Positions 1 to 64,000 are shown, counted from the stretch's first letter. The stretch: DNA of 64,000 nucleotides from an archaeon (GCA_020053355.1 JAGVNI010000008.1:77195-141194); one strand, 5' to 3'. Notes: generated by a model not told the origin, from the sequence alone. Numbers and translations: made by a program.

Positions 1-752
1 TATGACTTGTTGACTTCCAGCATCCTCTCCAGCGTCACATTTTCGACAAACGAGGTTTTGACCCGGGTCGGAATCCCGTTATATGTGAACTGGTAGCCTT
101 CCTTGGCGAGAGACGCGTAGAAAAGGGTCACGTTCTCGTCGTTGAAATCCTGGATGAACACCATCCCGTAAGGCGTCTCGTAGGTTGTGCCGTTTGACAC
201 ATCGAGGTTCCTTTCCGTGAAATAGGAGCGCGGCACCACTTCGCTCATGCTCTTGTTGTAATACCTTGGGACGACGACGACCTTGCCTTCGTCGTAGGGC
301 CCGTAGCCCCGCGCGGGGTCGACCCGGAAGGAGATTGTTTCGTTCAACCTCATCCCCACGACGTTGATCACGAAGCCGTCAATCATGCCCGAGCCAATCT
401 GCGCGGTGAAGTCCAGCGGGACATACTTCCGGCTCGGGTTGTAGAGCCCTGATGCGTTGGCTAAAGTGGCGTTGTTGGTATCGTACAGCGTGCCGTCAAT
501 ATATAGCGAGTACATGACGGACACATTGTCGCCGAGGTTCACCGTGTAGTCCGGCGGAAGCGGCTGCTGGCTCTGGTTCTGGAGCGTCTGGTTCTGGCCG
601 GTCTGGTTCGCCACCGGGGCGGTGACGTTCTGTGCCACTGTGCCGTTCGACATGACCGGCGGCGTATAAGTGGTGTTGTTGCCTGCCGGGGGCGGGTTGA
701 TGCACCCGAAGAGCAGCATGCCTATAATCGCGATTATGATGATGTTCCGCAT
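1..752 (-). CDS. FKBP-type peptidyl-prolyl cis-trans isomerase, secreted/lipoprotein-like, partial (C-terminus lies beyond the window start)
   Basis: The reverse-strand translation starts at the ATG whose complement is at 750-752: MRNIIIIAIIGMLLFGCINPPP... This is a signal peptide with a lipobox-like LFGC. The short archaeal FKBP core follows: GDNVSVMYSLYIDGTLYDTN...PLDFTAQIGSGMIDGFVINVVGMRLNETISFRVDPARGYGPYDEGKVVVVPR. Many N-x-S/T sequons are present. The reading frame runs off the window at position 1 with no stop. This gene is not in the supplied ORF track. Confidence 0.55.
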   Translation of the reverse strand, partial: MRNIIIIAIIGMLLFGCINPPPAGNNTTYTPPVMSNGTVAQNVTAPVANQTGQNQTLQNQSQQPLPPDYTVNLGDNVSVMYSLYIDGTLYDTNNATLANASGLYNPSRKYVPLDFTAQIGSGMIDGFVINVVGMRLNETISFRVDPARGYGPYDEGKVVVVPRYYNKSMSEVVPRSYFTERNLDVSNGTTYETPYGMVFIQDFNDENVTLFYASLAKEGYQFTYNGIPTRVKTSFVENVTLERMLEVNKS

Positions 753-1102
753 TGAATTCACCTCGGAATTTGTGAGTAAAAAATATGGGGTCACGGAGAA
801 ATTCTGCGTTCCCGGTTTCCCGTTTCCGGTTTCCGGACGCGCTTTCGAACTCCGATATGCAGGTATCTACGGCCACATTGCCTCCCATTTCTAGAAGGCG
901 GGATCTGGAGCCTGCCGTACTACCAGGTTATACTATAACCCCATGTCGATGGGGTCAGGCTTGAATCGCTGTCCAAGCGATAACCCCATAACAAAGCCCT
1001 CGAACTAACTGAGTTCGAGGCTGACTTATTGCTCATCGCGGATTTATATTAATTGCGCAATCCTGCGGTTTCCAAAATAATATAAACATCGGATGGCCGA
1101 TT

Positions 1103-1918
1103 ATGCGCATGGACGCGCGCGAAATGCTCATCAAATCGGCTAGGGAAAATAAGACTATCTTGTGCTTCGGCATCGACCCGGACATACCGAAGATGGAGGC
1201 TGCAATAGGCCACGGGAAGACAGTGGAGCAGACCATCGGCCCTTTCTTCCATCCGATTATCGAGAAGCTCCTTTCCGAGAATGCCATATCCGCCCTCAAG
1301 CCGAATTACGCTTATTTCGCCCAGTACGGCTTCGACGGCCTCTACGCCCTCGAGGACATCATCCAGCATTACAAGGGGAAGGTGCCGGTGATTCTGGACG
1401 GCAAGCGGGGCGACATCGGGAAAAGCAGCGAGGCATACGCGCGCGAGGCGTACGATTTCTGGGGCGCGGACGCGGTCACAATCAGCCCGTATATGGGCGA
1501 GGATTCCGTGAAGCCGTTCGTGCGGGAAGGGAAGCTGGCTTACATGCTTTGCCGGACTTCGAATCCCGGCGCGAAGGATTTCGAGGAACTGATGGTCGGA
1601 AAGAAAGCCGTGTTCGAGCACGTCGCGGAGAAAGCGATGGAATGGAAAACAGGCCTGGTCGTCGGGGCAACAAGCGACGCGATAAAGATGCTCGCCAAAG
1701 CCACGAAAAACGAGGTGCCTTTCCTGATTCCGGGCGTGGGGAGCCAGGGCGGCGATTTGGAGATGGTGATGGATGCGATAAAGGCGAACCCGGCCATCCA
1801 CCGCATCAACGCATCGTCGTCGATTGCGTATGCTTATGCGAAAGCAGGCGGAAAGCCGGCGGATGCCGCGCTTAAAGAGGCGCAAAGGCTGAACTCGGTC
1901 ATCCGGAAGCAGTTCTAG
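1103..1918 (+). CDS. pyrF: orotidine 5'-phosphate decarboxylase (type 2)
   Basis: ILCFGIDPD, KPNYAYF and ILDGKRGDIG motifs are typical of OMP decarboxylase. The length of 271 aa fits. An AT-rich TATA-like box (aataatataaa, about 1076-1086) lies roughly 20 nt upstream of the ATG, suggesting a leaderless transcript. Confidence 0.8.
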   Translation: MRMDAREMLIKSARENKTILCFGIDPDIPKMEAAIGHGKTVEQTIGPFFHPIIEKLLSENAISALKPNYAYFAQYGFDGLYALEDIIQHYKGKVPVILDGKRGDIGKSSEAYAREAYDFWGADAVTISPYMGEDSVKPFVREGKLAYMLCRTSNPGAKDFEELMVGKKAVFEHVAEKAMEWKTGLVVGATSDAIKMLAKATKNEVPFLIPGVGSQGGDLEMVMDAIKANPAIHRINASSSIAYAYAKAGGKPADAALKEAQRLNSVIRKQF

Positions 1919-1934
1919 CGAGCCCCGGGCGCCA

Positions 1935-3596
1935 TCAGAATTTGAGCCGCTCCAGGGCTGATGCTATAATCGCCCAGTTCACGGATAATGCATATATCAG
2001 AAGCAGTAAAAGCAGGAAATAGACTATCCTAATCGGCTTCTTCGTCAGGTATTTGCAGAGCGACTTCAGCGGTTTTATTATAAGGGCGGTAATGACCATC
2101 CCCGCAGCCTTCAGGAGGAACTGCAGGAGCTTGAGCAGGCCCCCGAGCAGTGCGTCAAGGATGCCGGGGCCGGTTTTCTTTACCACCTTTTTCTCGATGA
2201 CGACCTCCTTCACCACTTCCTTCACGCGGACCGGCTGGACTTTCGGGGATGGGGCGGGTTTGAAGACGGGCGGAGCGGGCCGCTCCCGGGTTTCGGGTTT
2301 GGGGGAGGCTGCAGCCTTCGGTTTTGCCTTCGGTGCCGCTTCCTTCTTCGCATATTTCTTGAGGAGCGCGGCATCGCATGCCTTGCGGAGCGCATCGTCC
2401 GGAACGACGCTCATCGTGGTTGCGGGGGCGAATACCTTAACCTTGACCGGCGAGGTCTGGTTGCCCGTATCATCGAGCGTTGAGAGAAGCGCGGTGCCGG
2501 GTGGGAGGGACTTCAGCGCCTCCATAACATCGAAATCAGATTTCGGGAATGATTTGGCAAGCGCGCGGAGCCGGGCGTTTCCTTTCTCGGTCATGGTCTT
2601 CTGGGAAAAGATTACCTTGGTCGAAAGCTGGCCGAGGATTTCATCCGGAATATCCGTGACATCCTGGGTGACGAAGAAGACAGAGACGCCTTTCGAGCGG
2701 ATTTGCTTCAGCATCGTCACCATCAGGTCCTTGAGGGACTTGTTTGCGTCCTTGAACAGGTAGTGCGCCTCGTCGAAGAAAATAGCGAACTGCGGCTTAT
2801 CCGAATCGCCCACTTCGGGCATGTTGGCGAATAGTTTTTGGAGCAGGAAGGCGGGCGCCATGGTCACAGCCATGTCACTGCGGGCATCGGAAAGGTTCAG
2901 CACGTTCAGCCCGCCCAAATCCTCAAGGCGCACTGCCGGCTTCCCGAACATCCTCTCAAGGCCGGATTCCTGGAGCGCGATGATTTTCCGCTGGATGACC
3001 GAGATGCTTGAAGGGCTGATGCCCCTCTGGTTAGTGCTGACAAGCTGGTCCAGGACGTCGAGAAGCTGCTCTGGCGTATCGAGGGGGATGGAGTTCTTTT
3101 TCGCGTATGAGAAAGCGATTGCGAGGTGGCTCTCCTGCGTCGGGTTCAGCGAGAGGAGGCGGGAGAAAAGGACGCTGCCTACGCTGGCAACAGAAAAGCG
3201 GAATGGGATGAAGCGGTCGCTGGCACTCCAGTAGTTGGTGCCGAAAGCCTGCGGCTCGAACGGGGCGAGCGAGTTTCGCGCCTTCCACTTGGTTTCCGTT
3301 TCAGAAGGCGCATCGTCCGGCTTGCCCGAGGTAAATGCCCGCTGGCAGAATCCGCTCGCATCCCCCTTCACATCGGACACAAATACGTGGACGCCGGAGG
3401 CCGCAAGCTGCTCGGCCAGGACCTGCATGGCGCGGCTTTTCCCCGTGCCCGTGCTGCCGGCTATAATGCCATGCCGGGTCAGGTAGCGCAGGGGTATTCC
3501 GCAAACAGAGCCCTTCGACTCGCCCAGTGAAATCATCGAGGTCGTATCGTCATCATTTGCCATCGGTTTGAGTAAGCAAACGGGATTTTTAATCAT
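1935..3596 (-). CDS. P-loop NTPase of the HerA-like/DUF853 type with a C-terminal Lys/Ala/Pro-rich linker and hydrophobic tail
   Basis: Walker A GIIAGSTGTGKSR and Walker B-like FFDEAHYLF are present. The C-terminus is KAKPKAAASPKPETRERPAPPVFKPAPSPK followed by a hydrophobic segment LLGGLLKLLQFLLKAAGMVITALII. An alternative start lies at MANDDD (3563). Confidence 0.55.
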   Translation of the reverse strand: MIKNPVCLLKPMANDDDTTSMISLGESKGSVCGIPLRYLTRHGIIAGSTGTGKSRAMQVLAEQLAASGVHVFVSDVKGDASGFCQRAFTSGKPDDAPSETETKWKARNSLAPFEPQAFGTNYWSASDRFIPFRFSVASVGSVLFSRLLSLNPTQESHLAIAFSYAKKNSIPLDTPEQLLDVLDQLVSTNQRGISPSSISVIQRKIIALQESGLERMFGKPAVRLEDLGGLNVLNLSDARSDMAVTMAPAFLLQKLFANMPEVGDSDKPQFAIFFDEAHYLFKDANKSLKDLMVTMLKQIRSKGVSVFFVTQDVTDIPDEILGQLSTKVIFSQKTMTEKGNARLRALAKSFPKSDFDVMEALKSLPPGTALLSTLDDTGNQTSPVKVKVFAPATTMSVVPDDALRKACDAALLKKYAKKEAAPKAKPKAAASPKPETRERPAPPVFKPAPSPKVQPVRVKEVVKEVVIEKKVVKKTGPGILDALLGGLLKLLQFLLKAAGMVITALIIKPLKSLCKYLTKKPIRIVYFLLLLLLIYALSVNWAIIASALERLKF

Positions 3597-3613
3597 GAGC
3601 GAGAAGGCGCATA

Positions 3614-4405
3614 ATGGATAGCCTCATCAAGTCGCTCTATACACCGCCGAAAGATTCGCGCAAGGGCGATAACGGCCGGCTGCTCATTGTCGGCGGAAGC
3701 AGGGACTACCACGGCGCTCCCATGTTTGCCCTGCTTGCTGCAAGGCGCTTTGTCGATTTGCTCTATTTCCTGCCTGCAGAGAAGGACTCGTTCCTGATAA
3801 GTGCGGTGAAAACGATTCCCGAAGCGATAGTCGTGGATAGCTACGCAAGCCCTGCAATCCGCGGGAAGATTGACTGCGTGCTATATGGAATCGGGCTCGG
3901 AGATGCGAAACCGCCACTCCCGAAACCCGGGAAAACCGAAACTCAAAACCTGCAACTCGTTATTGATGGCGATGGCCTCAAGCGGGTGAAGGGGAAAATC
4001 CCGAAGGGCGCCATCCTCACCCCGCACGAGAACGAATTCAAAATGCTGTTCGGAATGGAAGGAAGCGAGCGGAACGTTTTAGAGATGGCCAAGAGGCACG
4101 GGTGCGTCATCCTCAAGAAGGGGCCCGTGGATATAATCGCGGACGGGAGACCGGCTGCTGGAAACGGGAAACTGGAAACCAACCGCATCCACAACCAGGG
4201 TATGACCAAGGGCGGAACGGGGGATGTGCTTGCAGGGCTGGTGGTCGCCCTCGCCTGCAAGAACGACGCGTTCACAGCAGCTGTCGCCGGGACGAGAATC
4301 AACGGCAACGCCGGCAACATGCTCAAAAAAAGGTTTGGTTACAATTATTGCGCATCCGACCTCGCAGAAATGCTGGCGGAGAGCTACGAGACATTAAGGC
4401 GATGA
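3614..4405 (+). CDS. nnrD: ADP-dependent NAD(P)H-hydrate dehydratase (YjeF C-terminal / carbohydrate kinase-like)
   Basis: KGDNGRLLIVGGSRDYHGAP and GGTGDVLAGLV motifs are characteristic of the YjeF C-terminal domain family. Confidence 0.7.
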   Translation: MDSLIKSLYTPPKDSRKGDNGRLLIVGGSRDYHGAPMFALLAARRFVDLLYFLPAEKDSFLISAVKTIPEAIVVDSYASPAIRGKIDCVLYGIGLGDAKPPLPKPGKTETQNLQLVIDGDGLKRVKGKIPKGAILTPHENEFKMLFGMEGSERNVLEMAKRHGCVILKKGPVDIIADGRPAAGNGKLETNRIHNQGMTKGGTGDVLAGLVVALACKNDAFTAAVAGTRINGNAGNMLKKRFGYNYCASDLAEMLAESYETLRR

Positions 4406-4406
4406 C

Positions 4407-5303
4407 ATGATTATCCGGGATATAACGGTTGAGGATTTGAAGGCGCTGGACGGCACCATGCTTGCCGGCTGCGGATTCCAGGCTACAAACATCGGCAGAG
4501 CCATCGACATCATCGCAAGGATGAAGAAGCAGAAATCCACCGTCTTCCTGACATTCACATCGAACATGATTGCCTCGGGGCTCCGGGGCATAGTGGCCGA
4601 GATGTGCAAGAGGAAGTTCGTAGATGCCATAATTACTGCAGGCGGCTCGCTCGACCATGACCTTATCCGGTCCGCAAAGCCATACGAGCTTGGCGACTTC
4701 ATGATGGATGACGCCAAGCTGCACCAGAAAGGCATCAACAGGCTCGGCAACATCCTCGTCCCGAACGATAGGTACGAATATCTCGAAGGCTTCATGAAGG
4801 GGGTTTACGACGAGCTTTATGCAGTCGACAAACTCACCTCCCCGTCCGCCATCGCGAGGAAGATTGGGGAAAAGACGAAGCCGGACTCTTTCCTGCACTG
4901 GTGCACGAAGAACAAAATCCCGGTCTTCTGCCCAGGCATCACGGATTCGGCCATAGGCCTCCAGACATATTTCTACAAGCAGAAAAGGAAGGACTTCGGA
5001 ATCGACGTCACAAAGGACATGAACGAGTTGGCCCAGCTGTCATTGAACGCGGACAGCACCGGGGGCATCGTCCTTGGCGGCGGAATCTCGAAGCACCATG
5101 CGATTGGCGTGAACCTGCTCCGTGGCGGATTCGACTATGCGGTCTACGTGACCACGTCCTCGCCGTGGGACGGCTCGCTGAGTGGCGCGCGCACGAACGA
5201 GGGCATCTCCTGGGGCAAAATCAAGGAGAAGGCGAACCACGTGACCGTGGATGCGGATGCGACGATAGCCGTGCCCCTGATCATGGCGCCTTTTCTGAGG
5301 TAA
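4407..5303 (+). CDS. dys: deoxyhypusine synthase
   Basis: GGGISKHHAIGVN matches the DHS GGGxxKHH signature. The 298-aa length fits archaeal DHS. The start overlaps the upstream stop (TGAcATG). Confidence 0.75.
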   Translation: MIIRDITVEDLKALDGTMLAGCGFQATNIGRAIDIIARMKKQKSTVFLTFTSNMIASGLRGIVAEMCKRKFVDAIITAGGSLDHDLIRSAKPYELGDFMMDDAKLHQKGINRLGNILVPNDRYEYLEGFMKGVYDELYAVDKLTSPSAIARKIGEKTKPDSFLHWCTKNKIPVFCPGITDSAIGLQTYFYKQKRKDFGIDVTKDMNELAQLSLNADSTGGIVLGGGISKHHAIGVNLLRGGFDYAVYVTTSSPWDGSLSGARTNEGISWGKIKEKANHVTVDADATIAVPLIMAPFLR

Positions 5304-5306
5304 GCC

Positions 5307-6218
5307 TTAATCCTTCAATATCCGCTTGAACTCGATGCCCTGCCACTCTTCGAGTTTTCCAAACCAGAAAGGACGCGGTTCATACCCGTCTAGCGGTTTG
5401 AAGATATTCCGATTAACAAACTCGTAAACATTCTCCAGGGGGTAACCAAAGAAAATCCCCGCAATAGCATGTCTTGCTGGCCACAGCACGTGCAAAGGGA
5501 TTCGTTCTTTCAGAAGCACGTGAGGAAAACGAGCGGGGGGCTTATCTGCCATTTTATTGAGGATACCCCTTACGGCTTGACCAAGAAGCGGATGAAAGAC
5601 AGAGAAAGAACGTACAAGTTCTTCTATATCGAATAATTCCCTGGTCGGAATTGGTTTTGATACGTTTATTCGGGAACCTTCTCGGACGATTACGAGCCCG
5701 GCAGCCTCAGCCTTGGCCTTATGCTCCTTGCCGATTTCTGAAACCGGCTTTTTTCCACAAATCACGCTTTCAAGAAGGAGATTGTCATCCATGCACGATA
5801 GATTTTCCGCAACATTAAAAGGAGCCCCAGAAAGCCGGGGTAAATCAGAAGAAACGCCCCCCATCGCAAGTTCCGCCTCATGCACCTTGGCCATCAGTTT
5901 TGTAATCCCGAGATTGTAGTGGCCACCCAGAACACCCAGCTCCAACGCCAGCCAGCGGATGCTGGGTTTGTCATTGAGTTTAACGCTGGAACAATTCCCA
6001 TTTACCGAATCCTTTACGAAATCAAGCCGGTCCAATACGAGGTCATCGCCCACGGCCTTGTTCCACCTTCCCGCCTCGAAGAAAAGCTTAATCCGCCTAA
6101 GGGGTGAATCATCAAAATTCCCCCTCGCACGTTCCATATCATTTCGTTTATAGTAATCACTAGGGTCGATAGGATTGCAGGGTGGCACACGGATGATTTG
6201 TTTCGTCAAGCGAGACAT
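5307..6218 (-). CDS. hypothetical protein, possible class I SAM-dependent methyltransferase
   Basis: An intact ORF of 303 aa. LELGVLGGHYNLG resembles methyltransferase motif I (hh[DE]hGxGxG). No further signature was recognised. Confidence 0.3.
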   Translation of the reverse strand: MSRLTKQIIRVPPCNPIDPSDYYKRNDMERARGNFDDSPLRRIKLFFEAGRWNKAVGDDLVLDRLDFVKDSVNGNCSSVKLNDKPSIRWLALELGVLGGHYNLGITKLMAKVHEAELAMGGVSSDLPRLSGAPFNVAENLSCMDDNLLLESVICGKKPVSEIGKEHKAKAEAAGLVIVREGSRINVSKPIPTRELFDIEELVRSFSVFHPLLGQAVRGILNKMADKPPARFPHVLLKERIPLHVLWPARHAIAGIFFGYPLENVYEFVNRNIFKPLDGYEPRPFWFGKLEEWQGIEFKRILKD

Positions 6219-6310
6219 GCTATCAATGTCGTAAATAGTGTTACGAAATGCTTTAAAAGAGACCGGCAGAGACAGAATGCCGAACCAAGAGCAGGGTTAT
6301 AAACATCATT

Positions 6311-6904
6311 TTGCAACTGGAATCGATGGAGTCATACGTAATTTACTTGATTCTGGCTTTCCTTGCCGGCGCACTTGTCAAGACAGTCGACTGGCTTGAT
6401 GATACGAAAAAAAGCAAGAACCCAATCAAGTACGTCCTCGCAATCCTCTACGGCATCGCAATCGGCTACCTAATCAGCCTGCCGCAGTTCTCGGCGATAT
6501 TCTTAGCGGCCCTTGCCGCGCAGGTCTTTGCCCGGAAGGTCGACACCACGGCGCACAAGCTCGGCTTCCTCGTGGCGGCGCTCTCGCTCATATTCTTCAG
6601 CTTCCCGACAATCAACCCGCTCCTGTTCTTCTTCTTCCTGATAATGGCAGTGCTGGATGAAATGGATTACATCGGCAGGCTCAGGCCTCTCGTCGAATAC
6701 AGGCCGTTCCTGAAAATCGCGGCGTTTTTGCCAGCGGTCTGGGGCGTCTGGGATTACGTCTTCGGGATATTCATTTTCGATATCGGGTACGAGATGATAA
6801 CTGCGCTCACGAAAAGCCGGGAAGAGGAGGCCAAAGCGTCCCATCCTGGCGGCTCCCGCGCCGTCAAAACCCGCAATCCGAAACCCCGGCAGCGCAACCC
6901 CTAG
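6311..6904 (+). CDS. integral membrane protein, function unknown
   Basis: There are 5-6 hydrophobic helices (YLILAFLAGALV, VLAILYGIAIGYLISL, FLVAALSLIFFSF and others) and a basic C-terminal tail. Confidence 0.4.
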   Translation: MQLESMESYVIYLILAFLAGALVKTVDWLDDTKKSKNPIKYVLAILYGIAIGYLISLPQFSAIFLAALAAQVFARKVDTTAHKLGFLVAALSLIFFSFPTINPLLFFFFLIMAVLDEMDYIGRLRPLVEYRPFLKIAAFLPAVWGVWDYVFGIFIFDIGYEMITALTKSREEEAKASHPGGSRAVKTRNPKPRQRNP

Positions 6905-6936
6905 GTATTTTAGCGGTATCCAATGAATAACCCCTC

Positions 6937-7890
6937 ATGGCGGAGGGTCTCGAATTCGCTCTCAGGTATCCATTTAGCGACAGCGCCAAAGCCGCGCTTT
7001 CCGGGATGGACCTTACCGAGAGGATTGTAGACCTGGCTGCTGAGAGGCTGCTAAAGGCCCTGAAAGGGGACAAATCCACGAAAATGCTCCTCCATGACTC
7101 GGACCGCAAGGAGGAAATCGCCTCGTTCGCGGCGGCCAGGATGATTCTCGGCCAGATGCGCAACGGCTACATGACGAACATGTTCGCGGTCAACGAATCC
7201 AAGCGGGTGCGCGACTGCCTGGACAGGGACGACGAGCGGACGGTGGACGCTGTGGCAGCGCAATTCGGCATTTCCACAACAAGTGAAGGCAAGAAACTGA
7301 CGATAGACCTCCCGACCTACCTGAAATTCAGCACGCGGAACCCGCATTATCGGCTAATCAACCGGCGCCTGGTCCGCGGCAGGGTGGAAATCAACTACGA
7401 GGAGAAGAAACGCCTCATTGAGGAGGCCGTGAAGAAGCACATGGAGAGCATCCCGCTAATCAAGGACCCGCCGGATATCATCAAGGCAGCCGGGGCAAGG
7501 CTTATTGCCGAACTGCCTAAGACCGAGAGCAGGGTCCTTGGGAACATCAAGCCCGGAGACCACCCCCCATGCGTCATGAAGCTGCTGGATGAGATGAAGA
7601 AGCACACGAACCTCCCGCACCAGGCAAGGCTGTATCTCGCCACGTATTTCCTGGCAATCGGGATGAACGAGGACGAGTTGACGAAGATGTTCTCCATGCT
7701 TCCGGATTTTTCCGAAAAAATCACGAGATACCAGGTCGGGCACATCAAGAAGAAGGAGTACAACGTGGCATCCTGCGCGACGGTGATGACATACGGGCTT
7801 TGCTGCGCAGTCTGCAGGATAGGGAGCCCGCTGAATTGGCATACGCTGGATGATTTCCGCAAGAATGCGATTAAGGAGAGGGGAGCCTGA
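6937..7890 (+). CDS. priL: DNA primase large subunit PriL
   Basis: A C-terminal 4-Cys cluster (PPCVMKLL...CATVMTYGLCCAVC) is typical of the PriL Fe-S domain. The gene lies immediately upstream of the catalytic primase subunit. Confidence 0.7.
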   Translation: MAEGLEFALRYPFSDSAKAALSGMDLTERIVDLAAERLLKALKGDKSTKMLLHDSDRKEEIASFAAARMILGQMRNGYMTNMFAVNESKRVRDCLDRDDERTVDAVAAQFGISTTSEGKKLTIDLPTYLKFSTRNPHYRLINRRLVRGRVEINYEEKKRLIEEAVKKHMESIPLIKDPPDIIKAAGARLIAELPKTESRVLGNIKPGDHPPCVMKLLDEMKKHTNLPHQARLYLATYFLAIGMNEDELTKMFSMLPDFSEKITRYQVGHIKKKEYNVASCATVMTYGLCCAVCRIGSPLNWHTLDDFRKNAIKERGA

Positions 7891-7895
7891 CCGTC

Positions 7896-9002
7896 ATGAA
7901 CGCGAATGACACAATGGTTGCAAAGAAGATTTTCGCTTCATACTATGAGACTGCGGAGTTCCGGATTCCGCGAATCGAGCAGAGGGAGTTCGGCATTGGG
8001 AACATGAAGAAAATCGACGCCCGCCACCTCAACTTCGGAAATGCGCAGGAATTCCGGAACTACCTCTGCAACAACACGCCGCTCTTCGTTTCGCATTCGA
8101 CCGGGTACTACGAGTTCCCGGGCGCAAGCCCGATGGTGAAGAAATGCTGGAAGGGGGCTGACGTGGTCTTCGATCTGGACATCCATGCCGAGGGGAAATA
8201 CGGCGCATATGCGCACCTTGGCCGCGTCAAGGAGGACGTGATGCGCCTCGTGAATGATTTCATCCTGAATGATTTCGGAATCGGCAGGGACAACGTCGCG
8301 GTGGCTTTTTCCGGGAACCGGGGCTACCATGTCCATGTGCGCGACCCGGCGTTCCTCTCGATTGGAAGCGACGAGCGGCGCGAACTGGTGGATTACATCA
8401 TGGGCCAGGGACTCGATTACACCCAGTTCTTCTCGCCATCCGATACGAAGCCGGCAAGGTTGCTTGGCCCGAAGCCTGACGAAGGCGGATACCGGGGCAG
8501 GCTGGCAAGGGGCACGATTAAGCTCCTGGAAGAAGACCCGGGCAAGCTGTCCAGGCTGTTTACTAAAGAAAAAGAGCGCGGGTTCTTCATCAGCGGGATT
8601 CAGGAGGGCAACTGGAGCAGGACCTCCCTCAAATCAGGCGACCTCGTATCAAGGCTAAAAGGCGTGGCCGCAACCCTTCCGGTCAGTTCCGTGGACACAG
8701 ATGCGGGAGTCACCCAAGACCTTAGCAAGCTGATACGCGTGCCGAATTCCATCCACGGAGACACGGGCATGGTGGCGAGGATTATCGAGGATATCGGGGC
8801 GTTCGACCCCTGGAAGGATGCCATGATGCGCGAGGCAGAGGGCGGCGGGACGGGCGAGATGAAGATACGGTTCACCGAAGACGTTCCAGCCATTGAGATG
8901 GACCAGACGCTGGGGCCGTTCAAGAAAGACGATGAGTTGGCGCTGCCAAGGCATTATGCGCTCTTTTTCGTCCTGAAGGGAAGCGCTACGATTTCCGGTT
9001 GA
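7896..9002 (+). CDS. priS: DNA primase small (catalytic) subunit PriS
   Basis: VVFDLDIH and SGNRGYHVHV acidic/His motifs mark the archaeo-eukaryotic primase catalytic domain. Confidence 0.8.
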   Translation: MNANDTMVAKKIFASYYETAEFRIPRIEQREFGIGNMKKIDARHLNFGNAQEFRNYLCNNTPLFVSHSTGYYEFPGASPMVKKCWKGADVVFDLDIHAEGKYGAYAHLGRVKEDVMRLVNDFILNDFGIGRDNVAVAFSGNRGYHVHVRDPAFLSIGSDERRELVDYIMGQGLDYTQFFSPSDTKPARLLGPKPDEGGYRGRLARGTIKLLEEDPGKLSRLFTKEKERGFFISGIQEGNWSRTSLKSGDLVSRLKGVAATLPVSSVDTDAGVTQDLSKLIRVPNSIHGDTGMVARIIEDIGAFDPWKDAMMREAEGGGTGEMKIRFTEDVPAIEMDQTLGPFKKDDELALPRHYALFFVLKGSATISG

Positions 9003-9008
9003 ATGCCC

Positions 9009-9932
9009 TTAGACGTAAGGAAGCGAATTCAAAACATCCATGATATCGCTGGTGTCCAGGCCGAACAGGCGCCGGTAAGTCGCGTCGTATTCGGCAATGG
9101 CTGCGAGCGCTATCCGCTCTATTGAAGATTGGGCTTTATCAGATAAACCGCCGCTTGGGGGCTCCGCGCTTTTAAAGAGCGCCAAGGTCCCATCTATTTC
9201 ACCCTCGGATAATCCGTATTTCGTCATTAAAACATATATAAACTTCCTGGATGCGCAAACATGGGAAATGGTTAGGGGAGTCAGGCTCTCTCCGGCAACC
9301 ATGAGGCCATAGTCCATACCGCCAAAAAGCCCCCTGGCATAGGCAAGGTATTCTGCCGTCGCGGTATCCAGCCAAGTCATCGGATAGCCTGCCAGGTGGA
9401 AAAGGCTGTAGTGGAAGGCATGCTCCAATTCATGATTAAGGACGCTCTCAAAGTTCGTAGCGCTCGTTTGGATGAACGCTTCGTGGATAAATATGTCGTA
9501 TGCGCCTTCAATTTCTCCTCCCACGGTTTGGGAATTGCGCAGGGTGGTCGCCTTCAGGTCCCCGAAATATATTACGGACCCGGTTTCCACCAGATAGCCG
9601 CCTCTTCCAGAGACCGCCTGTATGCCCTTGTCGGCATTTTCGATGTTGAACTGGACGACGTCCCGTACAGCGTTCCGCCGTTCTGCCTTGCCCATCCACT
9701 TGCCGCATGGGATGGACAGGCCGGGTTCCACAATTGGGGCCGGGAATCGCTTCATATTATAGGAAGGGCCGTCAAACACTGCCTTGCCAATCAGGCTTTT
9801 GATGAAAGGGATGCGGGTATTGAGGCCCTTGGCTGCATCCTGGGTGGCAGTGCGAACGGCAGTTTCGTGGAGCTTCCGTTTCCTGGCCGCCTGGCTGAAA
9901 CCAGAGATAAGATAAAGAGGAAGATGCGTCAT
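9009..9932 (-). CDS. putative Zn-dependent metallopeptidase (HExxH), paralog 1
   Basis: HELEHAFHYSLFHLAG contains an HExxH motif. The N-terminus (GFS..RKRKL...GLNTRIPFIK) and C-terminus (YRRLFGLD..D....L) are conserved with the adjacent paralog. Confidence 0.5.
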   Translation of the reverse strand: MTHLPLYLISGFSQAARKRKLHETAVRTATQDAAKGLNTRIPFIKSLIGKAVFDGPSYNMKRFPAPIVEPGLSIPCGKWMGKAERRNAVRDVVQFNIENADKGIQAVSGRGGYLVETGSVIYFGDLKATTLRNSQTVGGEIEGAYDIFIHEAFIQTSATNFESVLNHELEHAFHYSLFHLAGYPMTWLDTATAEYLAYARGLFGGMDYGLMVAGESLTPLTISHVCASRKFIYVLMTKYGLSEGEIDGTLALFKSAEPPSGGLSDKAQSSIERIALAAIAEYDATYRRLFGLDTSDIMDVLNSLPYV

Positions 9933-9985
9933 TGGAAAAATATTGTGTATAGAAAAGGTTAAAAGAGATATTAAAATCGGGGAAT

Positions 9986-10975
9986 TTACATGCTGAGCCG
10001 GGATACGACTTCCCGCAAATCGTCGATGGTCATGCCGAACATGCGGGTGTAGGTCTCATTGTATTCGCCGATTGCGGCATTGCGCATCCTGACGAATTGC
10101 TCGGCGCAGCGCGGCTGGATGTCGACATCAGATTGAATTCGATACTCATCCCGGAGGGTCCAGATTAGGGCTAACATCACGTCATCCTTATCCATATGGT
10201 ATCTGCCGAGGAGGCGCTGAAGGAAGAAGAAGGAGGCCGCATTATGGCTGTGGTCATAGGTTGGCTCAAACCCGAGGTTGAAATCCTGGGGGAAGAGCTG
10301 GCTTACGTATGGCAGGAACGACGATGCGTTGCCAAAATCCGCCAATTCCCTGAGCAACGAGAGGTATTCCGCCCGCGCCGTGCCTAACGCGACCGCGGGG
10401 AACCCTGCAAGGTGCCAGAGGCTAAAATGCTGGGCATGCTCCAGTTCATGATGCAGGATGTAGTCTTTGGAACTTTGGTCCCGGCGCAGGATGACGCCAT
10501 AGCATGAAGGATTGAATTCCCCTGCTTTGCCGGCTAGAAGGACGTCTTCCAATTGGCTGTCTAGGATTGTGGATAGCCGAAGGTCGCCCAGATGGACCGT
10601 GTCGCAAGGAGCGACTATGTAGCGGAATTCTCTCCGGGCAATGGTCTTCAGGGCCTGAACGCCGCCGATAGAGGCATTTGCGCCATTGAAGCGGGCGATA
10701 TCTTCGTAGAAATGCCACATGCGGAAGAGGACGAGAGGGCCGGCCTTCAGCGTGAAGGCATGGCCGGGAAGGGCTGTCTTATCGAGCCTGCGGGGCTCGG
10801 ACCATACCGATTCTCCGCTGGGCCCCTCAAGCTTGCAGAGGTGGCATTTGAGGAACGGGATGCGGGTGCTTAGCCCATTCATGGCGTTTTCGGCTGAACG
10901 CCGTTCCATCCGATCCTGGAGTTTCCGCTTTCTGGAAGTGGATGAAAAGCCGAGCGTATGATAGAGTGAAATCAA
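9986..10975 (-). CDS. putative Zn-dependent metallopeptidase (HExxH), paralog 2
   Basis: HHELEHAQHFSLWHLAG contains the HExxH motif. The protein is colinear with the 9009..9932 product throughout its length. Confidence 0.5.
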   Translation of the reverse strand: MISLYHTLGFSSTSRKRKLQDRMERRSAENAMNGLSTRIPFLKCHLCKLEGPSGESVWSEPRRLDKTALPGHAFTLKAGPLVLFRMWHFYEDIARFNGANASIGGVQALKTIARREFRYIVAPCDTVHLGDLRLSTILDSQLEDVLLAGKAGEFNPSCYGVILRRDQSSKDYILHHELEHAQHFSLWHLAGFPAVALGTARAEYLSLLRELADFGNASSFLPYVSQLFPQDFNLGFEPTYDHSHNAASFFFLQRLLGRYHMDKDDVMLALIWTLRDEYRIQSDVDIQPRCAEQFVRMRNAAIGEYNETYTRMFGMTIDDLREVVSRLSM

Positions 10976-11051
10976 GAGTATCGGGACTAATGTGTTAAGT
11001 AAAGGTTAAAAAGGATAATAAAAATGAGAAATAGGGGAAAATATTATTTTA

Positions 11052-11477
11052 TTATTTCTTGGCCGCCGGAGGCTTGGCCGGGGCCGCGCCTTCCGCCTGC
11101 TTCGAGAGCTGGATTTTCGGCGGAATCAATGGGGCTGTGAGGCCAAGGACGCGCGCAAGGAGCGTGCCGTTCGCGCTGCCGCTGTAGTTGACCGCGCTTA
11201 AAACAATCGATGCGTACTCGTCCGGCACCTTCTTGCTCTTCTTCCAGGTGTCCGTGATATCCTTTGCCAGCTTCATCTCCTCTTTTGCGAGGAGAACGCC
11301 CTTGATTTTTATCTGTCCGACGTCTTCCTGGTAGTTCGCGGTGTAGACGTAGGTGATTTCCACGTTCTCATCGGCGAGCTTCACATCTTCGAGCGAGATA
11401 TTGATGTTCAGGCCCTTGATGCTGGTCTTCGGCACTTTGTTTCCGCTGACTTCGAGTATCCTTTCACCAACAATCAT
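11052..11477 (-). CDS. hypothetical protein with Ala/Pro/Lys-rich C-terminal tail
   Basis: A clean 141-aa ORF with no recognisable motif. It ends in AAPAKPPAAKK. Confidence 0.4.
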   Translation of the reverse strand: MIVGERILEVSGNKVPKTSIKGLNINISLEDVKLADENVEITYVYTANYQEDVGQIKIKGVLLAKEEMKLAKDITDTWKKSKKVPDEYASIVLSAVNYSGSANGTLLARVLGLTAPLIPPKIQLSKQAEGAAPAKPPAAKK

Positions 11478-11545
11478 TCAATTCGCCTCCATGATAAGTC
11501 GATAGAACCCTATCTGCAGGAAAAAATATTAAAACCTGTGCGAAA

Positions 11546-11585
11546 CCGATTAGTGGAAGTAAGTAACGGCCGATTAGTGGAAGTA
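11546..11585. promoter_or_regulatory. two direct 16-nt repeats CCGATTAGTGGAAGTA (ORB-like AGTGGAA core) upstream of orc1/cdc6, candidate origin recognition boxes or Orc1 autoregulatory sites
   Basis: Exact copies lie at 11546-11561 and 11570-11585, preceded by an A/T-rich tract (ggaaaaaatattaaaacc). A TATA-like tataaaaa at 11589-11596 sits about 23 nt before the orc1 ATG. Confidence 0.35.
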
Positions 11586-11618
11586 TGGTATAAAAATGTT
11601 TCCTGAGTAAGGGTTCGC

Positions 11619-12809
11619 ATGGCTTCTTTTGATAAAATACTTTCAGAGAAATCCATCTTCAAGGACCTCTCGGTCCTCTCGCCCCACTATGTGCCGAAAG
11701 AGCTCCCGTACCGGAACCAGCAGATGCACGAAATCCGCACCGTGCTCTCCCCGGCGCTGAAGGGGCAGAAGCCGCGCAACCTGATTATCTACGGGAAGAC
11801 CGGAACCGGCAAGACCTGCACCACGAAAAAGGTCATGGATGAGTTCATCGAGGCCAAATCCTTGGGCAAGACGAGCATGCATTATGTGAATTGCAGGATA
11901 TACAATTCGCGCTACCGCATACTCCAGAGGTTACTCAAGGGATACATCCCGGAACTCGAGAAGTCCGGCTTCGGGCTCCCGTTCCTTTACGAGAAACTGG
12001 TCGAGATAGCATCCGGGGGAGAGCAGCTGGTGGTAATCCTCGATGAGATAGACATGGTAAAAGACCTGGACGAGCTGGTTTACACGCTCACGCGCTCGAA
12101 TGATGAAATCAAGAAGGGCGGGGTGAGCATCATCGGCATCTCCAACCGCTTGTCATTCAAGGATTCCCTGGATGCCCGGAGCAAGAGCAGCCTGTATGAG
12201 ACCGAGATGATTTTCGAGCCGTACACCGCAGAGCAGCTGCAGAAGATACTCGAGCAGAGGGTGAAGGAGGGGTTCGGGGACGGGGTCGTGGAGAGCGGGG
12301 CGATAAACCTGGCTTCCGCAATCACATCCCAGGAAAGCGGCGATGCCAGGTATGCCCTGAAACTCCTCAACAAGGCCGGTGAGATGGCCCAGCAGGTCGG
12401 CAAGGAGAAGGTCACCGATGACGATGTCGAAAACGCCAGGAAAAAAGTCGAGTTGGACCTGACCCTCGAAACGATTAACACGCTCCCCGAGATGCACCAG
12501 CTGGTGCTGTATGCGATTGCGACCCTGACCAGGAGTGGGAGCAGATATTCACGCCTCGAAGGGGTGGACACGGGATTCCTTTTCTCGGGCGAGGTCTATG
12601 AGGAGTATGAAAGGGCATGCAAAACCGCAAGGAAAAGGCCGCGAAGCTCCCGCTGGTACAAGGAATACCTCAACGACCTGGAGACGCTCGGCATGATTGT
12701 CGCGACGCCGAGCGGGAAGGGAATCAGGGGACAGACAACGCTAATCAAGCTCGGCCCGAATCCTGAGAGCGTCATGACAATCCTGAAAAAGAACCTATTC
12801 GGCAGCTGA
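11619..12809 (+). CDS. orc1: Orc1/Cdc6 replication initiator
   Basis: AAA+ Walker A IIYGKTGTGKT, Walker B VVILDEID, sensor motifs and a C-terminal winged helix are present. The 396-aa length fits. Confidence 0.85.
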   Translation: MASFDKILSEKSIFKDLSVLSPHYVPKELPYRNQQMHEIRTVLSPALKGQKPRNLIIYGKTGTGKTCTTKKVMDEFIEAKSLGKTSMHYVNCRIYNSRYRILQRLLKGYIPELEKSGFGLPFLYEKLVEIASGGEQLVVILDEIDMVKDLDELVYTLTRSNDEIKKGGVSIIGISNRLSFKDSLDARSKSSLYETEMIFEPYTAEQLQKILEQRVKEGFGDGVVESGAINLASAITSQESGDARYALKLLNKAGEMAQQVGKEKVTDDDVENARKKVELDLTLETINTLPEMHQLVLYAIATLTRSGSRYSRLEGVDTGFLFSGEVYEEYERACKTARKRPRSSRWYKEYLNDLETLGMIVATPSGKGIRGQTTLIKLGPNPESVMTILKKNLFGS

Positions 12810-12860
12810 TTATGGCCGGGCATTCGGAGAGGCTGTGCCGAACCCGGCACTCATTTTGCG

Positions 12861-13343
12861 CTATCCGGCTTCTTTCAATTCGTCCACGACCCGTATCATG
12901 TTTATCTTGCCGTATTTTTCAACATGGATGATGCCCCGCTCTTCAAGCTTCTTGACGACTCGGTGCGCTTTCAGCCTCGACATGCCGGGAAGCCGGGCTA
13001 TCTCGCTTTGCGTGGTCATCCCCCCCTTCTCAAGAAGGAGGAGCACGACGTCCCGGTCCTCAGGGCTGAGAAACTTCATGATGATGCCCATGTTGGTTTT
13101 AACGGCCTGTTTCTGCTTCTCTATCGTCGCGTTCAGCAGGCTGTAGACAATCAGGCCGGAGAGGACGCCGAAAAATCCCATCACCACCATGAAATGGGCA
13201 TGGTATACCATGAAAGGTCGCAGGAGCTCCGGCACCTCCATCCCTTGGGATGAGATGGCGTAAACGAAGACGAGAACGGTTATCAGGAATATGAAAACCG
13301 AGATTATGACCAGCCCGAGGACTATCTCCTTGCGTTTATCCAT
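12861..13343 (-). CDS. membrane-anchored winged-helix transcriptional regulator
   Basis: The start was refined to MDKRKEIV (cat at 13341-13343). Two N-terminal TM helices are followed by an HTH segment: LSPEDRDVVLLLLEKGGMTTQSEIARLPGMSRLKAHRVVKKLEERGIIHVEKYGK. The gene sits directly upstream of and divergent from the copper locus. Confidence 0.5.
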   Translation of the reverse strand: MDKRKEIVLGLVIISVFIFLITVLVFVYAISSQGMEVPELLRPFMVYHAHFMVVMGFFGVLSGLIVYSLLNATIEKQKQAVKTNMGIIMKFLSPEDRDVVLLLLEKGGMTTQSEIARLPGMSRLKAHRVVKKLEERGIIHVEKYGKINMIRVVDELKEAG

Positions 13344-13392
13344 GACGTAAAATCTGGTTGTTTCATGATTTAATATATATTGTTTCAGCGGA

Positions 13393-13872
13393 ATGAAACA
13401 GTGCAGCAGGCACAGGTTGCCGCTGGCCGGTGATTGCTTGGAAGGGATAACGATACATAAGACAACAACGCTCGCGCTTGTCGGGCTTGTCATAGCCATA
13501 TTGTTTGGCGCGTATGTGGTGTTCAGCGCCTCGCAGCAGGATGTTCCGGCAAGACCTGCCGGCACCGATAACTTGGGAAGCCAGAACGGAGAGGCAGGGG
13601 CTGCCCAGGACATATACGTCAGGGCTCTTCGCAGTGGGGCATATGACTTGCAGGAGATAACGGTCAACGCTGGCGTTCCGGTTCGGCTCCATTTCACCGC
13701 GGACCCGGATGCCGGATGCGGAAGGCAGCTCGTGATTTACGGGCTGGGCGTGAAGGCCCTCTCAAAAAGCGGCGAAGAGGATGTCGTGGAATTCACGCCA
13801 TCAGAAGAAGGCACATACGAGTATAATTGCGGTATGAGGATGTGGCAGCCAGGGCGACTGGTTGTGCGGTGA
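13393..13872 (+). CDS. secreted/membrane-anchored cupredoxin-like domain protein, paralog 1
   Basis: An N-terminal TM/signal segment is present. The C-terminal domain VRLHFTADPDAGCGRQLVIYG...EGTYEYNCGMRMWQPGRLVV resembles the cupredoxin C-terminal ligand region (Cys/Met). Confidence 0.4.
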   Translation: MKQCSRHRLPLAGDCLEGITIHKTTTLALVGLVIAILFGAYVVFSASQQDVPARPAGTDNLGSQNGEAGAAQDIYVRALRSGAYDLQEITVNAGVPVRLHFTADPDAGCGRQLVIYGLGVKALSKSGEEDVVEFTPSEEGTYEYNCGMRMWQPGRLVVR

Positions 13873-13906
13873 AACGGCCTAGAAGGCCGCAGGAAACGAT
13901 TGGAAG

Positions 13907-14497
13907 GTGACTGTTTTGGCAAATGGCATCCAGATTCAAAAAACAACGATATTGCTTGCATTTGGGCTCCTTGTCGCGATAGTGGCAGGGGCGTATGTAT
14001 TCGGTTCGGCCGCATCATCAATCCCCCAATCCGCAAAGGCCAACGGCTCAGGGCAGGGCGGGATTCTGAATGCAGTCCAGGAGCCCCTTGCATTCGCCGC
14101 CGCACAGGTAGCAGCTCCGCGAACAGGCGGTTGTGGATGCGGTATCGGAGGCGGGGCAAATACCGTGACACCCGACCCGTCCAAGGCAGTCCTGCTTAAC
14201 TCCACAAACGCATCAGGGGGGAAGGATGCCCAGGACATATTCATCAAAGCGAAGAACGACGGCACTTATGACAAGGCCGAAGTGACGGTCAAGGCCGGCT
14301 CGCCAGTGAGGCTGCATTTCACCGCAGACACGGATGCAGGATGCGGAAGACAGATGGTCATATACGGCCTTAACATCCGGGCGGTTTCCACAAACGGCGA
14401 AGAGGATGTCGTGGATTTCATTCCCCAGCAGGCAGGGACGTATGAATACAACTGCGGCATGAGGATGTGGCGGGCTGGAAGGCTGGTGGTAGTCTGA
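13907..14497 (+). CDS. secreted/membrane-anchored cupredoxin-like domain protein, paralog 2
   Basis: The C-terminal domain VRLHFTADTDAGCGRQMVIYG...AGTYEYNCGMRMWRAGRLVV is nearly identical to the previous gene. The N-terminus has a TM helix and a Gly/Cys-rich linker. Confidence 0.4.
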   Translation: MTVLANGIQIQKTTILLAFGLLVAIVAGAYVFGSAASSIPQSAKANGSGQGGILNAVQEPLAFAAAQVAAPRTGGCGCGIGGGANTVTPDPSKAVLLNSTNASGGKDAQDIFIKAKNDGTYDKAEVTVKAGSPVRLHFTADTDAGCGRQMVIYGLNIRAVSTNGEEDVVDFIPQQAGTYEYNCGMRMWRAGRLVVV

Positions 14498-14970
14498 ATG
14501 GGATAAGCGGGCTCTTCCGGATTCTCGGGCAGCCGAAGTACCTAGCTGCGGGGTTAGTGTCTGCAGTGCTTTTTTTCGCCCTGATGGCATTCACATCGAA
14601 CATGATAGTGTGGGGATATTGGGAGGTGAATCCGTTCGTGGAACCTGCGCACATCGCCTTGAACGTGCTTATAGCCGCACTTTTCGGCGCGAACGCCGGT
14701 GTCCTGCTCCACAACAACGATAAAAGGAACGCGGCGGCCGCTGGGACCCAGATGACGGCACTCGGAGCCCTGGCTGCGCTCATGACCAGTTCATGCCCGC
14801 TGTGCCAGCCGTTCTATATGCTGGCCTTCGGGCTGGGGGGGATAGGTTCGCTGTTTGCGGGCCTGAGCGTCCTGATTGCTGTTTTCAGCATCGCCCTTCT
14901 GGTAATTTCGCTGAAAAGGGGGCTGGATGCGGCGGACGGGACATGCAGAATGGGACCACGGAGGAGATGA
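14467..14970 (+). CDS. integral membrane protein with CPLC motif
   Basis: There are four hydrophobic helices, one containing SSCPLCQPFY. The exact start is uncertain because the ORF overlaps the upstream gene by 30 nt. Confidence 0.35.
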   Translation: MAGWKAGGSLNGISGLFRILGQPKYLAAGLVSAVLFFALMAFTSNMIVWGYWEVNPFVEPAHIALNVLIAALFGANAGVLLHNNDKRNAAAAGTQMTALGALAALMTSSCPLCQPFYMLAFGLGGIGSLFAGLSVLIAVFSIALLVISLKRGLDAADGTCRMGPRRR

Positions 14971-15176
14971 TTATGGAAAAAACGATAAAGGTCGAAGGGA
15001 TGCACTGCAAATCATGCGAGATGCTCATATCAGACGTGATTTCAGAAATCATCGGCGTGCAGAAAGTGAGCGCGGATTCCAGGAAAGGCACGGTGACGAT
15101 AACCGCAACCGGCCAGAACGCAATCGACGATGCCAGGAAACTCATCGTGAAGGAAGGGTACAAGGTGGTGGGCTGA
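14967..15176 (+). CDS. copZ: heavy-metal-associated (HMA) copper chaperone, CopZ-like
   Basis: The sequence MIMEKTIKVEGMHCKSCEMLISDV carries the MxCxxC metal-binding motif. A GGAGGAG Shine-Dalgarno sequence lies at 14961-14966. The start was refined from the longer ORF-track entry 14793..15176. Confidence 0.7.
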   Translation: MIMEKTIKVEGMHCKSCEMLISDVISEIIGVQKVSADSRKGTVTITATGQNAIDDARKLIVKEGYKVVG

Positions 15177-16156
15177 TGGCGGAGGAGCAGGACGCCCGGG
15201 AATCCGCGGCTGGGAGGAAGGATGGCAGGACGCTATACAGGCTGGCCCTCAGCGGCATGACGTGCGGGGCTTGCGAGAAGGTGATTGAAAGGGCCGTCAC
15301 GGAAATGGGTGCCGGGGTGGAGGAGATTGATGCGGCTCGCGGACTGGTCGACATCCGGTGTCCGCCAGAAAGGATTGGGCCGATAAAGGAGCGGCTCGCC
15401 CGGGGGGGCTTCCGGGAGAGGCTGGAGGACGGTTCCGAAGGGCGGGGGGATTGGAAGGGGATCCTCTCGTACGTCAAATCAGTGGTCGCAGGGGAACCGC
15501 ATACCAGGGTGGAGAACAAGCTCTTGAATTATGCAATCGGCACGACGGCAATCCTTGGGATGGCGGGAGCGTTGTCGTATGGTGTATTCCTGAGCGCATT
15601 CGAGGACCAGGTTTTGGCGGCCTCGCTGCTCATCTTAGTGATAGTCTCTTCGGTCATGTCCACGTATTCTATCTTCCACATGGAGGCTTACCGGAAGGGG
15701 ATGACCTGCTCAAACGGCATGATGGTCGGCATGACGACGGGCATGGCGAGCGGATACATTATCGGCGCCATCCTCGGCGCGACCAACGGGATGTTCATCG
15801 GTTCGGTAGCCGGAACGGCCGCAGGGATTGCGATAGGGTTCAGCCTCGGAAAATCCAGCGGAATCATGGGGGCCATGGAGGGAATCATGGCGGGCCTGAT
15901 GGCCGGGACCATGGGGGCCATGACGTCGGTCATGATGCTAAACGACAACCTGCTTGCGTTCCTATACATCCTGAACGGCATATGCCTCGTGATGGTCGGG
16001 GGGTTGAGCTACATGATGTTCCGCGAGGCTGGCCCGGCCCCTTCCGCAGCAAAAGGCGCGGGATTCGCGAGGTTCGCGGGGCTCTCTGCGGCGCTTTGCG
16101 CGATTCTGGTTGCCATCATGCTCTATGGGCCAAGGTCCCTGATAACAATAGGATAA
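15176..16156 (+). CDS. HMA domain fused to a Met/Gly-rich polytopic membrane domain
   Basis: The start MAEEQDA overlaps the copZ stop (TGATGG). It contains GMTCGAC in an HMA domain, followed by 5-6 TM helices rich in Met and Gly (MMVGMTTGMASGYIIGAILG, GIMGAMEGIMAGLMAGTMGAMTSVMM). Confidence 0.55.
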   Translation: MAEEQDARESAAGRKDGRTLYRLALSGMTCGACEKVIERAVTEMGAGVEEIDAARGLVDIRCPPERIGPIKERLARGGFRERLEDGSEGRGDWKGILSYVKSVVAGEPHTRVENKLLNYAIGTTAILGMAGALSYGVFLSAFEDQVLAASLLILVIVSSVMSTYSIFHMEAYRKGMTCSNGMMVGMTTGMASGYIIGAILGATNGMFIGSVAGTAAGIAIGFSLGKSSGIMGAMEGIMAGLMAGTMGAMTSVMMLNDNLLAFLYILNGICLVMVGGLSYMMFREAGPAPSAAKGAGFARFAGLSAALCAILVAIMLYGPRSLITIG

Positions 16157-16255
16157 TTGCCGGTATCCGGTATAGATGATTATAAGGTGTAAAGAAGCAG
16201 GATAACTGCCCAGGAAGGTGATTCCATTAGAAAGATAACGATTCCGATAAGCGGG

Positions 16256-18727
16256 ATGGATTGCGCATCCTGCGCGATGAACATAGAACGCAGGCTCAGG
16301 AAGCTTGAAGGCGTGAAGATTGCCAATGTGAATTACGCGAGCGGAAAGGCAAGCGTCGAATACGAGGAGGAGAAGGTCCTTCCTGAGAATTTCAGGCAGA
16401 CAATCGAAGGCCTTGGCTACGGGGCCCGGATGCCGGAGGGCGCAGGAAGCGGCAGGAAAGGAAAGGACAGGATGTTCCTGCACATAATCGGCATGGATTC
16501 CATGCACTGCGCGATGATTGTCGAGAAGGCGCTCAATAAGATTACAGGTGTGGACAAGGTCGAATTGAATTTCAGCCTCGAGAAAGCCGTCATCGCTTAC
16601 GATTTGGGGAAGACGAATTTCGCGAAAATCCGGAAAGCGTTAGCGGATGCGGGATACGATGCCGAGATTCTTGACGCTGAAGACGAAGTCGACAAGGAGA
16701 AGCTGGCGCGGGATAAGGAAATCGCAGGGCTGAAAGCCAGGGTCATCGCGTCTGCAATCGGGACTGTGCCGGTCCTGGTTCTCGCGCTTCCGGAGATGCT
16801 GGATGGGCTCATTCCAATAGAGTATCCGGGATTCATCATGGATTACCTGGCGGCAATCCAGTTCATGCTCACGCTCATGGTGCTCCAGGTGAACTGGGAG
16901 ATTTTTTCCCGGGGATTTCGCGGGCTGATTAACCGCTCGCCGGGGATGGACAGCTTGGTGGCACTTGGCGTAGGCACCGCCTTTATATACAGCACATTGG
17001 TCGGCATCAGCGTCATCGAGGGCGGGATGTATTTCGAGACCGCAGCCCTGCTCCTGACATTCATAGTGGCCGGGAAGTACCTGGAAGCGGTCGCCAAGGG
17101 CAAGACAAGCGAGGCAATCAAGAGGCTTATCGGCCTCCAGCCCAAGACCGCCCTAATCGTACGGGATGGGGAGGAGGTTGAGATTCCAATTCGGGATGTC
17201 GTTGCCGGAGACATCGTCATCGTCAAACCAGGGGGGAAAATCCCGGTGGACGGAACAGTGCAAGAAGGCGCCAGCAGCGTCGACGAGAGCATGATAACCG
17301 GCGAAAGCCTGCCCGCGCACAAGAAGATTGGGGATATCGTTATAGGCGCGACAATCAACAAGACCGGCTCGTTCCGGTTCAGGGCGACGAAAGTGGGAAG
17401 CGACACAATGCTCGCGCAGATTATCCGGCTCGTCGAGGATGCGCAGGGCAGCAAGGCGCCCATCCAGAAACTGGCCGATATCGTGGCAGGTTATTTCGTC
17501 GAGGGCGTCATCGTTCTCGCACTTATTGCGTTCGGATACTGGTATTTCATTGCCGGCTCGTCGTTCATTTTCGCCCTGACGATACTCATTTCAACCCTGA
17601 TAATCGCCTGCCCCTGCGCCATGGGGCTTGCCACGCCGACTGCAGTCATGCTGGGGACCGGGAAGGGCGCCGAAAACGGAGTCCTGTTCAAGAATGCCGA
17701 AAGCCTCGAGCTCCTCGAGAAGGCGACCATGGTCGTCTTCGACAAGACAGGAACCATCACGAAGGGCGAGCCTGCCGTGACTGACATGGAGCCGTTCGGG
17801 ATGAAGGAAAACGAGCTTCTCCTGATAGCCGCCTGCGCGGAAAGCGGCTCCGAGCACTTCCTTGGCCAGGCCATCGTGAAGAAGGCAAAGGAAAAGAAGC
17901 TGAAGATGGCCAAGCCGGACGGTTTCGAGGCGGTTGCCGGCCACGGGATAAAGGCGTCATTCGGGTCCAAGCGGGTGCTTGTAGGGAACCTGCTCCTTAT
18001 GGAGAAAAACGGGATAGCGGTAGGCGAGGACATCATCCGGAAGATGCATAAACTGGAACTCGAAGCGAAGACGGTCGTGATTGTGGCCGCCGGCAACCGG
18101 ATTGCGGGCCTGATTGCCATCGCGGACACCCTGAAGGAGCATTCATACGAGGCAATCGCCGCCCTGAAAAGCCTGGGCTACGAGACGGCGATGATCACCG
18201 GGGACAACGAACGCACGGCGATGGCGGTGGCAAAGCAGGCCGGAATCAGCCGCGTGTTAGCCCATGTGCTTCCAGAGGACAAGGCCGGCGAGGTGAAGCT
18301 GCTCCAGGACAACAAGGAGAAGGTCGTTTTCGTCGGGGACGGCATCAACGACGCACCCGCGCTCGCCCAGGCCGATATCGGCATAGCAATAGGCTCCGGG
18401 ACCGACGTCGCGATAGAAAGCGGCGGCGTCGTCCTTGTGAAAAGCGACCTGCGCGACATCGTCAGCGCGATAGAGCTCAGTAGGTACACGATGAAGAAGA
18501 TAAAGCAGAACCTGTTCTGGGCATTCGCATACAATGCCATCGGCATACCTGTTGCGATGGGCGTCCTGTTCCCGTTTTCGGGCTTCCTCTTGAGCCCGGT
18601 GATTGCGGGCGCGGCCATGGCGTTCAGCTCGATTAGCGTGGTCTCGAACAGCCTGCTGATGAGGGGCTGGAAGCCGATGGGGATGAGGTCAGTTTCCCTT
18701 AAGCCGGACAAAGCAGTACATGCATGA
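16256..18727 (+). CDS. copA: copper-translocating P1B-type ATPase
   Basis: An N-terminal HMA domain has GMDCASC. A second HMA-like domain has a degenerate motif (GMDSMHCAM). The TM CPC motif [12 protein letters not shown], the phosphorylation site DKTGTIT, and VGDGINDAP are present. Length is 823 aa. Confidence 0.85.
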
Positions 18728-19048
18728 GAAGAGGACGGATGCGGAGAAAGAGGCGAATGCGACAGGACGAAGCTCGGGGAACCAGACCAGCGTAAGGGAC
18801 AGGATGAATCCCGCCAGGGCGAATTTCGAGAAAACGGACTGCAGGCTTAACGCGTCCTCGAATGGGTCACGGGGAGGGGCTTCCCTCTGGTCTTTCATCC
18901 GCTCATATAAGCTGGCGCCTTTTGCCCCGGGCGGGCCGGAATAATTGCACGAGGGGCATTTCAACGTCATCGAGTGGATGTAGAAGTTGCCGGAATCGAC
19001 CGGCTTTCCACAGCGCGGGCATTTTGGAAGGTCCATCCGCTCCCTCAA
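18689..19048 (-). CDS. zinc-ribbon protein with C-terminal membrane anchor
   Basis: CPRCG...CPSCN forms a 4-Cys ribbon. Two hydrophobic helices sit at the C-terminus. Confidence 0.4.
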
Positions 19049-19384
19049 TCAATCATTTTTTTTTACTTCAGGCAGTCTCTTCCCTTCAGCCTGGGCGAGG
19101 AAGCGGTCCGCCTCGTCCTGGCCTATCATCTCGCCCAACTGGTGCGCCTCGACAATCCGCATGGGTGCGCCAATCTGGTCGGAAAGCTCCCATTCGGATG
19201 TGACTCTGCCCAGGGCCGGATCCGGGAGCCTGGTGAAGTTTGTCGAGAGCATGGATGACCGCGTGTCTGCTGATTCGGTGATTGCGGAGACGAGCGACGC
19301 TTTTCCAGCGAACCCCCTGGAGCCGTTAATCCTGCCGGGTTTCTGCGTTTCGGCCGGTTTTTGCTTTTCCTGATGATTTGCCAT
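19049..19384 (-). CDS. hypothetical protein
   Basis: An intact 111-aa ORF directly preceding the zinc-ribbon gene. A TATA-like box and a GAGGAAT Shine-Dalgarno sequence lie upstream on the minus strand. Confidence 0.35.
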   Translation of the reverse strand: MANHQEKQKPAETQKPGRINGSRGFAGKASLVSAITESADTRSSMLSTNFTRLPDPALGRVTSEWELSDQIGAPMRIVEAHQLGEMIGQDEADRFLAQAEGKRLPEVKKND

Positions 19385-19558
19385 AGCGATTCCTCTGACT
19401 CAATAGGATATGTTATGGTGAAAAATGTTTATAAAGGGATACAAAAGAGCGGATTTAAGCGAAAGGAATGGCGAGCCCCGCAGGGCGGGCGAATGAGAAA
19501 AAAACGCTAGGAGCTTGGCTATAATGCCAAGTCCAGCATTTTTCTTCGAAAATCGCTA

Positions 19559-19598
19559 GGGGGGCTTCCATGATCGGTGTTCCGATCATGTGCCCCCA
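19559..19598 (+). repeat. two-stem hairpin element, copy A (outer GGGGGC/GCCCCC, inner CATGATCGG-tgtt-CCGATCATG)
   Basis: A perfect 9-bp inner stem is flanked by a 6-bp G:C outer stem. The 5' side is part of the CGCTAGGGGGG motif. Confidence 0.6.
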
Positions 19599-19610
19599 TT
19601 CAACCGGTTC

Positions 19611-19716
19611 GTTGTTCGTTTGTTCACGCCGAGCGTCAAGCGCGATGTCAAGGTCGACGAATCGACCTTGAGCATGTTCGCGAACGGAATGCCGTTCGCG
19701 ACAGGCCAGTGAACAA
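19611..19716 (+). repeat. compound palindromic element bounded by 8-bp inverted repeats (TTGTTCAC ... GTGAACAA), containing hairpin copy C and further palindromes
   Basis: Inverted repeats lie at 19620-19627 and 19709-19716. Hairpin C is CAAGGTCGA-cgaa-TCGACCTTG (19649-19670). A self-complementary GTTCGCGAAC and a CGAACGG/CCGTTCG pair are also present. Confidence 0.5.
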
Positions 19717-20016
19717 AAAACGCTAGGGGGGAACGTTAAAATTAGCGGGCAACGCTGCTCTGATTTTTTTCAATCTCACACTCATTACAGGGATCAGGAG
19801 TTCAGATCTCCTTGTCGGCGAATTGCTTTTTCAATTGAAAGACGAAAGCTAGGGCCAGCAGGCCATGTATCCTTGCCTGCCCACTCTAAATTGCTAAGCC
19901 GCAGGGCATCAGAAGCCCGTCTTGCGGGATTTTAGGCAAACATGGCGCCGATAACATTATTGTGGTTGTTTCTGTTATAATAAGTATTAAAAAGCCTAAC
20001 CCGAATATAATAATCA

Positions 20017-20574
20017 ATGAACGGGAAGATGAAACGCCCCAGTCCATCCCATCATTTGCCAGAGGGTAGTGTAAACTCTTGGCAATCACGGGAGCCCCTG
20101 AAGGAGTCTGAGCCAAAGCCGGGATTCCAAGACAGGGTAGAGGAACTTGCAAATCGCATTGCAGGGATCCGTTCTGATGGGAAGCGGAAGGTTCTAGTTT
20201 CGGTTTATGGGCTGCCTGATTCCGGAAAGTCCTATCTCATGGAAAAGGTCGCGGCGATTCTCAAGCAGTCTGGAATCATTACCGCTGTGCACAGCGGCGC
20301 AACGAGCAGAAGCGGAATAGAGCAGATAAAAAGCTTCGAGGAAGAGTACCCGCCCGAATGGAGCGCGCGTGTTTTCCTATTCCACTGCGCCTGGTTTCGC
20401 CAGGACAATTACCATCTTGACCCGAACGGCTTGGCTAGATCTGTGCTGGGGAGGGGTATTGACCTGAATATCCTGGTAACAAGGCATAGTGCAGCGGACA
20501 TGATGATGAATGAGGGGGATTATGACATGGTGATAGTCAATCCCGAAGCGCACAGGAAACAACCACTATTTTGA
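20017..20574 (+). CDS. small P-loop NTPase/kinase-like protein
   Basis: A Walker A motif VYGLPDSGKSY is present. It is the only ORF inside a low-GC, repeat-rich intergenic stretch. Confidence 0.45.
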   Translation: MNGKMKRPSPSHHLPEGSVNSWQSREPLKESEPKPGFQDRVEELANRIAGIRSDGKRKVLVSVYGLPDSGKSYLMEKVAAILKQSGIITAVHSGATSRSGIEQIKSFEEEYPPEWSARVFLFHCAWFRQDNYHLDPNGLARSVLGRGIDLNILVTRHSAADMMMNEGDYDMVIVNPEAHRKQPLF

Positions 20575-20782
20575 TCCGACACAATTTGGACGGCATAAGC
20601 TGATGAAATCAGCACTTACAGAAAGGCAATAGTTTTTTTAGCATCCAGACCCGAAAGTGCCTGAAACCTGATTCTGAATCGACCGATTTCTTCCCGTTAA
20701 GATGACAGTGGGAAGATAGAATATCGCAACCATTGATAGTGTTTGACGACTGCGTTAAGTCTAAGTATGTCAAAAAAAAGGA

Positions 20783-20920
20783 CGCTAGGGGGGAGATTTG
20801 AACTCCCGAACGCTTACGCGCAAAAGGTTTCCGCAACGCTTTTTATTGCCCGTTTTTAGGCGCTTTTTCCTAAAAAGCGCGATAGCAACCTTTCGCCCTA
20901 CCAGGCTAGGCGACCCCAGC
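20783..20920 (-). tRNA. tRNA-Ser (anticodon GCT) with an intron of about 54 nt in the anticodon loop
   Basis: Minus-strand reading is 5' GCTGGGG-TC-GCCT AGCCTGGT AGGC ... AAAGG TTGCTA[intron]A CCTTT, then TGCGCGTAAGCGTTC (long variable arm), then GGGAG TTCAAAT CTCCC, then CCCTAGC G 3'. The 7-bp acceptor stem has one G:U pair. The T-loop is TTCAAAT. A type II variable arm is consistent with Ser. An oligo-T follows. The gene is absent from the ORF track. Confidence 0.7.
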
Positions 20921-21049
20921 AGAAACTTTCTTTATATCCTCATGAGGGTAAAGTTTCATCAAACTTCCGGATGCATACTTCTGATGGGGTTTGATGGCCG
21001 GAAACTCCGGCCAGCAACTCCCCAGCGTGAAAACAGTTGTTTCACCTTA

Positions 21050-21093
21050 GCTGGGGGCACATGGTCGAATCGTCGACCATGAACGACCCCAGC
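21050..21093 (+). repeat. two-stem hairpin element, copy B (outer GCTGGGG/CCCCAGC, inner CATGGTCGA-atcg-TCGACCATG)
   Basis: Same architecture as copy A, with compensatory base changes in the inner stem. The outer stem mimics the tRNA-Ser acceptor stem. Confidence 0.6.
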
Positions 21094-21214
21094 GTGAATA
21101 GCAAAGTGTTCTTTTCCGGCGGAGAGTTTTAAAGTCAATCTTTCCGGGGCTGCCAGGTTAATAATATGAGTTACGAGTTGGAATCCGCTTAAGAAATGGG
21201 GGTTAGGTGCATTC

Positions 21215-22090
21215 ATGGCTGATGAGATAGATCCCGAGGAGATGCTCAGGTTCCAGGCGCAGCTGCTTTCCGAGCTTGAGAAGAGGGGATACCTCCTTAC
21301 AGGTTTCACTGAGATGGGCTTCGGCTTCGTATCAACTGAGACCGGTGAGAAAAACGAGATAAGGACATCGACATATTTCAAACTATACAAGTCAGGAAAG
21401 ACGATTTCCGAGATAATCGAGCAGATAACTTCCATTAAAAAAGAAACGAAAACTATCGAGAAGGAGGATATCGAGAAATTATTTCCTATCGTGAAAGACG
21501 CCGGTTTCATGATAAGCTATGAGAAAACCCTCGAGCGCATGCTCGGCCAGTTGCCGCCGGAACATCCGGCCATGCCCATACTTTTCAAGAACTGGAAGGA
21601 CCGCGAGGTTTACATATTGTGCGGCATGGACCTCGGGCACAGCTACAGATACTTGTCTTTGGGCGATTTGAAGAAGATGGGGTTGAGTCACCAGGAACTG
21701 TATGCAAAGATGATAGATAACCTCGTAAAAAAGACAGAGTCTGCAATTAAAGAAAAAAAGGTCAATCACCTCAAACAGGCAGCCGGGATTCACTCCCTCG
21801 CATTTCCAGATGACCTTAGCCCCTCCTTCGTGCTGATCGCCCATCGCTATTTCGATTACCTTGAGGAGGTAACGGGGATTATCGGTGCGGAATATTTCGT
21901 CGCGTTTGTAGTGACAACCGAGGAAATCCTGATTTGCGGCCCTAGCCTCCCTCCGGAGGCGCTCAAAATTGCATATGGGAAGGTCCTCGCAAGGCAGGAA
22001 GAGCTGAAAAACCAGCCACAAGTGCACAAGATAGTGAGTATAGAGCCAGTTATACTAACCAGGCAGGGAATGGCTTTCTTCAAGCATTAA
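21215..22090 (+). CDS. hypothetical protein
   Basis: An intact 291-aa ORF with no recognisable motif. Confidence 0.45.
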   Translation: MADEIDPEEMLRFQAQLLSELEKRGYLLTGFTEMGFGFVSTETGEKNEIRTSTYFKLYKSGKTISEIIEQITSIKKETKTIEKEDIEKLFPIVKDAGFMISYEKTLERMLGQLPPEHPAMPILFKNWKDREVYILCGMDLGHSYRYLSLGDLKKMGLSHQELYAKMIDNLVKKTESAIKEKKVNHLKQAAGIHSLAFPDDLSPSFVLIAHRYFDYLEEVTGIIGAEYFVAFVVTTEEILICGPSLPPEALKIAYGKVLARQEELKNQPQVHKIVSIEPVILTRQGMAFFKH

Positions 22091-23280
22091 ACGACTTTAC
22101 CCCAGGCTGAGAGGCGCCATCTCTGGCCTACCTTCCTGGATATCGCGACGTGCATGTCCTTGTATACGACGGTCGGCTTCTTGAGCTTGATTGTCGCGAT
22201 GCCTTTTGCCAGCTTCGCGACGACGCCTACGCCGGTGGACGTGTGGACGTTCACTACGACCGGCTCGGCCTCGCGCAGCGGCATGTTCTGCATGTCCGCG
22301 CGCTCGAGGAGGGCGTATTTGACATTCAGCGTGTCCACAGGTTCCGGAACCTCGCCCTTCCTTCCGACGACAGAGCCGACGAGCGCGTCGGATTTCGTGA
22401 GCGACGGGTCGAGGGTCGTGCCGATTGCAACCAGGCCGCCGGGGCGGGCCGATTCGAGCTTCTCGGTCTCTTCCATGAGCATCTTGACAGTGCAGAGGAC
22501 AGACGCCGGCTTCGCGCCTTCCTTGCGGGAGATGCCAGGCATAATCTCGATTTCGTCCCCGATTTTGAGGACGCCCTGCACGATGGAGCCACCCAGCACG
22601 CCGCCGCTAAGCTCCTTGATTTCCGTTCCTGGCCGGTTGACATCGAATGAGCGCGAGACATACATCCGGAGCTCTGCCTTCTCGTCGTGCTTGGCAGGCT
22701 TCATGACTTCGTTGATGGCCTTTAGGAGCGCATCGATGTTCAGGCCGGCATTCGCTGAAACAGGTATCACCGGCGCGTTCTCGGCCGCAGAGCCCTTGAG
22801 GAATTGCTTTATCTGCTTGTAGTTCTCAAGCGCTTTCTCTTTCGTGACAAGGTCGATTTTCGTCTGTACTACTATGATGTTCTTGATGCCCGTCGAATTC
22901 AGGACGAGCAGGTGCTCGGTCGTCTGGGGCTGAGGGCATGGTTCGTTTGCCGCTATCAAAAAGAGCACGCCGTCCAGGATGCTTGTCGCCGATATGACAG
23001 TCGTCATCAGCGTCTCGTGGCCCGGCGCGTCCACAATCGACAGCTTGCGCAGAACCTTCGTCTTGGCCCCGCATTTGGGGCATTTGGCCTCGGTCGTAAG
23101 CAGGTCGTCCTTTGCGCATTGGTATATGAACGCATCAGCGTAGCCGAGCCTTATCGATATACCCCGCTTGATTTCCTCGCTGTGCGTGTCGGTCCATTTG
23201 CCGGTAAGCGATTTCGTCAGCGTCGTCTTGCCATGGTCGACATGCCCGAGCATGCCGATGTTCATCTCAGCCTGCATCAT
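22087..23280 (-). CDS. eif2g: translation initiation factor 2 gamma subunit
   Basis: G1 motif GHVDHGKTTL, DAPGHE, NKID and a zinc-knuckle YQCAKDD...CPKCG are present. Length is 397 aa. Confidence 0.85.
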   Translation of the reverse strand: MMQAEMNIGMLGHVDHGKTTLTKSLTGKWTDTHSEEIKRGISIRLGYADAFIYQCAKDDLLTTEAKCPKCGAKTKVLRKLSIVDAPGHETLMTTVISATSILDGVLFLIAANEPCPQPQTTEHLLVLNSTGIKNIIVVQTKIDLVTKEKALENYKQIKQFLKGSAAENAPVIPVSANAGLNIDALLKAINEVMKPAKHDEKAELRMYVSRSFDVNRPGTEIKELSGGVLGGSIVQGVLKIGDEIEIMPGISRKEGAKPASVLCTVKMLMEETEKLESARPGGLVAIGTTLDPSLTKSDALVGSVVGRKGEVPEPVDTLNVKYALLERADMQNMPLREAEPVVVNVHTSTGVGVVAKLAKGIATIKLKKPTVVYKDMHVAISRKVGQRWRLSAWGKVV

Positions 23281-23666
23281 TTGGTCTCCTTTTTCTCGGC
23301 TTTCGGGAATAACTGCTCCAATGGTGAGGGCCCCGGCGTCTTGACCTTGGCGTTCACCTGGACTATCTCGGCCGAGTACGTGTTGCCGCGGACGTATTTG
23401 CGCCTGCGTTCGCCGCTTTCGGTGGCGTTGAACCCGACTCCGTCGCTCGTCAGTATTTGTTTTCTCGCCGAGCCGTGGACTTCCACCCGCATCGGGAAAC
23501 CGCTTCCGTCGCTGCCGCCGGTAAGTTCAAGCGTATAGCCTGCTGCGCCGACGACATTGCCGTCAAGCTCGTCTCCCAGTTTCTTCCCTGCTATAATAGC
23601 TTCCTTGTCTTTGGGGAGCTCGACTTGGTAGCTTTTTCCGCTGGACTCTGAAATAACTATTCGCAT
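23277..23666 (-). CDS. rps6e: 30S ribosomal protein S6e
   Basis: MRIVISESSGKSYQVEL...GYTLELTGGSDGSGFPM matches the eS6 family. The stop overlaps the eif2g start. Confidence 0.8.
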   Translation of the reverse strand: MRIVISESSGKSYQVELPKDKEAIIAGKKLGDELDGNVVGAAGYTLELTGGSDGSGFPMRVEVHGSARKQILTSDGVGFNATESGERRRKYVRGNTYSAEIVQVNAKVKTPGPSPLEQLFPKAEKKETK

Positions 23667-23749
23667 GTGTTCACCTCACAAATAGGATAGAATGAGCTTT
23701 GGGGGGGTTGTTTTATAAAAGATTAGGAAAATGAAAAAAAAGATAAAAT

Positions 23750-23965
23750 TCAGGCATTCTTGAGCTTAGCCTTGTATACGTAGCCGTCCTTGCCCAGATA
23801 GTACATGAAGCCGCTTTCCTTGCTGATCTTCTCGGAGCCGACTTTCTTCTTCTTGCCCCTGGTGTTGTGCTTCATCGGCGCTGCCCAGACATATCCGTCC
23901 TTTCCGACGTAATACAGGTATCCATCTTCCCTTGAGACTTTTTCAGATCCGACTTTTGATCCCAT
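23750..23965 (-). CDS. small basic protein with an internal tandem repeat
   Basis: The repeat VGSEK[VI]S[RK]E[DS]G[YF][LM]YY[VL]GKDGYV[WY] occurs twice. It lies upstream of rps6e and eif2g on the same strand. Confidence 0.4.
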   Translation of the reverse strand: MGSKVGSEKVSREDGYLYYVGKDGYVWAAPMKHNTRGKKKKVGSEKISKESGFMYYLGKDGYVYKAKLKNA

Positions 23966-24160
23966 GTTGACACCTTCCTAAATGCCTCCCGCGGGGAGGA
24001 TTCGTTAATTCCGTGACATACACCGAGAGATATTTTATAAAGGTATCGTCGATGCAACGACGGCAAAAGCACATTTTTAAACTGTCGGCATCAAAACGGC
24101 GCGCGGGGGGGCACGCCGTGGCGGCAAAGCGTTTATAACCAATGGGAGAGTGATTGACGC

Positions 24161-24421
24161 ATGTTCCAGGTCTTCGCGCGCCCAAAACCGTGCCGCATCC
24201 TCAGCTTGCTGCGCGATTCGGAAAGCACGTGGCACCTCTCGAAAATCGCGAAAAGCAGCGACACTACTTACGTATATGTCACGAAGCTGATGAGCCACCT
24301 TGCGATGAACGGGCTTGTCACTATTGAGGCGAAAGGGAAGAAGAGGGTCGTCAAGCTCACTGAACGGGGGATGCGCGTGGCGAAGGCGATAGAGGAATTG
24401 AAGAATACGCTTGAGGGTTAG
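24161..24421 (+). CDS. small winged-helix DNA-binding protein
   Basis: At 86 aa, LSKIAKSSDTTYVYVTKLMSHLAMNGLV followed by a beta-hairpin is typical of a wHTH fold. Confidence 0.45.
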   Translation: MFQVFARPKPCRILSLLRDSESTWHLSKIAKSSDTTYVYVTKLMSHLAMNGLVTIEAKGKKRVVKLTERGMRVAKAIEELKNTLEG

Positions 24422-24482
24422 ATATTTACGGATTTCCTGGAATGCCAGGAAAGAAGAAAACGGAATTCAGAAATAAAAAAAA

Positions 24483-24917
24483 TCAGACTGCCCGGAGCGC
24501 GGTGCTCTTCTTGATGTAGCTCATCACCTTGTCGTAGCCGATATAATGGGAGTATACGGTGACTTCGACGGGATAGTTGCCTTCCTTCGTCTGGTTGCTG
24601 GACCAGATGGTTATCGGGACATCCAGTATTGCGCCGGGCTTCATCTCGCCGACCCTTTTTTCCGAAGCCTTGTTGATGCAGGCCGGGTCGAAGCCTATCA
24701 TCGCTTCTCTTGGCAGCAGCGCATCCACCGAGACTATTTGCGGCGATGCCGACACGTTTTTCACCTTGACGACCAGGTCCACCGAGCTGCGGTTCTTGGC
24801 CGAGAGGCGGAGCGGGGTAAATGAGATTGAGACGTTGAACGGGTTGGATGATTTGTCCGCTTGCGGCTCTTCCTGCGAGCCTTTGTCGCTTCCTAGCACA
24901 GAGTCCCAGAATCCCAT
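24483..24917 (-). CDS. hypothetical protein
   Basis: An intact 144-aa ORF with no recognisable motif. Confidence 0.4.
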   Translation of the reverse strand: MGFWDSVLGSDKGSQEEPQADKSSNPFNVSISFTPLRLSAKNRSSVDLVVKVKNVSASPQIVSVDALLPREAMIGFDPACINKASEKRVGEMKPGAILDVPITIWSSNQTKEGNYPVEVTVYSHYIGYDKVMSYIKKSTALRAV

Positions 24918-24949
24918 AGAGTTTCACCTTGACATATCAATATTGAACG

Positions 24950-25498
24950 TTATAATATTAAAACCGCTGCAGCGACGACCGACGTCCAGTTCCCTTCCTT
25001 GTCGCATACCGCTGACTGCGTTATGTTCATGGTCTTGACGAACTTCCCGCTCATCTTGAACTGCTGCTCGCGCTCGTCCCAGGCGGTATTCGAATCGAAC
25101 GGGACGCCCAAAGACGATGCGAGCATCGTCGCCGCCAAATCTTCCGCGTATTCGCCCGCCTTCTCCTCTGTCTGGCCGAATGCGTGGTGCTCGCTCAGGT
25201 AGCCGTAAATCTCCTTGTCAGCCGGTATCGCGCAGCCGATTGAGGCTGCGATCAGCCGGTTCGGCTCGTTCGCAGCGCAGCGCGAGAGCACGGTGAACAC
25301 GACCTGCCCGCTGTTGAGGAGTTTTAGCCCTTCGACTTTGGGGATTATCTCGGCCTTTGGAGCGAGGATGCTTGAGACTGAAACGAGGTTGAACGGTGAG
25401 ATGCCCGCGTCGCGCAGCGCATACTCGAATGATGTGAGCTGCTCGGTCGCCCGGCCGACGCCTTTTGTGAAAAAGACCTTCTTCGGTATGAAATCCAT
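24950..25498 (-). CDS. pdaD: pyruvoyl-dependent arginine decarboxylase
   Basis: The N-terminus [15 protein letters not shown] and the overall length of about 180 aa match the PdaD family. Confidence 0.8.
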
Positions 25499-25612
25499 GG
25501 AGAGGTTACTGTGGGGAGTGTTTTAAAAATCCGTGCCGAAGATGGCAGGGACCGGAAATAACAGAAAAGGATTTATTACCGAAACCCGAATTCCAAGAAA
25601 CAAGGTGTCAGA

Positions 25613-26902
25613 ATGGAATATCAGCACAAGCTAATATTGGTGAGCGCGGTTCTCGTTGTCATCGCGCTGTATTTGGTTTTCACGATGCCGGCGCCCCCCG
25701 CGGGTGCCGACAACTCGCAGGCAGAGGCGCTGCTCCTAAAAAGCGCGGGATTCGGGAAAGGGCTTCTGAACTACACGTACGCCTACAGCGACGTCTCGGA
25801 CGGCTACAAGACGACATATGCCCTAATCGCCGCCGGGGAAACCAGGTATATCGAGATTACAAACCCCCTCTCAACCAAGAAGGTCTACCTCCTTGCCAAC
25901 GACACCATCTTCTGCATCAAATACCCCATAAACGAGTCATGCGTCTCGGTGCAGAACAACAGCGAGATGCAGAACTACATCGCATTCGTCGAGTCGAAAT
26001 TCTTCAACGACTCGAACATACTGAAGGCGGAGAGCTCGATGGACGCGCTTGTAAGCAGGGGATACCTGCATGCTGAGGCCGGGATTACGGATAAGACGGT
26101 CGGGAATGCCGCCTGCAGCCAGGTCGCATATACGATAGACTACTCCAACGCCACCGTGCAGGACGCCGCGCTCTTCGGAATCGGCGCCCAGTCGCCCAAG
26201 GTCTATAACCTGACAAGGTGCATCGACAACTCAAGCGGCCTGGCCTACGAGACCATGCTCGCATACACTGATAACTCAATCCGGCACTCCAAGTCCATGG
26301 TGGTCTCCGCTTTCAGGGAAGGCGCACCATCAATGCCGCAACCGCCCGAATCGTCCGGGGATGCAATTGGCGTATTTCGGAAAGAGAGGGAGCAGCAGGT
26401 CGCACTCGCCACCTGCCACACGGACAAGCAGGGCGAGGAGCGCGAGAAATGCGTGGCGGACATAGCGCTCAACCTGAAGCGCAAGGACATCTGCGAACTG
26501 GCGGGAGCGAGAAGGGACCGCTGCCTCATTTCCATCGTCCCCCTGACCAAGGACCAGACAATCTGCACCGCAGTGACGGCCGCATCCTACAAGGACGACT
26601 GCTTTATCGAGCTTGCCGGAGCGTACAAGAATTCGTCATACTGCGCGAACGTGCTGGACGCGTCCAAACTGGCAGCTTGCCAGGAAGCGGCGGCACCAAG
26701 GGTGGCGCAGAATGAGACCGATGATACGGGCGGCGAGTCTGCCCCAATCGACGCACCTGCTGGAAATGAAAGCGCCGGCAATGCCACCAGCAAAAACGAT
26801 GAAGTCGACGCGCTCGGCCTGCTCAATTACATCGAAAACTATGGCAAGAACACAAGCAACAGCAGCGCGAGCGGCAATATGACAGGCAATTCGACAGAGT
26901 GA
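25613..26902 (+). CDS. membrane-anchored surface protein with Cys-rich core and N-x-S/T-rich C-terminal tail
   Basis: An N-terminal TM anchor is present. There are about 16 Cys in the central region. The C-terminal 70 aa are dense in N-x-[ST] sequons (NETD, NESAGNATS, NTSNSSASGNMTGNST). Confidence 0.5.
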   Translation: MEYQHKLILVSAVLVVIALYLVFTMPAPPAGADNSQAEALLLKSAGFGKGLLNYTYAYSDVSDGYKTTYALIAAGETRYIEITNPLSTKKVYLLANDTIFCIKYPINESCVSVQNNSEMQNYIAFVESKFFNDSNILKAESSMDALVSRGYLHAEAGITDKTVGNAACSQVAYTIDYSNATVQDAALFGIGAQSPKVYNLTRCIDNSSGLAYETMLAYTDNSIRHSKSMVVSAFREGAPSMPQPPESSGDAIGVFRKEREQQVALATCHTDKQGEEREKCVADIALNLKRKDICELAGARRDRCLISIVPLTKDQTICTAVTAASYKDDCFIELAGAYKNSSYCANVLDASKLAACQEAAAPRVAQNETDDTGGESAPIDAPAGNESAGNATSKNDEVDALGLLNYIENYGKNTSNSSASGNMTGNSTE

Positions 26903-27005
26903 TTTGCCCGGCCTGTACCCTTATTCTTTCCCTTTTCAAAGCCCCCACTGCTGGAGCTCTAGGCAACGATTTATAAGAATCAGGTGACAGACTGAAACTG
27001 GGATA

Positions 27006-28166
27006 TTGATGAAGATAGCCCTGTTCACGGATACGTACCTTCCGCAGACCAATGGCGTCGTCGCCTACCTCTGCGACGCCATATCGGTGCTTTCGAAACG
27101 CCACGAGGTCGTGCTTTTCGCGCCGGGCGAAAGGCAGTTCCGCACCGAGCGGGTGTCCGCCAATTTCAGGATTTACTGGATACCATCACGGCCGTTCCCG
27201 TTCTACGAAGGATACCGCGTGGCATCGGTGGATTACCCGAGGATTGCCGCCCTCCTCAAGCAGGAAGCGCCGGACATCATCCATGCGCATGCTCCCATCA
27301 ATCTCGGCCTCCAGGGCGTGATAGCCGGCAAGAGGGGCAAAATCCCGGTGGTCATCACATACCACACCCATTACCCTGATTATGTCCCCCACCTCCTTAG
27401 CAGCAAGCTCCCGCTGTCCCTGGGGGATTTCGGAAAATACACCGCCAAGAAGTTCGTCCGGCACATGTTCGGGATGGCTGACATCGTGACCGCGCCGACG
27501 CACGAGCTGGTGAAAGAGCTGCGCTCGTATGGGATGAAAAACGTCGTCTATCTTCCCAACGGGGTCGACCTCGCGAAGCTCAAATGCAGCGCCAAGGAAG
27601 TCGCGGCCTTCCGGAAAGCGTACCGGATTCCTCCGGGGAAGAAAACAATCGTATACCTTGGAAGGCTCAGTTTCGAAAAAAAGGTCGACAAATTGCTCGA
27701 AGCGTTCCGGATGATTGAGGACGATGGCAAGTTCCTGATTGTGGCCGGGGGAGGCCCTTACCTGAAGAACTTCCGGGAGTTCGCGAGGACGATTGGGATA
27801 AAAAACGCGGTTTTCACCGGGTACGTGAAGCGCCCGGCCGTTGTCTACAAGGCCGCCCTGGTTTTCGCTTCCGCATCGGACAGCGAGACGTTCGGGCTCA
27901 CATATATCGAGGCGATGTATATGGGCCTCCCTGCAATAGGCGTGCGGAAGCTGGGGGCGAAGGAAGTGATAACGGACAACAAGGACGGCATCCTGGTGGA
28001 GCCGGACGATACGGCTGCATTCGCCAAGGCCATGAAAAAGCTGCTTGAGGACGATTCGGCCCGCAAGCGGATGGCAGCCCAAGGCAGGAAAACCGCGAAG
28101 AGGTATTCCATAGGGAAGAGCGTCGGGGATACCCTCCGGATATACGAAGGGCTGCTCAAACGCTAA
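27006..28166 (+). CDS. glycosyltransferase family 4 (GT-B)
   Basis: The N-terminus MKIALFTDTYLPQTNGV matches the GT4 N-terminal domain. The C-terminal EtFGLtyIEAMymGLP sequence matches the GT4 sugar-donor binding region. Confidence 0.75.
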   Translation: MMKIALFTDTYLPQTNGVVAYLCDAISVLSKRHEVVLFAPGERQFRTERVSANFRIYWIPSRPFPFYEGYRVASVDYPRIAALLKQEAPDIIHAHAPINLGLQGVIAGKRGKIPVVITYHTHYPDYVPHLLSSKLPLSLGDFGKYTAKKFVRHMFGMADIVTAPTHELVKELRSYGMKNVVYLPNGVDLAKLKCSAKEVAAFRKAYRIPPGKKTIVYLGRLSFEKKVDKLLEAFRMIEDDGKFLIVAGGGPYLKNFREFARTIGIKNAVFTGYVKRPAVVYKAALVFASASDSETFGLTYIEAMYMGLPAIGVRKLGAKEVITDNKDGILVEPDDTAAFAKAMKKLLEDDSARKRMAAQGRKTAKRYSIGKSVGDTLRIYEGLLKR

Positions 28167-28176
28167 AAAAATCGGG

Positions 28177-28635
28177 GTGCTCTGGATATACGTGATTGTC
28201 GGAATCGACCCGGGGATAAAGACCGGATACGCCATACTGGACCTAGGCGGGAAGCTCGTGGCGAGCGGATGCGAGAAGGAGGCAAGCGATGAGCGAATGG
28301 TCAAGGTGATATCCAACGTGGGGATACCGGTCCTGGTTGCGGCCGACACCCACCCCCCGTCGTACTTCGTCCAGAAGATTGCCGCAAGGCTGAATGTGCG
28401 CGTATTCTCGCCACAGGAAAGCATGACGAAACTGGAAAAGAGGCAGATTGGCGCGGAAATCCCGGATGTGCACACCCGGGACTCGTACGCCGCTGCTGTC
28501 AAAGCGTTCCGCAGGTTCCAAAACCGCCTCCGGCAGATAGATTCCATGCAAAAAAGCGCCATGGAGAGGGAGGAGCTCAAAAAAATGGTGATATGCGGTC
28601 AGAGGATAGCTGAGCGGCTGAATAGGAACATTTAA
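28177..28635 (+). CDS. RNase H-fold protein (YqgF/RuvC-like)
   Basis: VGIDPGIKTGYAILDLGGKLV matches the hGxDxGxKxxGxAxxD opening motif of RuvC/YqgF-like nucleases. Confidence 0.4.
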   Translation: MLWIYVIVGIDPGIKTGYAILDLGGKLVASGCEKEASDERMVKVISNVGIPVLVAADTHPPSYFVQKIAARLNVRVFSPQESMTKLEKRQIGAEIPDVHTRDSYAAAVKAFRRFQNRLRQIDSMQKSAMEREELKKMVICGQRIAERLNRNI

Positions 28636-28660
28636 ATAGTCAAAATGAGCAATAACAGGA

Positions 28661-29377
28661 TTGTTGTGGGTGATGTCTGTGGCGGTTAAAATGTCTAAAT
28701 CTAAATCCATTAATTCCAAGAAGGCCAATAAGGCGGTAAAGAAGGCTAAGATAACCTCTAAGAAGGCTGCTCCTGCGGTTGCCAGGTCAAGTGCCAAATC
28801 CCTTAAAAACGCCAAATTGACGCAGAGAAAGCCTTTGTTGAAGAAGCCCGAAGAGCCCGTCCCGGACAAGCCGACGGCCCAAAACCACGAATTCATGCGC
28901 AAAGTGGGCAAAATCCTCGGCGACTCCAACGTCAGGCAGGATTTGATTGAAATCGGCGGCGAGAACGCGCTTGCTATCGTCAGGAACTTCTACGGCAACC
29001 ATAGCGACGAAGAGCTGGCAAAGAGGCTGAAAATCAAGATAAGCGACGTCCGCGCCACCCTCAACAAGCTCCATAACGAAGGACTCGTCAACTACATCCG
29101 CGAAAAGGACAGCGAGACTGGATGGTATTCATACAGCTGGTCCCTGAACCAGGTGCGGATGGAGAAATGGGCGAACATCCATACCGTAAGGACCGGTGCA
29201 ATATCCAATGAAAGCGGCGGGGATTACTATTTCTGTCCGTCCTGCGGGGCAGCAAGCATCACGAATTTCGAATCCGCGGCGGGAATCGATTTCAGGTGCG
29301 AACGCTGCAACAAGCTCCTTGAATTCATCGACGAGAAGAAAATGGCCGAATTGTTCGAGAAAAACCAGAAACACTAA
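28661..29377 (+). CDS. tfe: transcription factor E (TFIIE-alpha homolog) with Lys-rich N-terminal extension
   Basis: It has a winged helix (LAIVRNFYGNHSDEELAKRLKIKISDVRATLNKLHNEGLV) and a zinc ribbon (FCPSCG...CERCN). The N-terminal roughly 70 aa are Lys/Ala/Ser-rich. Confidence 0.65.
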   Translation: MLWVMSVAVKMSKSKSINSKKANKAVKKAKITSKKAAPAVARSSAKSLKNAKLTQRKPLLKKPEEPVPDKPTAQNHEFMRKVGKILGDSNVRQDLIEIGGENALAIVRNFYGNHSDEELAKRLKIKISDVRATLNKLHNEGLVNYIREKDSETGWYSYSWSLNQVRMEKWANIHTVRTGAISNESGGDYYFCPSCGAASITNFESAAGIDFRCERCNKLLEFIDEKKMAELFEKNQKH

Positions 29378-29593
29378 AGACTTGGCAGGATCCTTCCGCG
29401 GCATATCCTGGAAGAGATGCCAGGATAGCTGGATTTATACCCCCAACCCGCGGGCAGGAAGCCCATTATTCTAATTGAGGATGGCCTAGGGGAGTCTTGC
29501 GGCTAAAGCTGAAGGAATCCCCCCAAGGTAAAGGGGAAAATATGGGGAAAGGCCGGCAACTAGCGGGGTTGCCCTAAGGAAGTTTCGCGACCG

Positions 29594-29645
29594 ACAGAAA
29601 ACGCCCTGCGTTTTCTGTGGTCCATGGAACGAAACGTCGTTCCAT
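29594..29645. terminator. two adjacent perfect hairpins in convergent intergenic region (11-bp ACAGAAAACGC/GCGTTTTCTGT and 9-bp ATGGAACGA/TCGTTCCAT)
   Basis: They lie between the 3' ends of tfe (+) and the 853-aa gene (-). The first stem carries T4 on both strands. Confidence 0.35.
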
Positions 29646-29681
29646 CGGAGCCTTTAACCTAAGTGAAACAAAAGGAAAGGC

Positions 29682-32243
29682 TCACATCGATTTGAACTCG
29701 ATTAGCATCTTCTCCAATTCATCCACGGTGCTAAGTAGCAGTGAAGAGCTGTCGGATTCCATCTTCACAATCAGCGGGGCTATCGATGGAGACGAGTTCA
29801 TGATTGTCTGGAACTGCTCCTTGTCGGAATTGTTCCTGAAGAGGATTATCGCTATCCCCCTGCCTATCGTCGGAATCACCTGGGCAAGCAAGGCCTTCGC
29901 GTCCATGCCCTTGCGGTAGAAATGGAGGGACATCTGCTGGCCTACGACGGTTATCTCGCTGTCGGCTTCCTTGGATTCGCCAAGGCCCGTAAACGGGATG
30001 GCGTTGTTCACGCATATGTCGCGGAGGCGGCGCATGAGCGAGAGGTAGTCCACGCTGTGCCCGCTCTTGTCCTCCCAGGTCGAGAGGCCGTAGTACCCGA
30101 GGGATTCTTTCACCGCGCCTTTTTTCTCGAGCTCATCAAGCAGGTATTCGACGTTGTAATCGGTGATGTAGACCGGTTTTCCCGAATGGAATATGTCCTT
30201 GAAGCCGTTCTTGACCTCGGCGGTCGTGAGGGGCGTGGTCTGCCAGCGGTAGTTCTCGTTGACTTTCTCGAAGATTCCAAGGACCGCATCAGGCGTGAGG
30301 GGTATCTTGGTCCTTGTCACCGGGGGGAAGTCCGGGATGTCGATTGAGAAGAACACCGACTCCTGCCTTGCGAATACGACACCCACGCCGACGATGCCGG
30401 CCGAAAGGAGCATGGTCACCCAGAAAATCGGCTCATCGAAGAGCGTCTTGGACCGCAGATGCGACACCGGCACGGAAACTTTCAGGCCGCCGGCTGTGAA
30501 TGCGAAGCTGTGCTTGCCGAGGGGAAGGAGGTCGTTTCCGGTGTACTGGCCGACATCCACCCTAAGCTTGTCCACGTTATTGAATGTGTATGTGCCATAC
30601 TGGCCGCCATCCACGTTCACTTTGACCTCGTTCAGCACCTTCGGCGTGCCGTCCATTTTGATGTCGAAGACGTATACCGACCGCTTCTGCTGGTCCGTGC
30701 CGAGGTAGCCGATGTCGATTGAGACCACTTTCATATAAGTCTGCGCGTACACGTTGCTCTCGTCGTCCATGAGCCGGACGAGGTACTCGCCCCGGTTCAG
30801 GTAGATGAGAACGTCGAAAGAGGCGTCGGCCTGCACGTTCACGTTGCCCTCCGGGAATGTCTGTATTTCCGTGCCGTTGCTATCCAGCACGGTAAGGTAC
30901 ATGTTGGGCTGCGATGCCACGGGTTCGCGGAGCTGCGCGTTCATGCGGACCGGGAGGTTGGTTATGTTGGCGGAGACCACCCGGCCGCCCTCTTCTATGA
31001 ACAGGGAATTGTTCCTCTGTTTCTCAATCCTCATGTAGAGGGTCTCCCGGATGGGGTTGTCGGAGGTTGACGAGTAGCCGAGGAAGTCCATGCGGACCGT
31101 GGTTTGTGGGGATTCGAAAGGCTCTGAGAACAGGTATTGCCTTCCGGTATAGTTCGTCTGGTTCAGGAACGCGTATGTCTTGTTCTCCGAGCTCGTCTCG
31201 GCCCAGGGTATCTCGAAAACGATGCGCGCGACATCATCGGCTGCCGCGGTGAAGTTGCCCCTCCAGCCGCCATCGAGGGTCTGGGGGATGAACATGAAGG
31301 CCCCGTCGCCGCGCTTTATTATGCTGAGCACCCCGTACTTCAGGTCGCCGGTCCATCCTGAGCTGGGATTGGCCTGGTATAGCGGCTGGAACAGGTGGAA
31401 GCCGCTGCTTGATGAAAGTGTGCTCCTTTCGTCGAATTTCACCGGAAGGGCCGAGAGGGTTTCCTTCGGGGTGAATGCTACGAGCGTGCCGTTTAGCATC
31501 TTCGTGAAAGGCTGGCCGATATACAGGATGACAATCCCGCGGTCGGCCAGTTTGTTCATAGACAGCTGGCTGTCGACGCCCAGTATTTCCTTTGGGATGG
31601 CGCCTGAAGGGACAACCACCAGCGCCCCGTCGGGAACGGTCTCGAGCTGCTTCAGAGTTATCTCATTCAGTATAATCTTCCGTTTCGCGAGGTTCACGCG
31701 GAGCGTGGATATGAAATCCGCATAGGTTGTCGCCTCGAACCTTTCGCTGTTTAGGATGAACACCTCGGACGGGATTTTCGAGTCGTAAGTGGTCATGTTG
31801 ATGGTATAGTTCTTCAGGTTCCCGGTCTCGTAATCGACGACCACCGCCGCGGTGTATGTGGGTTTGCCGCGTGCGCCGGTGCTGAGCAGTTCCCCTTCCA
31901 TCAGGGTATTCTGGATGAACGCTTTTTCGACCTGGGGCGCGAATGCGCCGGCAGCAGGCTGAAGGAGGGATGTCAGATACAGCCAGGCCATCCCGAAAAT
32001 GATGAGCGCAATCAGTATGAATGCGCCGAAGACCATGAAGTTGAATCCGCCCCGGGGCGGCTCCCGGACAACCGCGGCCGCCTTCTTCTCCGGTTTCTTC
32101 GGGGCCATCAGCGATTTTATCCGGTCCTTGAAAATCTCGATTGGGGGCCGCGCCTTCGCCCGGTAATGGCCGATGTACTGGTACTTCTTCTTGAGCTCGA
32201 AGTTGTATACCTTTTTCTTGATTTTCACGCTTGATTCGGCCAT
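29682..32243 (-). CDS. large two-TM protein with a roughly 500-aa extracytoplasmic domain (operon member)
   Basis: TM helices lie near residues 57-80 and 590-610. Numerous N-x-S/T sequons are in the central domain. It is the last gene of the five-gene minus-strand operon. Confidence 0.5.
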   Translation of the reverse strand: MAESSVKIKKKVYNFELKKKYQYIGHYRAKARPPIEIFKDRIKSLMAPKKPEKKAAAVVREPPRGGFNFMVFGAFILIALIIFGMAWLYLTSLLQPAAGAFAPQVEKAFIQNTLMEGELLSTGARGKPTYTAAVVVDYETGNLKNYTINMTTYDSKIPSEVFILNSERFEATTYADFISTLRVNLAKRKIILNEITLKQLETVPDGALVVVPSGAIPKEILGVDSQLSMNKLADRGIVILYIGQPFTKMLNGTLVAFTPKETLSALPVKFDERSTLSSSSGFHLFQPLYQANPSSGWTGDLKYGVLSIIKRGDGAFMFIPQTLDGGWRGNFTAAADDVARIVFEIPWAETSSENKTYAFLNQTNYTGRQYLFSEPFESPQTTVRMDFLGYSSTSDNPIRETLYMRIEKQRNNSLFIEEGGRVVSANITNLPVRMNAQLREPVASQPNMYLTVLDSNGTEIQTFPEGNVNVQADASFDVLIYLNRGEYLVRLMDDESNVYAQTYMKVVSIDIGYLGTDQQKRSVYVFDIKMDGTPKVLNEVKVNVDGGQYGTYTFNNVDKLRVDVGQYTGNDLLPLGKHSFAFTAGGLKVSVPVSHLRSKTLFDEPIFWVTMLLSAGIVGVGVVFARQESVFFSIDIPDFPPVTRTKIPLTPDAVLGIFEKVNENYRWQTTPLTTAEVKNGFKDIFHSGKPVYITDYNVEYLLDELEKKGAVKESLGYYGLSTWEDKSGHSVDYLSLMRRLRDICVNNAIPFTGLGESKEADSEITVVGQQMSLHFYRKGMDAKALLAQVIPTIGRGIAIILFRNNSDKEQFQTIMNSSPSIAPLIVKMESDSSSLLLSTVDELEKMLIEFKSM

Positions 32244-32252
32244 GTGGAAACC

Positions 32253-33068
32253 CTACTGCACAACTTCCAGATATCCTTCGCTGACCAGCTTGTTCAGCAG
32301 TTCTTCGACGCGGGCATCCGAGACCTTGTAGACTTTCGTGAACTCCGTGATATTCATGGTCCCGCTGTGCTCGGCCACCCACTCCTGGAGCTTGGCTTTG
32401 AGGGCATCATCGGAGAGCCCTTCCAGGTTCTGCACGCGGAGCTTGTAATCGTCGTTCTGCGTCTTCAGTTCATAATTCTGCGATGTCAGCGCCTGGTTCT
32501 GCTCGGAAAGCCGGTCGACTTTCTTCTTCAGGTCGTCGACCTCCTTCTTGAGCGAGTCATAGGAGGTGTAAAGCTTATTGTAGTCCATGGTGACCGAGCC
32601 TGCAAGCTCCTTTATCGCGTTCTCAATCAGCTGGTAGACCGTCTTGTTGTCGACAGAGTAGGACGATTCCATGAGGGAGAGGATGTTGAGGAGGTAGCGG
32701 ATGACGTCCACCCTCCTCTTCTTCGGGCTGATTTCGGACGGTATCGTGTACAGAATCTCCAGCTCGTCCTCCTTGACCTTGATGATGGAGAAGAGGTACG
32801 GGTTCTTGTCGATGTCGCGGCTTTCCACGTAAATGACGTTCAGGACGTCCTTTTCCGGAGCGAGCTCCAGGAAGGAAATCGAGCGCAGGATGGTGGCCAG
32901 GTCTTTCAATTTGCCTTGGGTCAGCCGCCCCTTTATCTTGAAGCCGTCGACTTGGGGCGGGTGGATTTCCTCCTTCGCGGAGGGGCCCCCCGAACCTTTC
33001 TGGGCTGGGGGCGCTGGCGCGCCCGGGGCGCCGGTGCTTTTCTTGGCTTGTGGCAATGGAAGCGGCAT
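32253..33068 (-). CDS. coiled-coil protein with C-terminal wHTH-like segment (operon member)
   Basis: The N-terminus is Pro/Ala/Gly-rich. A central heptad-like region reads LKKEVDDLKKKVDRLSEQNQALTSQNYELKTQNDDYKLRVQNLE. The C-terminus is ITEFTKVYKVSDARVEELLNKLVSEGYLEVV. Confidence 0.45.
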   Translation of the reverse strand: MPLPLPQAKKSTGAPGAPAPPAQKGSGGPSAKEEIHPPQVDGFKIKGRLTQGKLKDLATILRSISFLELAPEKDVLNVIYVESRDIDKNPYLFSIIKVKEDELEILYTIPSEISPKKRRVDVIRYLLNILSLMESSYSVDNKTVYQLIENAIKELAGSVTMDYNKLYTSYDSLKKEVDDLKKKVDRLSEQNQALTSQNYELKTQNDDYKLRVQNLEGLSDDALKAKLQEWVAEHSGTMNITEFTKVYKVSDARVEELLNKLVSEGYLEVVQ

Positions 33069-33077
33069 TTCAACACC

Positions 33078-33740
33078 TCATTTTTTCCTGGATTTCTTTG
33101 TGCTCCTGCTTTCTTTTTTCTCCTCTTTCTTCTGGACCGGCCGGGTTTCCGGTTGCGCGGCTTTCGGCTTCTCGGCTGCGGCCTGGGCAGGCTGGGCCGG
33201 CGGATAATAGGGCTGCTGCCTGGCTGCAGGGGCCGGGGGCGAATATGGCTCGCGAGGATATGCGGGGATTGGCGGTGATGAGCGGGCCTGCACGGTGGAT
33301 TGCGCATAGGATGCGCTCACGCCGACGACGGCAGGCACGTATTTGAACATTATCGGGATGAAAACCACGATGCCGGCGACGATTATCCCGGAGAGTATCG
33401 CCCAGGGCTCGAAGCGGCCATAGAGCATGGGCACCAGGATGAGGAGTATGAGCAGGATGCCCGCAAGCACGCTGGCAAAAAGCAGGGTCTTCTCGAATGA
33501 GCGCCTCCGTTCGTTGTGCTTCGACATGCAGCCTTCGCAGACGAAAAGCTGGTTCATCTGCGCTATTCCCAGGGCTTTCTTGATGGCCCGGATTGTCTTG
33601 ATTATGCGGTCTTCCTTGACCGGCAAGGCCCGCCTTCCGGCTATGTCGGTCTGGCAGGAAATGCACATCTTCTTTCCGGATGAGGAACCAGGATTGACAT
33701 TCTCAGACATACCATCCACCCCTTCATTCCTCCAGGACAA
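33078..33740 (-). CDS. zinc-ribbon membrane protein with Pro-rich and Lys-rich tail (operon member)
   Basis: CISCQ...CEGC forms a 4-Cys ribbon. Two TM helices follow, then a PPAPAARQQPYYPPAQPAQAAAEKPKAAQP and KKEEKKESRSTKKSRKK tail. Confidence 0.45.
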   Translation of the reverse strand: MSWRNEGVDGMSENVNPGSSSGKKMCISCQTDIAGRRALPVKEDRIIKTIRAIKKALGIAQMNQLFVCEGCMSKHNERRRSFEKTLLFASVLAGILLILLILVPMLYGRFEPWAILSGIIVAGIVVFIPIMFKYVPAVVGVSASYAQSTVQARSSPPIPAYPREPYSPPAPAARQQPYYPPAQPAQAAAEKPKAAQPETRPVQKKEEKKESRSTKKSRKK

Positions 33741-35307
33741 CCTGGCTGATTTCGCGGCCCACGCCGCCGCTCTTCTTCAGGTCCACTTTGCCGAATATGT
33801 TGATGATTGTGACATCGTCGATGCCGGAGTCTTTCAGGAAATCGCCGATGTTCCTCCTGGCGATGCCGTCGCGCTCGAGGGTCAGGACGAAAGAGACGAC
33901 GTCCATGCGCCTATTCGACTTCTCGAAGTTCTTTGTGAGGTCCTCGATTTTCTCGTCGGTCATGCCGAACTGCCGTAGCTTCCGCCTGAAATCTTCCTTA
34001 AGGAACGAAACGCTTCTTGACACTGCAACATCCCTCCTCTGCTTGTCTGTGAGCACACCGGATAGGTCGAGGAAATATTCCTTGCTCGGCTCCTCGCCCT
34101 CTATCTTGTCGATCAGGAACGTGGACGGGTACGGCGTCGGCAGGGTGAGCGACAGGTTGACCGCGCACTGGCCCACGCCGAGCCGGGCTATTTCATCGCG
34201 CATATAGTTGCTGAAATTCAGCGAACCCTGCAGATAATCGAGGAACTTCTCGAACTTCACCTTCAGGATGAAAGTCGTGCCGACGTTGGAGAAGATGGCC
34301 TCGCTGATGTCCGTCGGGTTCTGCGACGCGATAATCATCGCGAAGTTGTACTTGCGGCCTTCGCGGACTATCATGACCGCGTCCGAGTTCTCGTCTTTCC
34401 CTATCTTCCATGCTTCGTCCAGCACGATTAGGAGGCGCAGCCCCTTCTGGTAGGACCAGCCCTCCAGCCTCATCTTCTCCTTGATGAACTGCAATAGCGT
34501 AAGCGCGGCAAGGGCGCGCGAGGTCTCGTCCGGAAGCCCGGAAAGGTCCATGTCGACCAGGCCTGATGAAATCAAATCATCCAGGCTCACCGTGCTCTGC
34601 TGGGCGAAGAAATCCTCGCCGGGTTTGGTGAACTGCTTGAGCCTATAAATCGCGTTCTCCAGTTCTGCCGGGAATTCGTAGGTTCCGACCTGCGACTGCT
34701 CGGTGAGCACGCGGACGACGTCTTTGAGGGTCGGGGGCGAAAGCGGCTTGCCGAGCTCGTCCTTCTGCTCCCGGGCATCCATCCTGAACTTGTTTTCAAG
34801 ATAGACCTTCTCGATAGCCTGCTCGGTGAGGCGCCTCTGTTCGGGGTAGTTGGTGATGTCGGTAAGGAGCTCCATCGTCCGCATGACCTGCTTGATGCGG
34901 TCGTACGGCTTCATGCCCCCCAAATCCAGGAGGTTCAGGTATGAGCCCTTGCCGAGCGAGACGATTTTGCCGCCGCTCTGCTTCACCCAGTCCTTGTATT
35001 CCCCGGCCCAGTCGATGATGAGCGCGTTGCTGTTCCAGACGAATGCCGAGCGGAGGAGGAAGGTCTTGATGAAGTAGGACTTGCCCGAACCGGATATGCC
35101 GACTATGGCCACGTGGGGGTTGGCCACGTTCTGGTAGCTCCAGTAGAAAGGCATGTTGAATATCTTGGTCCGGCCAATGTAGACCGAGTCCGTGGGGTCG
35201 GCGAAGAGGACTTCCATCGGGGGCTCCGGCGGGTGCACTAGAAGGTTGCGCCTGGATATGGCTGAATTTGACAGCTTGACGAGCCTCAGCTTTCCCCCGA
35301 CTGCCAT
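33724..35307 (-). CDS. HerA/VirB4-like (DUF87 family) P-loop ATPase (operon member)
   Basis: Walker A is HVAIVGISGSGKSYF. Walker B is LLIVLDEAW. REGRKYNFAMIIASQNP matches the DUF87/HerA arginine-finger region. The start was refined to MAVGGKL, which overlaps the upstream stop in a TAATG junction. Confidence 0.7.
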   Translation of the reverse strand: MAVGGKLRLVKLSNSAISRRNLLVHPPEPPMEVLFADPTDSVYIGRTKIFNMPFYWSYQNVANPHVAIVGISGSGKSYFIKTFLLRSAFVWNSNALIIDWAGEYKDWVKQSGGKIVSLGKGSYLNLLDLGGMKPYDRIKQVMRTMELLTDITNYPEQRRLTEQAIEKVYLENKFRMDAREQKDELGKPLSPPTLKDVVRVLTEQSQVGTYEFPAELENAIYRLKQFTKPGEDFFAQQSTVSLDDLISSGLVDMDLSGLPDETSRALAALTLLQFIKEKMRLEGWSYQKGLRLLIVLDEAWKIGKDENSDAVMIVREGRKYNFAMIIASQNPTDISEAIFSNVGTTFILKVKFEKFLDYLQGSLNFSNYMRDEIARLGVGQCAVNLSLTLPTPYPSTFLIDKIEGEEPSKEYFLDLSGVLTDKQRRDVAVSRSVSFLKEDFRRKLRQFGMTDEKIEDLTKNFEKSNRRMDVVSFVLTLERDGIARRNIGDFLKDSGIDDVTIINIFGKVDLKKSGGVGREISQVVLEE

Positions 35308-36116
35308 TAAATCACGCTCTCCTCCATCTCCTGCACCGTGGTCGGGAAGAACTTGTCCCACTCAAAGCATTTGAGCATCTCATCCCCTGAGAGGCTGACA
35401 ACCTCGACGTTGAGGGCGTTCGCGATGACTGTCTTCAGCTCGTTCGCCTGGGACCGGGCGCTTGCCATGGCCGCGTCCTTGCTGAGGCCGACCGCAGTCG
35501 TCTGCGCGAAGGCTATCACGCCCATGGGCTTCACGCCCTTGATCAGCTTGGTCAGCTGGTTGTCCCAGATGGCCACTTCGCGCTCTAATTTGTCCATCCT
35601 AAGGACATCGGGCTGGCCCTTGTCGCGCTCGCGGGCAAGGCGCAGCTGCGCCTCGGCGCGCTTGGTCTCGATAAGCTTCCGCTTCTCGCCCACGTCCTCG
35701 ACGTAAAGCAGGTATGCTATCTTCGTGACGTACTTGATGTTCGAGATGGCGCGCTCGAAGAACTGGTTGTAGGACATCGTCTCCTCGTTGGACTTTTCGG
35801 TCGCCGATTCGAATATCTTGAGGCCCAGGAAAGCCGATGCGTAGAATATGCCGTTGGAGTTCTTTATGATGACATCCTGCGTCGGGGGGACCTCGTAGCC
35901 GAGGTCGGACATCATCACGATTTTCGTCCTCTCTGTGATGAGGGGTATCATGATGTAGCCGTATCTCCAGAAAAGCACGCCGAGCAGGGAACCCGAAAAA
36001 CAGAGCAGCGCCCCGACCAGCGAAAGCAGGCCCCCGCCGCCGATGAGGGAAAACAGCGCTCCGAGAAATCCGACCGCGATAGCGGCATAAGTGTAGGTCT
36101 TCGACGGTGTAGGCAT
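35307..36116 (-). CDS. membrane protein (first gene of operon)
   Basis: It has two N-terminal TM helices and a roughly 190-aa soluble domain. On the minus strand a TATA-like TTTTTATAT lies about 38 nt upstream and a GAGGT Shine-Dalgarno 5 nt upstream. Confidence 0.45.
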   Translation of the reverse strand: MPTPSKTYTYAAIAVGFLGALFSLIGGGGLLSLVGALLCFSGSLLGVLFWRYGYIMIPLITERTKIVMMSDLGYEVPPTQDVIIKNSNGIFYASAFLGLKIFESATEKSNEETMSYNQFFERAISNIKYVTKIAYLLYVEDVGEKRKLIETKRAEAQLRLARERDKGQPDVLRMDKLEREVAIWDNQLTKLIKGVKPMGVIAFAQTTAVGLSKDAAMASARSQANELKTVIANALNVEVVSLSGDEMLKCFEWDKFFPTTVQEMEESVI

Positions 36117-36283
36117 ACCATATACCTCTGGTTTGATAGATTAATTAAGAAAGGATATAAAAACCACGCGATTGCGTTCATGACGTAATTTTAAGCGCCC
36201 GCCCAGTTCAACAGCCTAAAAAGCCGGCTTGAAAGGGCCGGCCATTCCCGGCACCCATCCTCCGGGTTGCGCCATAAGGACAC

Positions 36284-37594
36284 CTAGCCCTTGACCGCAT
36301 CCTCGACAATCTTCTTCGCCTGGCCGGTGTATGTGGAGTAGTCGAACAGTTCGTCCGCCTCCTTCTTGGTGAGAAGCTTGCGCTCCAGGACGAGGTCCTT
36401 CATGTGCCTTTTCTTTGCGAATGCCTCCTGCGCAAGCAAACGGACCGCCTCATGCGCTTCCTGCCTCCCGAGCCTGCCGCTTTCAACTAAAAAAATCATT
36501 ATGCGCTCGGACATGACAAGGCCGTTGGTCAATTCAAGGTCGCGCTTGATGTTCTCCGGATAGAACACGAGCCCGTCGAGGATTTTGGTTATCTCGATGG
36601 TCATGTAATCGAGGCAAATGAAGCTCTCTCCGAAAATCGCCCGCTCGTTCGCGCTGTTCGTGAGGTCGCGCTCATGCTCGAGTGCTATGTTCTCAAGCGC
36701 CGTAAGGACGTTCCCCCGGAGCAGGCGCGCAAGGGAGCAGACGCGCTCGCTCTTGTGCGGGTTTCTCTTCTGCGGCATGGTGGAGGAGCCCACCTGCTTT
36801 GCCGAGAACGGCTCGGAAATCTCGCACATCTCGCTGCGCTGCAGGTTCCGGATTTCCTTCGCGATTTTCTCGAGGAGCGCGCCCGTGATGGCGATGGCGC
36901 AGATGACTTCGGCATGGCGGTCGCGCTGGACGACCTGGTTGGTCACGGGGTCCTCCCCAAGGCCAAGCTCCTTCATGACCAGATTCTGCATCGCGGGGCC
37001 GTCTTTGCCGAATGTGGCCATGGTGCCGACCGCACCGGACATCTTGCCGACCGAAATGCGGGATTTGGCCCCCGCCAGGCGGTCAAGGTTTCGCTTGAGT
37101 TCCTGGTAATAGAGGGCGAATTTCATCCCGTAGGTGGTCGGGACCGCATGCTGGCCATGTGTGCGACCTATGCAGACCGTCCCCTTGTGCGCAAGGGCAA
37201 GCCGCTTGAGGGCGGATGCAAGGGTTCCGAGGCGCTTTTCCAGCAATTCGATGCCTTCGATGAATATGAGCGCGGTCGCGGTGTCCTCGATGTCATAGCT
37301 GGTGGCTCCCAGGTGGACGTACTTCCCGGCGTCCCCGGCCTGCTCTGTCAGCGCCTTCACCATCGCCATCAGGTCGTGGTGGATTTGCGACTCTATCTCG
37401 ATTACGCGCCCGTGCTTCACGTTCTTGGCAGCAGATTCTATTGCGGCCGGAGCGCCCTTGGGTATATGATTCAGGGCGGCATGGGCTTTTGCGAGCGCGA
37501 CTTCGACCACCATCCATTTGCGGAGCTTGGTTTCATCATCGAAAACCGAGTTCATCTCTGTCCGATACCTTTCTTCGAATGGAGAAATCGCCAT
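36284..37594 (-). CDS. purB: adenylosuccinate lyase
   Basis: The fumarate-lyase signature GSSTMPQKRNP is present. The start was refined to MAISPFEERY. A downstream GCCGGC hairpin plus T-tract acts as terminator. Confidence 0.8.
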   Translation of the reverse strand: MAISPFEERYRTEMNSVFDDETKLRKWMVVEVALAKAHAALNHIPKGAPAAIESAAKNVKHGRVIEIESQIHHDLMAMVKALTEQAGDAGKYVHLGATSYDIEDTATALIFIEGIELLEKRLGTLASALKRLALAHKGTVCIGRTHGQHAVPTTYGMKFALYYQELKRNLDRLAGAKSRISVGKMSGAVGTMATFGKDGPAMQNLVMKELGLGEDPVTNQVVQRDRHAEVICAIAITGALLEKIAKEIRNLQRSEMCEISEPFSAKQVGSSTMPQKRNPHKSERVCSLARLLRGNVLTALENIALEHERDLTNSANERAIFGESFICLDYMTIEITKILDGLVFYPENIKRDLELTNGLVMSERIMIFLVESGRLGRQEAHEAVRLLAQEAFAKKRHMKDLVLERKLLTKKEADELFDYSTYTGQAKKIVEDAVKG

Positions 37595-37837
37595 GCATTG
37601 GCTATCGGCGTCAAGGATTAAAAAATCACCCGCACCGGCCCGGCCCCGGCCTGGCCAGGTGCCGCCCAATGTGGCAGGCGGGCAAACAAATAAATACCTG
37701 AAAATGCAAGAATAATAACACAGAATCCCAGACCCCAGAATGAGTCATAAACCGCTCAGGCGGGGAAAGAGATAGCTTTATATATACGAAAAGCCATATA
37801 TTATCACACAAAAACCGATACCCTGAGGTGAAACCAG

Positions 37838-39013
37838 ATGATTCCCGAAGAAGTATTCCAGAAAGCCGCGGAAGGCGACCAGACAGCCATAATGTTGCTG
37901 GATGCCGCAGTCACTGCAAGGACCATCTCCCAGCCTGAAACGGCAAAAGCGATGAAGGCCATCACGGAAGCGGTCATCGGAGGAAAGGGGGACACCAACA
38001 AGCTTTTCGGAATCGGCTCCAACATCTGCGAAACCTACAAGAACCTGGAAGCGCGCGACATGTATGAGAAGCTGTTCATGCTTGCGGCTTACCCGGTGAA
38101 TCCTATCGCATACGTCTCAATCATCGGCGTGGGAGCTGCGGCGGTCAGGATAAACAAGGGCGAGGTCGGAACCTTTGAGGTCGACAAGGAGTGGTATCTC
38201 AAGACGGCGAGGATTTGCCTGGTAAGGGCTATTCGCCCCACGGAAACCAGGGTTAAGCTGGGCCGGGGGATGTCGGAAGCCGAATGCAAGAAGAAATGGG
38301 GGATGAGCGTCGGGGATATGGAGCAGAACCTCGTTTTCGTGATAGAAGCGCTCAGGAATCTTGACGGCCCTGAAATCAAGGGCGGGCTGGTCTCGATAAT
38401 CCAAAACGGTTTCGGGAACACGGTAAAATGCGCTGCCGGCCAAAGCATCGGCCCCATAAGGATACGGGAGGAATTGAGCATGGCCAAAACAGACAGGGAA
38501 TTCCTGCTGGCATCCGCCTACCCTGACCCGACCGGTCCGCAGAGCATGTATGTCGAATGCATATTCAGCGCGGTCGAGACCGCGTATTCCCCGATGGCGG
38601 GCGGGGTCGAGATGGCAATCGCAATCAAGCAGCTTTCCTCTTTCGGCGCCAGGGGGGAAGTCCTGAGGGAGCTTTTCGATGCGGACAGCCTCACACTTAT
38701 TACACGGAATGTCGAGAATGCGCTTCTGCACGCCCTCATGCACCCGGATGCGAAAATCAGGGAAGGGGCGGCGAGCGGCCTGCAGAGCATCGGCAGCGAC
38801 CGCGTCGAGGACATACTCGACCGGATTGTGGCCCGCGTAGGTCAAAGCAGCGAAACGGGCGCGCTCGCGTCCGAAGCCCTTGCTACAATTCGGGGCGGGA
38901 AGGTAGAGGTCCTAGACGACACGTTCCGTCCGCCCCGCAAGGCAAGCATGCCGCCCCCGCCGCCGACGCTGAGGCCAAAGTCCGCCCCCACTAGCAATAT
39001 AAACCAGGCCTGA
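37838..39013 (+). CDS. HEAT/PBS-lyase-like repeat protein
   Basis: The C-terminal repeat reads HPDAKIREGAASGLQSIGSDRVEDIL. A GAGGTGA Shine-Dalgarno lies 9 nt upstream. The tail is Pro-rich. Confidence 0.45.
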   Translation: MIPEEVFQKAAEGDQTAIMLLDAAVTARTISQPETAKAMKAITEAVIGGKGDTNKLFGIGSNICETYKNLEARDMYEKLFMLAAYPVNPIAYVSIIGVGAAAVRINKGEVGTFEVDKEWYLKTARICLVRAIRPTETRVKLGRGMSEAECKKKWGMSVGDMEQNLVFVIEALRNLDGPEIKGGLVSIIQNGFGNTVKCAAGQSIGPIRIREELSMAKTDREFLLASAYPDPTGPQSMYVECIFSAVETAYSPMAGGVEMAIAIKQLSSFGARGEVLRELFDADSLTLITRNVENALLHALMHPDAKIREGAASGLQSIGSDRVEDILDRIVARVGQSSETGALASEALATIRGGKVEVLDDTFRPPRKASMPPPPPTLRPKSAPTSNINQA

Positions 39014-39026
39014 CAATCCATAATCG

Positions 39027-39848
39027 ATGGCAAAGGCCCGCGTCCTACGGAGGCAGGAGAAGGCGTATATCGAGCTTCCGCCGGATATCTCCGGCGAGGC
39101 TGAACTTGAGATTTTCCAGCTGAAAGAGGGCTATTATCTTCTCACGATTCCACTTGGCCAGCATGCGGCAGGCCCGGCGCAGGAGAGCTCGCCCCGTGAA
39201 AAGGGCGGGATAACCGAACCTGAGAGGGCCGTCCTAAAGAAGCTTCTTTCGATTAAATTCGAGAACCGCACCCCGGCCCTGGTAGAGCATGCATTGAGCG
39301 GGGCGGAGATGGCTATCCTGAACGGGCTCGCCGCCAAGGGCCTTGCCAATGTGTTCCGGGGGAACAAGTACAAGGACGGCGTCTATAACATAAGCGACAG
39401 CACGTATTCGCTCGTTTATCCCAAAGGAGAAATCCGGAACGAACGGCAGGAATCCCCAGGCCAAAGGCCGGATGCCCGCAATGAGCAGCCAGCCCAGGCC
39501 GGGGGGAATGCCAGCACAAGCGCTCCGGCAGAGCTGCACAGCCGCGGATTCGTCATAATCCCGGACAAGCGCGAGGCGATGCTGCTCTCAGAGCAGCTTG
39601 GGGCGCAGATGAAGGCCGGCGCGGTCGTCGGCGTCAAAGGATTCGACGGCAAGTTCTACATAGTGACAAGGGAGTTTTTCACCAGATCACAGGCTGCGAT
39701 AAATTCGGCCCTGAAAGATGCGATGGACGCGCCCTCAATAGCCTCCGCCGCCAAGTTGGACCCGGAAGGCTGCCTCGCCGTGCTCCGGCTGATGGCCGAG
39801 AACGGGGACATCATAGAGAAGAAAAGGGGCGTATTCGCCCCGGTATAG
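39027..39848 (+). CDS. hypothetical protein
   Basis: An intact 273-aa ORF with no recognisable motif. Confidence 0.4.
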   Translation: MAKARVLRRQEKAYIELPPDISGEAELEIFQLKEGYYLLTIPLGQHAAGPAQESSPREKGGITEPERAVLKKLLSIKFENRTPALVEHALSGAEMAILNGLAAKGLANVFRGNKYKDGVYNISDSTYSLVYPKGEIRNERQESPGQRPDARNEQPAQAGGNASTSAPAELHSRGFVIIPDKREAMLLSEQLGAQMKAGAVVGVKGFDGKFYIVTREFFTRSQAAINSALKDAMDAPSIASAAKLDPEGCLAVLRLMAENGDIIEKKRGVFAPV

Positions 39849-39869
39849 TCCATTCCTCAAGATGGTCAG

Positions 39870-41009
39870 ATGATAATAAAGGACGAGATTCACGGAACGG
39901 TGGGCTTCGACGACCTGGAAGCGAGGATAATCGACAGCGGCCCGTTCCAGAGGCTGCGCCGGATAAAGCAGATGTCGGTCACGAACCTGGTGTATCCGGG
40001 AGCCAACCACACCCGTTTCGAGCATTCCATCGGCACCGCCCACCTCTCATCCATCATAGCGCGCAACATAGGGCTGGACGGGGATGAGGTCCGGAAAGTC
40101 AAGATATACGGCCTCCTCCATGACATCGGCCACACGCCTTTCTCGCACGAGGGTGAGGACGTCCTCAAACGCCATGTCGGGGACCACGAGAAGCTCGGAC
40201 GGCAGAGGATGACGACGGGCGAGATAGCGGACATCCTCTCGGAAAACTTCAGGCCGTCCGAGATTGCCGATATTGGAAAATCTCCGTATGGCAGCATAAT
40301 CACGTCTGATTTGGGCGCGGACCGCATGGATTACCTGAAAAGGGACGCGCTGAACACCGGCGTGGCGTATGGGATAATCGACATAGACCGCATCGTCCAT
40401 ACCCTCACAACAGAAAAGAATGAGCTGTGCATCGGGAAGGGCGGGTTCGAGGCCGCCGAGTACATGCTGGTCGCGCGGTTCATGATGTTCTCCACGGTCT
40501 ACCTGCATCGGACGGTCCGCATCGCCACCGCAATGCTTTACCGCGCCATGGAAGGCGCGATTGCGGACGGAACCGTATCCCCGGAGGAACTCTGCCGGAT
40601 GGATGACGAGAGCGCAATGAACGCCCTGTCCCGCTCGGACAAGGGTGGGCCGTATGCCAAGGCGCTTATTCTCCGGAAGCTCTACAAGGAGGTCATGGCG
40701 CTTCCCAAGGAAGGCTGGAGCGAGGATAAGGCGAGGAAGCTGGAGGCCAGCCTCATCCGTGACGCCGAATGCGACATAATCGTGGACTATCCGAATGCCT
40801 TCTTCAAGCCGGTCGAGCTCCGGGTGAAGACGGATGGCGGCCTGGTCCCGATTATCGAATTGTCAAAGCTCGTGCAGTCGCTCAAGAAGGCCGAGGAGGA
40901 CCGCATGAAGGTGCTCGTCCTGGCTGGCGAAGAGATGCGGAACGAGCGCTCGGAAAGGATAAGGAAGATTGTCGCTATATCGTCGCGTAGGTTGCGACGT
41001 GCACGATGA
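39870..41009 (+). CDS. HD-domain phosphohydrolase (dNTP triphosphohydrolase-like)
   Basis: The motifs are RFEHSIGTAHL...LLHDIGHTPFSHEGE. Confidence 0.7.
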   Translation: MIIKDEIHGTVGFDDLEARIIDSGPFQRLRRIKQMSVTNLVYPGANHTRFEHSIGTAHLSSIIARNIGLDGDEVRKVKIYGLLHDIGHTPFSHEGEDVLKRHVGDHEKLGRQRMTTGEIADILSENFRPSEIADIGKSPYGSIITSDLGADRMDYLKRDALNTGVAYGIIDIDRIVHTLTTEKNELCIGKGGFEAAEYMLVARFMMFSTVYLHRTVRIATAMLYRAMEGAIADGTVSPEELCRMDDESAMNALSRSDKGGPYAKALILRKLYKEVMALPKEGWSEDKARKLEASLIRDAECDIIVDYPNAFFKPVELRVKTDGGLVPIIELSKLVQSLKKAEEDRMKVLVLAGEEMRNERSERIRKIVAISSRRLRRAR

Positions 41010-41197
41010 CCACGACTGCGACGATGGCCACGATCAGGAATTTCGGTTCAATCTCCATGCCGCTTATTTTCATGTCGGGCGAGAATCCGATAATGCCCGC
41101 GGAAGTCATCGGCATCGAGACTTTTTCCTGCTTCATTGACATAGGAATCCGATTTGATGCGAATAGTATAAAAGCCTTTACCACTCCATATTGACGT

Positions 41198-41938
41198 ATG
41201 GGCGACGTAGAAATTCACCGGACCGCTGACTTTAAGAAACTGAAGAGACCGACGCTGATTATGGGTTTCCCGGGCACGGGGCTGGTCGGAAGCGTCGCCG
41301 CATCGCAGATTGTCGAATCGCTCGCGATGGAGTTCGGGGGCTACATAACGAGTGCGGAGTTCGCGCCGCTTGCCGCCATCCATGACTATAAGCCCATGCC
41401 GGCCGCGCGCATCCACTTCTCCGAGAAGCTGAATATGATAGTAATCATCTCAGAGATGACGATACCTATCGGCTCATCCCAGGATGTCGCAGACAAGATA
41501 TACGAGTTCGCCAAATCGGTAGGGGCATCGACCATCATCTCCCTGGGCGGCATATCCCTCCAGGAGGAGAAGAAAGGCGTCTTCGTGGTCTCTAGCGACC
41601 CGAACGTGGTGAAGGACATCATCGCTAAGAAAATCGCGAAGCCCATCAAGGAAGGGGCGACGACCGGGGTCACAGGCATCCTGCTCGCAAAAGGCGCGCT
41701 CGACAATTTCCCGGTCACTACCATACTCGCAGAATCGTCCGAGGAATACCTCGACCCGAAAGCCGCTTCGAATGTGCTCAAGGTGCTCGCCAGGATGACC
41801 GGCGTGCAGGTCAGCACGCTGAAACTGGAGAAGGAGGCCGAGGAATACTCCAAGGACATTAAGGATGCCGTCTTGAAATCGCGCATCAGCAAGAAGAAAG
41901 GGCCGAGCGCGAATGAAGGCGGCTCGATGTACGGTTGA
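41198..41938 (+). CDS. PAC2-family (proteasome assembly chaperone-like) protein
   Basis: RPTLIMGFPGTGLVGSVAASQIVESL, together with the 246-aa size, resembles archaeal PAC2/PbaA-type proteins. Confidence 0.45.
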   Translation: MGDVEIHRTADFKKLKRPTLIMGFPGTGLVGSVAASQIVESLAMEFGGYITSAEFAPLAAIHDYKPMPAARIHFSEKLNMIVIISEMTIPIGSSQDVADKIYEFAKSVGASTIISLGGISLQEEKKGVFVVSSDPNVVKDIIAKKIAKPIKEGATTGVTGILLAKGALDNFPVTTILAESSEEYLDPKAASNVLKVLARMTGVQVSTLKLEKEAEEYSKDIKDAVLKSRISKKKGPSANEGGSMYG

Positions 41939-42067
41939 AAGAACCTACGGTTCTTTCCATCTCCCTCAATATGATTCCCGCAACATGATAACGGAGACAA
42001 ACGGTTCTTTCTATCTCCTCTGAAGTTTGGCTTAGACCGAGAAACCGGGCAGTACCGGTGATTATCC

Positions 42068-43078
42068 ATGCTTTACCGGCGCATTTTCCCAAGGGAATAC
42101 CTTCGGCTTTCCCAGAACGATCGGGACAGGGAACGTATTGTCAAGGCGGAGGCGCTTGTGGATTTCGTCGAGCTCGGGCGCCATGGCGGCGGAACCTTGA
42201 AGGACGCTGGCGACATCCCGGCACTCTACTCTTCCCTGGTGCGGAACCCGCATGAGCAGGTCCCGTGGGACAGGATTGAACGCGGCATAGCGCTCCATGA
42301 TGACGGTAACTGGTCCAGGATTAAGGAGTGCGGATACCGCGCAAGGTTCCATGCCATCGCGGCACTGCATAATGGCAGGGCGGTAGGCCTCTCTTTTTTC
42401 AAGAGCCTTCGGATGGACTGCAAGGGCTATTCCACCGGCTTGCTGTACACCGGGGTGGCGGATGGGGAATTCACAAAAAACATGTATGGGTTTGACCGGG
42501 AATTCCGGGGAATGGGGATCGCAAAGGCCCTCCTTCTCGTATCCCAGGGAATAACCCTGGATGATGCTGAAGCGGACGGCAGGCCGGCAGTCGCAGGCGC
42601 ATTCGGAGATTGCGAAATCACCGGGCACGGAGTCCCTGGGGGGCGCAACCAGCCGGCCAGGACTAAACTGGAGATGCTTGAGGGGCTCGGGCTCCTGCCA
42701 GTACTCTTCGACATGGGCGCGGGAATCTGGATGACACCAGTCGTCCAGCCGGCATTGAATCCGGAAACAAGGCCGCTTGTGATGCACATGGTCTTCAGGC
42801 CGCTTATTGCAGGAACCCGGCCAAAAGACGGGATATATCCGCTCGAGAAGCTGCTGGCGGCCAAGCTCCTGAGCGCCTACATAAGAAGCTATGACGCCTT
42901 GGAGGCGAGCGAGCAGGCAATTGAATACGCAAGTCACCAGATGATGTCCAGGTTCGAGTCCGCAAGGCGGGTGGTGCTGATGCGGCCGGAAATGGTTCCG
43001 GACATTGAAACGCTCGCCAGGGGGGATGCCCTCCTTCGGATGCAACTCGAGGGCGAATTGGGAAAGGGACGCCCCTAA
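42068..43078 (+). CDS. GNAT-like acetyltransferase domain protein
   Basis: FRGMGIAKALLL matches the acetyl-CoA binding motif A (R-x-x-G-x-A). The C-terminal roughly 150 aa are unassigned. Confidence 0.35.
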   Translation: MLYRRIFPREYLRLSQNDRDRERIVKAEALVDFVELGRHGGGTLKDAGDIPALYSSLVRNPHEQVPWDRIERGIALHDDGNWSRIKECGYRARFHAIAALHNGRAVGLSFFKSLRMDCKGYSTGLLYTGVADGEFTKNMYGFDREFRGMGIAKALLLVSQGITLDDAEADGRPAVAGAFGDCEITGHGVPGGRNQPARTKLEMLEGLGLLPVLFDMGAGIWMTPVVQPALNPETRPLVMHMVFRPLIAGTRPKDGIYPLEKLLAAKLLSAYIRSYDALEASEQAIEYASHQMMSRFESARRVVLMRPEMVPDIETLARGDALLRMQLEGELGKGRP

Positions 43079-43175
43079 GACGCCGGAATTACGCGGGATG
43101 GATTATCGGTCCTTGTTTTCCAGCAGGGGAAGTTTGATAAAAGATTTACCTCAAGTATAAATGACAATTAATTAC

Positions 43176-43293
43176 GCAGGAGTAGCGAAGCGGTCAAACG
43201 CGGTGGACTTAAGAGCCGCCATTCCCGGACCGAATGCGGCATGGGAAATCCTCTGGCTCAGCGCCTTCGAAGGTTCGAATCCTTCCTCCTGCA
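43176..43293 (+). tRNA. tRNA-Leu (anticodon TAA) candidate with a roughly 34-nt intron
   Basis: A perfect 7-bp acceptor stem GCAGGAG/CTCCTGC with discriminator A. The T-arm is GAAGG-TTCGAAT-CCTTC. A 3-bp D-stem carries a GG-containing loop. The anticodon loop is CTTAAGA (G37), followed by an inserted 34 nt and a long variable arm. The anticodon stem has one U:U mismatch. The gene is not in the ORF track. Confidence 0.6.
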
Positions 43294-43328
43294 ATTTCTT
43301 TATATTGGCCAATGGATGAACTGGAGTC

Positions 43329-43793
43329 ATGGAACGATTATATCGCATGCTTTACCCGATGAGAGTATGCCTGATTACGAGCAGGCATGAAGGGAAGGAC
43401 AATGTAATGGCGGCATCGTGGGTGTTCCCGATATCCATGGACCCTCCGTTGTTTGGGGTTTCAGTATCTCCAAAAAGGCACAGCTACCGGATGATTAAGG
43501 AGGGCAATGCATTCGGAATCAACCTGCCTGGGTCTGATATGGAAAAGGCAGTCACAATCTGCGGGACTAAAAGCGGCAGGGATGCCGACAAGTTTCTGGA
43601 AGCGGGCTTGACGAAGGAAGAGGGCGCTCGCGTGCCCCTAATCCGCGAGTGCATGGCGAGCATTGAGTGCGAGGTCGTCTCGGAAATCGAGGCCGGCGAC
43701 CATACGGTTTTTGTCGGAAAAGCGGTTAAGATTGTGAAAAGGAAAGAGGGCGAGGGTCTTTACCAGAGCGCGGACGGCTTCGTTTCAGTTTAG
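43329..43793 (+). CDS. flavin reductase-like FMN-binding domain protein
   Basis: MRVCLITS...DNVMAASWVFPISMDPPLFGVSV matches the flavin reductase-like domain. The size is about 150 aa. Confidence 0.65.
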   Translation: MERLYRMLYPMRVCLITSRHEGKDNVMAASWVFPISMDPPLFGVSVSPKRHSYRMIKEGNAFGINLPGSDMEKAVTICGTKSGRDADKFLEAGLTKEEGARVPLIRECMASIECEVVSEIEAGDHTVFVGKAVKIVKRKEGEGLYQSADGFVSV

Positions 43794-43810
43794 CTGCGTT
43801 CCGATACTGC

Positions 43811-44755
43811 TTAGAGAATTCGGACGCGTTTCCCGTCATACCAGACGGTCTCCTCGAAACGCATCCCGTATCTTTTCAGGTAGAACGCAGGCTCAATCGC
43901 CAATGTCGCGCCGGCAATCCTGTCGTCCGACTTGAGCCCCAGCCTCGGGAACTCGTGGATGTCCAGGCCGACGCCATGGCCAATCGCATGCGGCATCTTC
44001 GGGAAGCCGGCCTGAGATATCAATTCCTGCGCGAGTATGGCCGCGTCCTTTCCGCACTCCAGGCCCGGAAGGGCGTCCGCCATGAAATAGCATATGTCCT
44101 GGAGCCGCTCATACTGCTCTTTCTTCTTCAAGTCATTGTCGCGGATGAAGCACCGTGTGATGTCGGCGCAAAAATGTTTGAAGCGGACGCCATAGTCAAC
44201 CATGACGAGCGGGCCGAGCTTTTTTGCTGATGCTGTGTAGTGCGGATAAGCGGTATTCGCTCCGGATGAGACGATAGGCGTAAATGCAGGCTCCAGGCCC
44301 CGCTCCAGGGTAAGGAGAAGGAGCTGTTTATGGAGGTCGTTTTCAGTTTTCGCGGACTTGAAATCGAGCGAGTCGAAGATATCTTTGGTCTCCTTGACAG
44401 CCCTGCGGACGAGGGCGGCTTCGGCGCGTGTTTTCAAAGACCTTGCCCGGAGCAACTCCTGGGAATAATCCGACAGCTTACAGAACTTTTTGATGTGGCT
44501 GGCCATGCGGCAGCTCATCGACGACGCGTCGAACTCGACAGTACGGCCCCGGAGCAACTTGGAAAGGGATTTCATCGCGTCCGAATACACGATGACCCGC
44601 CCCCGGAATTGCGCCCGTGCAATGGCTTCGTTCATCTTCGAGACTAGGATGGTCTTGCGACCGCCGCCAACCAGAAGAAAGCTGTGGTCGATGTCCACGC
44701 CGCCTGCGTGGAAAAAGTTCGCGTTGAAATCCTCGCCGCGGTACAAGAGAAGCAT
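43811..44755 (-). CDS. M24-family Xaa-Pro peptidase
   Basis: HGVGLDIHEFPRL and the metal ligand pattern are typical of the pita-bread fold. The start was refined to MLLLYRG (cat at 44753-44755). Confidence 0.75.
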   Translation of the reverse strand: MLLLYRGEDFNANFFHAGGVDIDHSFLLVGGGRKTILVSKMNEAIARAQFRGRVIVYSDAMKSLSKLLRGRTVEFDASSMSCRMASHIKKFCKLSDYSQELLRARSLKTRAEAALVRRAVKETKDIFDSLDFKSAKTENDLHKQLLLLTLERGLEPAFTPIVSSGANTAYPHYTASAKKLGPLVMVDYGVRFKHFCADITRCFIRDNDLKKKEQYERLQDICYFMADALPGLECGKDAAILAQELISQAGFPKMPHAIGHGVGLDIHEFPRLGLKSDDRIAGATLAIEPAFYLKRYGMRFEETVWYDGKRVRIL

Positions 44756-44916
44756 GAACCGGATGCACAGGCATTGGTTAAATCGGTTGCGGTGCGCTTG
44801 GGGGCTGGCAGGATATGGGATGGATGCCAGGCCGCGGGGGGAAGAGTGCTGCGGCCCAGGGCGCGGCAAAAGCGAAGCGGTTTAATAATTAACTCAGATG
44901 TCACATCGGTGATGGT

Positions 44917-45774
44917 GTGAATAAGCTTGCGATAGGATCTTTGCTGGTTTTCATTCTCATGTTCGGGTGCATGGGCGTCATGGAAGAGGGTAGCGCAGTT
45001 TCCAACGGGGGGATAGGAACCTCTAGGGAAGCGCTCTCGCCAACGGCCCCGAGCGCGGATTATAGCGGAACGGGCGCCCAGTATGTCACGAAAGCCGGTT
45101 CCATCTCGATAAAAGTCCCTGAGGGGACGCTCCAGACCAAATTCGAGTCCATGAAGGAAAGCCTCAGGACCGAAGGCGCCGTGACGAGCAATATCGTTTA
45201 CAACGAGTATACCAACCGCAAGCAGTACACCATGACGGTGAAGGTTGCGCCATCCAAGTTCGAAAGCATAAACGCCATGCTCCAGCAGATAGGGGAGGTC
45301 AAGGACCTCTCCGTGACCCTGGAAGATGTCACCAAGCAATACACTGACCTCGATACGAGGATAACGAACAAGGAGGTCGAGCTAGAGCGGCTGTATCGGC
45401 TGTACAATATGAGCGACAATGTCAGCGACCTCCTGGGCGTTGAGAGGGAAGTGACCAGGGTGGAGACCGAGCTGGAGCTCCTAAAGGGCGAAAAGCAGTA
45501 TCTTGTCTCGAAAATCGAGCGCTCCACGATAGCGATAACCGTTTATGAGGAGAAGCCCGCGAGCACCCAGCTGACCCTTCCCCTTGAAAGCCTAGGGCAG
45601 TGGTTCTTCACGGCTGTTGCCGCGGCAATCAGCCTGATTGTCGTCGCCGCGGGATTCCTGCTCCCGATAGCGATTGTCATCTTGTTGCTCTGGTTTGCCT
45701 ATAAGAAGCTCTTCGGGGAGAAGAAGAAGGGCCCAAAGGCATCTGAGCACAGCAAGATTCCGCCGCCGGGATAA
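44917..45774 (+). CDS. DUF4349-like lipoprotein with C-terminal TM anchor
   Basis: It has a signal peptide and lipobox-like LMFGC, a central coiled-coil (KEVELERLYRLYNMSDNVSDLL), and a C-terminal TM helix plus basic tail. Confidence 0.4.
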   Translation: MNKLAIGSLLVFILMFGCMGVMEEGSAVSNGGIGTSREALSPTAPSADYSGTGAQYVTKAGSISIKVPEGTLQTKFESMKESLRTEGAVTSNIVYNEYTNRKQYTMTVKVAPSKFESINAMLQQIGEVKDLSVTLEDVTKQYTDLDTRITNKEVELERLYRLYNMSDNVSDLLGVEREVTRVETELELLKGEKQYLVSKIERSTIAITVYEEKPASTQLTLPLESLGQWFFTAVAAAISLIVVAAGFLLPIAIVILLLWFAYKKLFGEKKKGPKASEHSKIPPPG

Positions 45775-45841
45775 ACTCGGTTGCGGGATTATTTTTTATT
45801 TTTCCCTTTCCCCCACTTGCCAGACTTTGGCTAGACTAGGA

Positions 45842-46168
45842 TTAGACTTCGACAACCTGCGGGCTGCCCGTTTCAGTCTCGACAATCAGCTTGGCGGGTT
45901 TTTCTGATGCCGGGAAGACGAACTCGATGCTCTGGCCTTTCCGCACCCTTTTTCTTTCGAAGCTTATCTCCTCGTTCCCGAATTTGGCCTGCACCGTGAC
46001 CTTGGTCAGGTTGCGCTTCGCATTCACCGTCAGGCAGGTGTTGCCGCCCTCCTTGCGCTTCTCGTAGCTGAATGCCTTCAGGCCGAGGATTACGAAGGCG
46101 ATGACGCCTACGGCTATGAGGATGAGGATGCCAGCGCAGCCCGCGATAAGGATGTCGTCTTCGCTCAT
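45842..46168 (-). CDS. small membrane protein
   Basis: It has an N-terminal TM helix. Its start overlaps the PIN gene stop. Confidence 0.35.
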   Translation of the reverse strand: MSEDDILIAGCAGILILIAVGVIAFVILGLKAFSYEKRKEGGNTCLTVNAKRNLTKVTVQAKFGNEEISFERKRVRKGQSIEFVFPASEKPAKLIVETETGSPQVVEV

Positions 46169-46554
46169 ACGAATCCCAGTTTCGATTTCGATTTCATCGT
46201 AACCACTTTTATATCAAGCGCCCGCAGCCTTTTCCGCAGGTCGCTGTCGTTGGTGCACGCGATAGCCCGGTTCGCTTTCGAGTATTCCACAATCCAGTCA
46301 TCAACGTGGACCGAGCTTTCCACGATGTCGATGCGGCTTTTGTTGGCTTCCACCAGTTTCAGGGCGAGCCGCGCCGCCATCCCGTCCTTCCCGACCCTTT
46401 TTCCGAGTTTCTTCAATTCGGCTATCGTCTTGGAGGAGATGACATAGCGGTGGTGGGCCTCTATCAGGTAATCCAGCTCGCGCATGATGTCGATTTTGAA
46501 CTTGAACGGCAAGAAAAGGATGTTGGTGTCCAGGATTACCTGCCGTGGCGCCAT
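46165..46554 (-). CDS. PIN-domain nuclease
   Basis: VILDTNILF supplies the first acidic motif. An ACTNDSDLRKR C-terminal motif is present. The start was refined to MAPRQ; an alternative start is at 46578. Confidence 0.55.
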   Translation of the reverse strand: MAPRQVILDTNILFLPFKFKIDIMRELDYLIEAHHRYVISSKTIAELKKLGKRVGKDGMAARLALKLVEANKSRIDIVESSVHVDDWIVEYSKANRAIACTNDSDLRKRLRALDIKVVTMKSKSKLGFV

Positions 46555-46686
46555 GTATGAACCACGTGCGCGCGGCATATAAGCCTTTCGAACGGTATCG
46601 GCGGATGATGTGTGGGAGAAAGTGAATATTTATAAATGGTTGGCTACATAAAAGAGACTAGAATAATCACGGGAGGGTGATGTTGA

Positions 46687-47391
46687 ATGGCATCAAATCC
46701 AAATGAAGTACTGTCGAAAAACCAGGCGCCAAACGGCGCGAAGGAGAAGGAAGGCGCAGAAGGTCCGGCCGAAGTGCAGAAGGGCGGCGCATCAAGATTC
46801 AAGACGATGAAGGGCTTGATTGCAGGCCTTGCGGTCGCTTCGGCGCTTAGCGGCGGAATGATTTCCGCCTGCAGCGAGGAAAGCTCGAATCCGCCTGAGA
46901 TTCCGTCATTGGACGCCAGCGTGGACAGCGGGGATTCCGACACCACTACAGACACCGGTTCTGAGACAGATACCGGCACCGATACCGGAACCGAGACAGA
47001 CAGCGGCACCGAAACCGATAGCGGAACTGAAACCGACAGCGGAACGGAGACAGACAGCGGCACCGAAACCGATAGCGGAACGGAGACCGATTCTGGCCCG
47101 GCGCTGTGCGCAGAAGCACTGGCGGTCGAAGGCGGCGTTTTCGATGGATATATGGTGGCCGATACCCCTGAGACAGTCGGCGGATATGCCATCGAGTACC
47201 TCGGCAAGAACGGCAGCGGCGACGCTTTGTTCAAGATATCGTGCGGCGGCGACGTAGTCGAGGCATCTTTTGCATGCCCCATAGGCTTGGAGACCGAAAA
47301 GGAAACCGCAGAAGGCAGGAGAATCAGGATAACGCCCATCTCGGCCAACGACACGGTTTCGCACGCAACGGTCAACGTCGAAACGATCTGA
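46687..47391 (+). CDS. secreted protein with TETDSG tandem repeats
   Basis: An N-terminal hydrophobic segment ends in a lipobox-like SAC. (TDTG/TETDSG) is repeated about 8 times, followed by a Cys-containing C-terminal domain. Confidence 0.45.
   Translation: MASNPNEVLSKNQAPNGAKEKEGAEGPAEVQKGGASRFKTMKGLIAGLAVASALSGGMISACSEESSNPPEIPSLDASVDSGDSDTTTDTGSETDTGTDTGTETDSGTETDSGTETDSGTETDSGTETDSGTETDSGPALCAEALAVEGGVFDGYMVADTPETVGGYAIEYLGKNGSGDALFKISCGGDVVEASFACPIGLETEKETAEGRRIRITPISANDTVSHATVNVETI
46975..47095 (+). repeat. imperfect 18-nt tandem repeat (ACCGAAACCGATAGCGGA-like) of about 6-7 units, encoding TETDSG
   Basis: Directly visible as repeated gaaaccgatagcggaac / gagacagacagcggcacc units. Confidence 0.6.
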
Positions 47392-47425
47392 GCCTTCTTC
47401 CGGTTTTTTATTTAATATTTTTATT

Positions 47426-47818
47426 TCATTTTATTCCCAGGACTTCCCTCGCCTTCTCGAAATCCTTTTCAAGGGGGCGGATGGCGACCTCGGTGTAATC
47501 CTGCTTCCTGCTCACTATATAGAGGCTCTCCAGGTTGACGCCGCGGTTGGCGAGCTTCCTGGCGATTTTGCCGAGCTCCCCCGGGCGGTTAATCATCTTG
47601 TAGACGATTGTGTCGGCTTCCCTTACCTGGACGCCTGGAATCTTGGAAAGCGATTTGACTGCGGTGGTGACATCGTTGGTTATCACCCTGAAGACGGCCT
47701 TGCCTTCCGCACCGTAGGCGGAAATCGCCTCGATATTGACCCCCACTGAACCGAGCGTCTCGGCAACCAGCGCAAGCGAACCGACGTCATTCCCGGCTAT
47801 CACTGTAATCTCTTTCAT
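47426..47818 (-). CDS. tandem ACT-domain protein
   Basis: Two roughly 60-aa modules (ITVIAGNDVGSLALVAETLGSVGVNIEAISA and YKMINRPGELGKIARKLANRGVNLESLY) form a bab-bab pattern. The start was refined to MKEITV. Confidence 0.55.
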   Translation of the reverse strand: MKEITVIAGNDVGSLALVAETLGSVGVNIEAISAYGAEGKAVFRVITNDVTTAVKSLSKIPGVQVREADTIVYKMINRPGELGKIARKLANRGVNLESLYIVSRKQDYTEVAIRPLEKDFEKAREVLGIK

Positions 47819-47874
47819 CAGGTACCACCCGCAATGCTTTTCCTTCCCAAAATTAAATAATCTTTCCCTGGCTA

Positions 47875-48198
47875 TTGGCATGCATGGTGACGAAGAAGGA
47901 GATACTGGAGAAGATGAGCCTCGTCACCGACCCCGAGCTCGGAATCAACATCGTTGATTTGGGGCTCGTCTATGACGTGGACATCCGCGCCAAGAAGGAG
48001 GGGGAGATGCAGAAGGTGTTCATCAGGATGACGTTCACCACGCCCGCCTGCCCCCTGATAAACGAGATACTTAACGACGTGACGGCTAAACTCGACGAGT
48101 TCAAGGAACTTGACATCGAACTGTCCGTCGTGTTCGACCCGCCCTGGACGCCGGAGCGGATGTCGGAGCGGGCGAAAATCAGGCTCGGCATGGTTTGA
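47875..48198 (+). CDS. DUF59/MIP18-family Fe-S cluster assembly protein
   Basis: LVTDPELGINIVDLGLVYDV...TTPACP matches the DUF59 conserved Cys region. Confidence 0.6.
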   Translation: MACMVTKKEILEKMSLVTDPELGINIVDLGLVYDVDIRAKKEGEMQKVFIRMTFTTPACPLINEILNDVTAKLDEFKELDIELSVVFDPPWTPERMSERAKIRLGMV

Positions 48199-48246
48199 AG
48201 GAGACGATGAAACGCGGGAAAGGCATCCGCGCAAGGCAGTGATGGT

Positions 48247-49548
48247 ATGAGGATAACATTCTATGGAGGAGCGCAGGAAGTCGGGCGGGCCAGCACCCTG
48301 CTGGATGACGGGAAGCGGAACCTCCTGCTGGATTGCGGCATAAAGCTCGGGGAGAAGACGGAGTATCCCCTGCTGCACGAGGATGAGCTGCGGAGGATAA
48401 ACAGCATAACGGTATCGCATGCGCACCTGGACCACAGCGGCTACCTTCCGCACGTGTATTCGAAGAGGGCGAGGCCGAAGATATTCCTCACCAAGCCGAC
48501 CCGCGATTTGATGGGCGTTCTCCTTGCGGACTATTACCGCATCCACCACGGCGAGCGGGAGCAGCGGAAACTGTTTTCCTCAAAGGACGTGGACGGGGTG
48601 ATGAAGGACGCGGTGATGACCGAATACCACGAGCCGTTCGATGCGGGGTTCCGCACGACGTTCTACTCCGCTGGCCACATCATGGGAAGCGCGATGACGA
48701 TGGTGGAGCACGAGGGGCGCAAAATCCTCTTTTCCGGGGACATCTGCATGCGAAAGACGCGCGTCCTCGACCCCTGCGAGCGGGGCATCGAAGCGGATAC
48801 GCTTATCATGGAAAGCACGTACGGGGCCAAAACCGACATCGTCCCGAGCTTCAAGGACAGCTACCAGAAGATGATAGGAATCATCAACGAGACGCTGAAC
48901 AACGGGGGGCATGTCATCATCCCCAGTTTCGCAGTAGGACGGGCGCAGGAGGTCCTCCTCGCCCTTGACGATTACATGCGTTCCGGAGCCCTTCCGCCGA
49001 CCAAGATATTCATCGACGGCATGATTGACAAGGCCATGAAGATTTACCGCCACAACGCCATCTATGCCAATGACGACATAAAGAGGCGAATCCTGATGAG
49101 CGAGGACGACCCCTTCAAAAGCCCGAATTTCCACCACCCCCGCACCAAGACGAGGGAGGACGTCCTCAAGGAGCCCTGCATCATCGTCACGACATCCGGC
49201 ATGCTTACGGGAGGGCCGGTGCTGTTCTATTTGGAAAAGCTGGGCGGCGACCCGCGCAACTCCCTTATTTTCGTAGGCTACCAGGCCGATGGGACGCCAG
49301 GGAGCCACATCATGGCAGGCAATCGGACCCTGAAACTGAGGGATCGGGAAATCGAATTAGGCCTCCGGGTGGAGAGCGTGAGGCTGACAGGCCACGCGGA
49401 TTTCAACGAGCTCGTGCAGTTCGCGAAATCAGTGAAGGGCCTTAAAAGGATATTCCTGATGCACGGCGAAAAAAGCGACCTGAAAGACGCCCTGGAAGGG
49501 GAGTACGAGGTCGTCATCCCGAGGGTTCTCGAGACCTATTCTGCCTAG
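48247..49548 (+). CDS. beta-CASP metallo-beta-lactamase-fold ribonuclease (aCPSF2-like)
   Basis: The motifs are HAHLDHSGYLP (HxHxDH), GDICMR, and the C-terminal TGHADFNEL (beta-CASP motif C). Length is 433 aa. Confidence 0.75.
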   Translation: MRITFYGGAQEVGRASTLLDDGKRNLLLDCGIKLGEKTEYPLLHEDELRRINSITVSHAHLDHSGYLPHVYSKRARPKIFLTKPTRDLMGVLLADYYRIHHGEREQRKLFSSKDVDGVMKDAVMTEYHEPFDAGFRTTFYSAGHIMGSAMTMVEHEGRKILFSGDICMRKTRVLDPCERGIEADTLIMESTYGAKTDIVPSFKDSYQKMIGIINETLNNGGHVIIPSFAVGRAQEVLLALDDYMRSGALPPTKIFIDGMIDKAMKIYRHNAIYANDDIKRRILMSEDDPFKSPNFHHPRTKTREDVLKEPCIIVTTSGMLTGGPVLFYLEKLGGDPRNSLIFVGYQADGTPGSHIMAGNRTLKLRDREIELGLRVESVRLTGHADFNELVQFAKSVKGLKRIFLMHGEKSDLKDALEGEYEVVIPRVLETYSA

Positions 49549-49638
49549 GCGGGGAAGCGGAAAAACAGGACACAGAACCCGAAACTTAAAAAAAATTAAG
49601 GGATGCGGGGCGGCGGAAGAAAACCGGCCCCCCGCAAA

Positions 49639-51756
49639 CTAGCTATACTCCCAACACTCGGGCTCGCCGATGTAGAATCCCAGCCAGCACGTATGCCCGG
49701 CAATCCCGTCCACGACAGCAGTGATTTTGCCGCTGGTGTGGGGGTCGCCGGTTATCGTATAATCGGTGCCGTTGGTGTCCGCATTCGTCAGCGTCACGCC
49801 GCCCTCGGTCGTCCATACGACGCTCGTGCAGGTCTCGTTGGCGTGCTCGCCGCACATTATGCTGACCCAGCCGTTAGCGCCAGGGAACACGCTGAGCGTG
49901 CTGGAGCCGATTGTGCACCACTGGTTCGAACCGGGGTTGTCCGGGTCGGTGTTGTTCGTGTCGTTGGTGTCGTTCGTGTCGTTGCTGGAGCCGTTTATCA
50001 CGATTATCGGGGCGAGAACGACTTTACCGACCATCGGGTCGGGCATGGTCACCCAGCTCGCGAAACCGCGCAGGTCCCCAGTATCGGGCGAAGCGGGCGC
50101 GTTGTAGGTCGTGCCGTCCGTGCTGGAGTTGCTTGTGCTGCCGCCGAGGCCGTTGACGAGGGAATAATCCGCGTCGTCAGGCTCGCTTTGGGTGTGGTTC
50201 ACGAAGCAGTTGAGGTCGAAGAACTTCGAGGTGCTGATGTTCATGGTCGCGCTGGCGGGTATGAACTCGCACTCGTATTCGCTCCCCAGGCCGTTTTCCG
50301 TCACGTCGATGTCTGAGAGGCAGTGCGCTATGCCGGAGGCGTAGTTGAGCGTGCCGCTCGCGCCAGGCGTGTCAGTCGAATACGCCCATGCGTATGAGCT
50401 GGTCTTGGCCATGAAAGCGCCATCGAGGCTGTCCCAGTACCAGTTTGAGCCGGTACAGGCGACCGGGTCTCCGGCCAAATTCTCGCAGGTAACGGTGAAT
50501 TCCGCGACTGTGAGTGGCGCAAGCTCTAATGCGGGCGGAACTATGGCGCATGTGATTGCGCCTGAGAGGTCCACCGTGTCAGTGCCCGATGCCGCCGAAC
50601 CGCATGTGGCAGAGGCGGTCGTCCCATGGAATGTGAGCACCGTTCCGCCGGAAGCGCCTGCTCCGCGGACAAGGAGCACGTAAAGGTCCTTGTTTGCCCC
50701 GGTTGCTATGTCCTCGTTGAACCCGTTCGATGCCGGGCACCATGAGGGCGGGAAGCCCCAGACGCTGGTGCACTGCGCCACCGGGAACGCGATTACCGTG
50801 TAGTCCGGATTCGAGCTGGATACGCTCGTTATGCGCACCGGGTCGCCGGTGTTGTGTTCAGTCACTTTTACCATAATCACGTCTTCGTCGGTCAGGGAGC
50901 TGCCCGCGCTGACGCTTCCAGGCACCTCGTTGAACGCGACGGTGCCGCCGGATGTTGCCACGGTCACCGTTATCGAATCAGATGCTACGGTCGAACCGAT
51001 TGCCGGCGCATTGTGAGTGAAATAATCGAGCCAGAACCACGAGGGGTTGTCTGGTATGTTGAGCGGGTGCTTGACAACCGCTCCGAAGCAGTTCACGCCG
51101 GAGAGCCGCGTCGATATCGCGTGCGAGCCCGCGGTGTTCACCACGAAGTCTACGTTGCTGGCCGTTGGCATTGCGGAGCTGCCCTTTACGGTCGCGCCGT
51201 CAGCAACTTCGAAAGTACCTTTGCAGAACAGTCCTGCCCCGCCTTCCTTGCCGCTGTGGAATTCGCCGGTGTTGTTGTTATATGTCACCGGCTCGTTGTA
51301 GAAGTTCGACTCTCCAAGGGCGCTGTATTTCGCAGGGTCCTGGGAGAAATCGTTGGCATCGCCGAATGTCTTATGGGTGTTCCATGTCGATGCGGAAAGC
51401 CAGCCGATGTTCTTGTTAGAGCTGACGCCGCCGGCCGAGGTCATGGGCGGGCAATATCCTCCGCCGCACGTCGGATAGATTGCAGTGGCGGCAAAATCGG
51501 GAGTTGCCCATTTGGTACTGACAGTTGGCACTACACGGAGTGTTGCACCCGTACAGACCTCATCCCCAGTCTGCAGGTTGTTCGGGTCGCCGCTGGCAAC
51601 CTCGCCTGAAACAAGCTGGAGCGTGAAATCGCTCGTGAATTGCATATCCGTGTCGAAATGCCATGTCGAATCCGAGCCCTGGTAGTTCGCGTTGTTCACA
51701 TTTGTTGCGAACGCGGATGCCGCGAGCACGAATATCATGGCCAGTAGTTTTTTCAT
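49639..51756 (-). CDS. large secreted Thr/Ser/Gly-rich surface protein
   Basis: The start was refined to MKKLLAMIFVLAASAFA, a signal peptide with a GGTGGGAGGA Shine-Dalgarno just upstream. The C-terminus is NDTNDTNDTNNTDPDNPGSN. Cys pairs are scattered through the protein. Confidence 0.5.
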   Translation of the reverse strand: MKKLLAMIFVLAASAFATNVNNANYQGSDSTWHFDTDMQFTSDFTLQLVSGEVASGDPNNLQTGDEVCTGATLRVVPTVSTKWATPDFAATAIYPTCGGGYCPPMTSAGGVSSNKNIGWLSASTWNTHKTFGDANDFSQDPAKYSALGESNFYNEPVTYNNNTGEFHSGKEGGAGLFCKGTFEVADGATVKGSSAMPTASNVDFVVNTAGSHAISTRLSGVNCFGAVVKHPLNIPDNPSWFWLDYFTHNAPAIGSTVASDSITVTVATSGGTVAFNEVPGSVSAGSSLTDEDVIMVKVTEHNTGDPVRITSVSSSNPDYTVIAFPVAQCTSVWGFPPSWCPASNGFNEDIATGANKDLYVLLVRGAGASGGTVLTFHGTTASATCGSAASGTDTVDLSGAITCAIVPPALELAPLTVAEFTVTCENLAGDPVACTGSNWYWDSLDGAFMAKTSSYAWAYSTDTPGASGTLNYASGIAHCLSDIDVTENGLGSEYECEFIPASATMNISTSKFFDLNCFVNHTQSEPDDADYSLVNGLGGSTSNSSTDGTTYNAPASPDTGDLRGFASWVTMPDPMVGKVVLAPIIVINGSSNDTNDTNDTNNTDPDNPGSNQWCTIGSSTLSVFPGANGWVSIMCGEHANETCTSVVWTTEGGVTLTNADTNGTDYTITGDPHTSGKITAVVDGIAGHTCWLGFYIGEPECWEYS

Positions 51757-51769
51757 GTCCTCCCACCCT

Positions 51770-53719
51770 TCACTGACTTCTCCTCCTTCTCGGGACAGCT
51801 GACCCGACTGCTTTGTCACCCGAAGACTTCTGGCTCTCTCCTCCCCCGAACCAGAGCTGGGGTGTCAATGTGATGTTGAGCCCACCATAGGGCGTCGCCG
51901 GGATGCGGTCTTCCTCCCTGCCGCCGACCTCGCCGATATAGCCGCCCCGGATGTCTACCGAAACGCCTCGGTCGTAGCGGAACCCGAATGTCCCGTATCC
52001 GTCAAGCGTGTGGTAGAGGGCCTCGCCAGTCGCATCGTAGCGCGTCGAGTACCTGAAGCCGGGACCGAAGAAAAGGCTCCAGCCCTCGGCCACCTGCCAG
52101 TTGAAATCCGCCGGGCGGATGTCCACCATGCTTCCGTGCTGCTCAAGGAAGTGCTGGTAGCCGAGTGTCGCCTGTGAGCGGATTCTCATCGTGTTGCCTT
52201 CGTACCAGTTGCCATCGAATGTGACGTTGGCGTATGCATTCACCGGGCTCCCCACCGCGCCGACGCTCACCGAGGACATCCTCACCATCATGCGCTGGCC
52301 TTCACGTCCGGGGAAATTGATTTGCGCTCCCCACGGGCCGATGTATGCGCCAGCCTGCGAGGTTTCAAGGCGCTGGGAACCGCCCCCTTGGGTCGGAACG
52401 TCAGCTCCGATTGTGTATGCCTGGTAGCCGACGTTGCAATGGAACACCATCTCCACAGGGTGGCTCCATGCGCTGAACCCGAGTGCGAGCTGCGGGGTGA
52501 CGCTGAAAACGTCGCCCGTGCCTTCCACCCTCCGGCGGCTCACTTCATTCACCGAACCGGGCGAGCCGCCCGTCCCGGGAGTGACAGCGAGCTGCCTCAA
52601 TTGCCCCGAAAGGAGGAGGCGTTCGTAATTCAGGCCGAGCGCCAGCCACAGGATGCGGGGCTCGAACGAGCCTGATGCCGAGCCGCGGATGAATGACGTG
52701 AATGCCGCCTGGTTCTCATCGAATTCGTAGCGCGCGGTGACGCCGGCCCTCATCACCGTGACAGCCCTTTGGTTGATTGAGATGACATAGAGGTTGTTCA
52801 TCTGCCCATAAAGCGCGTTGAATGAAGTTTCCTGCGAAAGCTCGCTAAGGGCTGTGCGGAGGTCGCCCCGCTGCAGAGCCTGCATGGCGCTGTTGAAGTG
52901 GGGGTGGATTGTGCTGTTCCAGATTTCCTTGTCATGGGGAATCGCATTGAGGGCGCTGTAGAGCGACGTCGCTGCGGCCTGCTGTGCAGCGAGGTCGTTT
53001 GGATGGTTCGCCATGGTCGCATATGCGTTAGCCATCGCGTTGATGCCAGCCGTTGCAGTGGCATTTCCGCCGAACATGGAATCCAGGGCAGGGGTGCTCG
53101 AGGCGTTGAGGGCGACGACCGATTCGCTTGAAGAGCTTGAAAGCAGGTGGATGGGGCCAAGGTCGCGGAGCGGCGTCTCAATCAGCGGAAGGGCCGTCGC
53201 AGTCGTCGTGGTGTCCGTTGCCGTCGGAGCGGCCACAGCCTCCCCGCCGCGGGCGACGCGCAATAACGAGGTCACTATGTTTCCAATGGCCTCGTATGCC
53301 AGGAAGCTCGCGGTGCCGGCGCCGATTCCGGCGTCGATTGGCGTGAGCATGGCTTCCACATTTGGAGCGGCCGTGCCCATGTCCCCCCCGGCCACAACCA
53401 GCGTGTTCAGCCTGCGGATTGACACGATATGGGAATTCGTAAGGAATGTGACTGCCCCGTCGCGGCCGTTGTCTTCGCCGAGCGTTGCAACTGCGGCGTC
53501 ATAGACCGCCCTGCGCGCATCGCCTTCGGGGGGCCTGGAGCCGCGCACGATTTCGAGTATCTCGCCGATTCTCACCGCATTGTTTGCCGCGGCAAGCGCC
53601 GTAGGCGCGTTGGTTGGATGAGTTGCGCTCATGGCAGATGGAAGCTGCCGAATTATCGCCAAGTGCTGCTCGTACCCAGTTGATTCCGCCGGTCTTTCCC
53701 TTTGCGCAGTTCCGCCCAT
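51770..53719 (-). CDS. large secreted protein, paralog of 53798..56005, with beta-rich C-terminal domain
   Basis: An AGGTGA Shine-Dalgarno lies 5 nt upstream. The shared block is IPHDKEIWNSTIHPHFNSAMQALQRGDLRTAL. The C-terminal 200 aa show alternating aromatic/Gly periodicity. Confidence 0.45.
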   Translation of the reverse strand: MGGTAQRERPAESTGYEQHLAIIRQLPSAMSATHPTNAPTALAAANNAVRIGEILEIVRGSRPPEGDARRAVYDAAVATLGEDNGRDGAVTFLTNSHIVSIRRLNTLVVAGGDMGTAAPNVEAMLTPIDAGIGAGTASFLAYEAIGNIVTSLLRVARGGEAVAAPTATDTTTTATALPLIETPLRDLGPIHLLSSSSSESVVALNASSTPALDSMFGGNATATAGINAMANAYATMANHPNDLAAQQAAATSLYSALNAIPHDKEIWNSTIHPHFNSAMQALQRGDLRTALSELSQETSFNALYGQMNNLYVISINQRAVTVMRAGVTARYEFDENQAAFTSFIRGSASGSFEPRILWLALGLNYERLLLSGQLRQLAVTPGTGGSPGSVNEVSRRRVEGTGDVFSVTPQLALGFSAWSHPVEMVFHCNVGYQAYTIGADVPTQGGGSQRLETSQAGAYIGPWGAQINFPGREGQRMMVRMSSVSVGAVGSPVNAYANVTFDGNWYEGNTMRIRSQATLGYQHFLEQHGSMVDIRPADFNWQVAEGWSLFFGPGFRYSTRYDATGEALYHTLDGYGTFGFRYDRGVSVDIRGGYIGEVGGREEDRIPATPYGGLNITLTPQLWFGGGESQKSSGDKAVGSAVPRRRRSQ

Positions 53720-53797
53720 AGTTTCACCTTATAATTATCGGTAAAAATAAGGGTGAAAGGTTATTAAAAAGCGTCAGGCGGAGACTGGCGCAGGCGC

Positions 53798-56005
53798 TCA
53801 TTTGTTTCCACCTGAGCCCGAGCCCGTGCCCGTGGTTACGCCGCCATCCACCCGGACCGCGCTCGTACCGCTGCTGCTTGAGAACCAGGCAGCCGGAGTG
53901 AGGATGACATTCAGCATGCCAGTTACGGTCCTTGGGACATGGAAGGCTTCATCGCCGCCCACGTCTGTCACCCATCCGACGCGCGCATCCAGGGCGAGTC
54001 CGCCGGGTGCCCACCGCCAGCTTGCATGGCCGTATGGCTCGAATGTGTGTATGCCCTGCTCTATGTTGGCGGTGTATTGGAGGCCCGGCCCGAGATACAC
54101 GGTGTGCCCGTTGCCCGTCTGGACTGTGAAATCCAGGGGGCGGAGGTCGCCGCCGACGCGGTTCTGGAAGAACAGCGGGTTCTCGAAACCTTCCTGCCGC
54201 CTTCCCCAGAAGAGCATGTACTGCGGCGTGAGCGAATGCTCGAGACGCATCGAGTTGCCGACGAACGACCGCGCGGTCAGGGTGAAGTAGGCGTAAGGGT
54301 TCAGGTTGAACATGCCGATTCCCCACCTGCTTAGCCTGAATGCGTTGTTCCTCGCTTCGTAGCCGACCATCGCGGCATCGAAATTCAGCATGCCGTATAT
54401 GGTGCCGGAGTCCACCGACAGCGTCCTTCCGCTCTCGTCCGGCGCCTGGATGCCCCACCAGAGGTATCCAAGGCGGGCAGAGAGCGTGGCTTCGACAGGC
54501 TGCTTGAACATGGTTCCTCCGAAAGTGATGCCGGCCATGCCGTCTACTGCATGGCCTTCGCCATCAACAGCGCGCGCCGAGCCTACCGGCGTCAGGCGGA
54601 ATGAGTTGAGGTCAAGGCTGTAAGCCTGGAGCCTTCCGCTCATAAGAAGATTGGAGTAGTTCGCGCCGATATTGTAGTAAAGCACGTCCCACGGGTATGC
54701 CCTGCCTTCGGTGCCCTGCCTGAAAGAGAGGAACTCCGCCGGATTGGTGCCGTCCGGGAACCGCAGGGTTATCCCTGTCCGGATGCGCGCGATGGCCCTC
54801 TGGCTGAGAGTGAGCTGGTTGAGGTTGCCGAGAGTGGACCAGACCGCATTGAACGCGGTTTCGCTGCGGAGGGCCGCGAGGCCTCCGCGAAGGTCACCCT
54901 GGGCGAGAGCGGTCATCGCCGCGTTGAAGCCGGGCCTTGACCAGATTTCTTTATCAGAGGGAATCTGGCTGAGCGCGGAATGCAATGCATGCGCCGCATT
55001 CGCCTGCGCCGCGGGGTCATTTGGAGAGTTGGTCAGCGTTTCCATGGCGTCAGCCCAGACGGTGAGCGCGCCCTGCGCTATGCCTGCCCCGCCGAAAAGG
55101 GAGTTCAGGGCGGGCGTGCTCTCCGGGTCTGCCATGACGAACCTGCCCTGGCCGAATCCGCTCAGCATGAAATCCGAGCCGTAGTAGAACGGAATCGTCT
55201 CAATGGACGGAAGCGGCGGAACCTGTGTCAGGGGGTCCTCCACTCTCGGTGCAGCGGTTTCCGTGCACACTTCCCCGCCGTGCATCATGCGCACGAGGCA
55301 CTGGACGGTGTTGCCGGCACGCTCCAGCGTCGTGGTGGTGCCCTGCGGCCCGCCTATAGTATTATCAAGGTCGACGAGCCTCTGCTCGAGAGCAGCTGCA
55401 TCCGCGCCCAGGCCTGCCGGAGTCTGAGCAAGGCGCCTGAGGTTTCCCATGCCGCGCACAAGCGCGGTGTCGATTGCGGCAACAGCCGCGTCGGCGCCGC
55501 CCCATGTGCGTATCGCTGAATCATAAGCCGCCCGTTCGGGGGTGGCCTGCTGGCCATCGGCAGGAGCTGCCGGAGGGCTCCGTACCAGGTCCCGAAGCTG
55601 GAACATGCGCACAAGATTGGTCGTGAGAACGTCCGCGGCATTCACGTTTGCCGGATGCGTGTTGCTTTCAACTGCGGCTGCCATCGCCCCGGGGAGGCCC
55701 TCGATTGCCGTGGCCGTCGGTGCCGGAGCGGACGTAGGCGATGCCGGCGCTGATACAGGAACTGCATCCGCCGAGCCTGCTTCTGCGACTGCGGTGGCAG
55801 AGGCGTCTGGTTGCGGTGCTACCCCGCCGTCAGGCCCGTTCTGCGCGCGGGCGAATCCCGGCGCTATGAATAGTGCGATTCCGAGGGCTCCCGCTGCGGC
55901 GATTTCCCTCAAACGGCTGTTCCTCGCCGATTCGGCCGTCCTTGCGGCGCTGCCCTTGCATCCATCCAGTGCATTTTCCGAAACATTGTCATGTCTGAGT
56001 TTCAC
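53798..56005 (-). CDS. large secreted protein, paralog of 51770..53719
   Basis: A signal-like segment GALGIALFIAPGFARAQ is present. Blocks such as IPSDKEIWSRPGFNAAMTALAQGDLRGGL are conserved with the paralog. The start is probably GTG. Confidence 0.45.
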   Translation of the reverse strand: MKLRHDNVSENALDGCKGSAARTAESARNSRLREIAAAGALGIALFIAPGFARAQNGPDGGVAPQPDASATAVAEAGSADAVPVSAPASPTSAPAPTATAIEGLPGAMAAAVESNTHPANVNAADVLTTNLVRMFQLRDLVRSPPAAPADGQQATPERAAYDSAIRTWGGADAAVAAIDTALVRGMGNLRRLAQTPAGLGADAAALEQRLVDLDNTIGGPQGTTTTLERAGNTVQCLVRMMHGGEVCTETAAPRVEDPLTQVPPLPSIETIPFYYGSDFMLSGFGQGRFVMADPESTPALNSLFGGAGIAQGALTVWADAMETLTNSPNDPAAQANAAHALHSALSQIPSDKEIWSRPGFNAAMTALAQGDLRGGLAALRSETAFNAVWSTLGNLNQLTLSQRAIARIRTGITLRFPDGTNPAEFLSFRQGTEGRAYPWDVLYYNIGANYSNLLMSGRLQAYSLDLNSFRLTPVGSARAVDGEGHAVDGMAGITFGGTMFKQPVEATLSARLGYLWWGIQAPDESGRTLSVDSGTIYGMLNFDAAMVGYEARNNAFRLSRWGIGMFNLNPYAYFTLTARSFVGNSMRLEHSLTPQYMLFWGRRQEGFENPLFFQNRVGGDLRPLDFTVQTGNGHTVYLGPGLQYTANIEQGIHTFEPYGHASWRWAPGGLALDARVGWVTDVGGDEAFHVPRTVTGMLNVILTPAAWFSSSSGTSAVRVDGGVTTGTGSGSGGNK

Positions 56006-56078
56006 GCATTCTCCCTCCCTATTTTTTATTATTCAGGGGCGTCTCCGCCCCCGACCCACCCTAATGAATGCTATCCGC

Positions 56079-59000
56079 TCATTTCTTGCGCGCTGACGAT
56101 GACGGCGCCGCAGGCTGTGCAGGCGGCGTTGCCGGCCTGGACGTAGCGGTTGCAGGCGGCTGCGCGTTCGATGCGCTCGGCCGGACAATCAATACCGGCG
56201 TAATCGGACCGTAGTTTACCACGGTCTGCTGTGTCGACGAGCGCGCGAAAGCGACCGACTGGATGTTGGCCTCGAGACGCGTGTCCCGCACAGGGTCCAT
56301 CGTGCCCGACCTCATCTCGAAGAGGATATTCTCCGGCCTGATGCGGCCGTCTGCCTCGGCGACGACTGCCCACTCAAGGTCGCGGGACGGCGCATCCACC
56401 CTCCTCACGCGGACGACGAAATCGCCGGTCCTGCCGTCAGTCGTTGTGGCTCCGCGCTGCACCATGCCCACGTATCTTGGCTGCGTCGTGTCGCGGTACT
56501 GCGGATTCAGCAGGAGCATGCCCGTCGAGGGCTGTATGTCCTGGAACATGAACCAGTAATAGGTCAGGTTCTGCCTGCCGTTCGTCCGCTCGTATTCCTC
56601 GAGCGTCACCGGGCTTCCGCCCTGCGGGGTTATCATGGTCCGTGTGGCGGTGAATGTCACGATTGTCTCGCGGTCGTTGCGGTCGTTCACGCGGGTGCTG
56701 CGGTCCTGTGTGATTGCATCCGTCGGAACCATCGCGGTTATCCGCGGGGTTATCGGCCTTTCAATGACGCGCACCTCGGAGTCGGTAAGGCTGGCAATCC
56801 CCATCTCGGCGATGCCGATTGCTTCCCTCGGGTCTACGCCGCCCCTGCCGAAGTAGTCGGTTCCGAGTGCGGCTGCGAACCTCGTCCTGAGAGCGCGCGC
56901 TTCAGCGAGCATCTCCTGCGCCCGGACGACCGTGTATTTCCTCGGGTCCCTTGAGCGCGTGAGGTCGCTTGCGCGTATTGGCTGGCCGTCTGCCAGCATC
57001 ACGTTGCCGCTTAGCCTCGCATCCAGTTGCGCAATCCTAACATCGAGGATGGCGAGCATGATTCTGTTGGATTCCTGCTGGCGCTCGCCCAGGAGGCGCG
57101 TGCGCGTGGCATCATCCGCCCCTGCAAGCGCCGTGGAATATGCCGTAGCGGTTGTCTGCATCCTCTCGCGAAGAGAATCGATTAGCGGCCGGTCTGCCGG
57201 AAGGTTGTATTCGCGCGCAATCGCAATCAGCCTGTCTTTCAGGGCCTGGTCCTGCGCCCTGAACTGCGCTTCAGTCCGAACAGGATATGCATTCGGCGCG
57301 ACTTCGAAGCCGTGGAGCAGCGGGTCCACGCCCGGGTCGACCGACATGTAGAACTGCCTCGAGACTTCGACATATGTCTGACCGTGGACATACTTGTCCA
57401 CATCCTCATGGCCGTGGTTGCCCAAATCCGGGCTGGCCGTAATCGTTCTCGGAAGCGCATGGGTATCCAGGGGCGCGACGGTCGGCCGTGCCCTCCTTTG
57501 GACAGGATAATAATCCGGATACTCACCAAGCGGAGCGACTGTCCAGGTGAATTGGGGGGTTTCCCTGCCCACGCTCAGTCCAAGTGCGTTTGTCGGGCCG
57601 GCGAGGCCTGCCGACGCAAGCGTGGTTTCTGCCGCTGAAGGCGAAAAGAGCGCGGCGCTTGAGCCTGAAGCAAGGCTGGTAAGGAATGTAAGGTACAGCT
57701 GCTCCCCGGTCTGGCCGCTCGCTATCTGCTCGTTCAATGTCGGCAGCCAGGTGGTGGTTTGAGGAACGCTGCTCGGGCGCGGCGCATTCCCGTAGTATGC
57801 GCGCGTGAAGAACATGCCTGGCGCTTCCGTGTATGAGAACCCGGGCCCCATGAGCATGCTGGTCGCATCGTCAGCGAGCCGCCTTGCCATATTGGCATGG
57901 TATGCTGTCCCCACTTGCCGGTTCGAGAAGCTCCAAAGGAATGCTGCCCTTGCTCGGGTGAGCTGCTCTGCCGCGCCGGTTGTCGTGGCAGCCGGAGAGC
58001 TTGGCCTGAAGGACGGGTTAGCCGCCCATAGCTCCGCTTCCCTAATCGAAAGGAGGCCGAGTGTAACATTATAGAGCGTGTCGGCAGCCGATATGCGTGC
58101 TGCATCGGTGGTTGGCTCGGTCGCAGTGCTTGTCAGCCAAGCGCGTGCAGCAACCAGGACCCTATCGTCTGCCCTCATCCCGCTGTCCGTTGCAGACTGC
58201 ACAGCCCGTTCAAGCATGCCCCGGACGAATACAAAGCGGCGGTGCGGCACCGTAGGCGTCAGCTGGGCGAGCTCATCTGACGATAGCATCTCCCCCTGGG
58301 CATTCATGAGCTGCCTCCCCTGGTCATCGCGGATGACCGGAGGCACGTTAGCGAGATAAGGCGCGTATTCCATTTCCGTGACGACCCTTAGCGTACGGAC
58401 GCTTGCCAGCCTCGGGATTCCGGTTGCGCCTGAGGGGGTGTTCAACTTCGCGACCTGCTCGAAGACGTTGAAGAGCGTATAATCGTATTTCAGCGGAAGG
58501 TTCCTCATGAACCGCTCGGTAAGCTCCCGTCTTGCCGTCGCCTCCTGCGCGGTCGTCGGGTTCACTCCCACCGGCAGGTTCAGGTGCGCGCGGATGAGCG
58601 CCATCTGCTGATCCCTCGTGTACAGGTCCCGAAACGGATTGAGTTCGGGAGCGGCAAAAAGGGCGACAGCGGCAGTGTAGTTCTGGTAGAACGTCGATGC
58701 TTCCCCATTAGTGCTAAGGCTGTGGCTGTTGGCGTAGTCCCAGAGGCTGATGAGGTAGTGGATGTTCCGGGTTTCTGCCCTCGTGTCATTGTAAAGGTCC
58801 GTCACGGCGTAGTATGCGAGCCTGCCGCTCTGGCCGGACATGGCGGTGGCTGCGTCAAGGCGCCTCTGCGCTACTGCTTCGAGGTCGCTCCTTGCCGTCG
58901 GGATGCGGCGCTGCACCCTGCCTTCGCGCGGAACCCTCAGGTTGTAGTATGCGCCTGCGGACTGACCGTCCTGGCGCTCGCGCGCAGTCAGCTGCTCGCG

Positions 59001-60284
59001 CGTCGGAAGGGAGCTGCCGTGGATTTCCGTCACTTCGGCCTGCGCCGTCTGGCGTGCTATCTCCACCATGCGCATGTAAGCGGCCTGCTGCGTGGTGAAA
59101 AGCTGGACTGCCTCGGAGAAGCGGTTATTCTGCAGATGCCCCACCATCTGTCTCATGGATGTATCGTCAAGGAGCCAGACGTCAGAAACCCTCACCCTTC
59201 CGCCGGATGCGGTCTGAAGGCCGGCATTCACGGCCGGGTTGGTTGCGAGCGCTGTGACATCGGATGCGAGGGCATGCGGCGAGCCGGTCGCAGTCTCGTA
59301 CTGGCGCCTGCGCGCCTCGGTGGACGCCTCGTTGGCGGCCTGCAATTCTGCCGTGATTAGCGTCCTTGCCTGGCCGAGTTTCGTATCAATCGTGCGCTGG
59401 CTCGGCCTGCGCGCGTCGAATTCGCGGTTCAATTCGCGCATGAGCGAGGTCGCCCTGGCCCGGATTTGCGCGCTGCGCCCGTTTGCTGCGATGAATTCGA
59501 GGTCGTACATGACTCCGGAGTTCTGCTCCCGTAATGTTGCGGTCACAGGGGCTGCCGGCTGGGCGGTTGCGGTTGCCGAAGGCTGCGCCGGTCCTGGGAC
59601 TGCGGTCGGAGCCACCGGCACTGGAACAGGAACTGTTACCGGCGCAGTTGGCTGTGCCGTCGGAGCCGCAGGCTGCGGGCCTGCGACAGTCGGAGCCACT
59701 GCGGTTGCAACTACGGTTGCGCCGGGCGCGCTGAGCGCGATTGTGAGCCTTGTCCTTAGTTCGTCGAGGACTGCCTGGTCTATCGTGCTGTCCTGGTTCC
59801 TCCCGGTAAGTGCCGGGCGGTCGCGCCAGGTGCCGTTCAGCCAGGTGTTCAAGGAGTGGAATTTATCTAGCGTGGTGGTTCCGGTAATCGGGATGCCTAA
59901 GGCTGAGGCGTTGGTGGCAAGCGTCGTGAGAAGGGCGGTCACGTTGGCATCGGTGTATCCGACGACGGGCGGTATGCCGCTCTGCCTCATGGTATCGAGC
60001 TGAGTCCGAATGCCGGTCAGCTGAGTTACGAGATTCCCCCTCAGGGCTTCAAGGGCCCTTGTGTCCAGTTGCGTCTGCTGCGCAGCAGCTTCGCGCATCG
60101 TTCCGCCACCCATAATAACACCACCTGCCATCACGGCAGAAAGCAGGAACCTTCCGAAATAACTTGGCCTGCGTATCGCTGAAAGATACCGGGGTGTAGA
60201 ATTTAAATGTTCACCTTCGCGCATCCCGGTTTCTGAATCGTGTTGAAGCTTTCTAGGTCCACCCATGTCAATCCCGCCTCTCAA
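56079..60284 (-). CDS. giant (1401 aa) secreted/membrane-anchored protein with Pro/Thr/Ala linker
   Basis: An N-terminal hydrophobic segment is present. A low-complexity PT linker reads APTAQPTAPVTVPVPVPVAPTAVPGPAQPSATATAQPAAPVT. The C-terminal tail repeats PPATATSRPATPPAQPAAPSSS. Confidence 0.45.
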   Translation of the reverse strand: MRGGIDMGGPRKLQHDSETGMREGEHLNSTPRYLSAIRRPSYFGRFLLSAVMAGGVIMGGGTMREAAAQQTQLDTRALEALRGNLVTQLTGIRTQLDTMRQSGIPPVVGYTDANVTALLTTLATNASALGIPITGTTTLDKFHSLNTWLNGTWRDRPALTGRNQDSTIDQAVLDELRTRLTIALSAPGATVVATAVAPTVAGPQPAAPTAQPTAPVTVPVPVPVAPTAVPGPAQPSATATAQPAAPVTATLREQNSGVMYDLEFIAANGRSAQIRARATSLMRELNREFDARRPSQRTIDTKLGQARTLITAELQAANEASTEARRRQYETATGSPHALASDVTALATNPAVNAGLQTASGGRVRVSDVWLLDDTSMRQMVGHLQNNRFSEAVQLFTTQQAAYMRMVEIARQTAQAEVTEIHGSSLPTREQLTARERQDGQSAGAYYNLRVPREGRVQRRIPTARSDLEAVAQRRLDAATAMSGQSGRLAYYAVTDLYNDTRAETRNIHYLISLWDYANSHSLSTNGEASTFYQNYTAAVALFAAPELNPFRDLYTRDQQMALIRAHLNLPVGVNPTTAQEATARRELTERFMRNLPLKYDYTLFNVFEQVAKLNTPSGATGIPRLASVRTLRVVTEMEYAPYLANVPPVIRDDQGRQLMNAQGEMLSSDELAQLTPTVPHRRFVFVRGMLERAVQSATDSGMRADDRVLVAARAWLTSTATEPTTDAARISAADTLYNVTLGLLSIREAELWAANPSFRPSSPAATTTGAAEQLTRARAAFLWSFSNRQVGTAYHANMARRLADDATSMLMGPGFSYTEAPGMFFTRAYYGNAPRPSSVPQTTTWLPTLNEQIASGQTGEQLYLTFLTSLASGSSAALFSPSAAETTLASAGLAGPTNALGLSVGRETPQFTWTVAPLGEYPDYYPVQRRARPTVAPLDTHALPRTITASPDLGNHGHEDVDKYVHGQTYVEVSRQFYMSVDPGVDPLLHGFEVAPNAYPVRTEAQFRAQDQALKDRLIAIAREYNLPADRPLIDSLRERMQTTATAYSTALAGADDATRTRLLGERQQESNRIMLAILDVRIAQLDARLSGNVMLADGQPIRASDLTRSRDPRKYTVVRAQEMLAEARALRTRFAAALGTDYFGRGGVDPREAIGIAEMGIASLTDSEVRVIERPITPRITAMVPTDAITQDRSTRVNDRNDRETIVTFTATRTMITPQGGSPVTLEEYERTNGRQNLTYYWFMFQDIQPSTGMLLLNPQYRDTTQPRYVGMVQRGATTTDGRTGDFVVRVRRVDAPSRDLEWAVVAEADGRIRPENILFEMRSGTMDPVRDTRLEANIQSVAFARSSTQQTVVNYGPITPVLIVRPSASNAQPPATATSRPATPPAQPAAPSSSARKK

Positions 60285-60409
60285 TGATTTTGATACACCT
60301 AAGTATATTATTTAAAACAGAATATTTTATAAACCAATCTTCGCCATCTTCGACGACTATATTCTATCCCCATCCCCGATATCTATTATGGCAGGATTAC
60401 TATATAAAT

Positions 60410-62032
60410 ATGTTAGATGGCCGCAAGCGATATAAGACGGGATGCATTAGGAGGTTCATGGAACTCCGCGGTCAGCTGGTCGACGTCTTTGAAGGTTCGG
60501 TCTATCCCGCGAGCGTAAGGTTCGGCAGGGTTATCGAGTGCATAACCCGGTTGGAGAAGGCGCCGGCGGTGTTCATCCTTCCCGGCCTCGTGGACGGCCA
60601 CATGCATGTCGAAAGCACAATGCTCCTGCCTTCCGAATACGCGCGCGCCACCGTTCGCCACGGGACTGTGGCCGCGGTCGCCGACCCGCATGAAATCGGC
60701 AACGTCCTCGGGGCAAAAGGCGTCAGGTTCATGATAAAAAATGGCCGCCGCTCCGGGTTCAGGTTCTTCTTCGGCGCCCCGTCCTGCGTGCCGGCAACTG
60801 CTTACGAGACATCCGGCGCAACCCTGGGACCGCGGGAGGTGGAAGGGCTCCTGTCCCGGAATGACGTGCATCATTTGTCCGAAGTCATGGACTACCCCGG
60901 CGTGATAGCCGGAAAGCCGGAGGTCATGGCAAAGATTGCGGCGGCGAAAAGATACGGGAAGGCTGTTGATGGGCACGCGCCCGGCCTCATGGGCAAAGAC
61001 CTGGACCGGTATATATCGGCCGGAATCAGCACCGACCATGAGTGCTACATGCTTGCGGAAGCGCAGGAGAAGATGGAGAAGGGGATGGTTATACTTGTCC
61101 GGGAAGGCTCGGCCGCAAAAAACCTGGAAACCCTGCACCCGGTGCTAAAGGGCGGAAAAAACATGCTCTGCACGGATGATATGGAGCCCGGGGACATCTT
61201 TCGGGGCCATATGGATTCGGTCCTCCGCAAATGCGTCTCCCTGGGCGTGAAGCCGCTTGACGCCATCCGGTGCTGCACACGGAACCCTTGCGAGCACTAC
61301 GGCCTTAAGACCGGCCTGCTGAGAGTCGGGGATGCGGCAGACATCACGGTCGCAAGCGACCTGCGCTCGTTCCGGGTACTTGAAACCTATATCGAAGGCA
61401 GGAAGGTATATTCCGGGAATAAAACGTCCCTCCCGCGCATCGTTGAAAAGCCCCTGAACAACTTCAAGGCCGCGATGATTCGCCCATCCGATATAGCATG
61501 CAATCCCAGCGGAAACGTTTTGGTCATAGGGGCTGTCGACGGCGAGCTGGTGACCGATAAGCTGGTGGTGCCGGCCCAATCGCTTGCAAAGGAAGGGGTG
61601 CAGAAGATCGTCGTGATAAACCGGTACCGCAAGGCATTGCCCGCGGTCGGATTCATAAAGGGTTTCAATTTGAAACGCGGCGCGCTTGCATCAAGCGTCA
61701 TGCATGATTCGCACAATATCGGCGTGATAGGGGCTGACGACGAGTCGATTTGCAAGGCGGCGAACGCGATAATAAAAATGAAGGGCGGGCTTGCGGTCTT
61801 TGACGGAAAGAATACGAGCGCACTTGCGCTCCCGTTTGCCGGCCTCATGTGCGGCGAGGAAGCCGGGAAGGTCGCACGGAGGCATGCGCTTCTTATCAAG
61901 GCGCTCCGGCCTCTTGGATGCAGGATGAGGGCGCCTTTCATGACGCTTTCGTTCATGGCGCTCCTCGTGATTCCGCATCTGAAAATCTCGGACAGGGGAT
62001 TGTTCGACGCGGACAGGTTCGGGTTCGTTTAG
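60410..62032 (+). CDS. ade: adenine deaminase
   Basis: ILPGLVDGHMHVESTM, and the downstream metal ligands and length, match the amidohydrolase-family adenine deaminase. The start is ambiguous among MLDGRK (60410), MELRGQL, and the long ORF from 60284. Confidence 0.75.
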   Translation: MLDGRKRYKTGCIRRFMELRGQLVDVFEGSVYPASVRFGRVIECITRLEKAPAVFILPGLVDGHMHVESTMLLPSEYARATVRHGTVAAVADPHEIGNVLGAKGVRFMIKNGRRSGFRFFFGAPSCVPATAYETSGATLGPREVEGLLSRNDVHHLSEVMDYPGVIAGKPEVMAKIAAAKRYGKAVDGHAPGLMGKDLDRYISAGISTDHECYMLAEAQEKMEKGMVILVREGSAAKNLETLHPVLKGGKNMLCTDDMEPGDIFRGHMDSVLRKCVSLGVKPLDAIRCCTRNPCEHYGLKTGLLRVGDAADITVASDLRSFRVLETYIEGRKVYSGNKTSLPRIVEKPLNNFKAAMIRPSDIACNPSGNVLVIGAVDGELVTDKLVVPAQSLAKEGVQKIVVINRYRKALPAVGFIKGFNLKRGALASSVMHDSHNIGVIGADDESICKAANAIIKMKGGLAVFDGKNTSALALPFAGLMCGEEAGKVARRHALLIKALRPLGCRMRAPFMTLSFMALLVIPHLKISDRGLFDADRFGFV

Positions 62033-62076
62033 TTTATCCGGACTCGCCGGCCGCCCCAGAATTTTATAAATGTTCC

Positions 62077-63054
62077 ATGGGTATTCAAGCCCAGATGGAC
62101 ATTTTCGCGATAACACTCACAATCCTAGGCCTCGCATTCTTCGAGACGATTACCAGCATAGACAATGCCATAATCAACGCGGAGGTCCTCTCGAAGATGT
62201 CGGAAAAGGCCAGGAAATGGTTCCTTCTCTGGGGCATCATCATCGCGGTGGTCGTCATCCGGGGGCTTCTTCCCGGCCTGATTCTGTTTGCCGCCAATCC
62301 GTCGCTCGGGCCCGTGGGGGTTGTGACAGCGATGTTCAGCTCCGACCCGGCAGTCGCGCATGCGATTGAGCAGAGCAGCCCCATCCTGCTGATGGGCGGA
62401 GGCGTGTTCCTGATTTTCCTTTTCTTCCACTGGCTATTTCTTGAGCCCAAGCATTTCGGGCTTCCGGGCGAAGGGTTCATCAAGAGCCAGGGCGTCTGGT
62501 TCTTCGCGGTCGTGTCGATTTTCCTCATGCTGATTACATGGTACGCAATCAACATGGACCCCTTGCTAGCTTTCGGCGCCGTCGTCGGCTCGACTGCGTT
62601 CTTCATCGTGCACGGCTTCAAGCAGAACGCCGAACTGGCCGAGAGGGATATGCTTGAAGGCGGAAACTCGGCTGCGGGCAACATGAGCGACCTAAGCAAA
62701 CTCCTCTACCTGGAAGTCATCGATGCGACGTTCTCGGTCGATGGCGTTGTGGGCGCGTTCGCATTCACCCTCGCCGTGCCGCTGATTCTTGTCGGCAACG
62801 GCATCGGCGCGTTCGTCGTTCGGGAATTCACGATACGCAACATCGAGAACGTCAAAAAATACATTTTCCTCAAAAACGGCGCGATGTATTCCATCCTTTT
62901 CCTGGGCGCGATAATGATTCTCGACGGTTTCGGATACGAGATACCGACCTGGCTCTCGCCGATAATGACTTTCGCCATCGTTGGCTTCTTCTTCTGGAAA
63001 TCCATCGTGCACCTTAAGAAGAACGGCGGCGTCATCGCCAAGCAGGCGCATTAG
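62077..63054 (+). CDS. polytopic membrane protein (TerC/DUF475-like)
   Basis: The start was refined to MGIQAQMDIF. ITSIDNAIINAEV and a later IDATFSVDGV give the duplicated DN/D-containing helix pair typical of TerC-like transporters. There are 8-9 TM helices. Confidence 0.4.
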   Translation: MGIQAQMDIFAITLTILGLAFFETITSIDNAIINAEVLSKMSEKARKWFLLWGIIIAVVVIRGLLPGLILFAANPSLGPVGVVTAMFSSDPAVAHAIEQSSPILLMGGGVFLIFLFFHWLFLEPKHFGLPGEGFIKSQGVWFFAVVSIFLMLITWYAINMDPLLAFGAVVGSTAFFIVHGFKQNAELAERDMLEGGNSAAGNMSDLSKLLYLEVIDATFSVDGVVGAFAFTLAVPLILVGNGIGAFVVREFTIRNIENVKKYIFLKNGAMYSILFLGAIMILDGFGYEIPTWLSPIMTFAIVGFFFWKSIVHLKKNGGVIAKQAH

Positions 63055-63177
63055 GAGTCGCTCCCGCAGGGAAGGAAATCCGGCCGGGCGGGGAGCATGC
63101 CTGTGCGGGTTCTCTCCAAGCGGAGCGGGGATACGCCTTTTTATGTTGCCTAGGACTAACCCGGATAGGGGATTTAT

Positions 63178-63885
63178 ATGAAAAAAATCTTAGGGATTAT
63201 CACATTGGCATTTGCCCTCCTGATTGCAGGTTGCCTGCAACAGCAATCTTCGCTCGGAGGCGGAAATGGAAGGGTTGTCTTTACAGTCGCTGACAAAGCC
63301 GCCGAGATGGGTTCGGTCAGCAGCGTGAAAGTGACGATAGACAGCGTCGCGGTGCAGAGCGCCACGCAGGGCTGGATTGACGTCTCTTCCACCGAGAAGA
63401 CATTCGACCTGCTTGCGCTCAAGGCTTCCGGTAAGCAAGCGTTATTGGCAGATGTCAACCTGAGCAATGGCACCTACAACCAGGTCCGGTTGTCGATTTC
63501 AAAGGTAGTCGTGACCGATGATACCGGAGAACACGACGCCAGGCTTCCTTCCGGCGACCTGAAAATCGTAGGCGCGTTCGATGCCAAGGGTAACTCCACT
63601 TCGGTAGTGGCTTTTGACTTCATAGCGGACGAATCGCTCCATGTGACCGGGAATGGCGAATACATCCTGGCTCCAGTAGTGCACCTCCAGACCAGGAATG
63701 ACGCCGAGGTAAAAATCAATAGCGAAAACGATGTCGAAGTGAAAAATGGCAATCTAAAGGCCGATATAAAAGTCGGCATGGACGAGAACGGCACTGTCGG
63801 CGAAAATGCGAGAATCCCGGCGGATGTGAACGTCTCGATAGATGTGAGCGGGAAAATCCGCAGGTTTGGAGTAGGCCTGGATTAA
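63178..63885 (+). CDS. DUF4382-like lipoprotein
   Basis: It has a signal peptide with lipobox LIAGC and a beta-rich body (VKVTIDSVAVQS..WIDVS, YNQVRLSISKVVV). Confidence 0.4.
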   Translation: MKKILGIITLAFALLIAGCLQQQSSLGGGNGRVVFTVADKAAEMGSVSSVKVTIDSVAVQSATQGWIDVSSTEKTFDLLALKASGKQALLADVNLSNGTYNQVRLSISKVVVTDDTGEHDARLPSGDLKIVGAFDAKGNSTSVVAFDFIADESLHVTGNGEYILAPVVHLQTRNDAEVKINSENDVEVKNGNLKADIKVGMDENGTVGENARIPADVNVSIDVSGKIRRFGVGLD

Positions 63886-63900
63886 TCAGGCGCAGATGAT

Positions 63901-63936
63901 CGCTGGCCGGCGGGCCAGCGCATCCTTTTTTTATTT
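63901..63936 (+). terminator. 8-bp GC hairpin (CGCTGGCC-ggcg-GGCCAGCG) followed by T8 tract
   Basis: It lies 16 nt after the stop of the 63178..63885 gene. Archaeal termination at oligo-T is established. Confidence 0.4.
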
Positions 63937-64000
63937 CCCCTCGTATCCGATTGCCCGAACGCAGTGATGGGGATTATATTAAAAACATTTTTCCGGATGT

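What the first reader, a model, noticed from the sequence alone, without database searches (positions are those of the whole stretch)
19385..21214. Low-GC, repeat-dense 1.8-kb gap at an intron-containing tRNA-Ser, with four copies of the tRNA 3'-end motif, probably scars of integrated elements
The ORF track shows only a 185-aa P-loop NTPase ORF in this interval. A minus-strand tRNA-Ser(GCT) lies at 20783..20920. Its 3' end, CCCCCCTAGCG followed by oligo-T (CGCTAGGGGGG on the plus strand), recurs three more times at 19505-19511 (partial), 19554-19564 and 19721-19731, all within 1.3 kb. All copies have the same orientation and an A/T run on the same side. Fragments resembling the tRNA 5' end (CCCCAGC..., CCCCAGCGTGAA twice at about 21028 and 21086) also recur. 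Archaeal integrases classically target tRNA genes and leave direct att repeats. Serial integration and excision produces arrays of att fragments. The sole coding gene here is AT-richer than the flanks. No integrase is present, so any element appears decayed.
Basis: partly seen in the sequence, partly recalled or inferred. Interest (0 to 1): 0.55.

Follow-up and report, generated by a model that had tools for sequence, protein, structure and literature searches.

The report
Insertion scars and hairpins at tRNA-Ser
The repeated copies of a serine tRNA's last bases are real: one marks a 1-kb piece of foreign DNA inserted at the end of the gene, and the others belong to small DNA hairpins that pile up around tRNA genes in this group of tiny archaea.

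Summary
CGCTAGGGGGG occurs 3 times in the 1.59-Mb genome, all within 1.24 kb here. A 7/11 partial copy lies nearby. The gene at 20783-20920(-) is an intron-containing tRNA-Ser(GCU).

The integration reading is partly supported. The copy at 19721-19731, with its flank, is the original end-of-gene junction. It was displaced by a 1,049-bp, low-GC insert carrying an orphan gene, bounded by a 13-bp direct repeat. Two sister Micrarchaeota genomes have the empty site. An integrase-bearing island at tRNA-Leu in the same genome uses the same tRNA sublocation and repeat length. A same-genus genome has an integrase 48 bp behind this tRNA.

The other copies and the 5'-end fragments are not simple scars. 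They are outer stems of small hairpin modules, in which the tRNA's own end is paired with its complement. These modules co-vary with each species' tRNA, show compensatory changes, and form 67-nt arrays. About a quarter of this genome's tRNAs carry own-end copies.

The mechanism of the modules is unproven, and no RNA data exist. This scan met the same phenomenon before, on other Micrarchaeota DNA and on another piece of this genome.

The parts
20783..20920 (-). tRNA-Ser(GCU) gene, 138 nt. 5' exon 20920..20883, 54-nt intron 20882..20829 at position 37/38, 3' exon 20828..20783.
   Evidence: Rfam tRNA 37.9 bits over model positions 1-71. The exons are contiguous in intron-less orthologues, which ARAGORN calls Ser(gct) in 4 of 4 loci. 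Fold. The relaxed bulge-helix-bulge reading was done by hand from the sequence.
20772..20779 (-). T8 run (A8 on the + strand) three bases after the tRNA's discriminator; probable terminator supplied by the insert.
   Evidence: Sequence. That it acts as a terminator is inferred from the known role of oligo-T in archaeal termination (established knowledge).
20782..20794 (-). Direct repeat copy 1 (13 bp, ACGCTAGGGGGGA on +): the tRNA's last 11 nt plus one base on each side.
   Evidence: (family D1, start-to-start spacing 1062).
19733..20781 (.). 1,049-bp lineage-specific insert between the two 13-bp repeats; GC 47.3%.
   Evidence: Empty site in L043 and L065. The junction alignment with a same-genus genome begins at the repeat. 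GC is at the 1.5th percentile. Relatives show no DNA match to it except the tRNA-like fragment and one weak hit. Pieces at about 100% identity occur in contigs of 3 metagenome runs, and one contig at about 95% identity spans the insert-tRNA junction.
20017..20574 (+). 185-aa orphan ORF with a Walker-A-like GLPDSGKS motif, antisense to the tRNA; cargo of the insert.
   Evidence: Pfam hits are all sub-threshold. 0 of 40 relatives have it. Only itself was found in the 5.8-billion protein set. No phage or PHROG match. The Atlas gives leads to small P-loop kinases at scores under 0.9 only.
19791..19831 (+). Fragment resembling the 3' end (T-arm to discriminator and flank) of another tRNA-Ser (GGA type), inverted relative to tRNA-Ser(GCU), inside the insert.
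   Evidence: 88% identity over 41 nt to the 3' end of the genome's own tRNA on contig C17 (35019-35155), and 93% over 30 nt in a relative. Inverted repeat I3 with the tRNA T-arm.
19720..19732 (-). Direct repeat copy 2 (13 bp): the displaced original end of the tRNA gene. No complementary arm upstream.
   Evidence: Its upstream context does not fold better than shuffles (z -1.5; 16 of 200 shuffles fold as well).
19619..19720 (-). Conserved tRNA 3'-flank element TTTTTTGTTCAC...GTGAACAAA (a long stem), the ancestral flank of this tRNA.
   Evidence: It directly follows the tRNA in L013, L043, L064 and L065, and also follows tRNA-Gly(GCC) in this genome. Fold z -5.9.
19642..19704 (.). Double perfect-hairpin cassette (10-bp stems at 19648-19671 and 19678-19701) inserted into the flank element; member of a multi-copy family.
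   Evidence: the repeat finder I12 and I13. Many copies occur across the genus and 2-3 more in this genome. It is absent from the homologous element of L065 and L013.
19554..19598 (-). 3' hairpin module: GGGGGC / inner 9-bp hairpin / GCCCCCC, ending in the exact 11-nt tRNA end, followed by ATTTT.
   Evidence: Fold -27.5 kcal/mol, z -6.1. Orthologous modules occur in three same-genus genomes and in L048, L059, L065 and L066. 15 consensus pairs, 5 with compensatory changes, in a 4-sequence alignment.
19505..19537 (-). Older or degenerate 3' module: GCTGGA-hairpin-TCCTAGCG plus a T7 run (the 'partial' copy).
   Evidence: Fold z -4.9. The 24-nt repeat D3 shows that the copy includes the T-run and flank.
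21050..21093 (-). 5' hairpin module A: a copy of the tRNA's first 10 nt (GCTGGGGTCG) + 9-bp inner hairpin + CCCCAGC, preceded by the leader TTCAC.
   Evidence: (D10, D15, I1). Fold -30.5 kcal/mol, z -6.9. Nearly identical to two tandem units in front of the tRNA in L065.
21027..21049 (-). Linker TAAG + small hairpin GTGAAA..TTTCAC, ending in the leader TTTTCAC that abuts the tRNA 5' end in relatives.
   Evidence: (L015, L019, L028, L043, L065), and also in front of tRNA-Leu in this genome.
20982..21026 (-). 5' hairpin module B: GCTGGGG + GGCCGGA hairpin + CCCCATC (imperfect). Start-to-start spacing to module A is 67 nt.
   Evidence: I7, D10; z -4.1. A homologous unit is in L065 and L043.
20921..20981 (-). 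Promoter-like segment (GGAAGTTTGATGAAACTTTA... GGATATAAAG) between module B and the tRNA. In relatives with 5' modules the leader TTTTCAC stands here instead.
   Evidence: The same element lies upstream of this tRNA in four same-genus genomes and upstream of other tRNAs. Promoter function is inferred.

Best explanation
The interval is the insertion-prone neighbourhood of an essential, intron-containing tRNA-Ser(GCU) gene in a Micrarchaeota archaeon. Two layers are superimposed.

(1) A 1,049-bp, low-GC segment with an orphan P-loop ORF was inserted exactly at the 3' end of the tRNA gene. The insert regenerated the last 11 nt of the tRNA and supplied a new T8 terminator. The old end, with its conserved flank, was pushed 1,062 bp downstream, leaving a 13-bp direct repeat. 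The most likely agent is a tyrosine integrase of the 400-440-aa family that targets the last 11-13 nt of tRNA genes in this genus. It would have acted in trans or been lost since, because the insert has no integrase.

(2) The remaining copies of the tRNA's 3' end, and the copies of its 5' end, are outer stems of 40-50-nt hairpin modules. Each module has a copy of the tRNA's own terminal 7-17 nt, a perfect inner hairpin of a genome-wide family, and an arm complementary to the copy. These modules arise and turn over at the DNA level. This happens by repeated short insertions or duplications at the two gene ends, by unequal exchange between the repeated cores (giving 67-nt tandem arrays), and probably by palindrome extension. 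Older copies are displaced outward and decay.

Shown: the repeats, the empty sites, the foreign composition, the hairpins and their co-variation, the genome-wide pattern, and the integrases at the same sublocation.

Inferred: that an integrase made this insertion, how the modules are made, and that they are by-products rather than functional RNAs.
For: The motif is unique to this locus: 3 of 3 genomic copies lie here.

Insertion. Identity with a same-genus tRNA plus flank begins exactly at the repeat. L043 (tRNA 94% identical over 138 nt, including the intron) and L065 (aIF2-gamma DNA 89% identical) have the tRNA directly joined to (A/T)TTTTTGTTCACTGGCC. Insert GC is 47.3% against 56.5%, the 1.5th percentile. 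The ORF was not found in 40 of 40 relatives and has no relative in the large protein set. The region between CopA and the tRNA varies across 18 relatives, with one compact site of CopA-25 bp-tRNA-88 bp-aIF2-gamma.

Integrases. The genome's only PF00589 hit (75.7 bits) lies about 70 bp after tRNA-Leu(CAG). That tRNA's last 11-13 nt recur 4.9, 6.2 and 17.2 kb downstream. A 441-aa integrase (49.4 bits) lies 48 bp after tRNA-Ser(GCU) in a same-genus genome. The family is present in 22 of 40 genus genomes.

Modules. The extra copy matches each genome's own tRNA end (three different end sequences) in 7 of 18 relatives and in 7 of 24 loci of named Micrarchaeota MAGs (the two sets overlap). In 4 orthologous modules there are 15 consensus pairs, 5 of them compensatory. 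Fold z-scores are -4 to -7. Own 3' 11-mers lie downstream of 7 of 28 tRNAs (10 copies), against 2 hits in 708 cross-pairs. Own 5' 10-mers lie upstream of 7 of 28 (9 copies), against 25 in 708.

The repeats extend into non-tRNA flank (leader TTCAC; T-run and GTTCAC), which argues for DNA-level copying.

There are 168 perfect hairpins against 29-33 in shuffles, and 42 of the 168 lie within 600 nt of a predicted tRNA, which covers 2.5% of the genome.
Against: There is no integrase or other recombinase in the insert. The repeat is only 13 bp. The insert has no recognisable element genes and no relatives in phage or viral family libraries.

Three genomes that carry modules gave no hit with the integrase query. 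They are 79-88% complete, so this is weak evidence.

The complementary arms, the conserved internal loop (A opposite GAA) in orthologous modules and the compensatory changes are what a selected RNA or folded-DNA structure would also show. The repeats bounding the large tRNA-Leu island have no such arms.

Duplications of tRNA 5' ends are not what tRNA-targeting tyrosine integrases usually leave.

No strain with an empty site at near-identity was found. The polarity (insertion rather than deletion) therefore rests on species-level comparison.
Confidence: 0.58

Rival explanations
1. The hairpin modules are functional small RNAs. They would be acceptor-stem mimics ('minihelices') co-transcribed with the tRNA, cut out by RNase P and tRNase Z, and perhaps CCA-tailed or charged. 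Alternatively they would be self-sequestering leader/trailer structures selected so that duplicated ends do not mispair with the tRNA.
For: Module A and the module of one same-genus genome form a 7-bp stem identical or near-identical to the tRNA's acceptor stem, with a free discriminator. In several relatives no T-run separates the tRNA from the first 3' module and the T-run follows the module. 5' modules sit between a promoter-like element and the tRNA, each behind the same leader TTTTCAC. There are compensatory changes and a conserved internal loop. Copies within about 250 nt of the tRNA have arms, whereas the copy 1 kb away behind a terminator has none.
Against: In 5' modules the 3' arm is the perfect complement of the 5' copy, not a copy of the tRNA's real 3' strand, and the reverse holds in 3' modules. 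In some modules the discriminator is paired or only 6 bp form. The repeats include non-tRNA flank. Stems are mostly perfect, and single mismatches show no G-U excess: 29 GT, 24 AC and 79 other genome-wide. Modules are missing from most relatives and vary in number. In this window the 3' modules lie beyond a T8 run and 1 kb of antisense ORF.
Confidence: 0.17
2. All copies are plain decayed attachment-site scars of successive large integrated elements whose bodies were deleted.
For: There are integrase-bearing islands with 11-13-bp repeats of the tRNA end in this genome, and an integrase behind this tRNA in a relative. Copies grow more degenerate with distance from the tRNA. An insertion with empty sites is proven for one copy.
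Against: This does not predict the complementary arm and conserved hairpin directly beside each small copy. It also does not predict the tandem 67-nt arrays of 5'-end copies, or identical tandem units in L065. Intervals between copies are as short as 45-170 bp.
Confidence: 0.12
3. The modules are miniature cassettes of a dedicated recombination system that uses folded hairpin sites (core paired with inverse core), in the manner of integron attC sites or the folded att site of a single-stranded phage, with the tRNA end as the chromosomal site.
For: The architecture is conserved ends (inverse core ... core), a variable middle, stacking in arrays at one site, and a conserved linker AACG(A/T)AGTGA in three genomes. 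The core equals the sublocation used by the genus's integrases.
Against: No integrase lies beside the arrays. The only PF00589 protein of this genome is at tRNA-Leu. No Y1/HUH transposase was found. There is no experimental or population evidence for cassette movement. The 1-kb insert has no hairpin at its distal end.
Confidence: 0.1
4. The motif is a generic regulatory or terminator signal, or part of additional tRNA genes.
For: Each copy is followed by an oligo-T run.
Against: The motif occurs nowhere else in the genome. It changes with the tRNA's own sequence between species. No further tRNA was found in 19300-21300 at E up to 1.
Confidence: 0.02

Closest known systems
Genomic islands and integrative elements inserted in tRNA genes by tyrosine integrases (as defined for the Islander database, PMC4383910; abstract seen in the listing)
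   Same: A regenerated, intact tRNA at one end. A displaced fragment of the tRNA's 3' end in direct orientation at the other end. Foreign composition. An empty site in relatives. Stacking of several copies at one tRNA.
   Different: No integrase in the 1-kb insert, and only 13 bp of identity. The other copies are embedded in hairpins with a complementary arm. Copies of the 5' end also occur upstream.
tRNA-Thr fragment 1.8 kb from an intron-containing tRNA-Thr in Caldiarchaeum subterraneum, separated by a recombinase-encoding insertion (PMC3293823; abstract read)
   Same: An archaeal tRNA, a displaced tRNA fragment, a kilobase-scale insertion between the fragment and the gene, and a proposed link between mobile DNA and tRNA gene disruption.
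   Different: There the fragment is a 5' piece and the insertion encodes a recombinase. Here it is a 3' end of 11-13 nt, there is no recombinase, and hairpin modules are present as well.
REP/BIME-type dispersed hairpin repeats of bacteria with their RAYT transposases (recalled, not from a call)
   Same: Short, perfect or near-perfect palindromes in many copies, clustered in intergenic DNA.
   Different: No Y1/RAYT-type transposase was found. The modules here carry a copy of the neighbouring tRNA's own end. The same hairpin families also sit inside tRNA introns.
Integron attC sites and the folded hairpin attachment site of phage CTX (recalled, not from a call)
   Same: A recombination core paired with its inverse copy across a variable middle; units stacked at one chromosomal site.
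   Different: No integron-type integrase lies beside the array. The units are mostly gene-free and 45-70 nt long. There is no evidence of single-strand recombination.
The repeats behind the E. coli tyrT tRNA-Tyr gene, which begin with the tRNA's 3'-terminal bases (recalled, not from a call)
   Same: Copies of a tRNA's 3' end repeated directly downstream of the gene.
   Different: That is a bacterial locus with 178-bp units, no complementary arm, and a single locus rather than a genome-wide pattern.
Highly disrupted tRNA genes of Micrarchaeota (ARMAN-2) and their broad-specificity splicing endonuclease (PMC3239211; passages read)
   Same: The same phylum, and many introns at canonical and non-canonical positions. 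The intron here is at 37/38 with a relaxed motif.
   Different: The passages shown by the four-term search concern introns only, and the terms 'leader' and 'repeat' occurred 0 times in that paper.

Membership tests
tRNA-gene genomic island / integrative element (tyrosine integrase) | Intact (regenerated) tRNA gene at one end of the insert | tested here: met
   Rfam tRNA 37.9 bits over the full model. The exons match intron-less Ser(gct) orthologues.
tRNA-gene genomic island / integrative element (tyrosine integrase) | Displaced fragment of the tRNA end, in direct orientation, at the other end | tested here: met
   13-bp exact repeat at 19720-19732 and 20782-20794. Its flank is the ancestral tRNA flank.
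tRNA-gene genomic island / integrative element (tyrosine integrase) | Integrase gene inside the island | tested here: not met
   Pfam found no recombinase in the insert's ORF. The genome's only PF00589 hit is at tRNA-Leu, outside the window.
tRNA-gene genomic island / integrative element (tyrosine integrase) | Empty site in related genomes; foreign composition | tested here: met
   L043 and L065 have the tRNA directly joined to the flank. GC is at the 1.5th percentile. The ORF is in 0 of 40 relatives.
REP/MITE-like dispersed hairpin repeats | Multi-copy short palindromes in intergenic DNA | tested here: met
   168 perfect hairpins against 29-33 in shuffles. The double-hairpin unit recurs in this genome and across the genus.
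REP/MITE-like dispersed hairpin repeats | Cognate HUH (Y1/RAYT) transposase in the genome | tested here: not met
   PF01797: 0 hits in the 90%-complete genome.
Integron (IntI + attC cassette array) | Integron integrase adjacent to the array | tested here: not met
   The only PF00589 protein lies about 44 kb away beside tRNA-Leu. It was not examined for the IntI-specific insertion.
Integron (IntI + attC cassette array) | Hairpin sites with inverse core and core bounding each cassette | tested here: inconclusive
   The modules have a core and an inverse core around a variable middle. The attC-specific boxes and extrahelical bases were not tested.
Additional tRNA genes | Cloverleaf recognised by a tRNA model | tested here: not met
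   Only one tRNA was found in 19300-21300 at E up to 1. ARAGORN with introns finds none besides it.
tRNA-like minihelix RNA | 7-bp acceptor-like stem with unpaired discriminator | tested here: inconclusive
   Met by 5' module A and by one relative's 3' module. Not met by the window's 3' module, which has a 6-bp stem with TAGCG unpaired, nor by a relative's module whose discriminator is paired.
tRNA-like minihelix RNA | Expressed and processed as a discrete RNA | not testable with these tools
   No RNA run holds the stretch.
Archaeal bulge-helix-bulge tRNA intron | Intervening sequence at 37/38 whose removal gives the orthologous mature sequence | tested here: met
   The exons are contiguous in 14 of 18 relatives' genes. 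The relaxed motif (4-bp helix UUGC/GCGG between bulges) was read by hand and is not the minimum-free-energy fold.

The most novel reading that the evidence does not exclude
Micrarchaeota tRNA genes may be served by an undescribed system that builds arrays of 45-70-nt hairpin units at both gene ends. Each unit carries a copy of the tRNA's own terminal bases paired to its complement. There are two versions of this reading. In one, the units are a cassette-type recombination site that uses folded hairpin substrates and the tRNA end as its chromosomal target. In the other, the units are acceptor-stem mimic RNAs released by the tRNA-processing enzymes, which would be a new class of tRNA-linked small RNA. 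The 1-kb insert here would then be one larger cassette captured by the same machinery.
Probability: 0.2. Interest if true: 0.8.

Novelty: new variant of a known kind. Interest (0 to 1): 0.45.

Why it matters
The locus gives a clean example of how the ends of an essential tRNA gene act as a landing pad in a reduced symbiotic archaeon. There is a filled site here and empty sites in sister genomes.

It also ties that familiar process to an unfamiliar one. Small hairpin modules copy the tRNA's own ends and form arrays. Their hairpin families also occur inside tRNA introns.

If the modules prove to be mobile cassettes or processed RNAs, they would bear on three questions: how archaeal tRNA genes acquire introns and fragments, how integrases choose tRNA sublocations, and what pre-tRNA transcripts look like in DPANN archaea.

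For annotation, the locus shows that standard tRNA finders miss or mis-call such genes.

Tried and rejected
RNA evidence. No RNA holder was listed for the stretch, so expression of the modules could not be examined.

Laying contigs of 4 DNA runs. Pieces of the insert were found at about 100% identity in three runs. One contig at about 95% identity spans the insert-tRNA junction. No contig bridged an empty site. The single joint 19668->20790 (one contig, 20 nt on the short side) is too weak and probably comes from a relative.

Two exact-pattern scans of metagenome contigs, for the tRNA-end/flank junction and for the displaced junction, found 0 loci each.

The global MAFFT alignment of the window against L065 and L043 misplaced the large gap and was discarded in favour of the BLAST segments.

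A strand test for G-U against A-C mismatches in one-mismatch hairpins near tRNAs had only 5 cases and is uninformative.

The second end of the integrase element behind tRNA-Ser in the same-genus genome could not be found. The contig ends 3.5 kb away, and the only 9-mer hits are at chance level.

The multiple alignment of nine 3' modules did not keep the inner hairpins in register, so pair counts were made only on the four orthologous modules.

Phage tblastn, PHROGs and Pfam gave nothing above threshold for the 185-aa ORF. The Atlas hits (scores under 0.9) are leads only.

Rejected readings: split or permuted tRNA halves, because the gene is complete and contiguous apart from one intron; and a K-turn in the conserved internal loop, because the loop sizes do not fit (judged by hand).

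Literature searches listed no paper describing own-end hairpin modules at Micrarchaeota tRNA genes. Subscription journals are not covered.
Full report
OBSERVATION. The sequence shows CGCTAGGGGGG on the + strand at 19554-19564, 19721-19731 and 20783-20793. A 7-of-11 partial copy lies at 19505-19511. All are in one orientation and each is preceded on the + strand by an A-run. The repeat finder groups them as one family (D1) and also reports CCCCAGCGTGAA at 21020 and 21087 (D10). In the whole 1.59-Mb, 20-contig genome the 11-mer occurs 3 times and the 12-mer twice, all here. In the window, 5 matches at up to 1 mismatch compare with a mean of 1.35 in shuffles, and only the three local ones are exact. 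The interval has 48.4% GC against a genome mean of 56.5% (1.6th percentile).

THE tRNA. Default ARAGORN and Rfam at gathering thresholds miss the gene. Rfam with permissive filters finds tRNA at 20783-20920(-), 37.9 bits over the full model, and nothing else in 19300-21300. ARAGORN with introns finds it but calls the anticodon GGA. That call is wrong. In relatives the two exons are contiguous, 14 of 18 orthologous genes are 83-85 nt long, and 4 of 4 tested are called Ser(gct). The 54-nt intron therefore sits at 37/38. By hand it gives a relaxed bulge-helix-bulge motif, which is not the minimum-free-energy fold. Record titles of 24 loci that share the tRNA's last 21 nt name Candidatus Micrarchaeota. 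That phylum is known for heavily interrupted tRNA genes and a broad-specificity splicing endonuclease (PMC3239211, passages read).

ONE COPY IS THE FAR END OF AN INSERTION. Synteny S6e - aIF2-gamma - (orf291) - tRNA-Ser(GCU) - variable - CopA holds in the relatives' loci laid, wherever a locus reaches those genes. One relative has CopA-25 bp-tRNA-88 bp-aIF2-gamma. The copy at 19721-19731 is followed on the tRNA strand by TTTTTTGTTCAC...GTGAACAAA. The same element directly follows the tRNA in several relatives. In a pairwise alignment, identity starts exactly at TCCCCCCTAGCG.

Two closer genomes supply the empty site. L043 has a tRNA 94% identical over all 138 nt, including the intron. L065 has aIF2-gamma DNA 89% identical. 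Both have the tRNA joined directly to (A/T)TTTTTGTTCACTGGCC. The two repeat copies are 13 bp long (19720-19732 and 20782-20794) and bound 1,049 bp of 47.3% GC (1.5th percentile). The upstream context of the distal copy does not fold better than shuffles (z -1.5).

The only sizeable ORF has 185 aa and a Walker-A-like motif. It has only sub-threshold Pfam hits, no match in 40 of 40 relatives, no relative among 5.8 billion proteins, and none in phage records or PHROGs. The Atlas gives leads to small P-loop kinases only. The insert also holds an inverted fragment of another tRNA-Ser's 3' end. Contigs of three metagenome runs hold pieces of the insert at about 100% identity, and one contig at about 95% identity spans the insert-tRNA junction. 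The insertion is therefore present in independent samples rather than an assembly artefact.

INTEGRASES USE THIS SUBLOCATION. The genome's only PF00589 protein (417 aa, 75.7 bits) lies about 70 bp behind tRNA-Leu(CAG), just beyond the window. That tRNA's last 11-13 nt recur 4.9, 6.2 and 17.2 kb downstream. This is the same part of the tRNA and the same repeat length as here. In a same-genus genome a 441-aa integrase (49.4 bits) starts 48 bp behind tRNA-Ser(GCU). The two proteins are 29% identical, and the family is in 22 of 40 genus genomes. This fits the standard definition of tRNA-gene islands (PMC4383910, abstract in the listing) except that the insert lacks an integrase. It also resembles the Caldiarchaeum case of a tRNA fragment separated from its gene by an insertion (PMC3293823, abstract).

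THE OTHER COPIES ARE HAIRPIN MODULES. The copy at 19554-19564 ends a 45-nt hairpin (GGGGGC / 9-bp inner stem / GCCCCCC, z -6.1). The partial copy ends a smaller hairpin (z -4.9). Upstream of the tRNA, two units spaced 67 nt apart each begin with TTCAC|GCTGGGG and fold with z -6.9 and -4.1.

In relatives, the tRNA is followed by a linker, an arm complementary to the tRNA's 3' end, a variable perfect hairpin, an exact copy of the tRNA's last 11 nt, and oligo-T. The copy is CCCCCCTAGCG, CCTCCCCGGCG or CCCCTCAGCG according to each genome's own tRNA. This holds in 7 of 18 relatives and in 7 of 24 named loci; the two sets overlap. Four orthologous modules share 15 pairs, 5 of them with compensatory changes, and share an internal loop of A opposite GAA.

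L065 and L043 carry 5 and 3 upstream units at a 67-nt period. Two units in L065 are identical to each other and nearly identical to the window's module A. The order of units and promoter segment differs between L065 and the window. This points to exchange between the repeated cores.

NOT SPECIAL TO THIS tRNA. In this genome, own 3' 11-mers (up to 1 mismatch) lie within 800 nt downstream of 7 of 28 tRNAs (10 copies), against 2 hits in 708 cross-pairs. Own 5' 10-mers lie upstream of 7 of 28 (9 copies), against 25 in 708 (examples). Three of the 31 ARAGORN predictions were dropped because no T-loop was found. This tRNA's own two exact 3' copies lie beyond the 800-nt limit and are not counted. Perfect hairpins (stem of 9 or more) number 168 against 29-33 in shuffles. 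A quarter of them lie within 600 nt of predicted tRNAs, which cover 2.5% of the genome. The same families fill tRNA introns that ARAGORN misses. The 63-nt double hairpin at 19642-19704 is one such multi-copy unit and is absent from the homologous flank element of L065.

HOW IT MOST LIKELY WORKS. The 1-kb insert is best read as a site-specific integration at the tRNA's last 11-13 nt, now without its integrase. For the modules I favour a DNA-level origin, for four reasons. First, the repeats run into non-tRNA flank (leader, T-run). Second, the second arm is the complement of the first rather than a copy of the tRNA's other strand. Third, the stems are mostly perfect with no G-U excess (weak evidence). 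Fourth, the units vary in number and order between close relatives.

How the units are made is not shown. Candidates are integrase-type cassette insertion, unequal exchange, and template-switch palindrome extension. No Y1/HUH transposase is present.

A functional-RNA reading stays open. Several modules mimic the acceptor stem, lie between promoter and terminator with the tRNA, and keep their structure through compensatory change. Copies close to the tRNA have arms, while the distant copy has none. No RNA data were available.

RELATION TO EARLIER NOTES OF THIS SCAN. The scan had already met hairpin arrays behind tRNA-Gly of this genome and similar things in other Micrarchaeota. My results agree with those notes. 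I checked the tRNA-Gly flank, the tRNA-Leu island and the hairpin excess myself.

VERDICT. The integration reading is right for one copy and incomplete for the others. The kind is known (tRNA-targeted insertion). The own-end hairpin modules are a variant that none of the papers listed by the searches describes.

Noticed in passing
G000:C15:142132-159385 (starts about 940 bp beyond the window's end); L030: tRNA-Leu(CAG) is followed by a 417-aa tyrosine integrase and three direct repeats of the tRNA's last 11-13 nt at +4.9, +6.2 and +17.2 kb. This is a stack of integrated elements. The 3' flank of tRNA-Leu(GAG) on contig C6 is homologous to the left end of this island but has no integrase.
   Followed up: partly
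window 43176-43293 (+): A second interrupted tRNA (Rfam 48.4 bits) with a roughly 47-nt insertion after the anticodon arm. ARAGORN with introns calls it Ser(tga) with a 34-nt intron.
   Followed up: no
window 20848-20883; G000 C13:60243-60277; C17:75454-75538; other tRNA introns: Introns of different tRNA genes share one hairpin family (GCGC/GGCG + T-run, 3-nt loop, A-run + GCGC). The same hairpins occur in clusters away from predicted tRNAs, which suggests that intron sequence moves between tRNA genes.
   Followed up: partly
L065, L043, L009, L015, L016, L019 against the window's tRNA: Intron turnover at position 37/38 of tRNA-Ser(GCU). The intron is absent in 14 of 18 relatives and is 57-132 nt long in others. 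L043 has the window's intron (about 94% identity over the gene). The close relative L065 has an unrelated intron at the same site.
   Followed up: partly
G000 C2:69177-69470: tRNA-Gly(UCC) is followed by two tandem copies of its 3' half, including the tail of its intron. That intron contains, in antisense, the GAAGTTTGATGAAACTTTA element that stands upstream of tRNA genes as a promoter-like box.
   Followed up: no
G000 C7:12860-13060 and C15:200360-200640: These are probable tRNA genes with several hairpin introns, including one in the D-loop region, that ARAGORN missed. The genome's 31 predicted tRNAs are therefore an undercount.
   Followed up: no
window 19959-19972 and 20556-20569: A 14-nt inverted repeat (93% complementary) brackets the 185-aa ORF, one arm 45 nt before its start and the other over its stop codon.
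   Followed up: no
window 21215-22090 (+): A 291-aa ORF of 47.7% GC lies between the tRNA and aIF2-gamma. It has no Pfam or PHROG family but is conserved at this position in 3 relatives at 33-47% identity.
   Followed up: no

Follow-up and report, generated by a model that had tools for sequence, protein, structure and literature searches.

The archaeal DNA-import machines Ced and Ted are descended from bacterial conjugation systems. Ced, known from the Sulfolobales/Desulfurococcales, is a chromosomal, relaxase-less T4SS derivative made up of CedA, CedA1, CedA2 and CedB together with CedD/CedE. The N-domain of its CedB ATPase has been reported, using PDB 7o41, to be structurally homologous to that of VirB4 (PMC11868833). 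Ted of the Thermoproteales consists of the VirB6-like TedA, the VirB4-like TedB and the VirB2-like TedC (PMC9905601). On the bacterial side, a relaxase-less T4SS is near-universal in the ultra-small symbiotic Patescibacteria (PMC12102498), and a host-attachment role has been proposed both for that system (PMC12102498) and for nanohaloarchaeal giant proteins with VirB4 domains (PMC10266531). In this work we describe a five-gene operon of Micrarchaeota that probably corresponds to the crenarchaeal Ced/Ted machines and to the T4SS that Patescibacteria keep without a relaxase.

Micrarchaeota are tiny, symbiotic and host-dependent archaea. The window analysed here is a 64-kb stretch of DNA from a micrarchaeote (DPANN) of a Bilamarchaeaceae-like lineage. 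An earlier note on this DNA had described a tightly packed operon of five minus-strand genes, with a TATA-like box and a Shine-Dalgarno sequence ahead of the first gene and hairpins behind the last, and we recovered all of these features as follows:

36121..36163, minus strand: putative archaeal promoter and ribosome-binding region, from sequence reading
35307..36116, minus strand: gene 1, ORF of 269 aa
33724..35307, minus strand: gene 2, 527 aa from ATG or 545 aa from an upstream GTG
33078..33710, minus strand: gene 3, about 210 aa from the ATG at 33710 (the ORF from the TTG at 33740 has 220 aa)
32253..33068, minus strand: gene 4, ORF of 271 aa
29682..32243, minus strand: gene 5, ORF of 853 aa
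29594..29681, minus strand: likely transcription end, a T-rich run and two hairpins

Genes 1 and 2 overlap through a TAATG, and the remaining intergenic gaps are 9-13 nt long. Reading of the sequence upstream of gene 1 places the TATA-like, AT-rich TTTTTATAT at 36163-36155, TTAATTAA at 36148-36141 within the putative promoter region, and GAGGT at 36128-36124, 7 nt ahead of the gene 1 ATG. At the other end, a T-rich run directly follows the gene 5 stop codon, after which come two perfect hairpins (29594-29618 and 29624-29645) with stems of 11 bp and 9 bp. The layout was amended at gene 3, which had been given as 33078..33740: the ORF is present, and its start is most likely the ATG at 33710, which is preceded by GGGGTGGA and yields 210 aa without overlap with gene 2.

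By its sequence, gene 2 is assigned to the VirB4/CedB clade of P-loop ATPases in the FtsK-HerA superfamily, in line with its earlier description as a DUF87/HerA-VirB4-type ATPase. It contains each of the three strings reported for it (Walker A, Walker B and RKYNFAMIIASQNP), Pfam returns DUF87 (2e-15), AAA_10 and the TraG P-loop, and the best NCBIfam models are CedB (2e-21), VirB4_plasma (5e-20), CedD (1.5e-19) and CD1110 (1e-18): the Walker motifs mark a P-loop core, and the leading profiles are of the VirB4/CedB type. HerA models score more weakly (about 4e-12), and FtsK models also fall below CedB and VirB4. All of these scores lie far under every curated NCBIfam cut-off (76 bits against 700 for CedB, 48.5 against 643 for TIGR00929 VirB4_CagE and 66.7 against 325 for CD1110), and gene 2 is thus not an equivalog of any of them. 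The protein lacks an N-domain of its own and carries a C-terminal helical domain of about 100 aa; in a PDB sequence search, HerA chains match best, over the C-terminal half. In a tblastn search of plasmids (PLSDB), gene 2 matched only TraC/VirB4-type ATPases at no more than 27% identity; 4,729 of the 5,000 best-scoring records are predicted to be conjugative, and the annotated matches listed are TraC/TraG-type conjugation ATPases or DUF87/DUF853 proteins. For the two genes used as queries, PLSDB plasmids gave no match to gene 1 and no close homologue of gene 2.

Gene 1 had been described as a 2-TM membrane protein. Hydropathy supports two N-terminal TM segments, and in the predicted fold a TM hairpin at the N-terminus leads into a cytoplasmic α/β-plus-helical domain; on the evidence of sequence and model, it is the split-off membrane N-domain of a VirB4/CedB-type ATPase and not a new partner. 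The key comparison is with relatives of about 880 aa, in which a gene 1-like 2-TM N-domain and the ATPase are fused in one chain and which the CedB model covers over positions 13-587 of 590 (E 6e-41). Aligned with hhalign to the N-domains of these CedB-like fusions, gene 1 gives a probability of 96.5% (E 1e-9, 231 columns), and its HMM matches the fusion P0384 (873 aa) over residues 2-254 (E 1.3e-6). Gene 1 has no Pfam or NCBIfam match, nor a direct match to the CedB model even when joined to gene 2, and the link runs only via the fused relatives. The AF2 model (pLDDT 69.7) points the same way: 9 of the 12 best Foldseek matches in the PDB are R388 TrwK/VirB4 chains, the best with E 3.6e-3 and probability 0.99. 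Since gene 1 is homologous to the N-domain of the fused ATPases and its model is nearest to VirB4/TrwK, genes 1 and 2 together constitute a split VirB4/CedB, with the membrane-associated N-terminal domain supplied as a separate polypeptide. Its role, predicted from homology, is that of a VirB3/VirB4-NTD-like anchor for the ATPase. One orthologue bears the UniRef label SPFH/Band 7, which we rejected for gene 1 after a test for the Band_7 domain found none.

Genes 3, 4 and 5 match no known family in the sequence searches made here. Gene 3 had been called a zinc-ribbon 2-TM protein with a Pro-rich tail, and its architecture agrees. Four Cys spaced as CxxC...CxxC lie in a predicted cytoplasmic zinc ribbon, hydropathy of the window protein gives two TM helices, and the variable tail is rich in Pro and Lys. 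Conservation is 90% or above for the leading Cys of both pairs and about 70% for the second Cys of the first pair, while orthologues range from 114 to 225 aa and the tail is not conserved. No family match (Pfam, NCBIfam) and no hhalign relation to pilins was found for gene 3. Gene 4, likewise in agreement with its description as a coiled-coil protein with a wHTH-like C-terminus, is made up of a conserved N-domain at about 60-150, which contains an ESRDI..NP motif, followed by a coiled coil (about 155-215) and a winged-helix-like C-terminal domain (about 220-270). Its Pfam/NCBIfam matches are to coiled coils only, and weak matches of its profile are to HTH regulators and to chain 2xvc, the CdvB winged helix (E 0.003). 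In most variants examined, gene 4 lies directly downstream of the ATPase or is separated from it by gene 3. Similar genes follow the ATPase in loci L081, L083, L091 and L092 (E 1e-17 to 1e-38), the match is weak in L085-L087 (E 1e-4 to 3e-3), and L084 has no gene 4 match.

The predicted topology of gene 5 also corresponds to the earlier reading of an 853-aa 2-TM protein with an outer domain of some 500 aa. A basic cytoplasmic N-terminal tail precedes TM1 (about 69-92), and TM2 lies at 605-623 (hydropathy and AF2 model); 10 of the 12 N-x-S/T sequons fall between the two. In the AF2 model (pLDDT 81.8, ectodomain mostly >90), the ectodomain of about 100-600 is built from an α/β domain at 161-347, with Ig-like β-sandwiches at 348-600. 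Past TM2, the juxtamembrane motif IDIPDFPP (633-640) is invariant and leads into a conserved cytoplasmic domain (651-853), in whose model a succession of helix-helix-helix-strand-strand at 651-720 may be read as a winged helix. Mean column conservation is 0.35 in the Ig-like outer part versus 0.52 in the cytoplasmic domain. Gene 5 has no Pfam, NCBIfam or PDB sequence match; a gene 5-like protein of 648 aa follows the ATPase in L084 (E 8e-22).

The proposal of one compact operon is supported. Across the Micrarchaeota, 66 of 80 species-level genomes have all five genes in this order, and contig ends account for 11 of the other 14. In 76 of the 80 loci the ATPase has gene 1 upstream, and the ATPase is carried by at least 256 species genomes, apparently in single copy. 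Across up to 80 genomes, minimum, median and maximum identity to the window protein is 32, 54 and 88% for gene 1, 55, 65 and 93% for gene 2, 28, 38 and 65% for gene 3, 25, 46 and 82% for gene 4 and 21, 30 and 75% for gene 5. Because each is conserved at the protein level to this extent, the five genes are far beyond chance ORFs. The order is fixed while the flanks vary with phylogeny; in the window these are the housekeeping genes purB, TFE, eIF2γ and PAC2, and the GC content of the operon is that of its surroundings. Around the operon we noted neither an integrase, a relaxase or a coupling protein nor any repeat boundaries, no tRNA gene lies within about 7 kb of it, and neither the operon nor the scanned neighbour genes gave a Pfam/NCBIfam match to a relaxase or type IV coupling protein (VirD4/TraG). 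In place of the integrase, att repeats and patchy distribution of a mobile element, we thus find synteny, housekeeping surroundings and normal GC. Some gene 2 orthologues carry inteins in Walker A and Walker B, which fits a stably inherited, highly conserved gene.

Further T4SS-like components are encoded beside the operon in some relatives. In seven loci (L042-L045, L059-L061), gene 1 is directly preceded on its own strand by VirB2-like pilin genes; the L044 pilin passes the T4SS_pilin gathering cut-off (27.8 bits against 26.6), and that of L059 matches TrbC (1e-5) and TrwL (4e-5). In L039 the sole pilin match lies about 8.7 kb upstream. In a clade that includes Ca. Fermentimicrarchaeum limneticum (L064, a complete genome), loci L064, L068, L070 and L072 carry pilin genes upstream of an array of 6-7 tandem polytopic membrane-protein genes, which stands between the pilins and gene 1 and occupies the VirB6/CedA position in gene order. 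Polytopic genes also adjoin the motor in L084-L087 and in L091 (Anstonellales), where the order is pilin, polytopic protein, gene 1, gene 2, gene 4. No similarity of the polytopic proteins to VirB6/TrbL or CedA could be detected (23% probability by hhalign against a CedA-like protein). In L088, a CedB-like fusion adjoins both a protein with a precomputed CedA1-domain match and a small 60-aa protein with two hydrophobic stretches, as read by eye. Neither a VirB2-like pilin nor a polytopic VirB6/CedA-type gene was found in the 64-kb window or within ±10 kb of the operon in the 38 closest relatives. The L086 and L087 clusters are more distant and come with toxin-antitoxin genes and a second P-loop ATPase.

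Set beside the described systems, the operon resembles Ced most in its motor, whose nearest models are CedB and CedD, and in gene 1, the counterpart of the N-domain by which CedB-like proteins are membrane-anchored; relatives also encode small two-helix pilin-like and polytopic proteins beside the motor, as Ced does. Unlike Ced, the motor is split over two genes and is no CedB equivalog, the window has no homologue of the polytopic CedA or of the small pilins CedA1 and CedA2, the pilins of other Micrarchaeota match bacterial-type VirB2/TrbC/T4SS_pilin models and not CedA1, genes 3, 4 and 5 are three extra conserved partners without a Ced counterpart, and the host is a DPANN archaeon, not a crenarchaeon. 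By gene order, the pilin-polytopic-VirB4-like ATPase string of L084-L087, L091 and the L064 group mirrors TedC/TedA/TedB, and both pilins are VirB2-like with a leader sequence; Ted loci, in contrast, have ParA/VirC1, HerA and Rad50 neighbours, which this operon lacks, and genes 1, 3, 4 and 5 are not described there. With MPF-FATA T4SS and their Patescibacteria form the operon shares a VirB4-family motor, VirB2-like pilins (in relatives) and the lack of a relaxase, and the ecological parallel is close, both being near-universal in an ultra-small host-dependent lineage, but it has no recognisable VirD4, VirB6/TrbL, VirB8-like protein or hydrolase, its VirB4 N-domain is separate, and its accessory set differs. 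HerA-NurA belongs to the same FtsK-HerA superfamily, as the DUF87 match and the PDB sequence search reflect; we rejected membership of gene 2 in it, since NurA, Mre11 and Rad50 have no match nearby (Pfam/NCBIfam) and the HerA profile is not the best, and gene 2 differs further in its membrane anchoring through gene 1. No paper describing this five-gene system was found. The earlier suggestion of an undescribed translocation apparatus with partners unlike the known Ced/T4SS sets stands in that sense and for genes 3-5, while gene 1 and the upstream pilins and arrays of relatives tie the system to known machines, and it is not categorically new but of the T4SS-derived Ced/Ted kind.

We consider it likely that the operon is the core of a domesticated, T4SS-derived, Ced/Ted-like membrane translocation machine with new accessory parts. 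Gene 1 provides the two-helix membrane anchor and N-domain and gene 2 the motor, and in such a machine the two would form an oligomer at the cytoplasmic face that powers assembly or transport. Genes 3 and 5 may form or scaffold the membrane-spanning part, with the α/β domain of gene 5 oligomerising outside the membrane and its fast-evolving Ig-like domains crossing the S-layer in the direction of a host or partner cell. Gene 4 could act as a cytoplasmic adaptor that tethers the substrate, probably DNA, or regulates the motor. By analogy with Ced, our favoured guess for substrate and direction, held tentatively at somewhat under even odds, is DNA import from a contacted cell, which would offer a reduced-genome organism recombination and/or a supply of nucleotides.

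The same machine might instead move another cargo, serving contact-dependent transfer of proteins or effectors (or of lipids or metabolites) and adhesion in the exploitation of a host archaeon. The host dependence of Micrarchaeota, the fast evolution of the Ig-like part of gene 5, as expected of a partner-contacting surface, and the absence of a nuclease, relaxase or coupling ATPase among the operon's Pfam/NCBIfam matches would suit this, and comparable proposals have been published (PMC12102498; PMC10266531). We nevertheless hold it to be unlikely, as the closest characterised ATPases, CedB and CedD, serve DNA import (PMC11868833), gene 4 and possibly gene 5 (651-720) carry winged-helix-like modules, the former from weak PDB matches and the latter from the model, the fused CedB-like relatives finish, as judged by eye, with a winged helix and a PD-(D/E)xK-like motif, and the operon has no candidate effector gene linked to it. 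A transfer module, from a plasmid or an integrated conjugative element, that chanced to lie in the chromosome could account for the kinship of gene 2 with conjugative TraC/VirB4 ATPases and for the L086/L087 clusters, but at this locus it is effectively refuted by the fixed order amid varying flanks, the unremarkable GC content, the lack of mobile-element hallmarks and the PLSDB result.

Conservation this strong across the phylum is also compatible with a housekeeping function that has nothing to do with exchange, such as a membrane-anchored HerA/FtsK-like DNA pump for segregation, division or repair that works without cell-to-cell transfer. Inteins are typical of essential informational proteins, and their presence in gene 2 orthologues, the near-universal and apparently single-copy gene 2 among housekeeping genes, the DUF87/HerA matches, and the resemblance of gene 4 to ZapB/DivIC/FtsB/GpsB (weakly, in its coiled coil) and to the CdvB winged helix (at its C-terminus) all speak for such a pump. 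We regard it as highly improbable, given that CedB/VirB4 models outrank HerA and FtsK, that the repair partners are missing nearby, that gene 1 has its relatives in CedB and VirB4, and that other Micrarchaeota encode VirB2-like pilins co-linearly with the operon; the coiled-coil matches of gene 4 are compositional, and the large extracellular domain of gene 5 is hard to explain. Against the preferred reading of a Ced/Ted-like machine stand the lack of pilin and polytopic genes in the window and within ±10 kb in the 38 relatives, the low family scores of the ATPase, the missing direct match of gene 1 to CedB, the dissimilarity of the polytopic proteins to VirB6/TrbL and CedA, and the absence from the operon of any gene that points to a substrate. 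It is conceivable, at rather long odds, that this lineage dispensed with the VirB2-type pilin and the VirB6/CedA-type channel, and that genes 3 and 5 form a novel conduit driven by the split motor, a minimal apparatus essential for symbiosis, for example in uptake of host DNA or nucleotides at cell-cell contact. The window encodes one other HerA-like ATPase, a separate protein of the HerA_C/DUF853 type at 1935-3596.

Five open reading frames are present on the minus strand exactly where the earlier note had placed a five-gene operon around a HerA/VirB4-like ATPase, and only the start of gene 3 calls for correction: it is better placed at ATG 33710, where a Shine-Dalgarno-like GGGGTGGA lies ahead of what is probably the true start, than at TTG 33740.

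Genes of the operon (coordinates, strand, description)
35307-36116, minus strand: gene 1, ORF of 269 aa
33724-35307, minus strand: gene 2, the motor ATPase, 527 aa counted from ATG
33078-33740, minus strand: gene 3, ORF from TTG 33740
32253-33068, minus strand: gene 4, ORF of 271 aa
29682-32243, minus strand: gene 5, ORF of 853 aa

The packing is as tight as had been described, with genes 1 and 2 joined by a TAATG overlap and the remaining spacers 9-13 nt long, and the Walker A, Walker B and RKYNF motifs were all found in gene 2. An AT-rich TATA-like element and GAGGT lie upstream of gene 1, while downstream of gene 5 come a T-run and two perfect hairpins; within the operon, terminator-like signals are at chance level (8 observed, 7.4 expected). 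A 300-nt gene-free gap (29378-29681), which separates gene 5 from the convergent TFE gene, holds several perfect inverted repeats with stems of 11 bp, 9 bp and 8 bp, and Rfam at gathering thresholds gave no match over this interval.

Searching with the gene 2 ATPase matched 916 database proteins; identity is 70-91% in the best 120, and the named ones among these belong to Candidatus Micrarchaeota, Bilamarchaeum or Bilamarchaeaceae. A scan with one genome per GTDB species found ATPase relatives in at least 256 genomes, the best 80 of which are all Micrarchaeota (55-93% identity). For the gene-neighbourhood comparison across archaeal genomes that the earlier note had proposed, the window's proteins were compared with these best 80 loci by tblastn: all five genes keep the same order and strand in 66 of the 80 Micrarchaeota loci, and in 11 of the 14 incomplete loci the missing gene falls past the contig end. 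The flanking purB, TFE and glycosyltransferase genes are common to close relatives only. In the window, the operon has housekeeping neighbours (eIF2γ, TFE, PAC2, arginine decarboxylase, P-type ATPase), its GC content is not deviant, it lies ~7 kb from the nearest tRNA gene, and no integrase or relaxase was found in the surroundings. In PLSDB, gene 2 has only distant TraC/VirB4-type relatives (at most 27% identity) and gene 1 has no match. The five genes are a fixed chromosomal operon of the Micrarchaeota phylum rather than a mobile element.

Gene 2 matches DUF87, AAA_10 and TraG-P-loop in Pfam, in line with its description as a DUF87-type ATPase. Among NCBIfam models, CedB ranks first (2e-21), followed by mycoplasma VirB4 (5e-20), CedD (1.5e-19) and CD1110-type VirB4 (1e-18), with HerA models below these at ~4e-12; all of these matches are far under the curated cut-offs and confined to the C-terminal ATPase part of the models. 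Because they span only this part of the VirB4 and CedB models, gene 2 lacks the N-domain that VirB4 and CedB have. Two gene 2 orthologues from the representative search (P0341 and P0342) contain inteins, each with an Intein_splicing and a LAGLIDADG_3 domain, one inserted directly after Walker A GSGK and the other within Walker B, just ahead of CVVDEAWK. Inteins are unusual in a VirB4-like motor, and their presence is compatible with a stably inherited, highly conserved gene. In one Micrarchaeota locus (L046, ~11730-12020), an extra ORF of ~100 aa directly 3′ of gene 2 is a copy of the gene 2 C-terminal domain (residues 428-525; 39-59% identity), with equivalents in L050, L064 and L076; this duplication shows the domain to be an independent module. 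The window also encodes a second FtsK-HerA superfamily ATPase (1935-3596, minus strand; 553 aa; Pfam HerA_C 1.4e-82), which has two predicted C-terminal TM segments, lies ~30 kb from the operon and is distinct from gene 2.

Gene 1 carries a TM hairpin by hydropathy, as expected of the two-TM protein that had been proposed. It has no family match in Pfam or NCBIfam, a PDB sequence search with its profile returned nothing, and its structure model comes from a shallow alignment limited to sequences of at least 65% identity. When 1.8 billion cluster representatives were searched by profile, proteins of ~880 aa emerged that have two TM helices in their first ~255 residues, and the gene 1 HMM is collinear with four such fusions to an ATPase (P0375, P0384, P0391 and P0435; E 1.3e-6 for P0384). 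Using hhalign, the gene 1 alignment matched the N-regions of six fusions (these four, P0386 and P0396) with 96.5% probability (E 1e-9, 231 columns), and the CedB model covers the fused proteins nearly end to end (positions 13-587 of 590, E 6e-41). Wu et al. report structural homology between the N-domains of CedB and R388 VirB4 (PMC11868833). Gene 1 thus provides the N-domain missing from gene 2, and genes 1 and 2 together form a split VirB4/CedB motor. Since no direct match between gene 1 and CedB is detectable, also after joining gene 1 to gene 2, the homology to the CedB N-domain is argued from the fused intermediates and from weak structural evidence. Genes 3-5, the partners that the earlier note could not match to canonical sets, have no known family; gene 1 is no new partner, given the fusions and the hhalign result. 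The UniRef label ‘SPFH domain / Band 7 family’ on P0172, the gene 1 orthologue of Ca. Bilamarchaeum dharawalense, was unsupported by Pfam scan or fold searches and was rejected.

On metagenomic contigs, two loci (L088, 168-3890; L090, 3-3441) contain a Ced-like mini-cluster in the order of a 291-aa protein with a precomputed CedA1-domain match, a 60-aa protein with two hydrophobic stretches (judged by eye), and a fusion of gene-1-like and ATPase parts of 873-888 aa. The fused relatives end, as judged by eye, in a winged helix and a PD-(D/E)xK-like motif (D..VEVETK).

Pilin-like genes are linked to the motor in other lineages. In the loci of four distant ATPases from the representative search (L084-L087), the order is small pilin-like, polytopic, gene-1-like and ATPase, then gene-4-like or gene-5-like. 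The polytopic proteins have 314-357 aa and 6-7 hydrophobic segments. On Pfam T4SS_pilin, the pilin of L086 reaches 25.6 bits, a little short of the 26.6 cut-off. Profiles built from these pilin and polytopic proteins were run on all loci. Directly upstream of gene 1, on the same strand, pilin-like genes occur in 7 of the 80 Micrarchaeota loci (L042-L045, the last a Ca. Micrarchaeum species, and L059-L061). The L044 pilin exceeds the T4SS_pilin gathering threshold at 27.8 bits, and that of L059 matches TrbC/VirB2 (1e-5) and the TrwL model (4e-5). The sole pilin match of L039 is ~8.7 kb upstream. In four further loci, including the complete genome of Ca. Fermentimicrarchaeum limneticum (L064), pilin genes lie upstream of six or seven tandem polytopic paralogues (~320-400 aa) that separate these pilin genes from gene 1, a striking amplification of a putative channel component.

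Tandem polytopic arrays found by profile scan (locus, coordinates)
L064, 486-8330
L068, 2158-8342
L070, 2138-8334
L072, 1469-8323

As the polytopic proteins match nothing in Pfam or NCBIfam and their hhalign comparison with a CedA-like protein was insignificant (23%), their putative VirB6/CedA role is assigned by position. Pilin and polytopic genes are absent from the 64-kb window and from ±10 kb around the operon in the 38 closest relatives. Reduced variants also occur: an Anstonellales genome (L091) has pilin, polytopic, gene 1, gene 2 and gene 4, with genes 3 and 5 missing, and L081, L083 and L092 retain only genes 1, 2 and 4 or genes 2 and 4. L086 (13179-15452) and L087 (13115-15310) also code for another P-loop ATPase (731-757 aa) with weak DUF87, Zot and TrwB matches, which could be a coupling-protein analogue; it has no counterpart in the window, and AbiEii and PIN toxin genes flank both clusters. 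Two of the outgroup-contig ATPase clusters are labelled Micrarchaeota and one Thermoproteota.

Profile HMM searches with all five proteins (Pfam, NCBIfam, PADLOC, PHROGs) gave families for the ATPase only, plus coiled-coil matches of gene 4 that are compositional. Gene 3 has a CxxC...CxxC zinc ribbon and two TM segments by cysteine positions and hydropathy, with TM helices predicted for the window protein only; its orthologues (114-225 aa) vary in their tails, whereas conservation reaches at least 90% at the leading Cys of both CxxC pairs. By hhalign, gene 3 showed no relation to the pilins, and comparisons of genes 3, 4 and 5 with the fused ATPases' C-terminal parts, as well as with the proteins flanking the fusions in L088 and L090, were negative. 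Gene 4 comprises a conserved N-domain, a coiled coil and a C-terminal module weakly matching winged-helix proteins (CdvB winged-helix chain 2xvc, E 0.003; HTH regulators, ~0.5), and it recurs beside the ATPase across variants, clearly in L081, L083, L091 and L092 and weakly in L085-L087. In gene 5, ~500 residues lie between two TM helices and hold 10 of its 12 N-glycosylation sequons. A PDB sequence search with its profile found nothing; its model (pLDDT 81.8, ectodomain mostly >90) runs from a basic N-tail through TM1, a β-rich linker, an α/β domain (161-347), Ig-like β-sandwiches (348-600) and TM2 to an α/β cytoplasmic domain, with a helix-helix-helix-strand-strand run at 651-720 read as winged-helix-like. 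Phylum-wide, mean conservation is 0.47 in the α/β ectodomain, 0.61 in the juxtamembrane motif IDIPDFPP and 0.52 in the cytoplasmic domain but 0.35 in the Ig-like part, a pattern in keeping with a conserved core whose outward-facing tip varies. In L084, too, the ATPase is followed by a gene-5-like protein (E 8e-22).

Motor homology, split N-domain homology, phylum-wide synteny and VirB2-like pilin linkage in other lineages are what the data show. In the best-supported reading, the operon would encode a Ced/Ted-like translocation apparatus that was domesticated from a T4SS and that combines a split VirB4/CedB motor with new accessory proteins; what genes 3-5 do, which channel serves the window's lineage and what is transported are further steps that we infer. 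A mobile-element origin was rejected, synteny, composition and plasmid searches all being contrary to it, and the operon is effectively ruled out as an ICE or plasmid module. A housekeeping DNA pump of the FtsK/HerA type would agree with the strong conservation and the inteins, but the ranking of CedB/VirB4 models over HerA, the CedB/VirB4-like gene 1, the pilin linkage and the large gene 5 ectodomain all disagree, leaving it very improbable.

For the substrate and direction of a Ced/Ted-like apparatus we favour DNA import, tentatively, because the nearest characterised motors, CedB and CedD, work in DNA import (PMC11868833), because gene 4 has a winged-helix-like end and the gene 5 model a similar run, and because the fused relatives end, by eye, in a winged helix and a PD-(D/E)xK-like motif. 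The less likely reading is a system that directs proteins or effectors at the host, of the kind put forward for Patescibacteria (PMC12102498) and nanohaloarchaea (PMC10266531).

In DPANN archaea, Micrarchaeota among them, genomes are reduced and cells are host-dependent. The operon is a concrete candidate for DNA or macromolecule transfer: a phylum-wide, strongly conserved, conjugation-derived machine whose motor is 55-93% identical over at least 80 species genomes, with inteins in some lineages. Searches of the accessible literature found no description of a Ced/Ted/T4SS-like system in Micrarchaeota or DPANN, nor of these gene families, and DPANN are absent from the Ced/Ted paper. The suggestion of an undescribed apparatus is thus upheld as to the system itself but not as to its kind, which it shares with Ced/Ted and other T4SS-derived archaeal transfer machinery. 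Unlike Ced/Ted-type machinery, the Micrarchaeota system has its motor split in two genes, three extra conserved components, phylum-wide fixation in a DPANN lineage and, in the window's lineage, no linked pilin and channel genes. Our analysis defines this split architecture of VirB4/CedB type, together with three conserved accessory proteins that are new. The machine is the archaeal counterpart of the near-universal T4SS of Patescibacteria, the bacterial ultra-small symbionts, and Ced/Ted-type ‘domesticated conjugation’ would with it reach from hyperthermophilic Crenarchaeota to DPANN.

Elsewhere in the window, four consecutive large ORFs (49639-60284, minus strand; 726, 649, 735 and 1401 aa) have no Pfam match and raised GC (0.60-0.63, against ~0.56 in the rest of the window). 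A plus-strand Rfam tRNA match at 43176-43293 spans 118 nt against a 71-position model and is missing from the ARAGORN calls, which do include an 88-nt tRNA-Ala at 539-626 (plus strand). Both genes probably contain introns, which are common in archaeal tRNAs.
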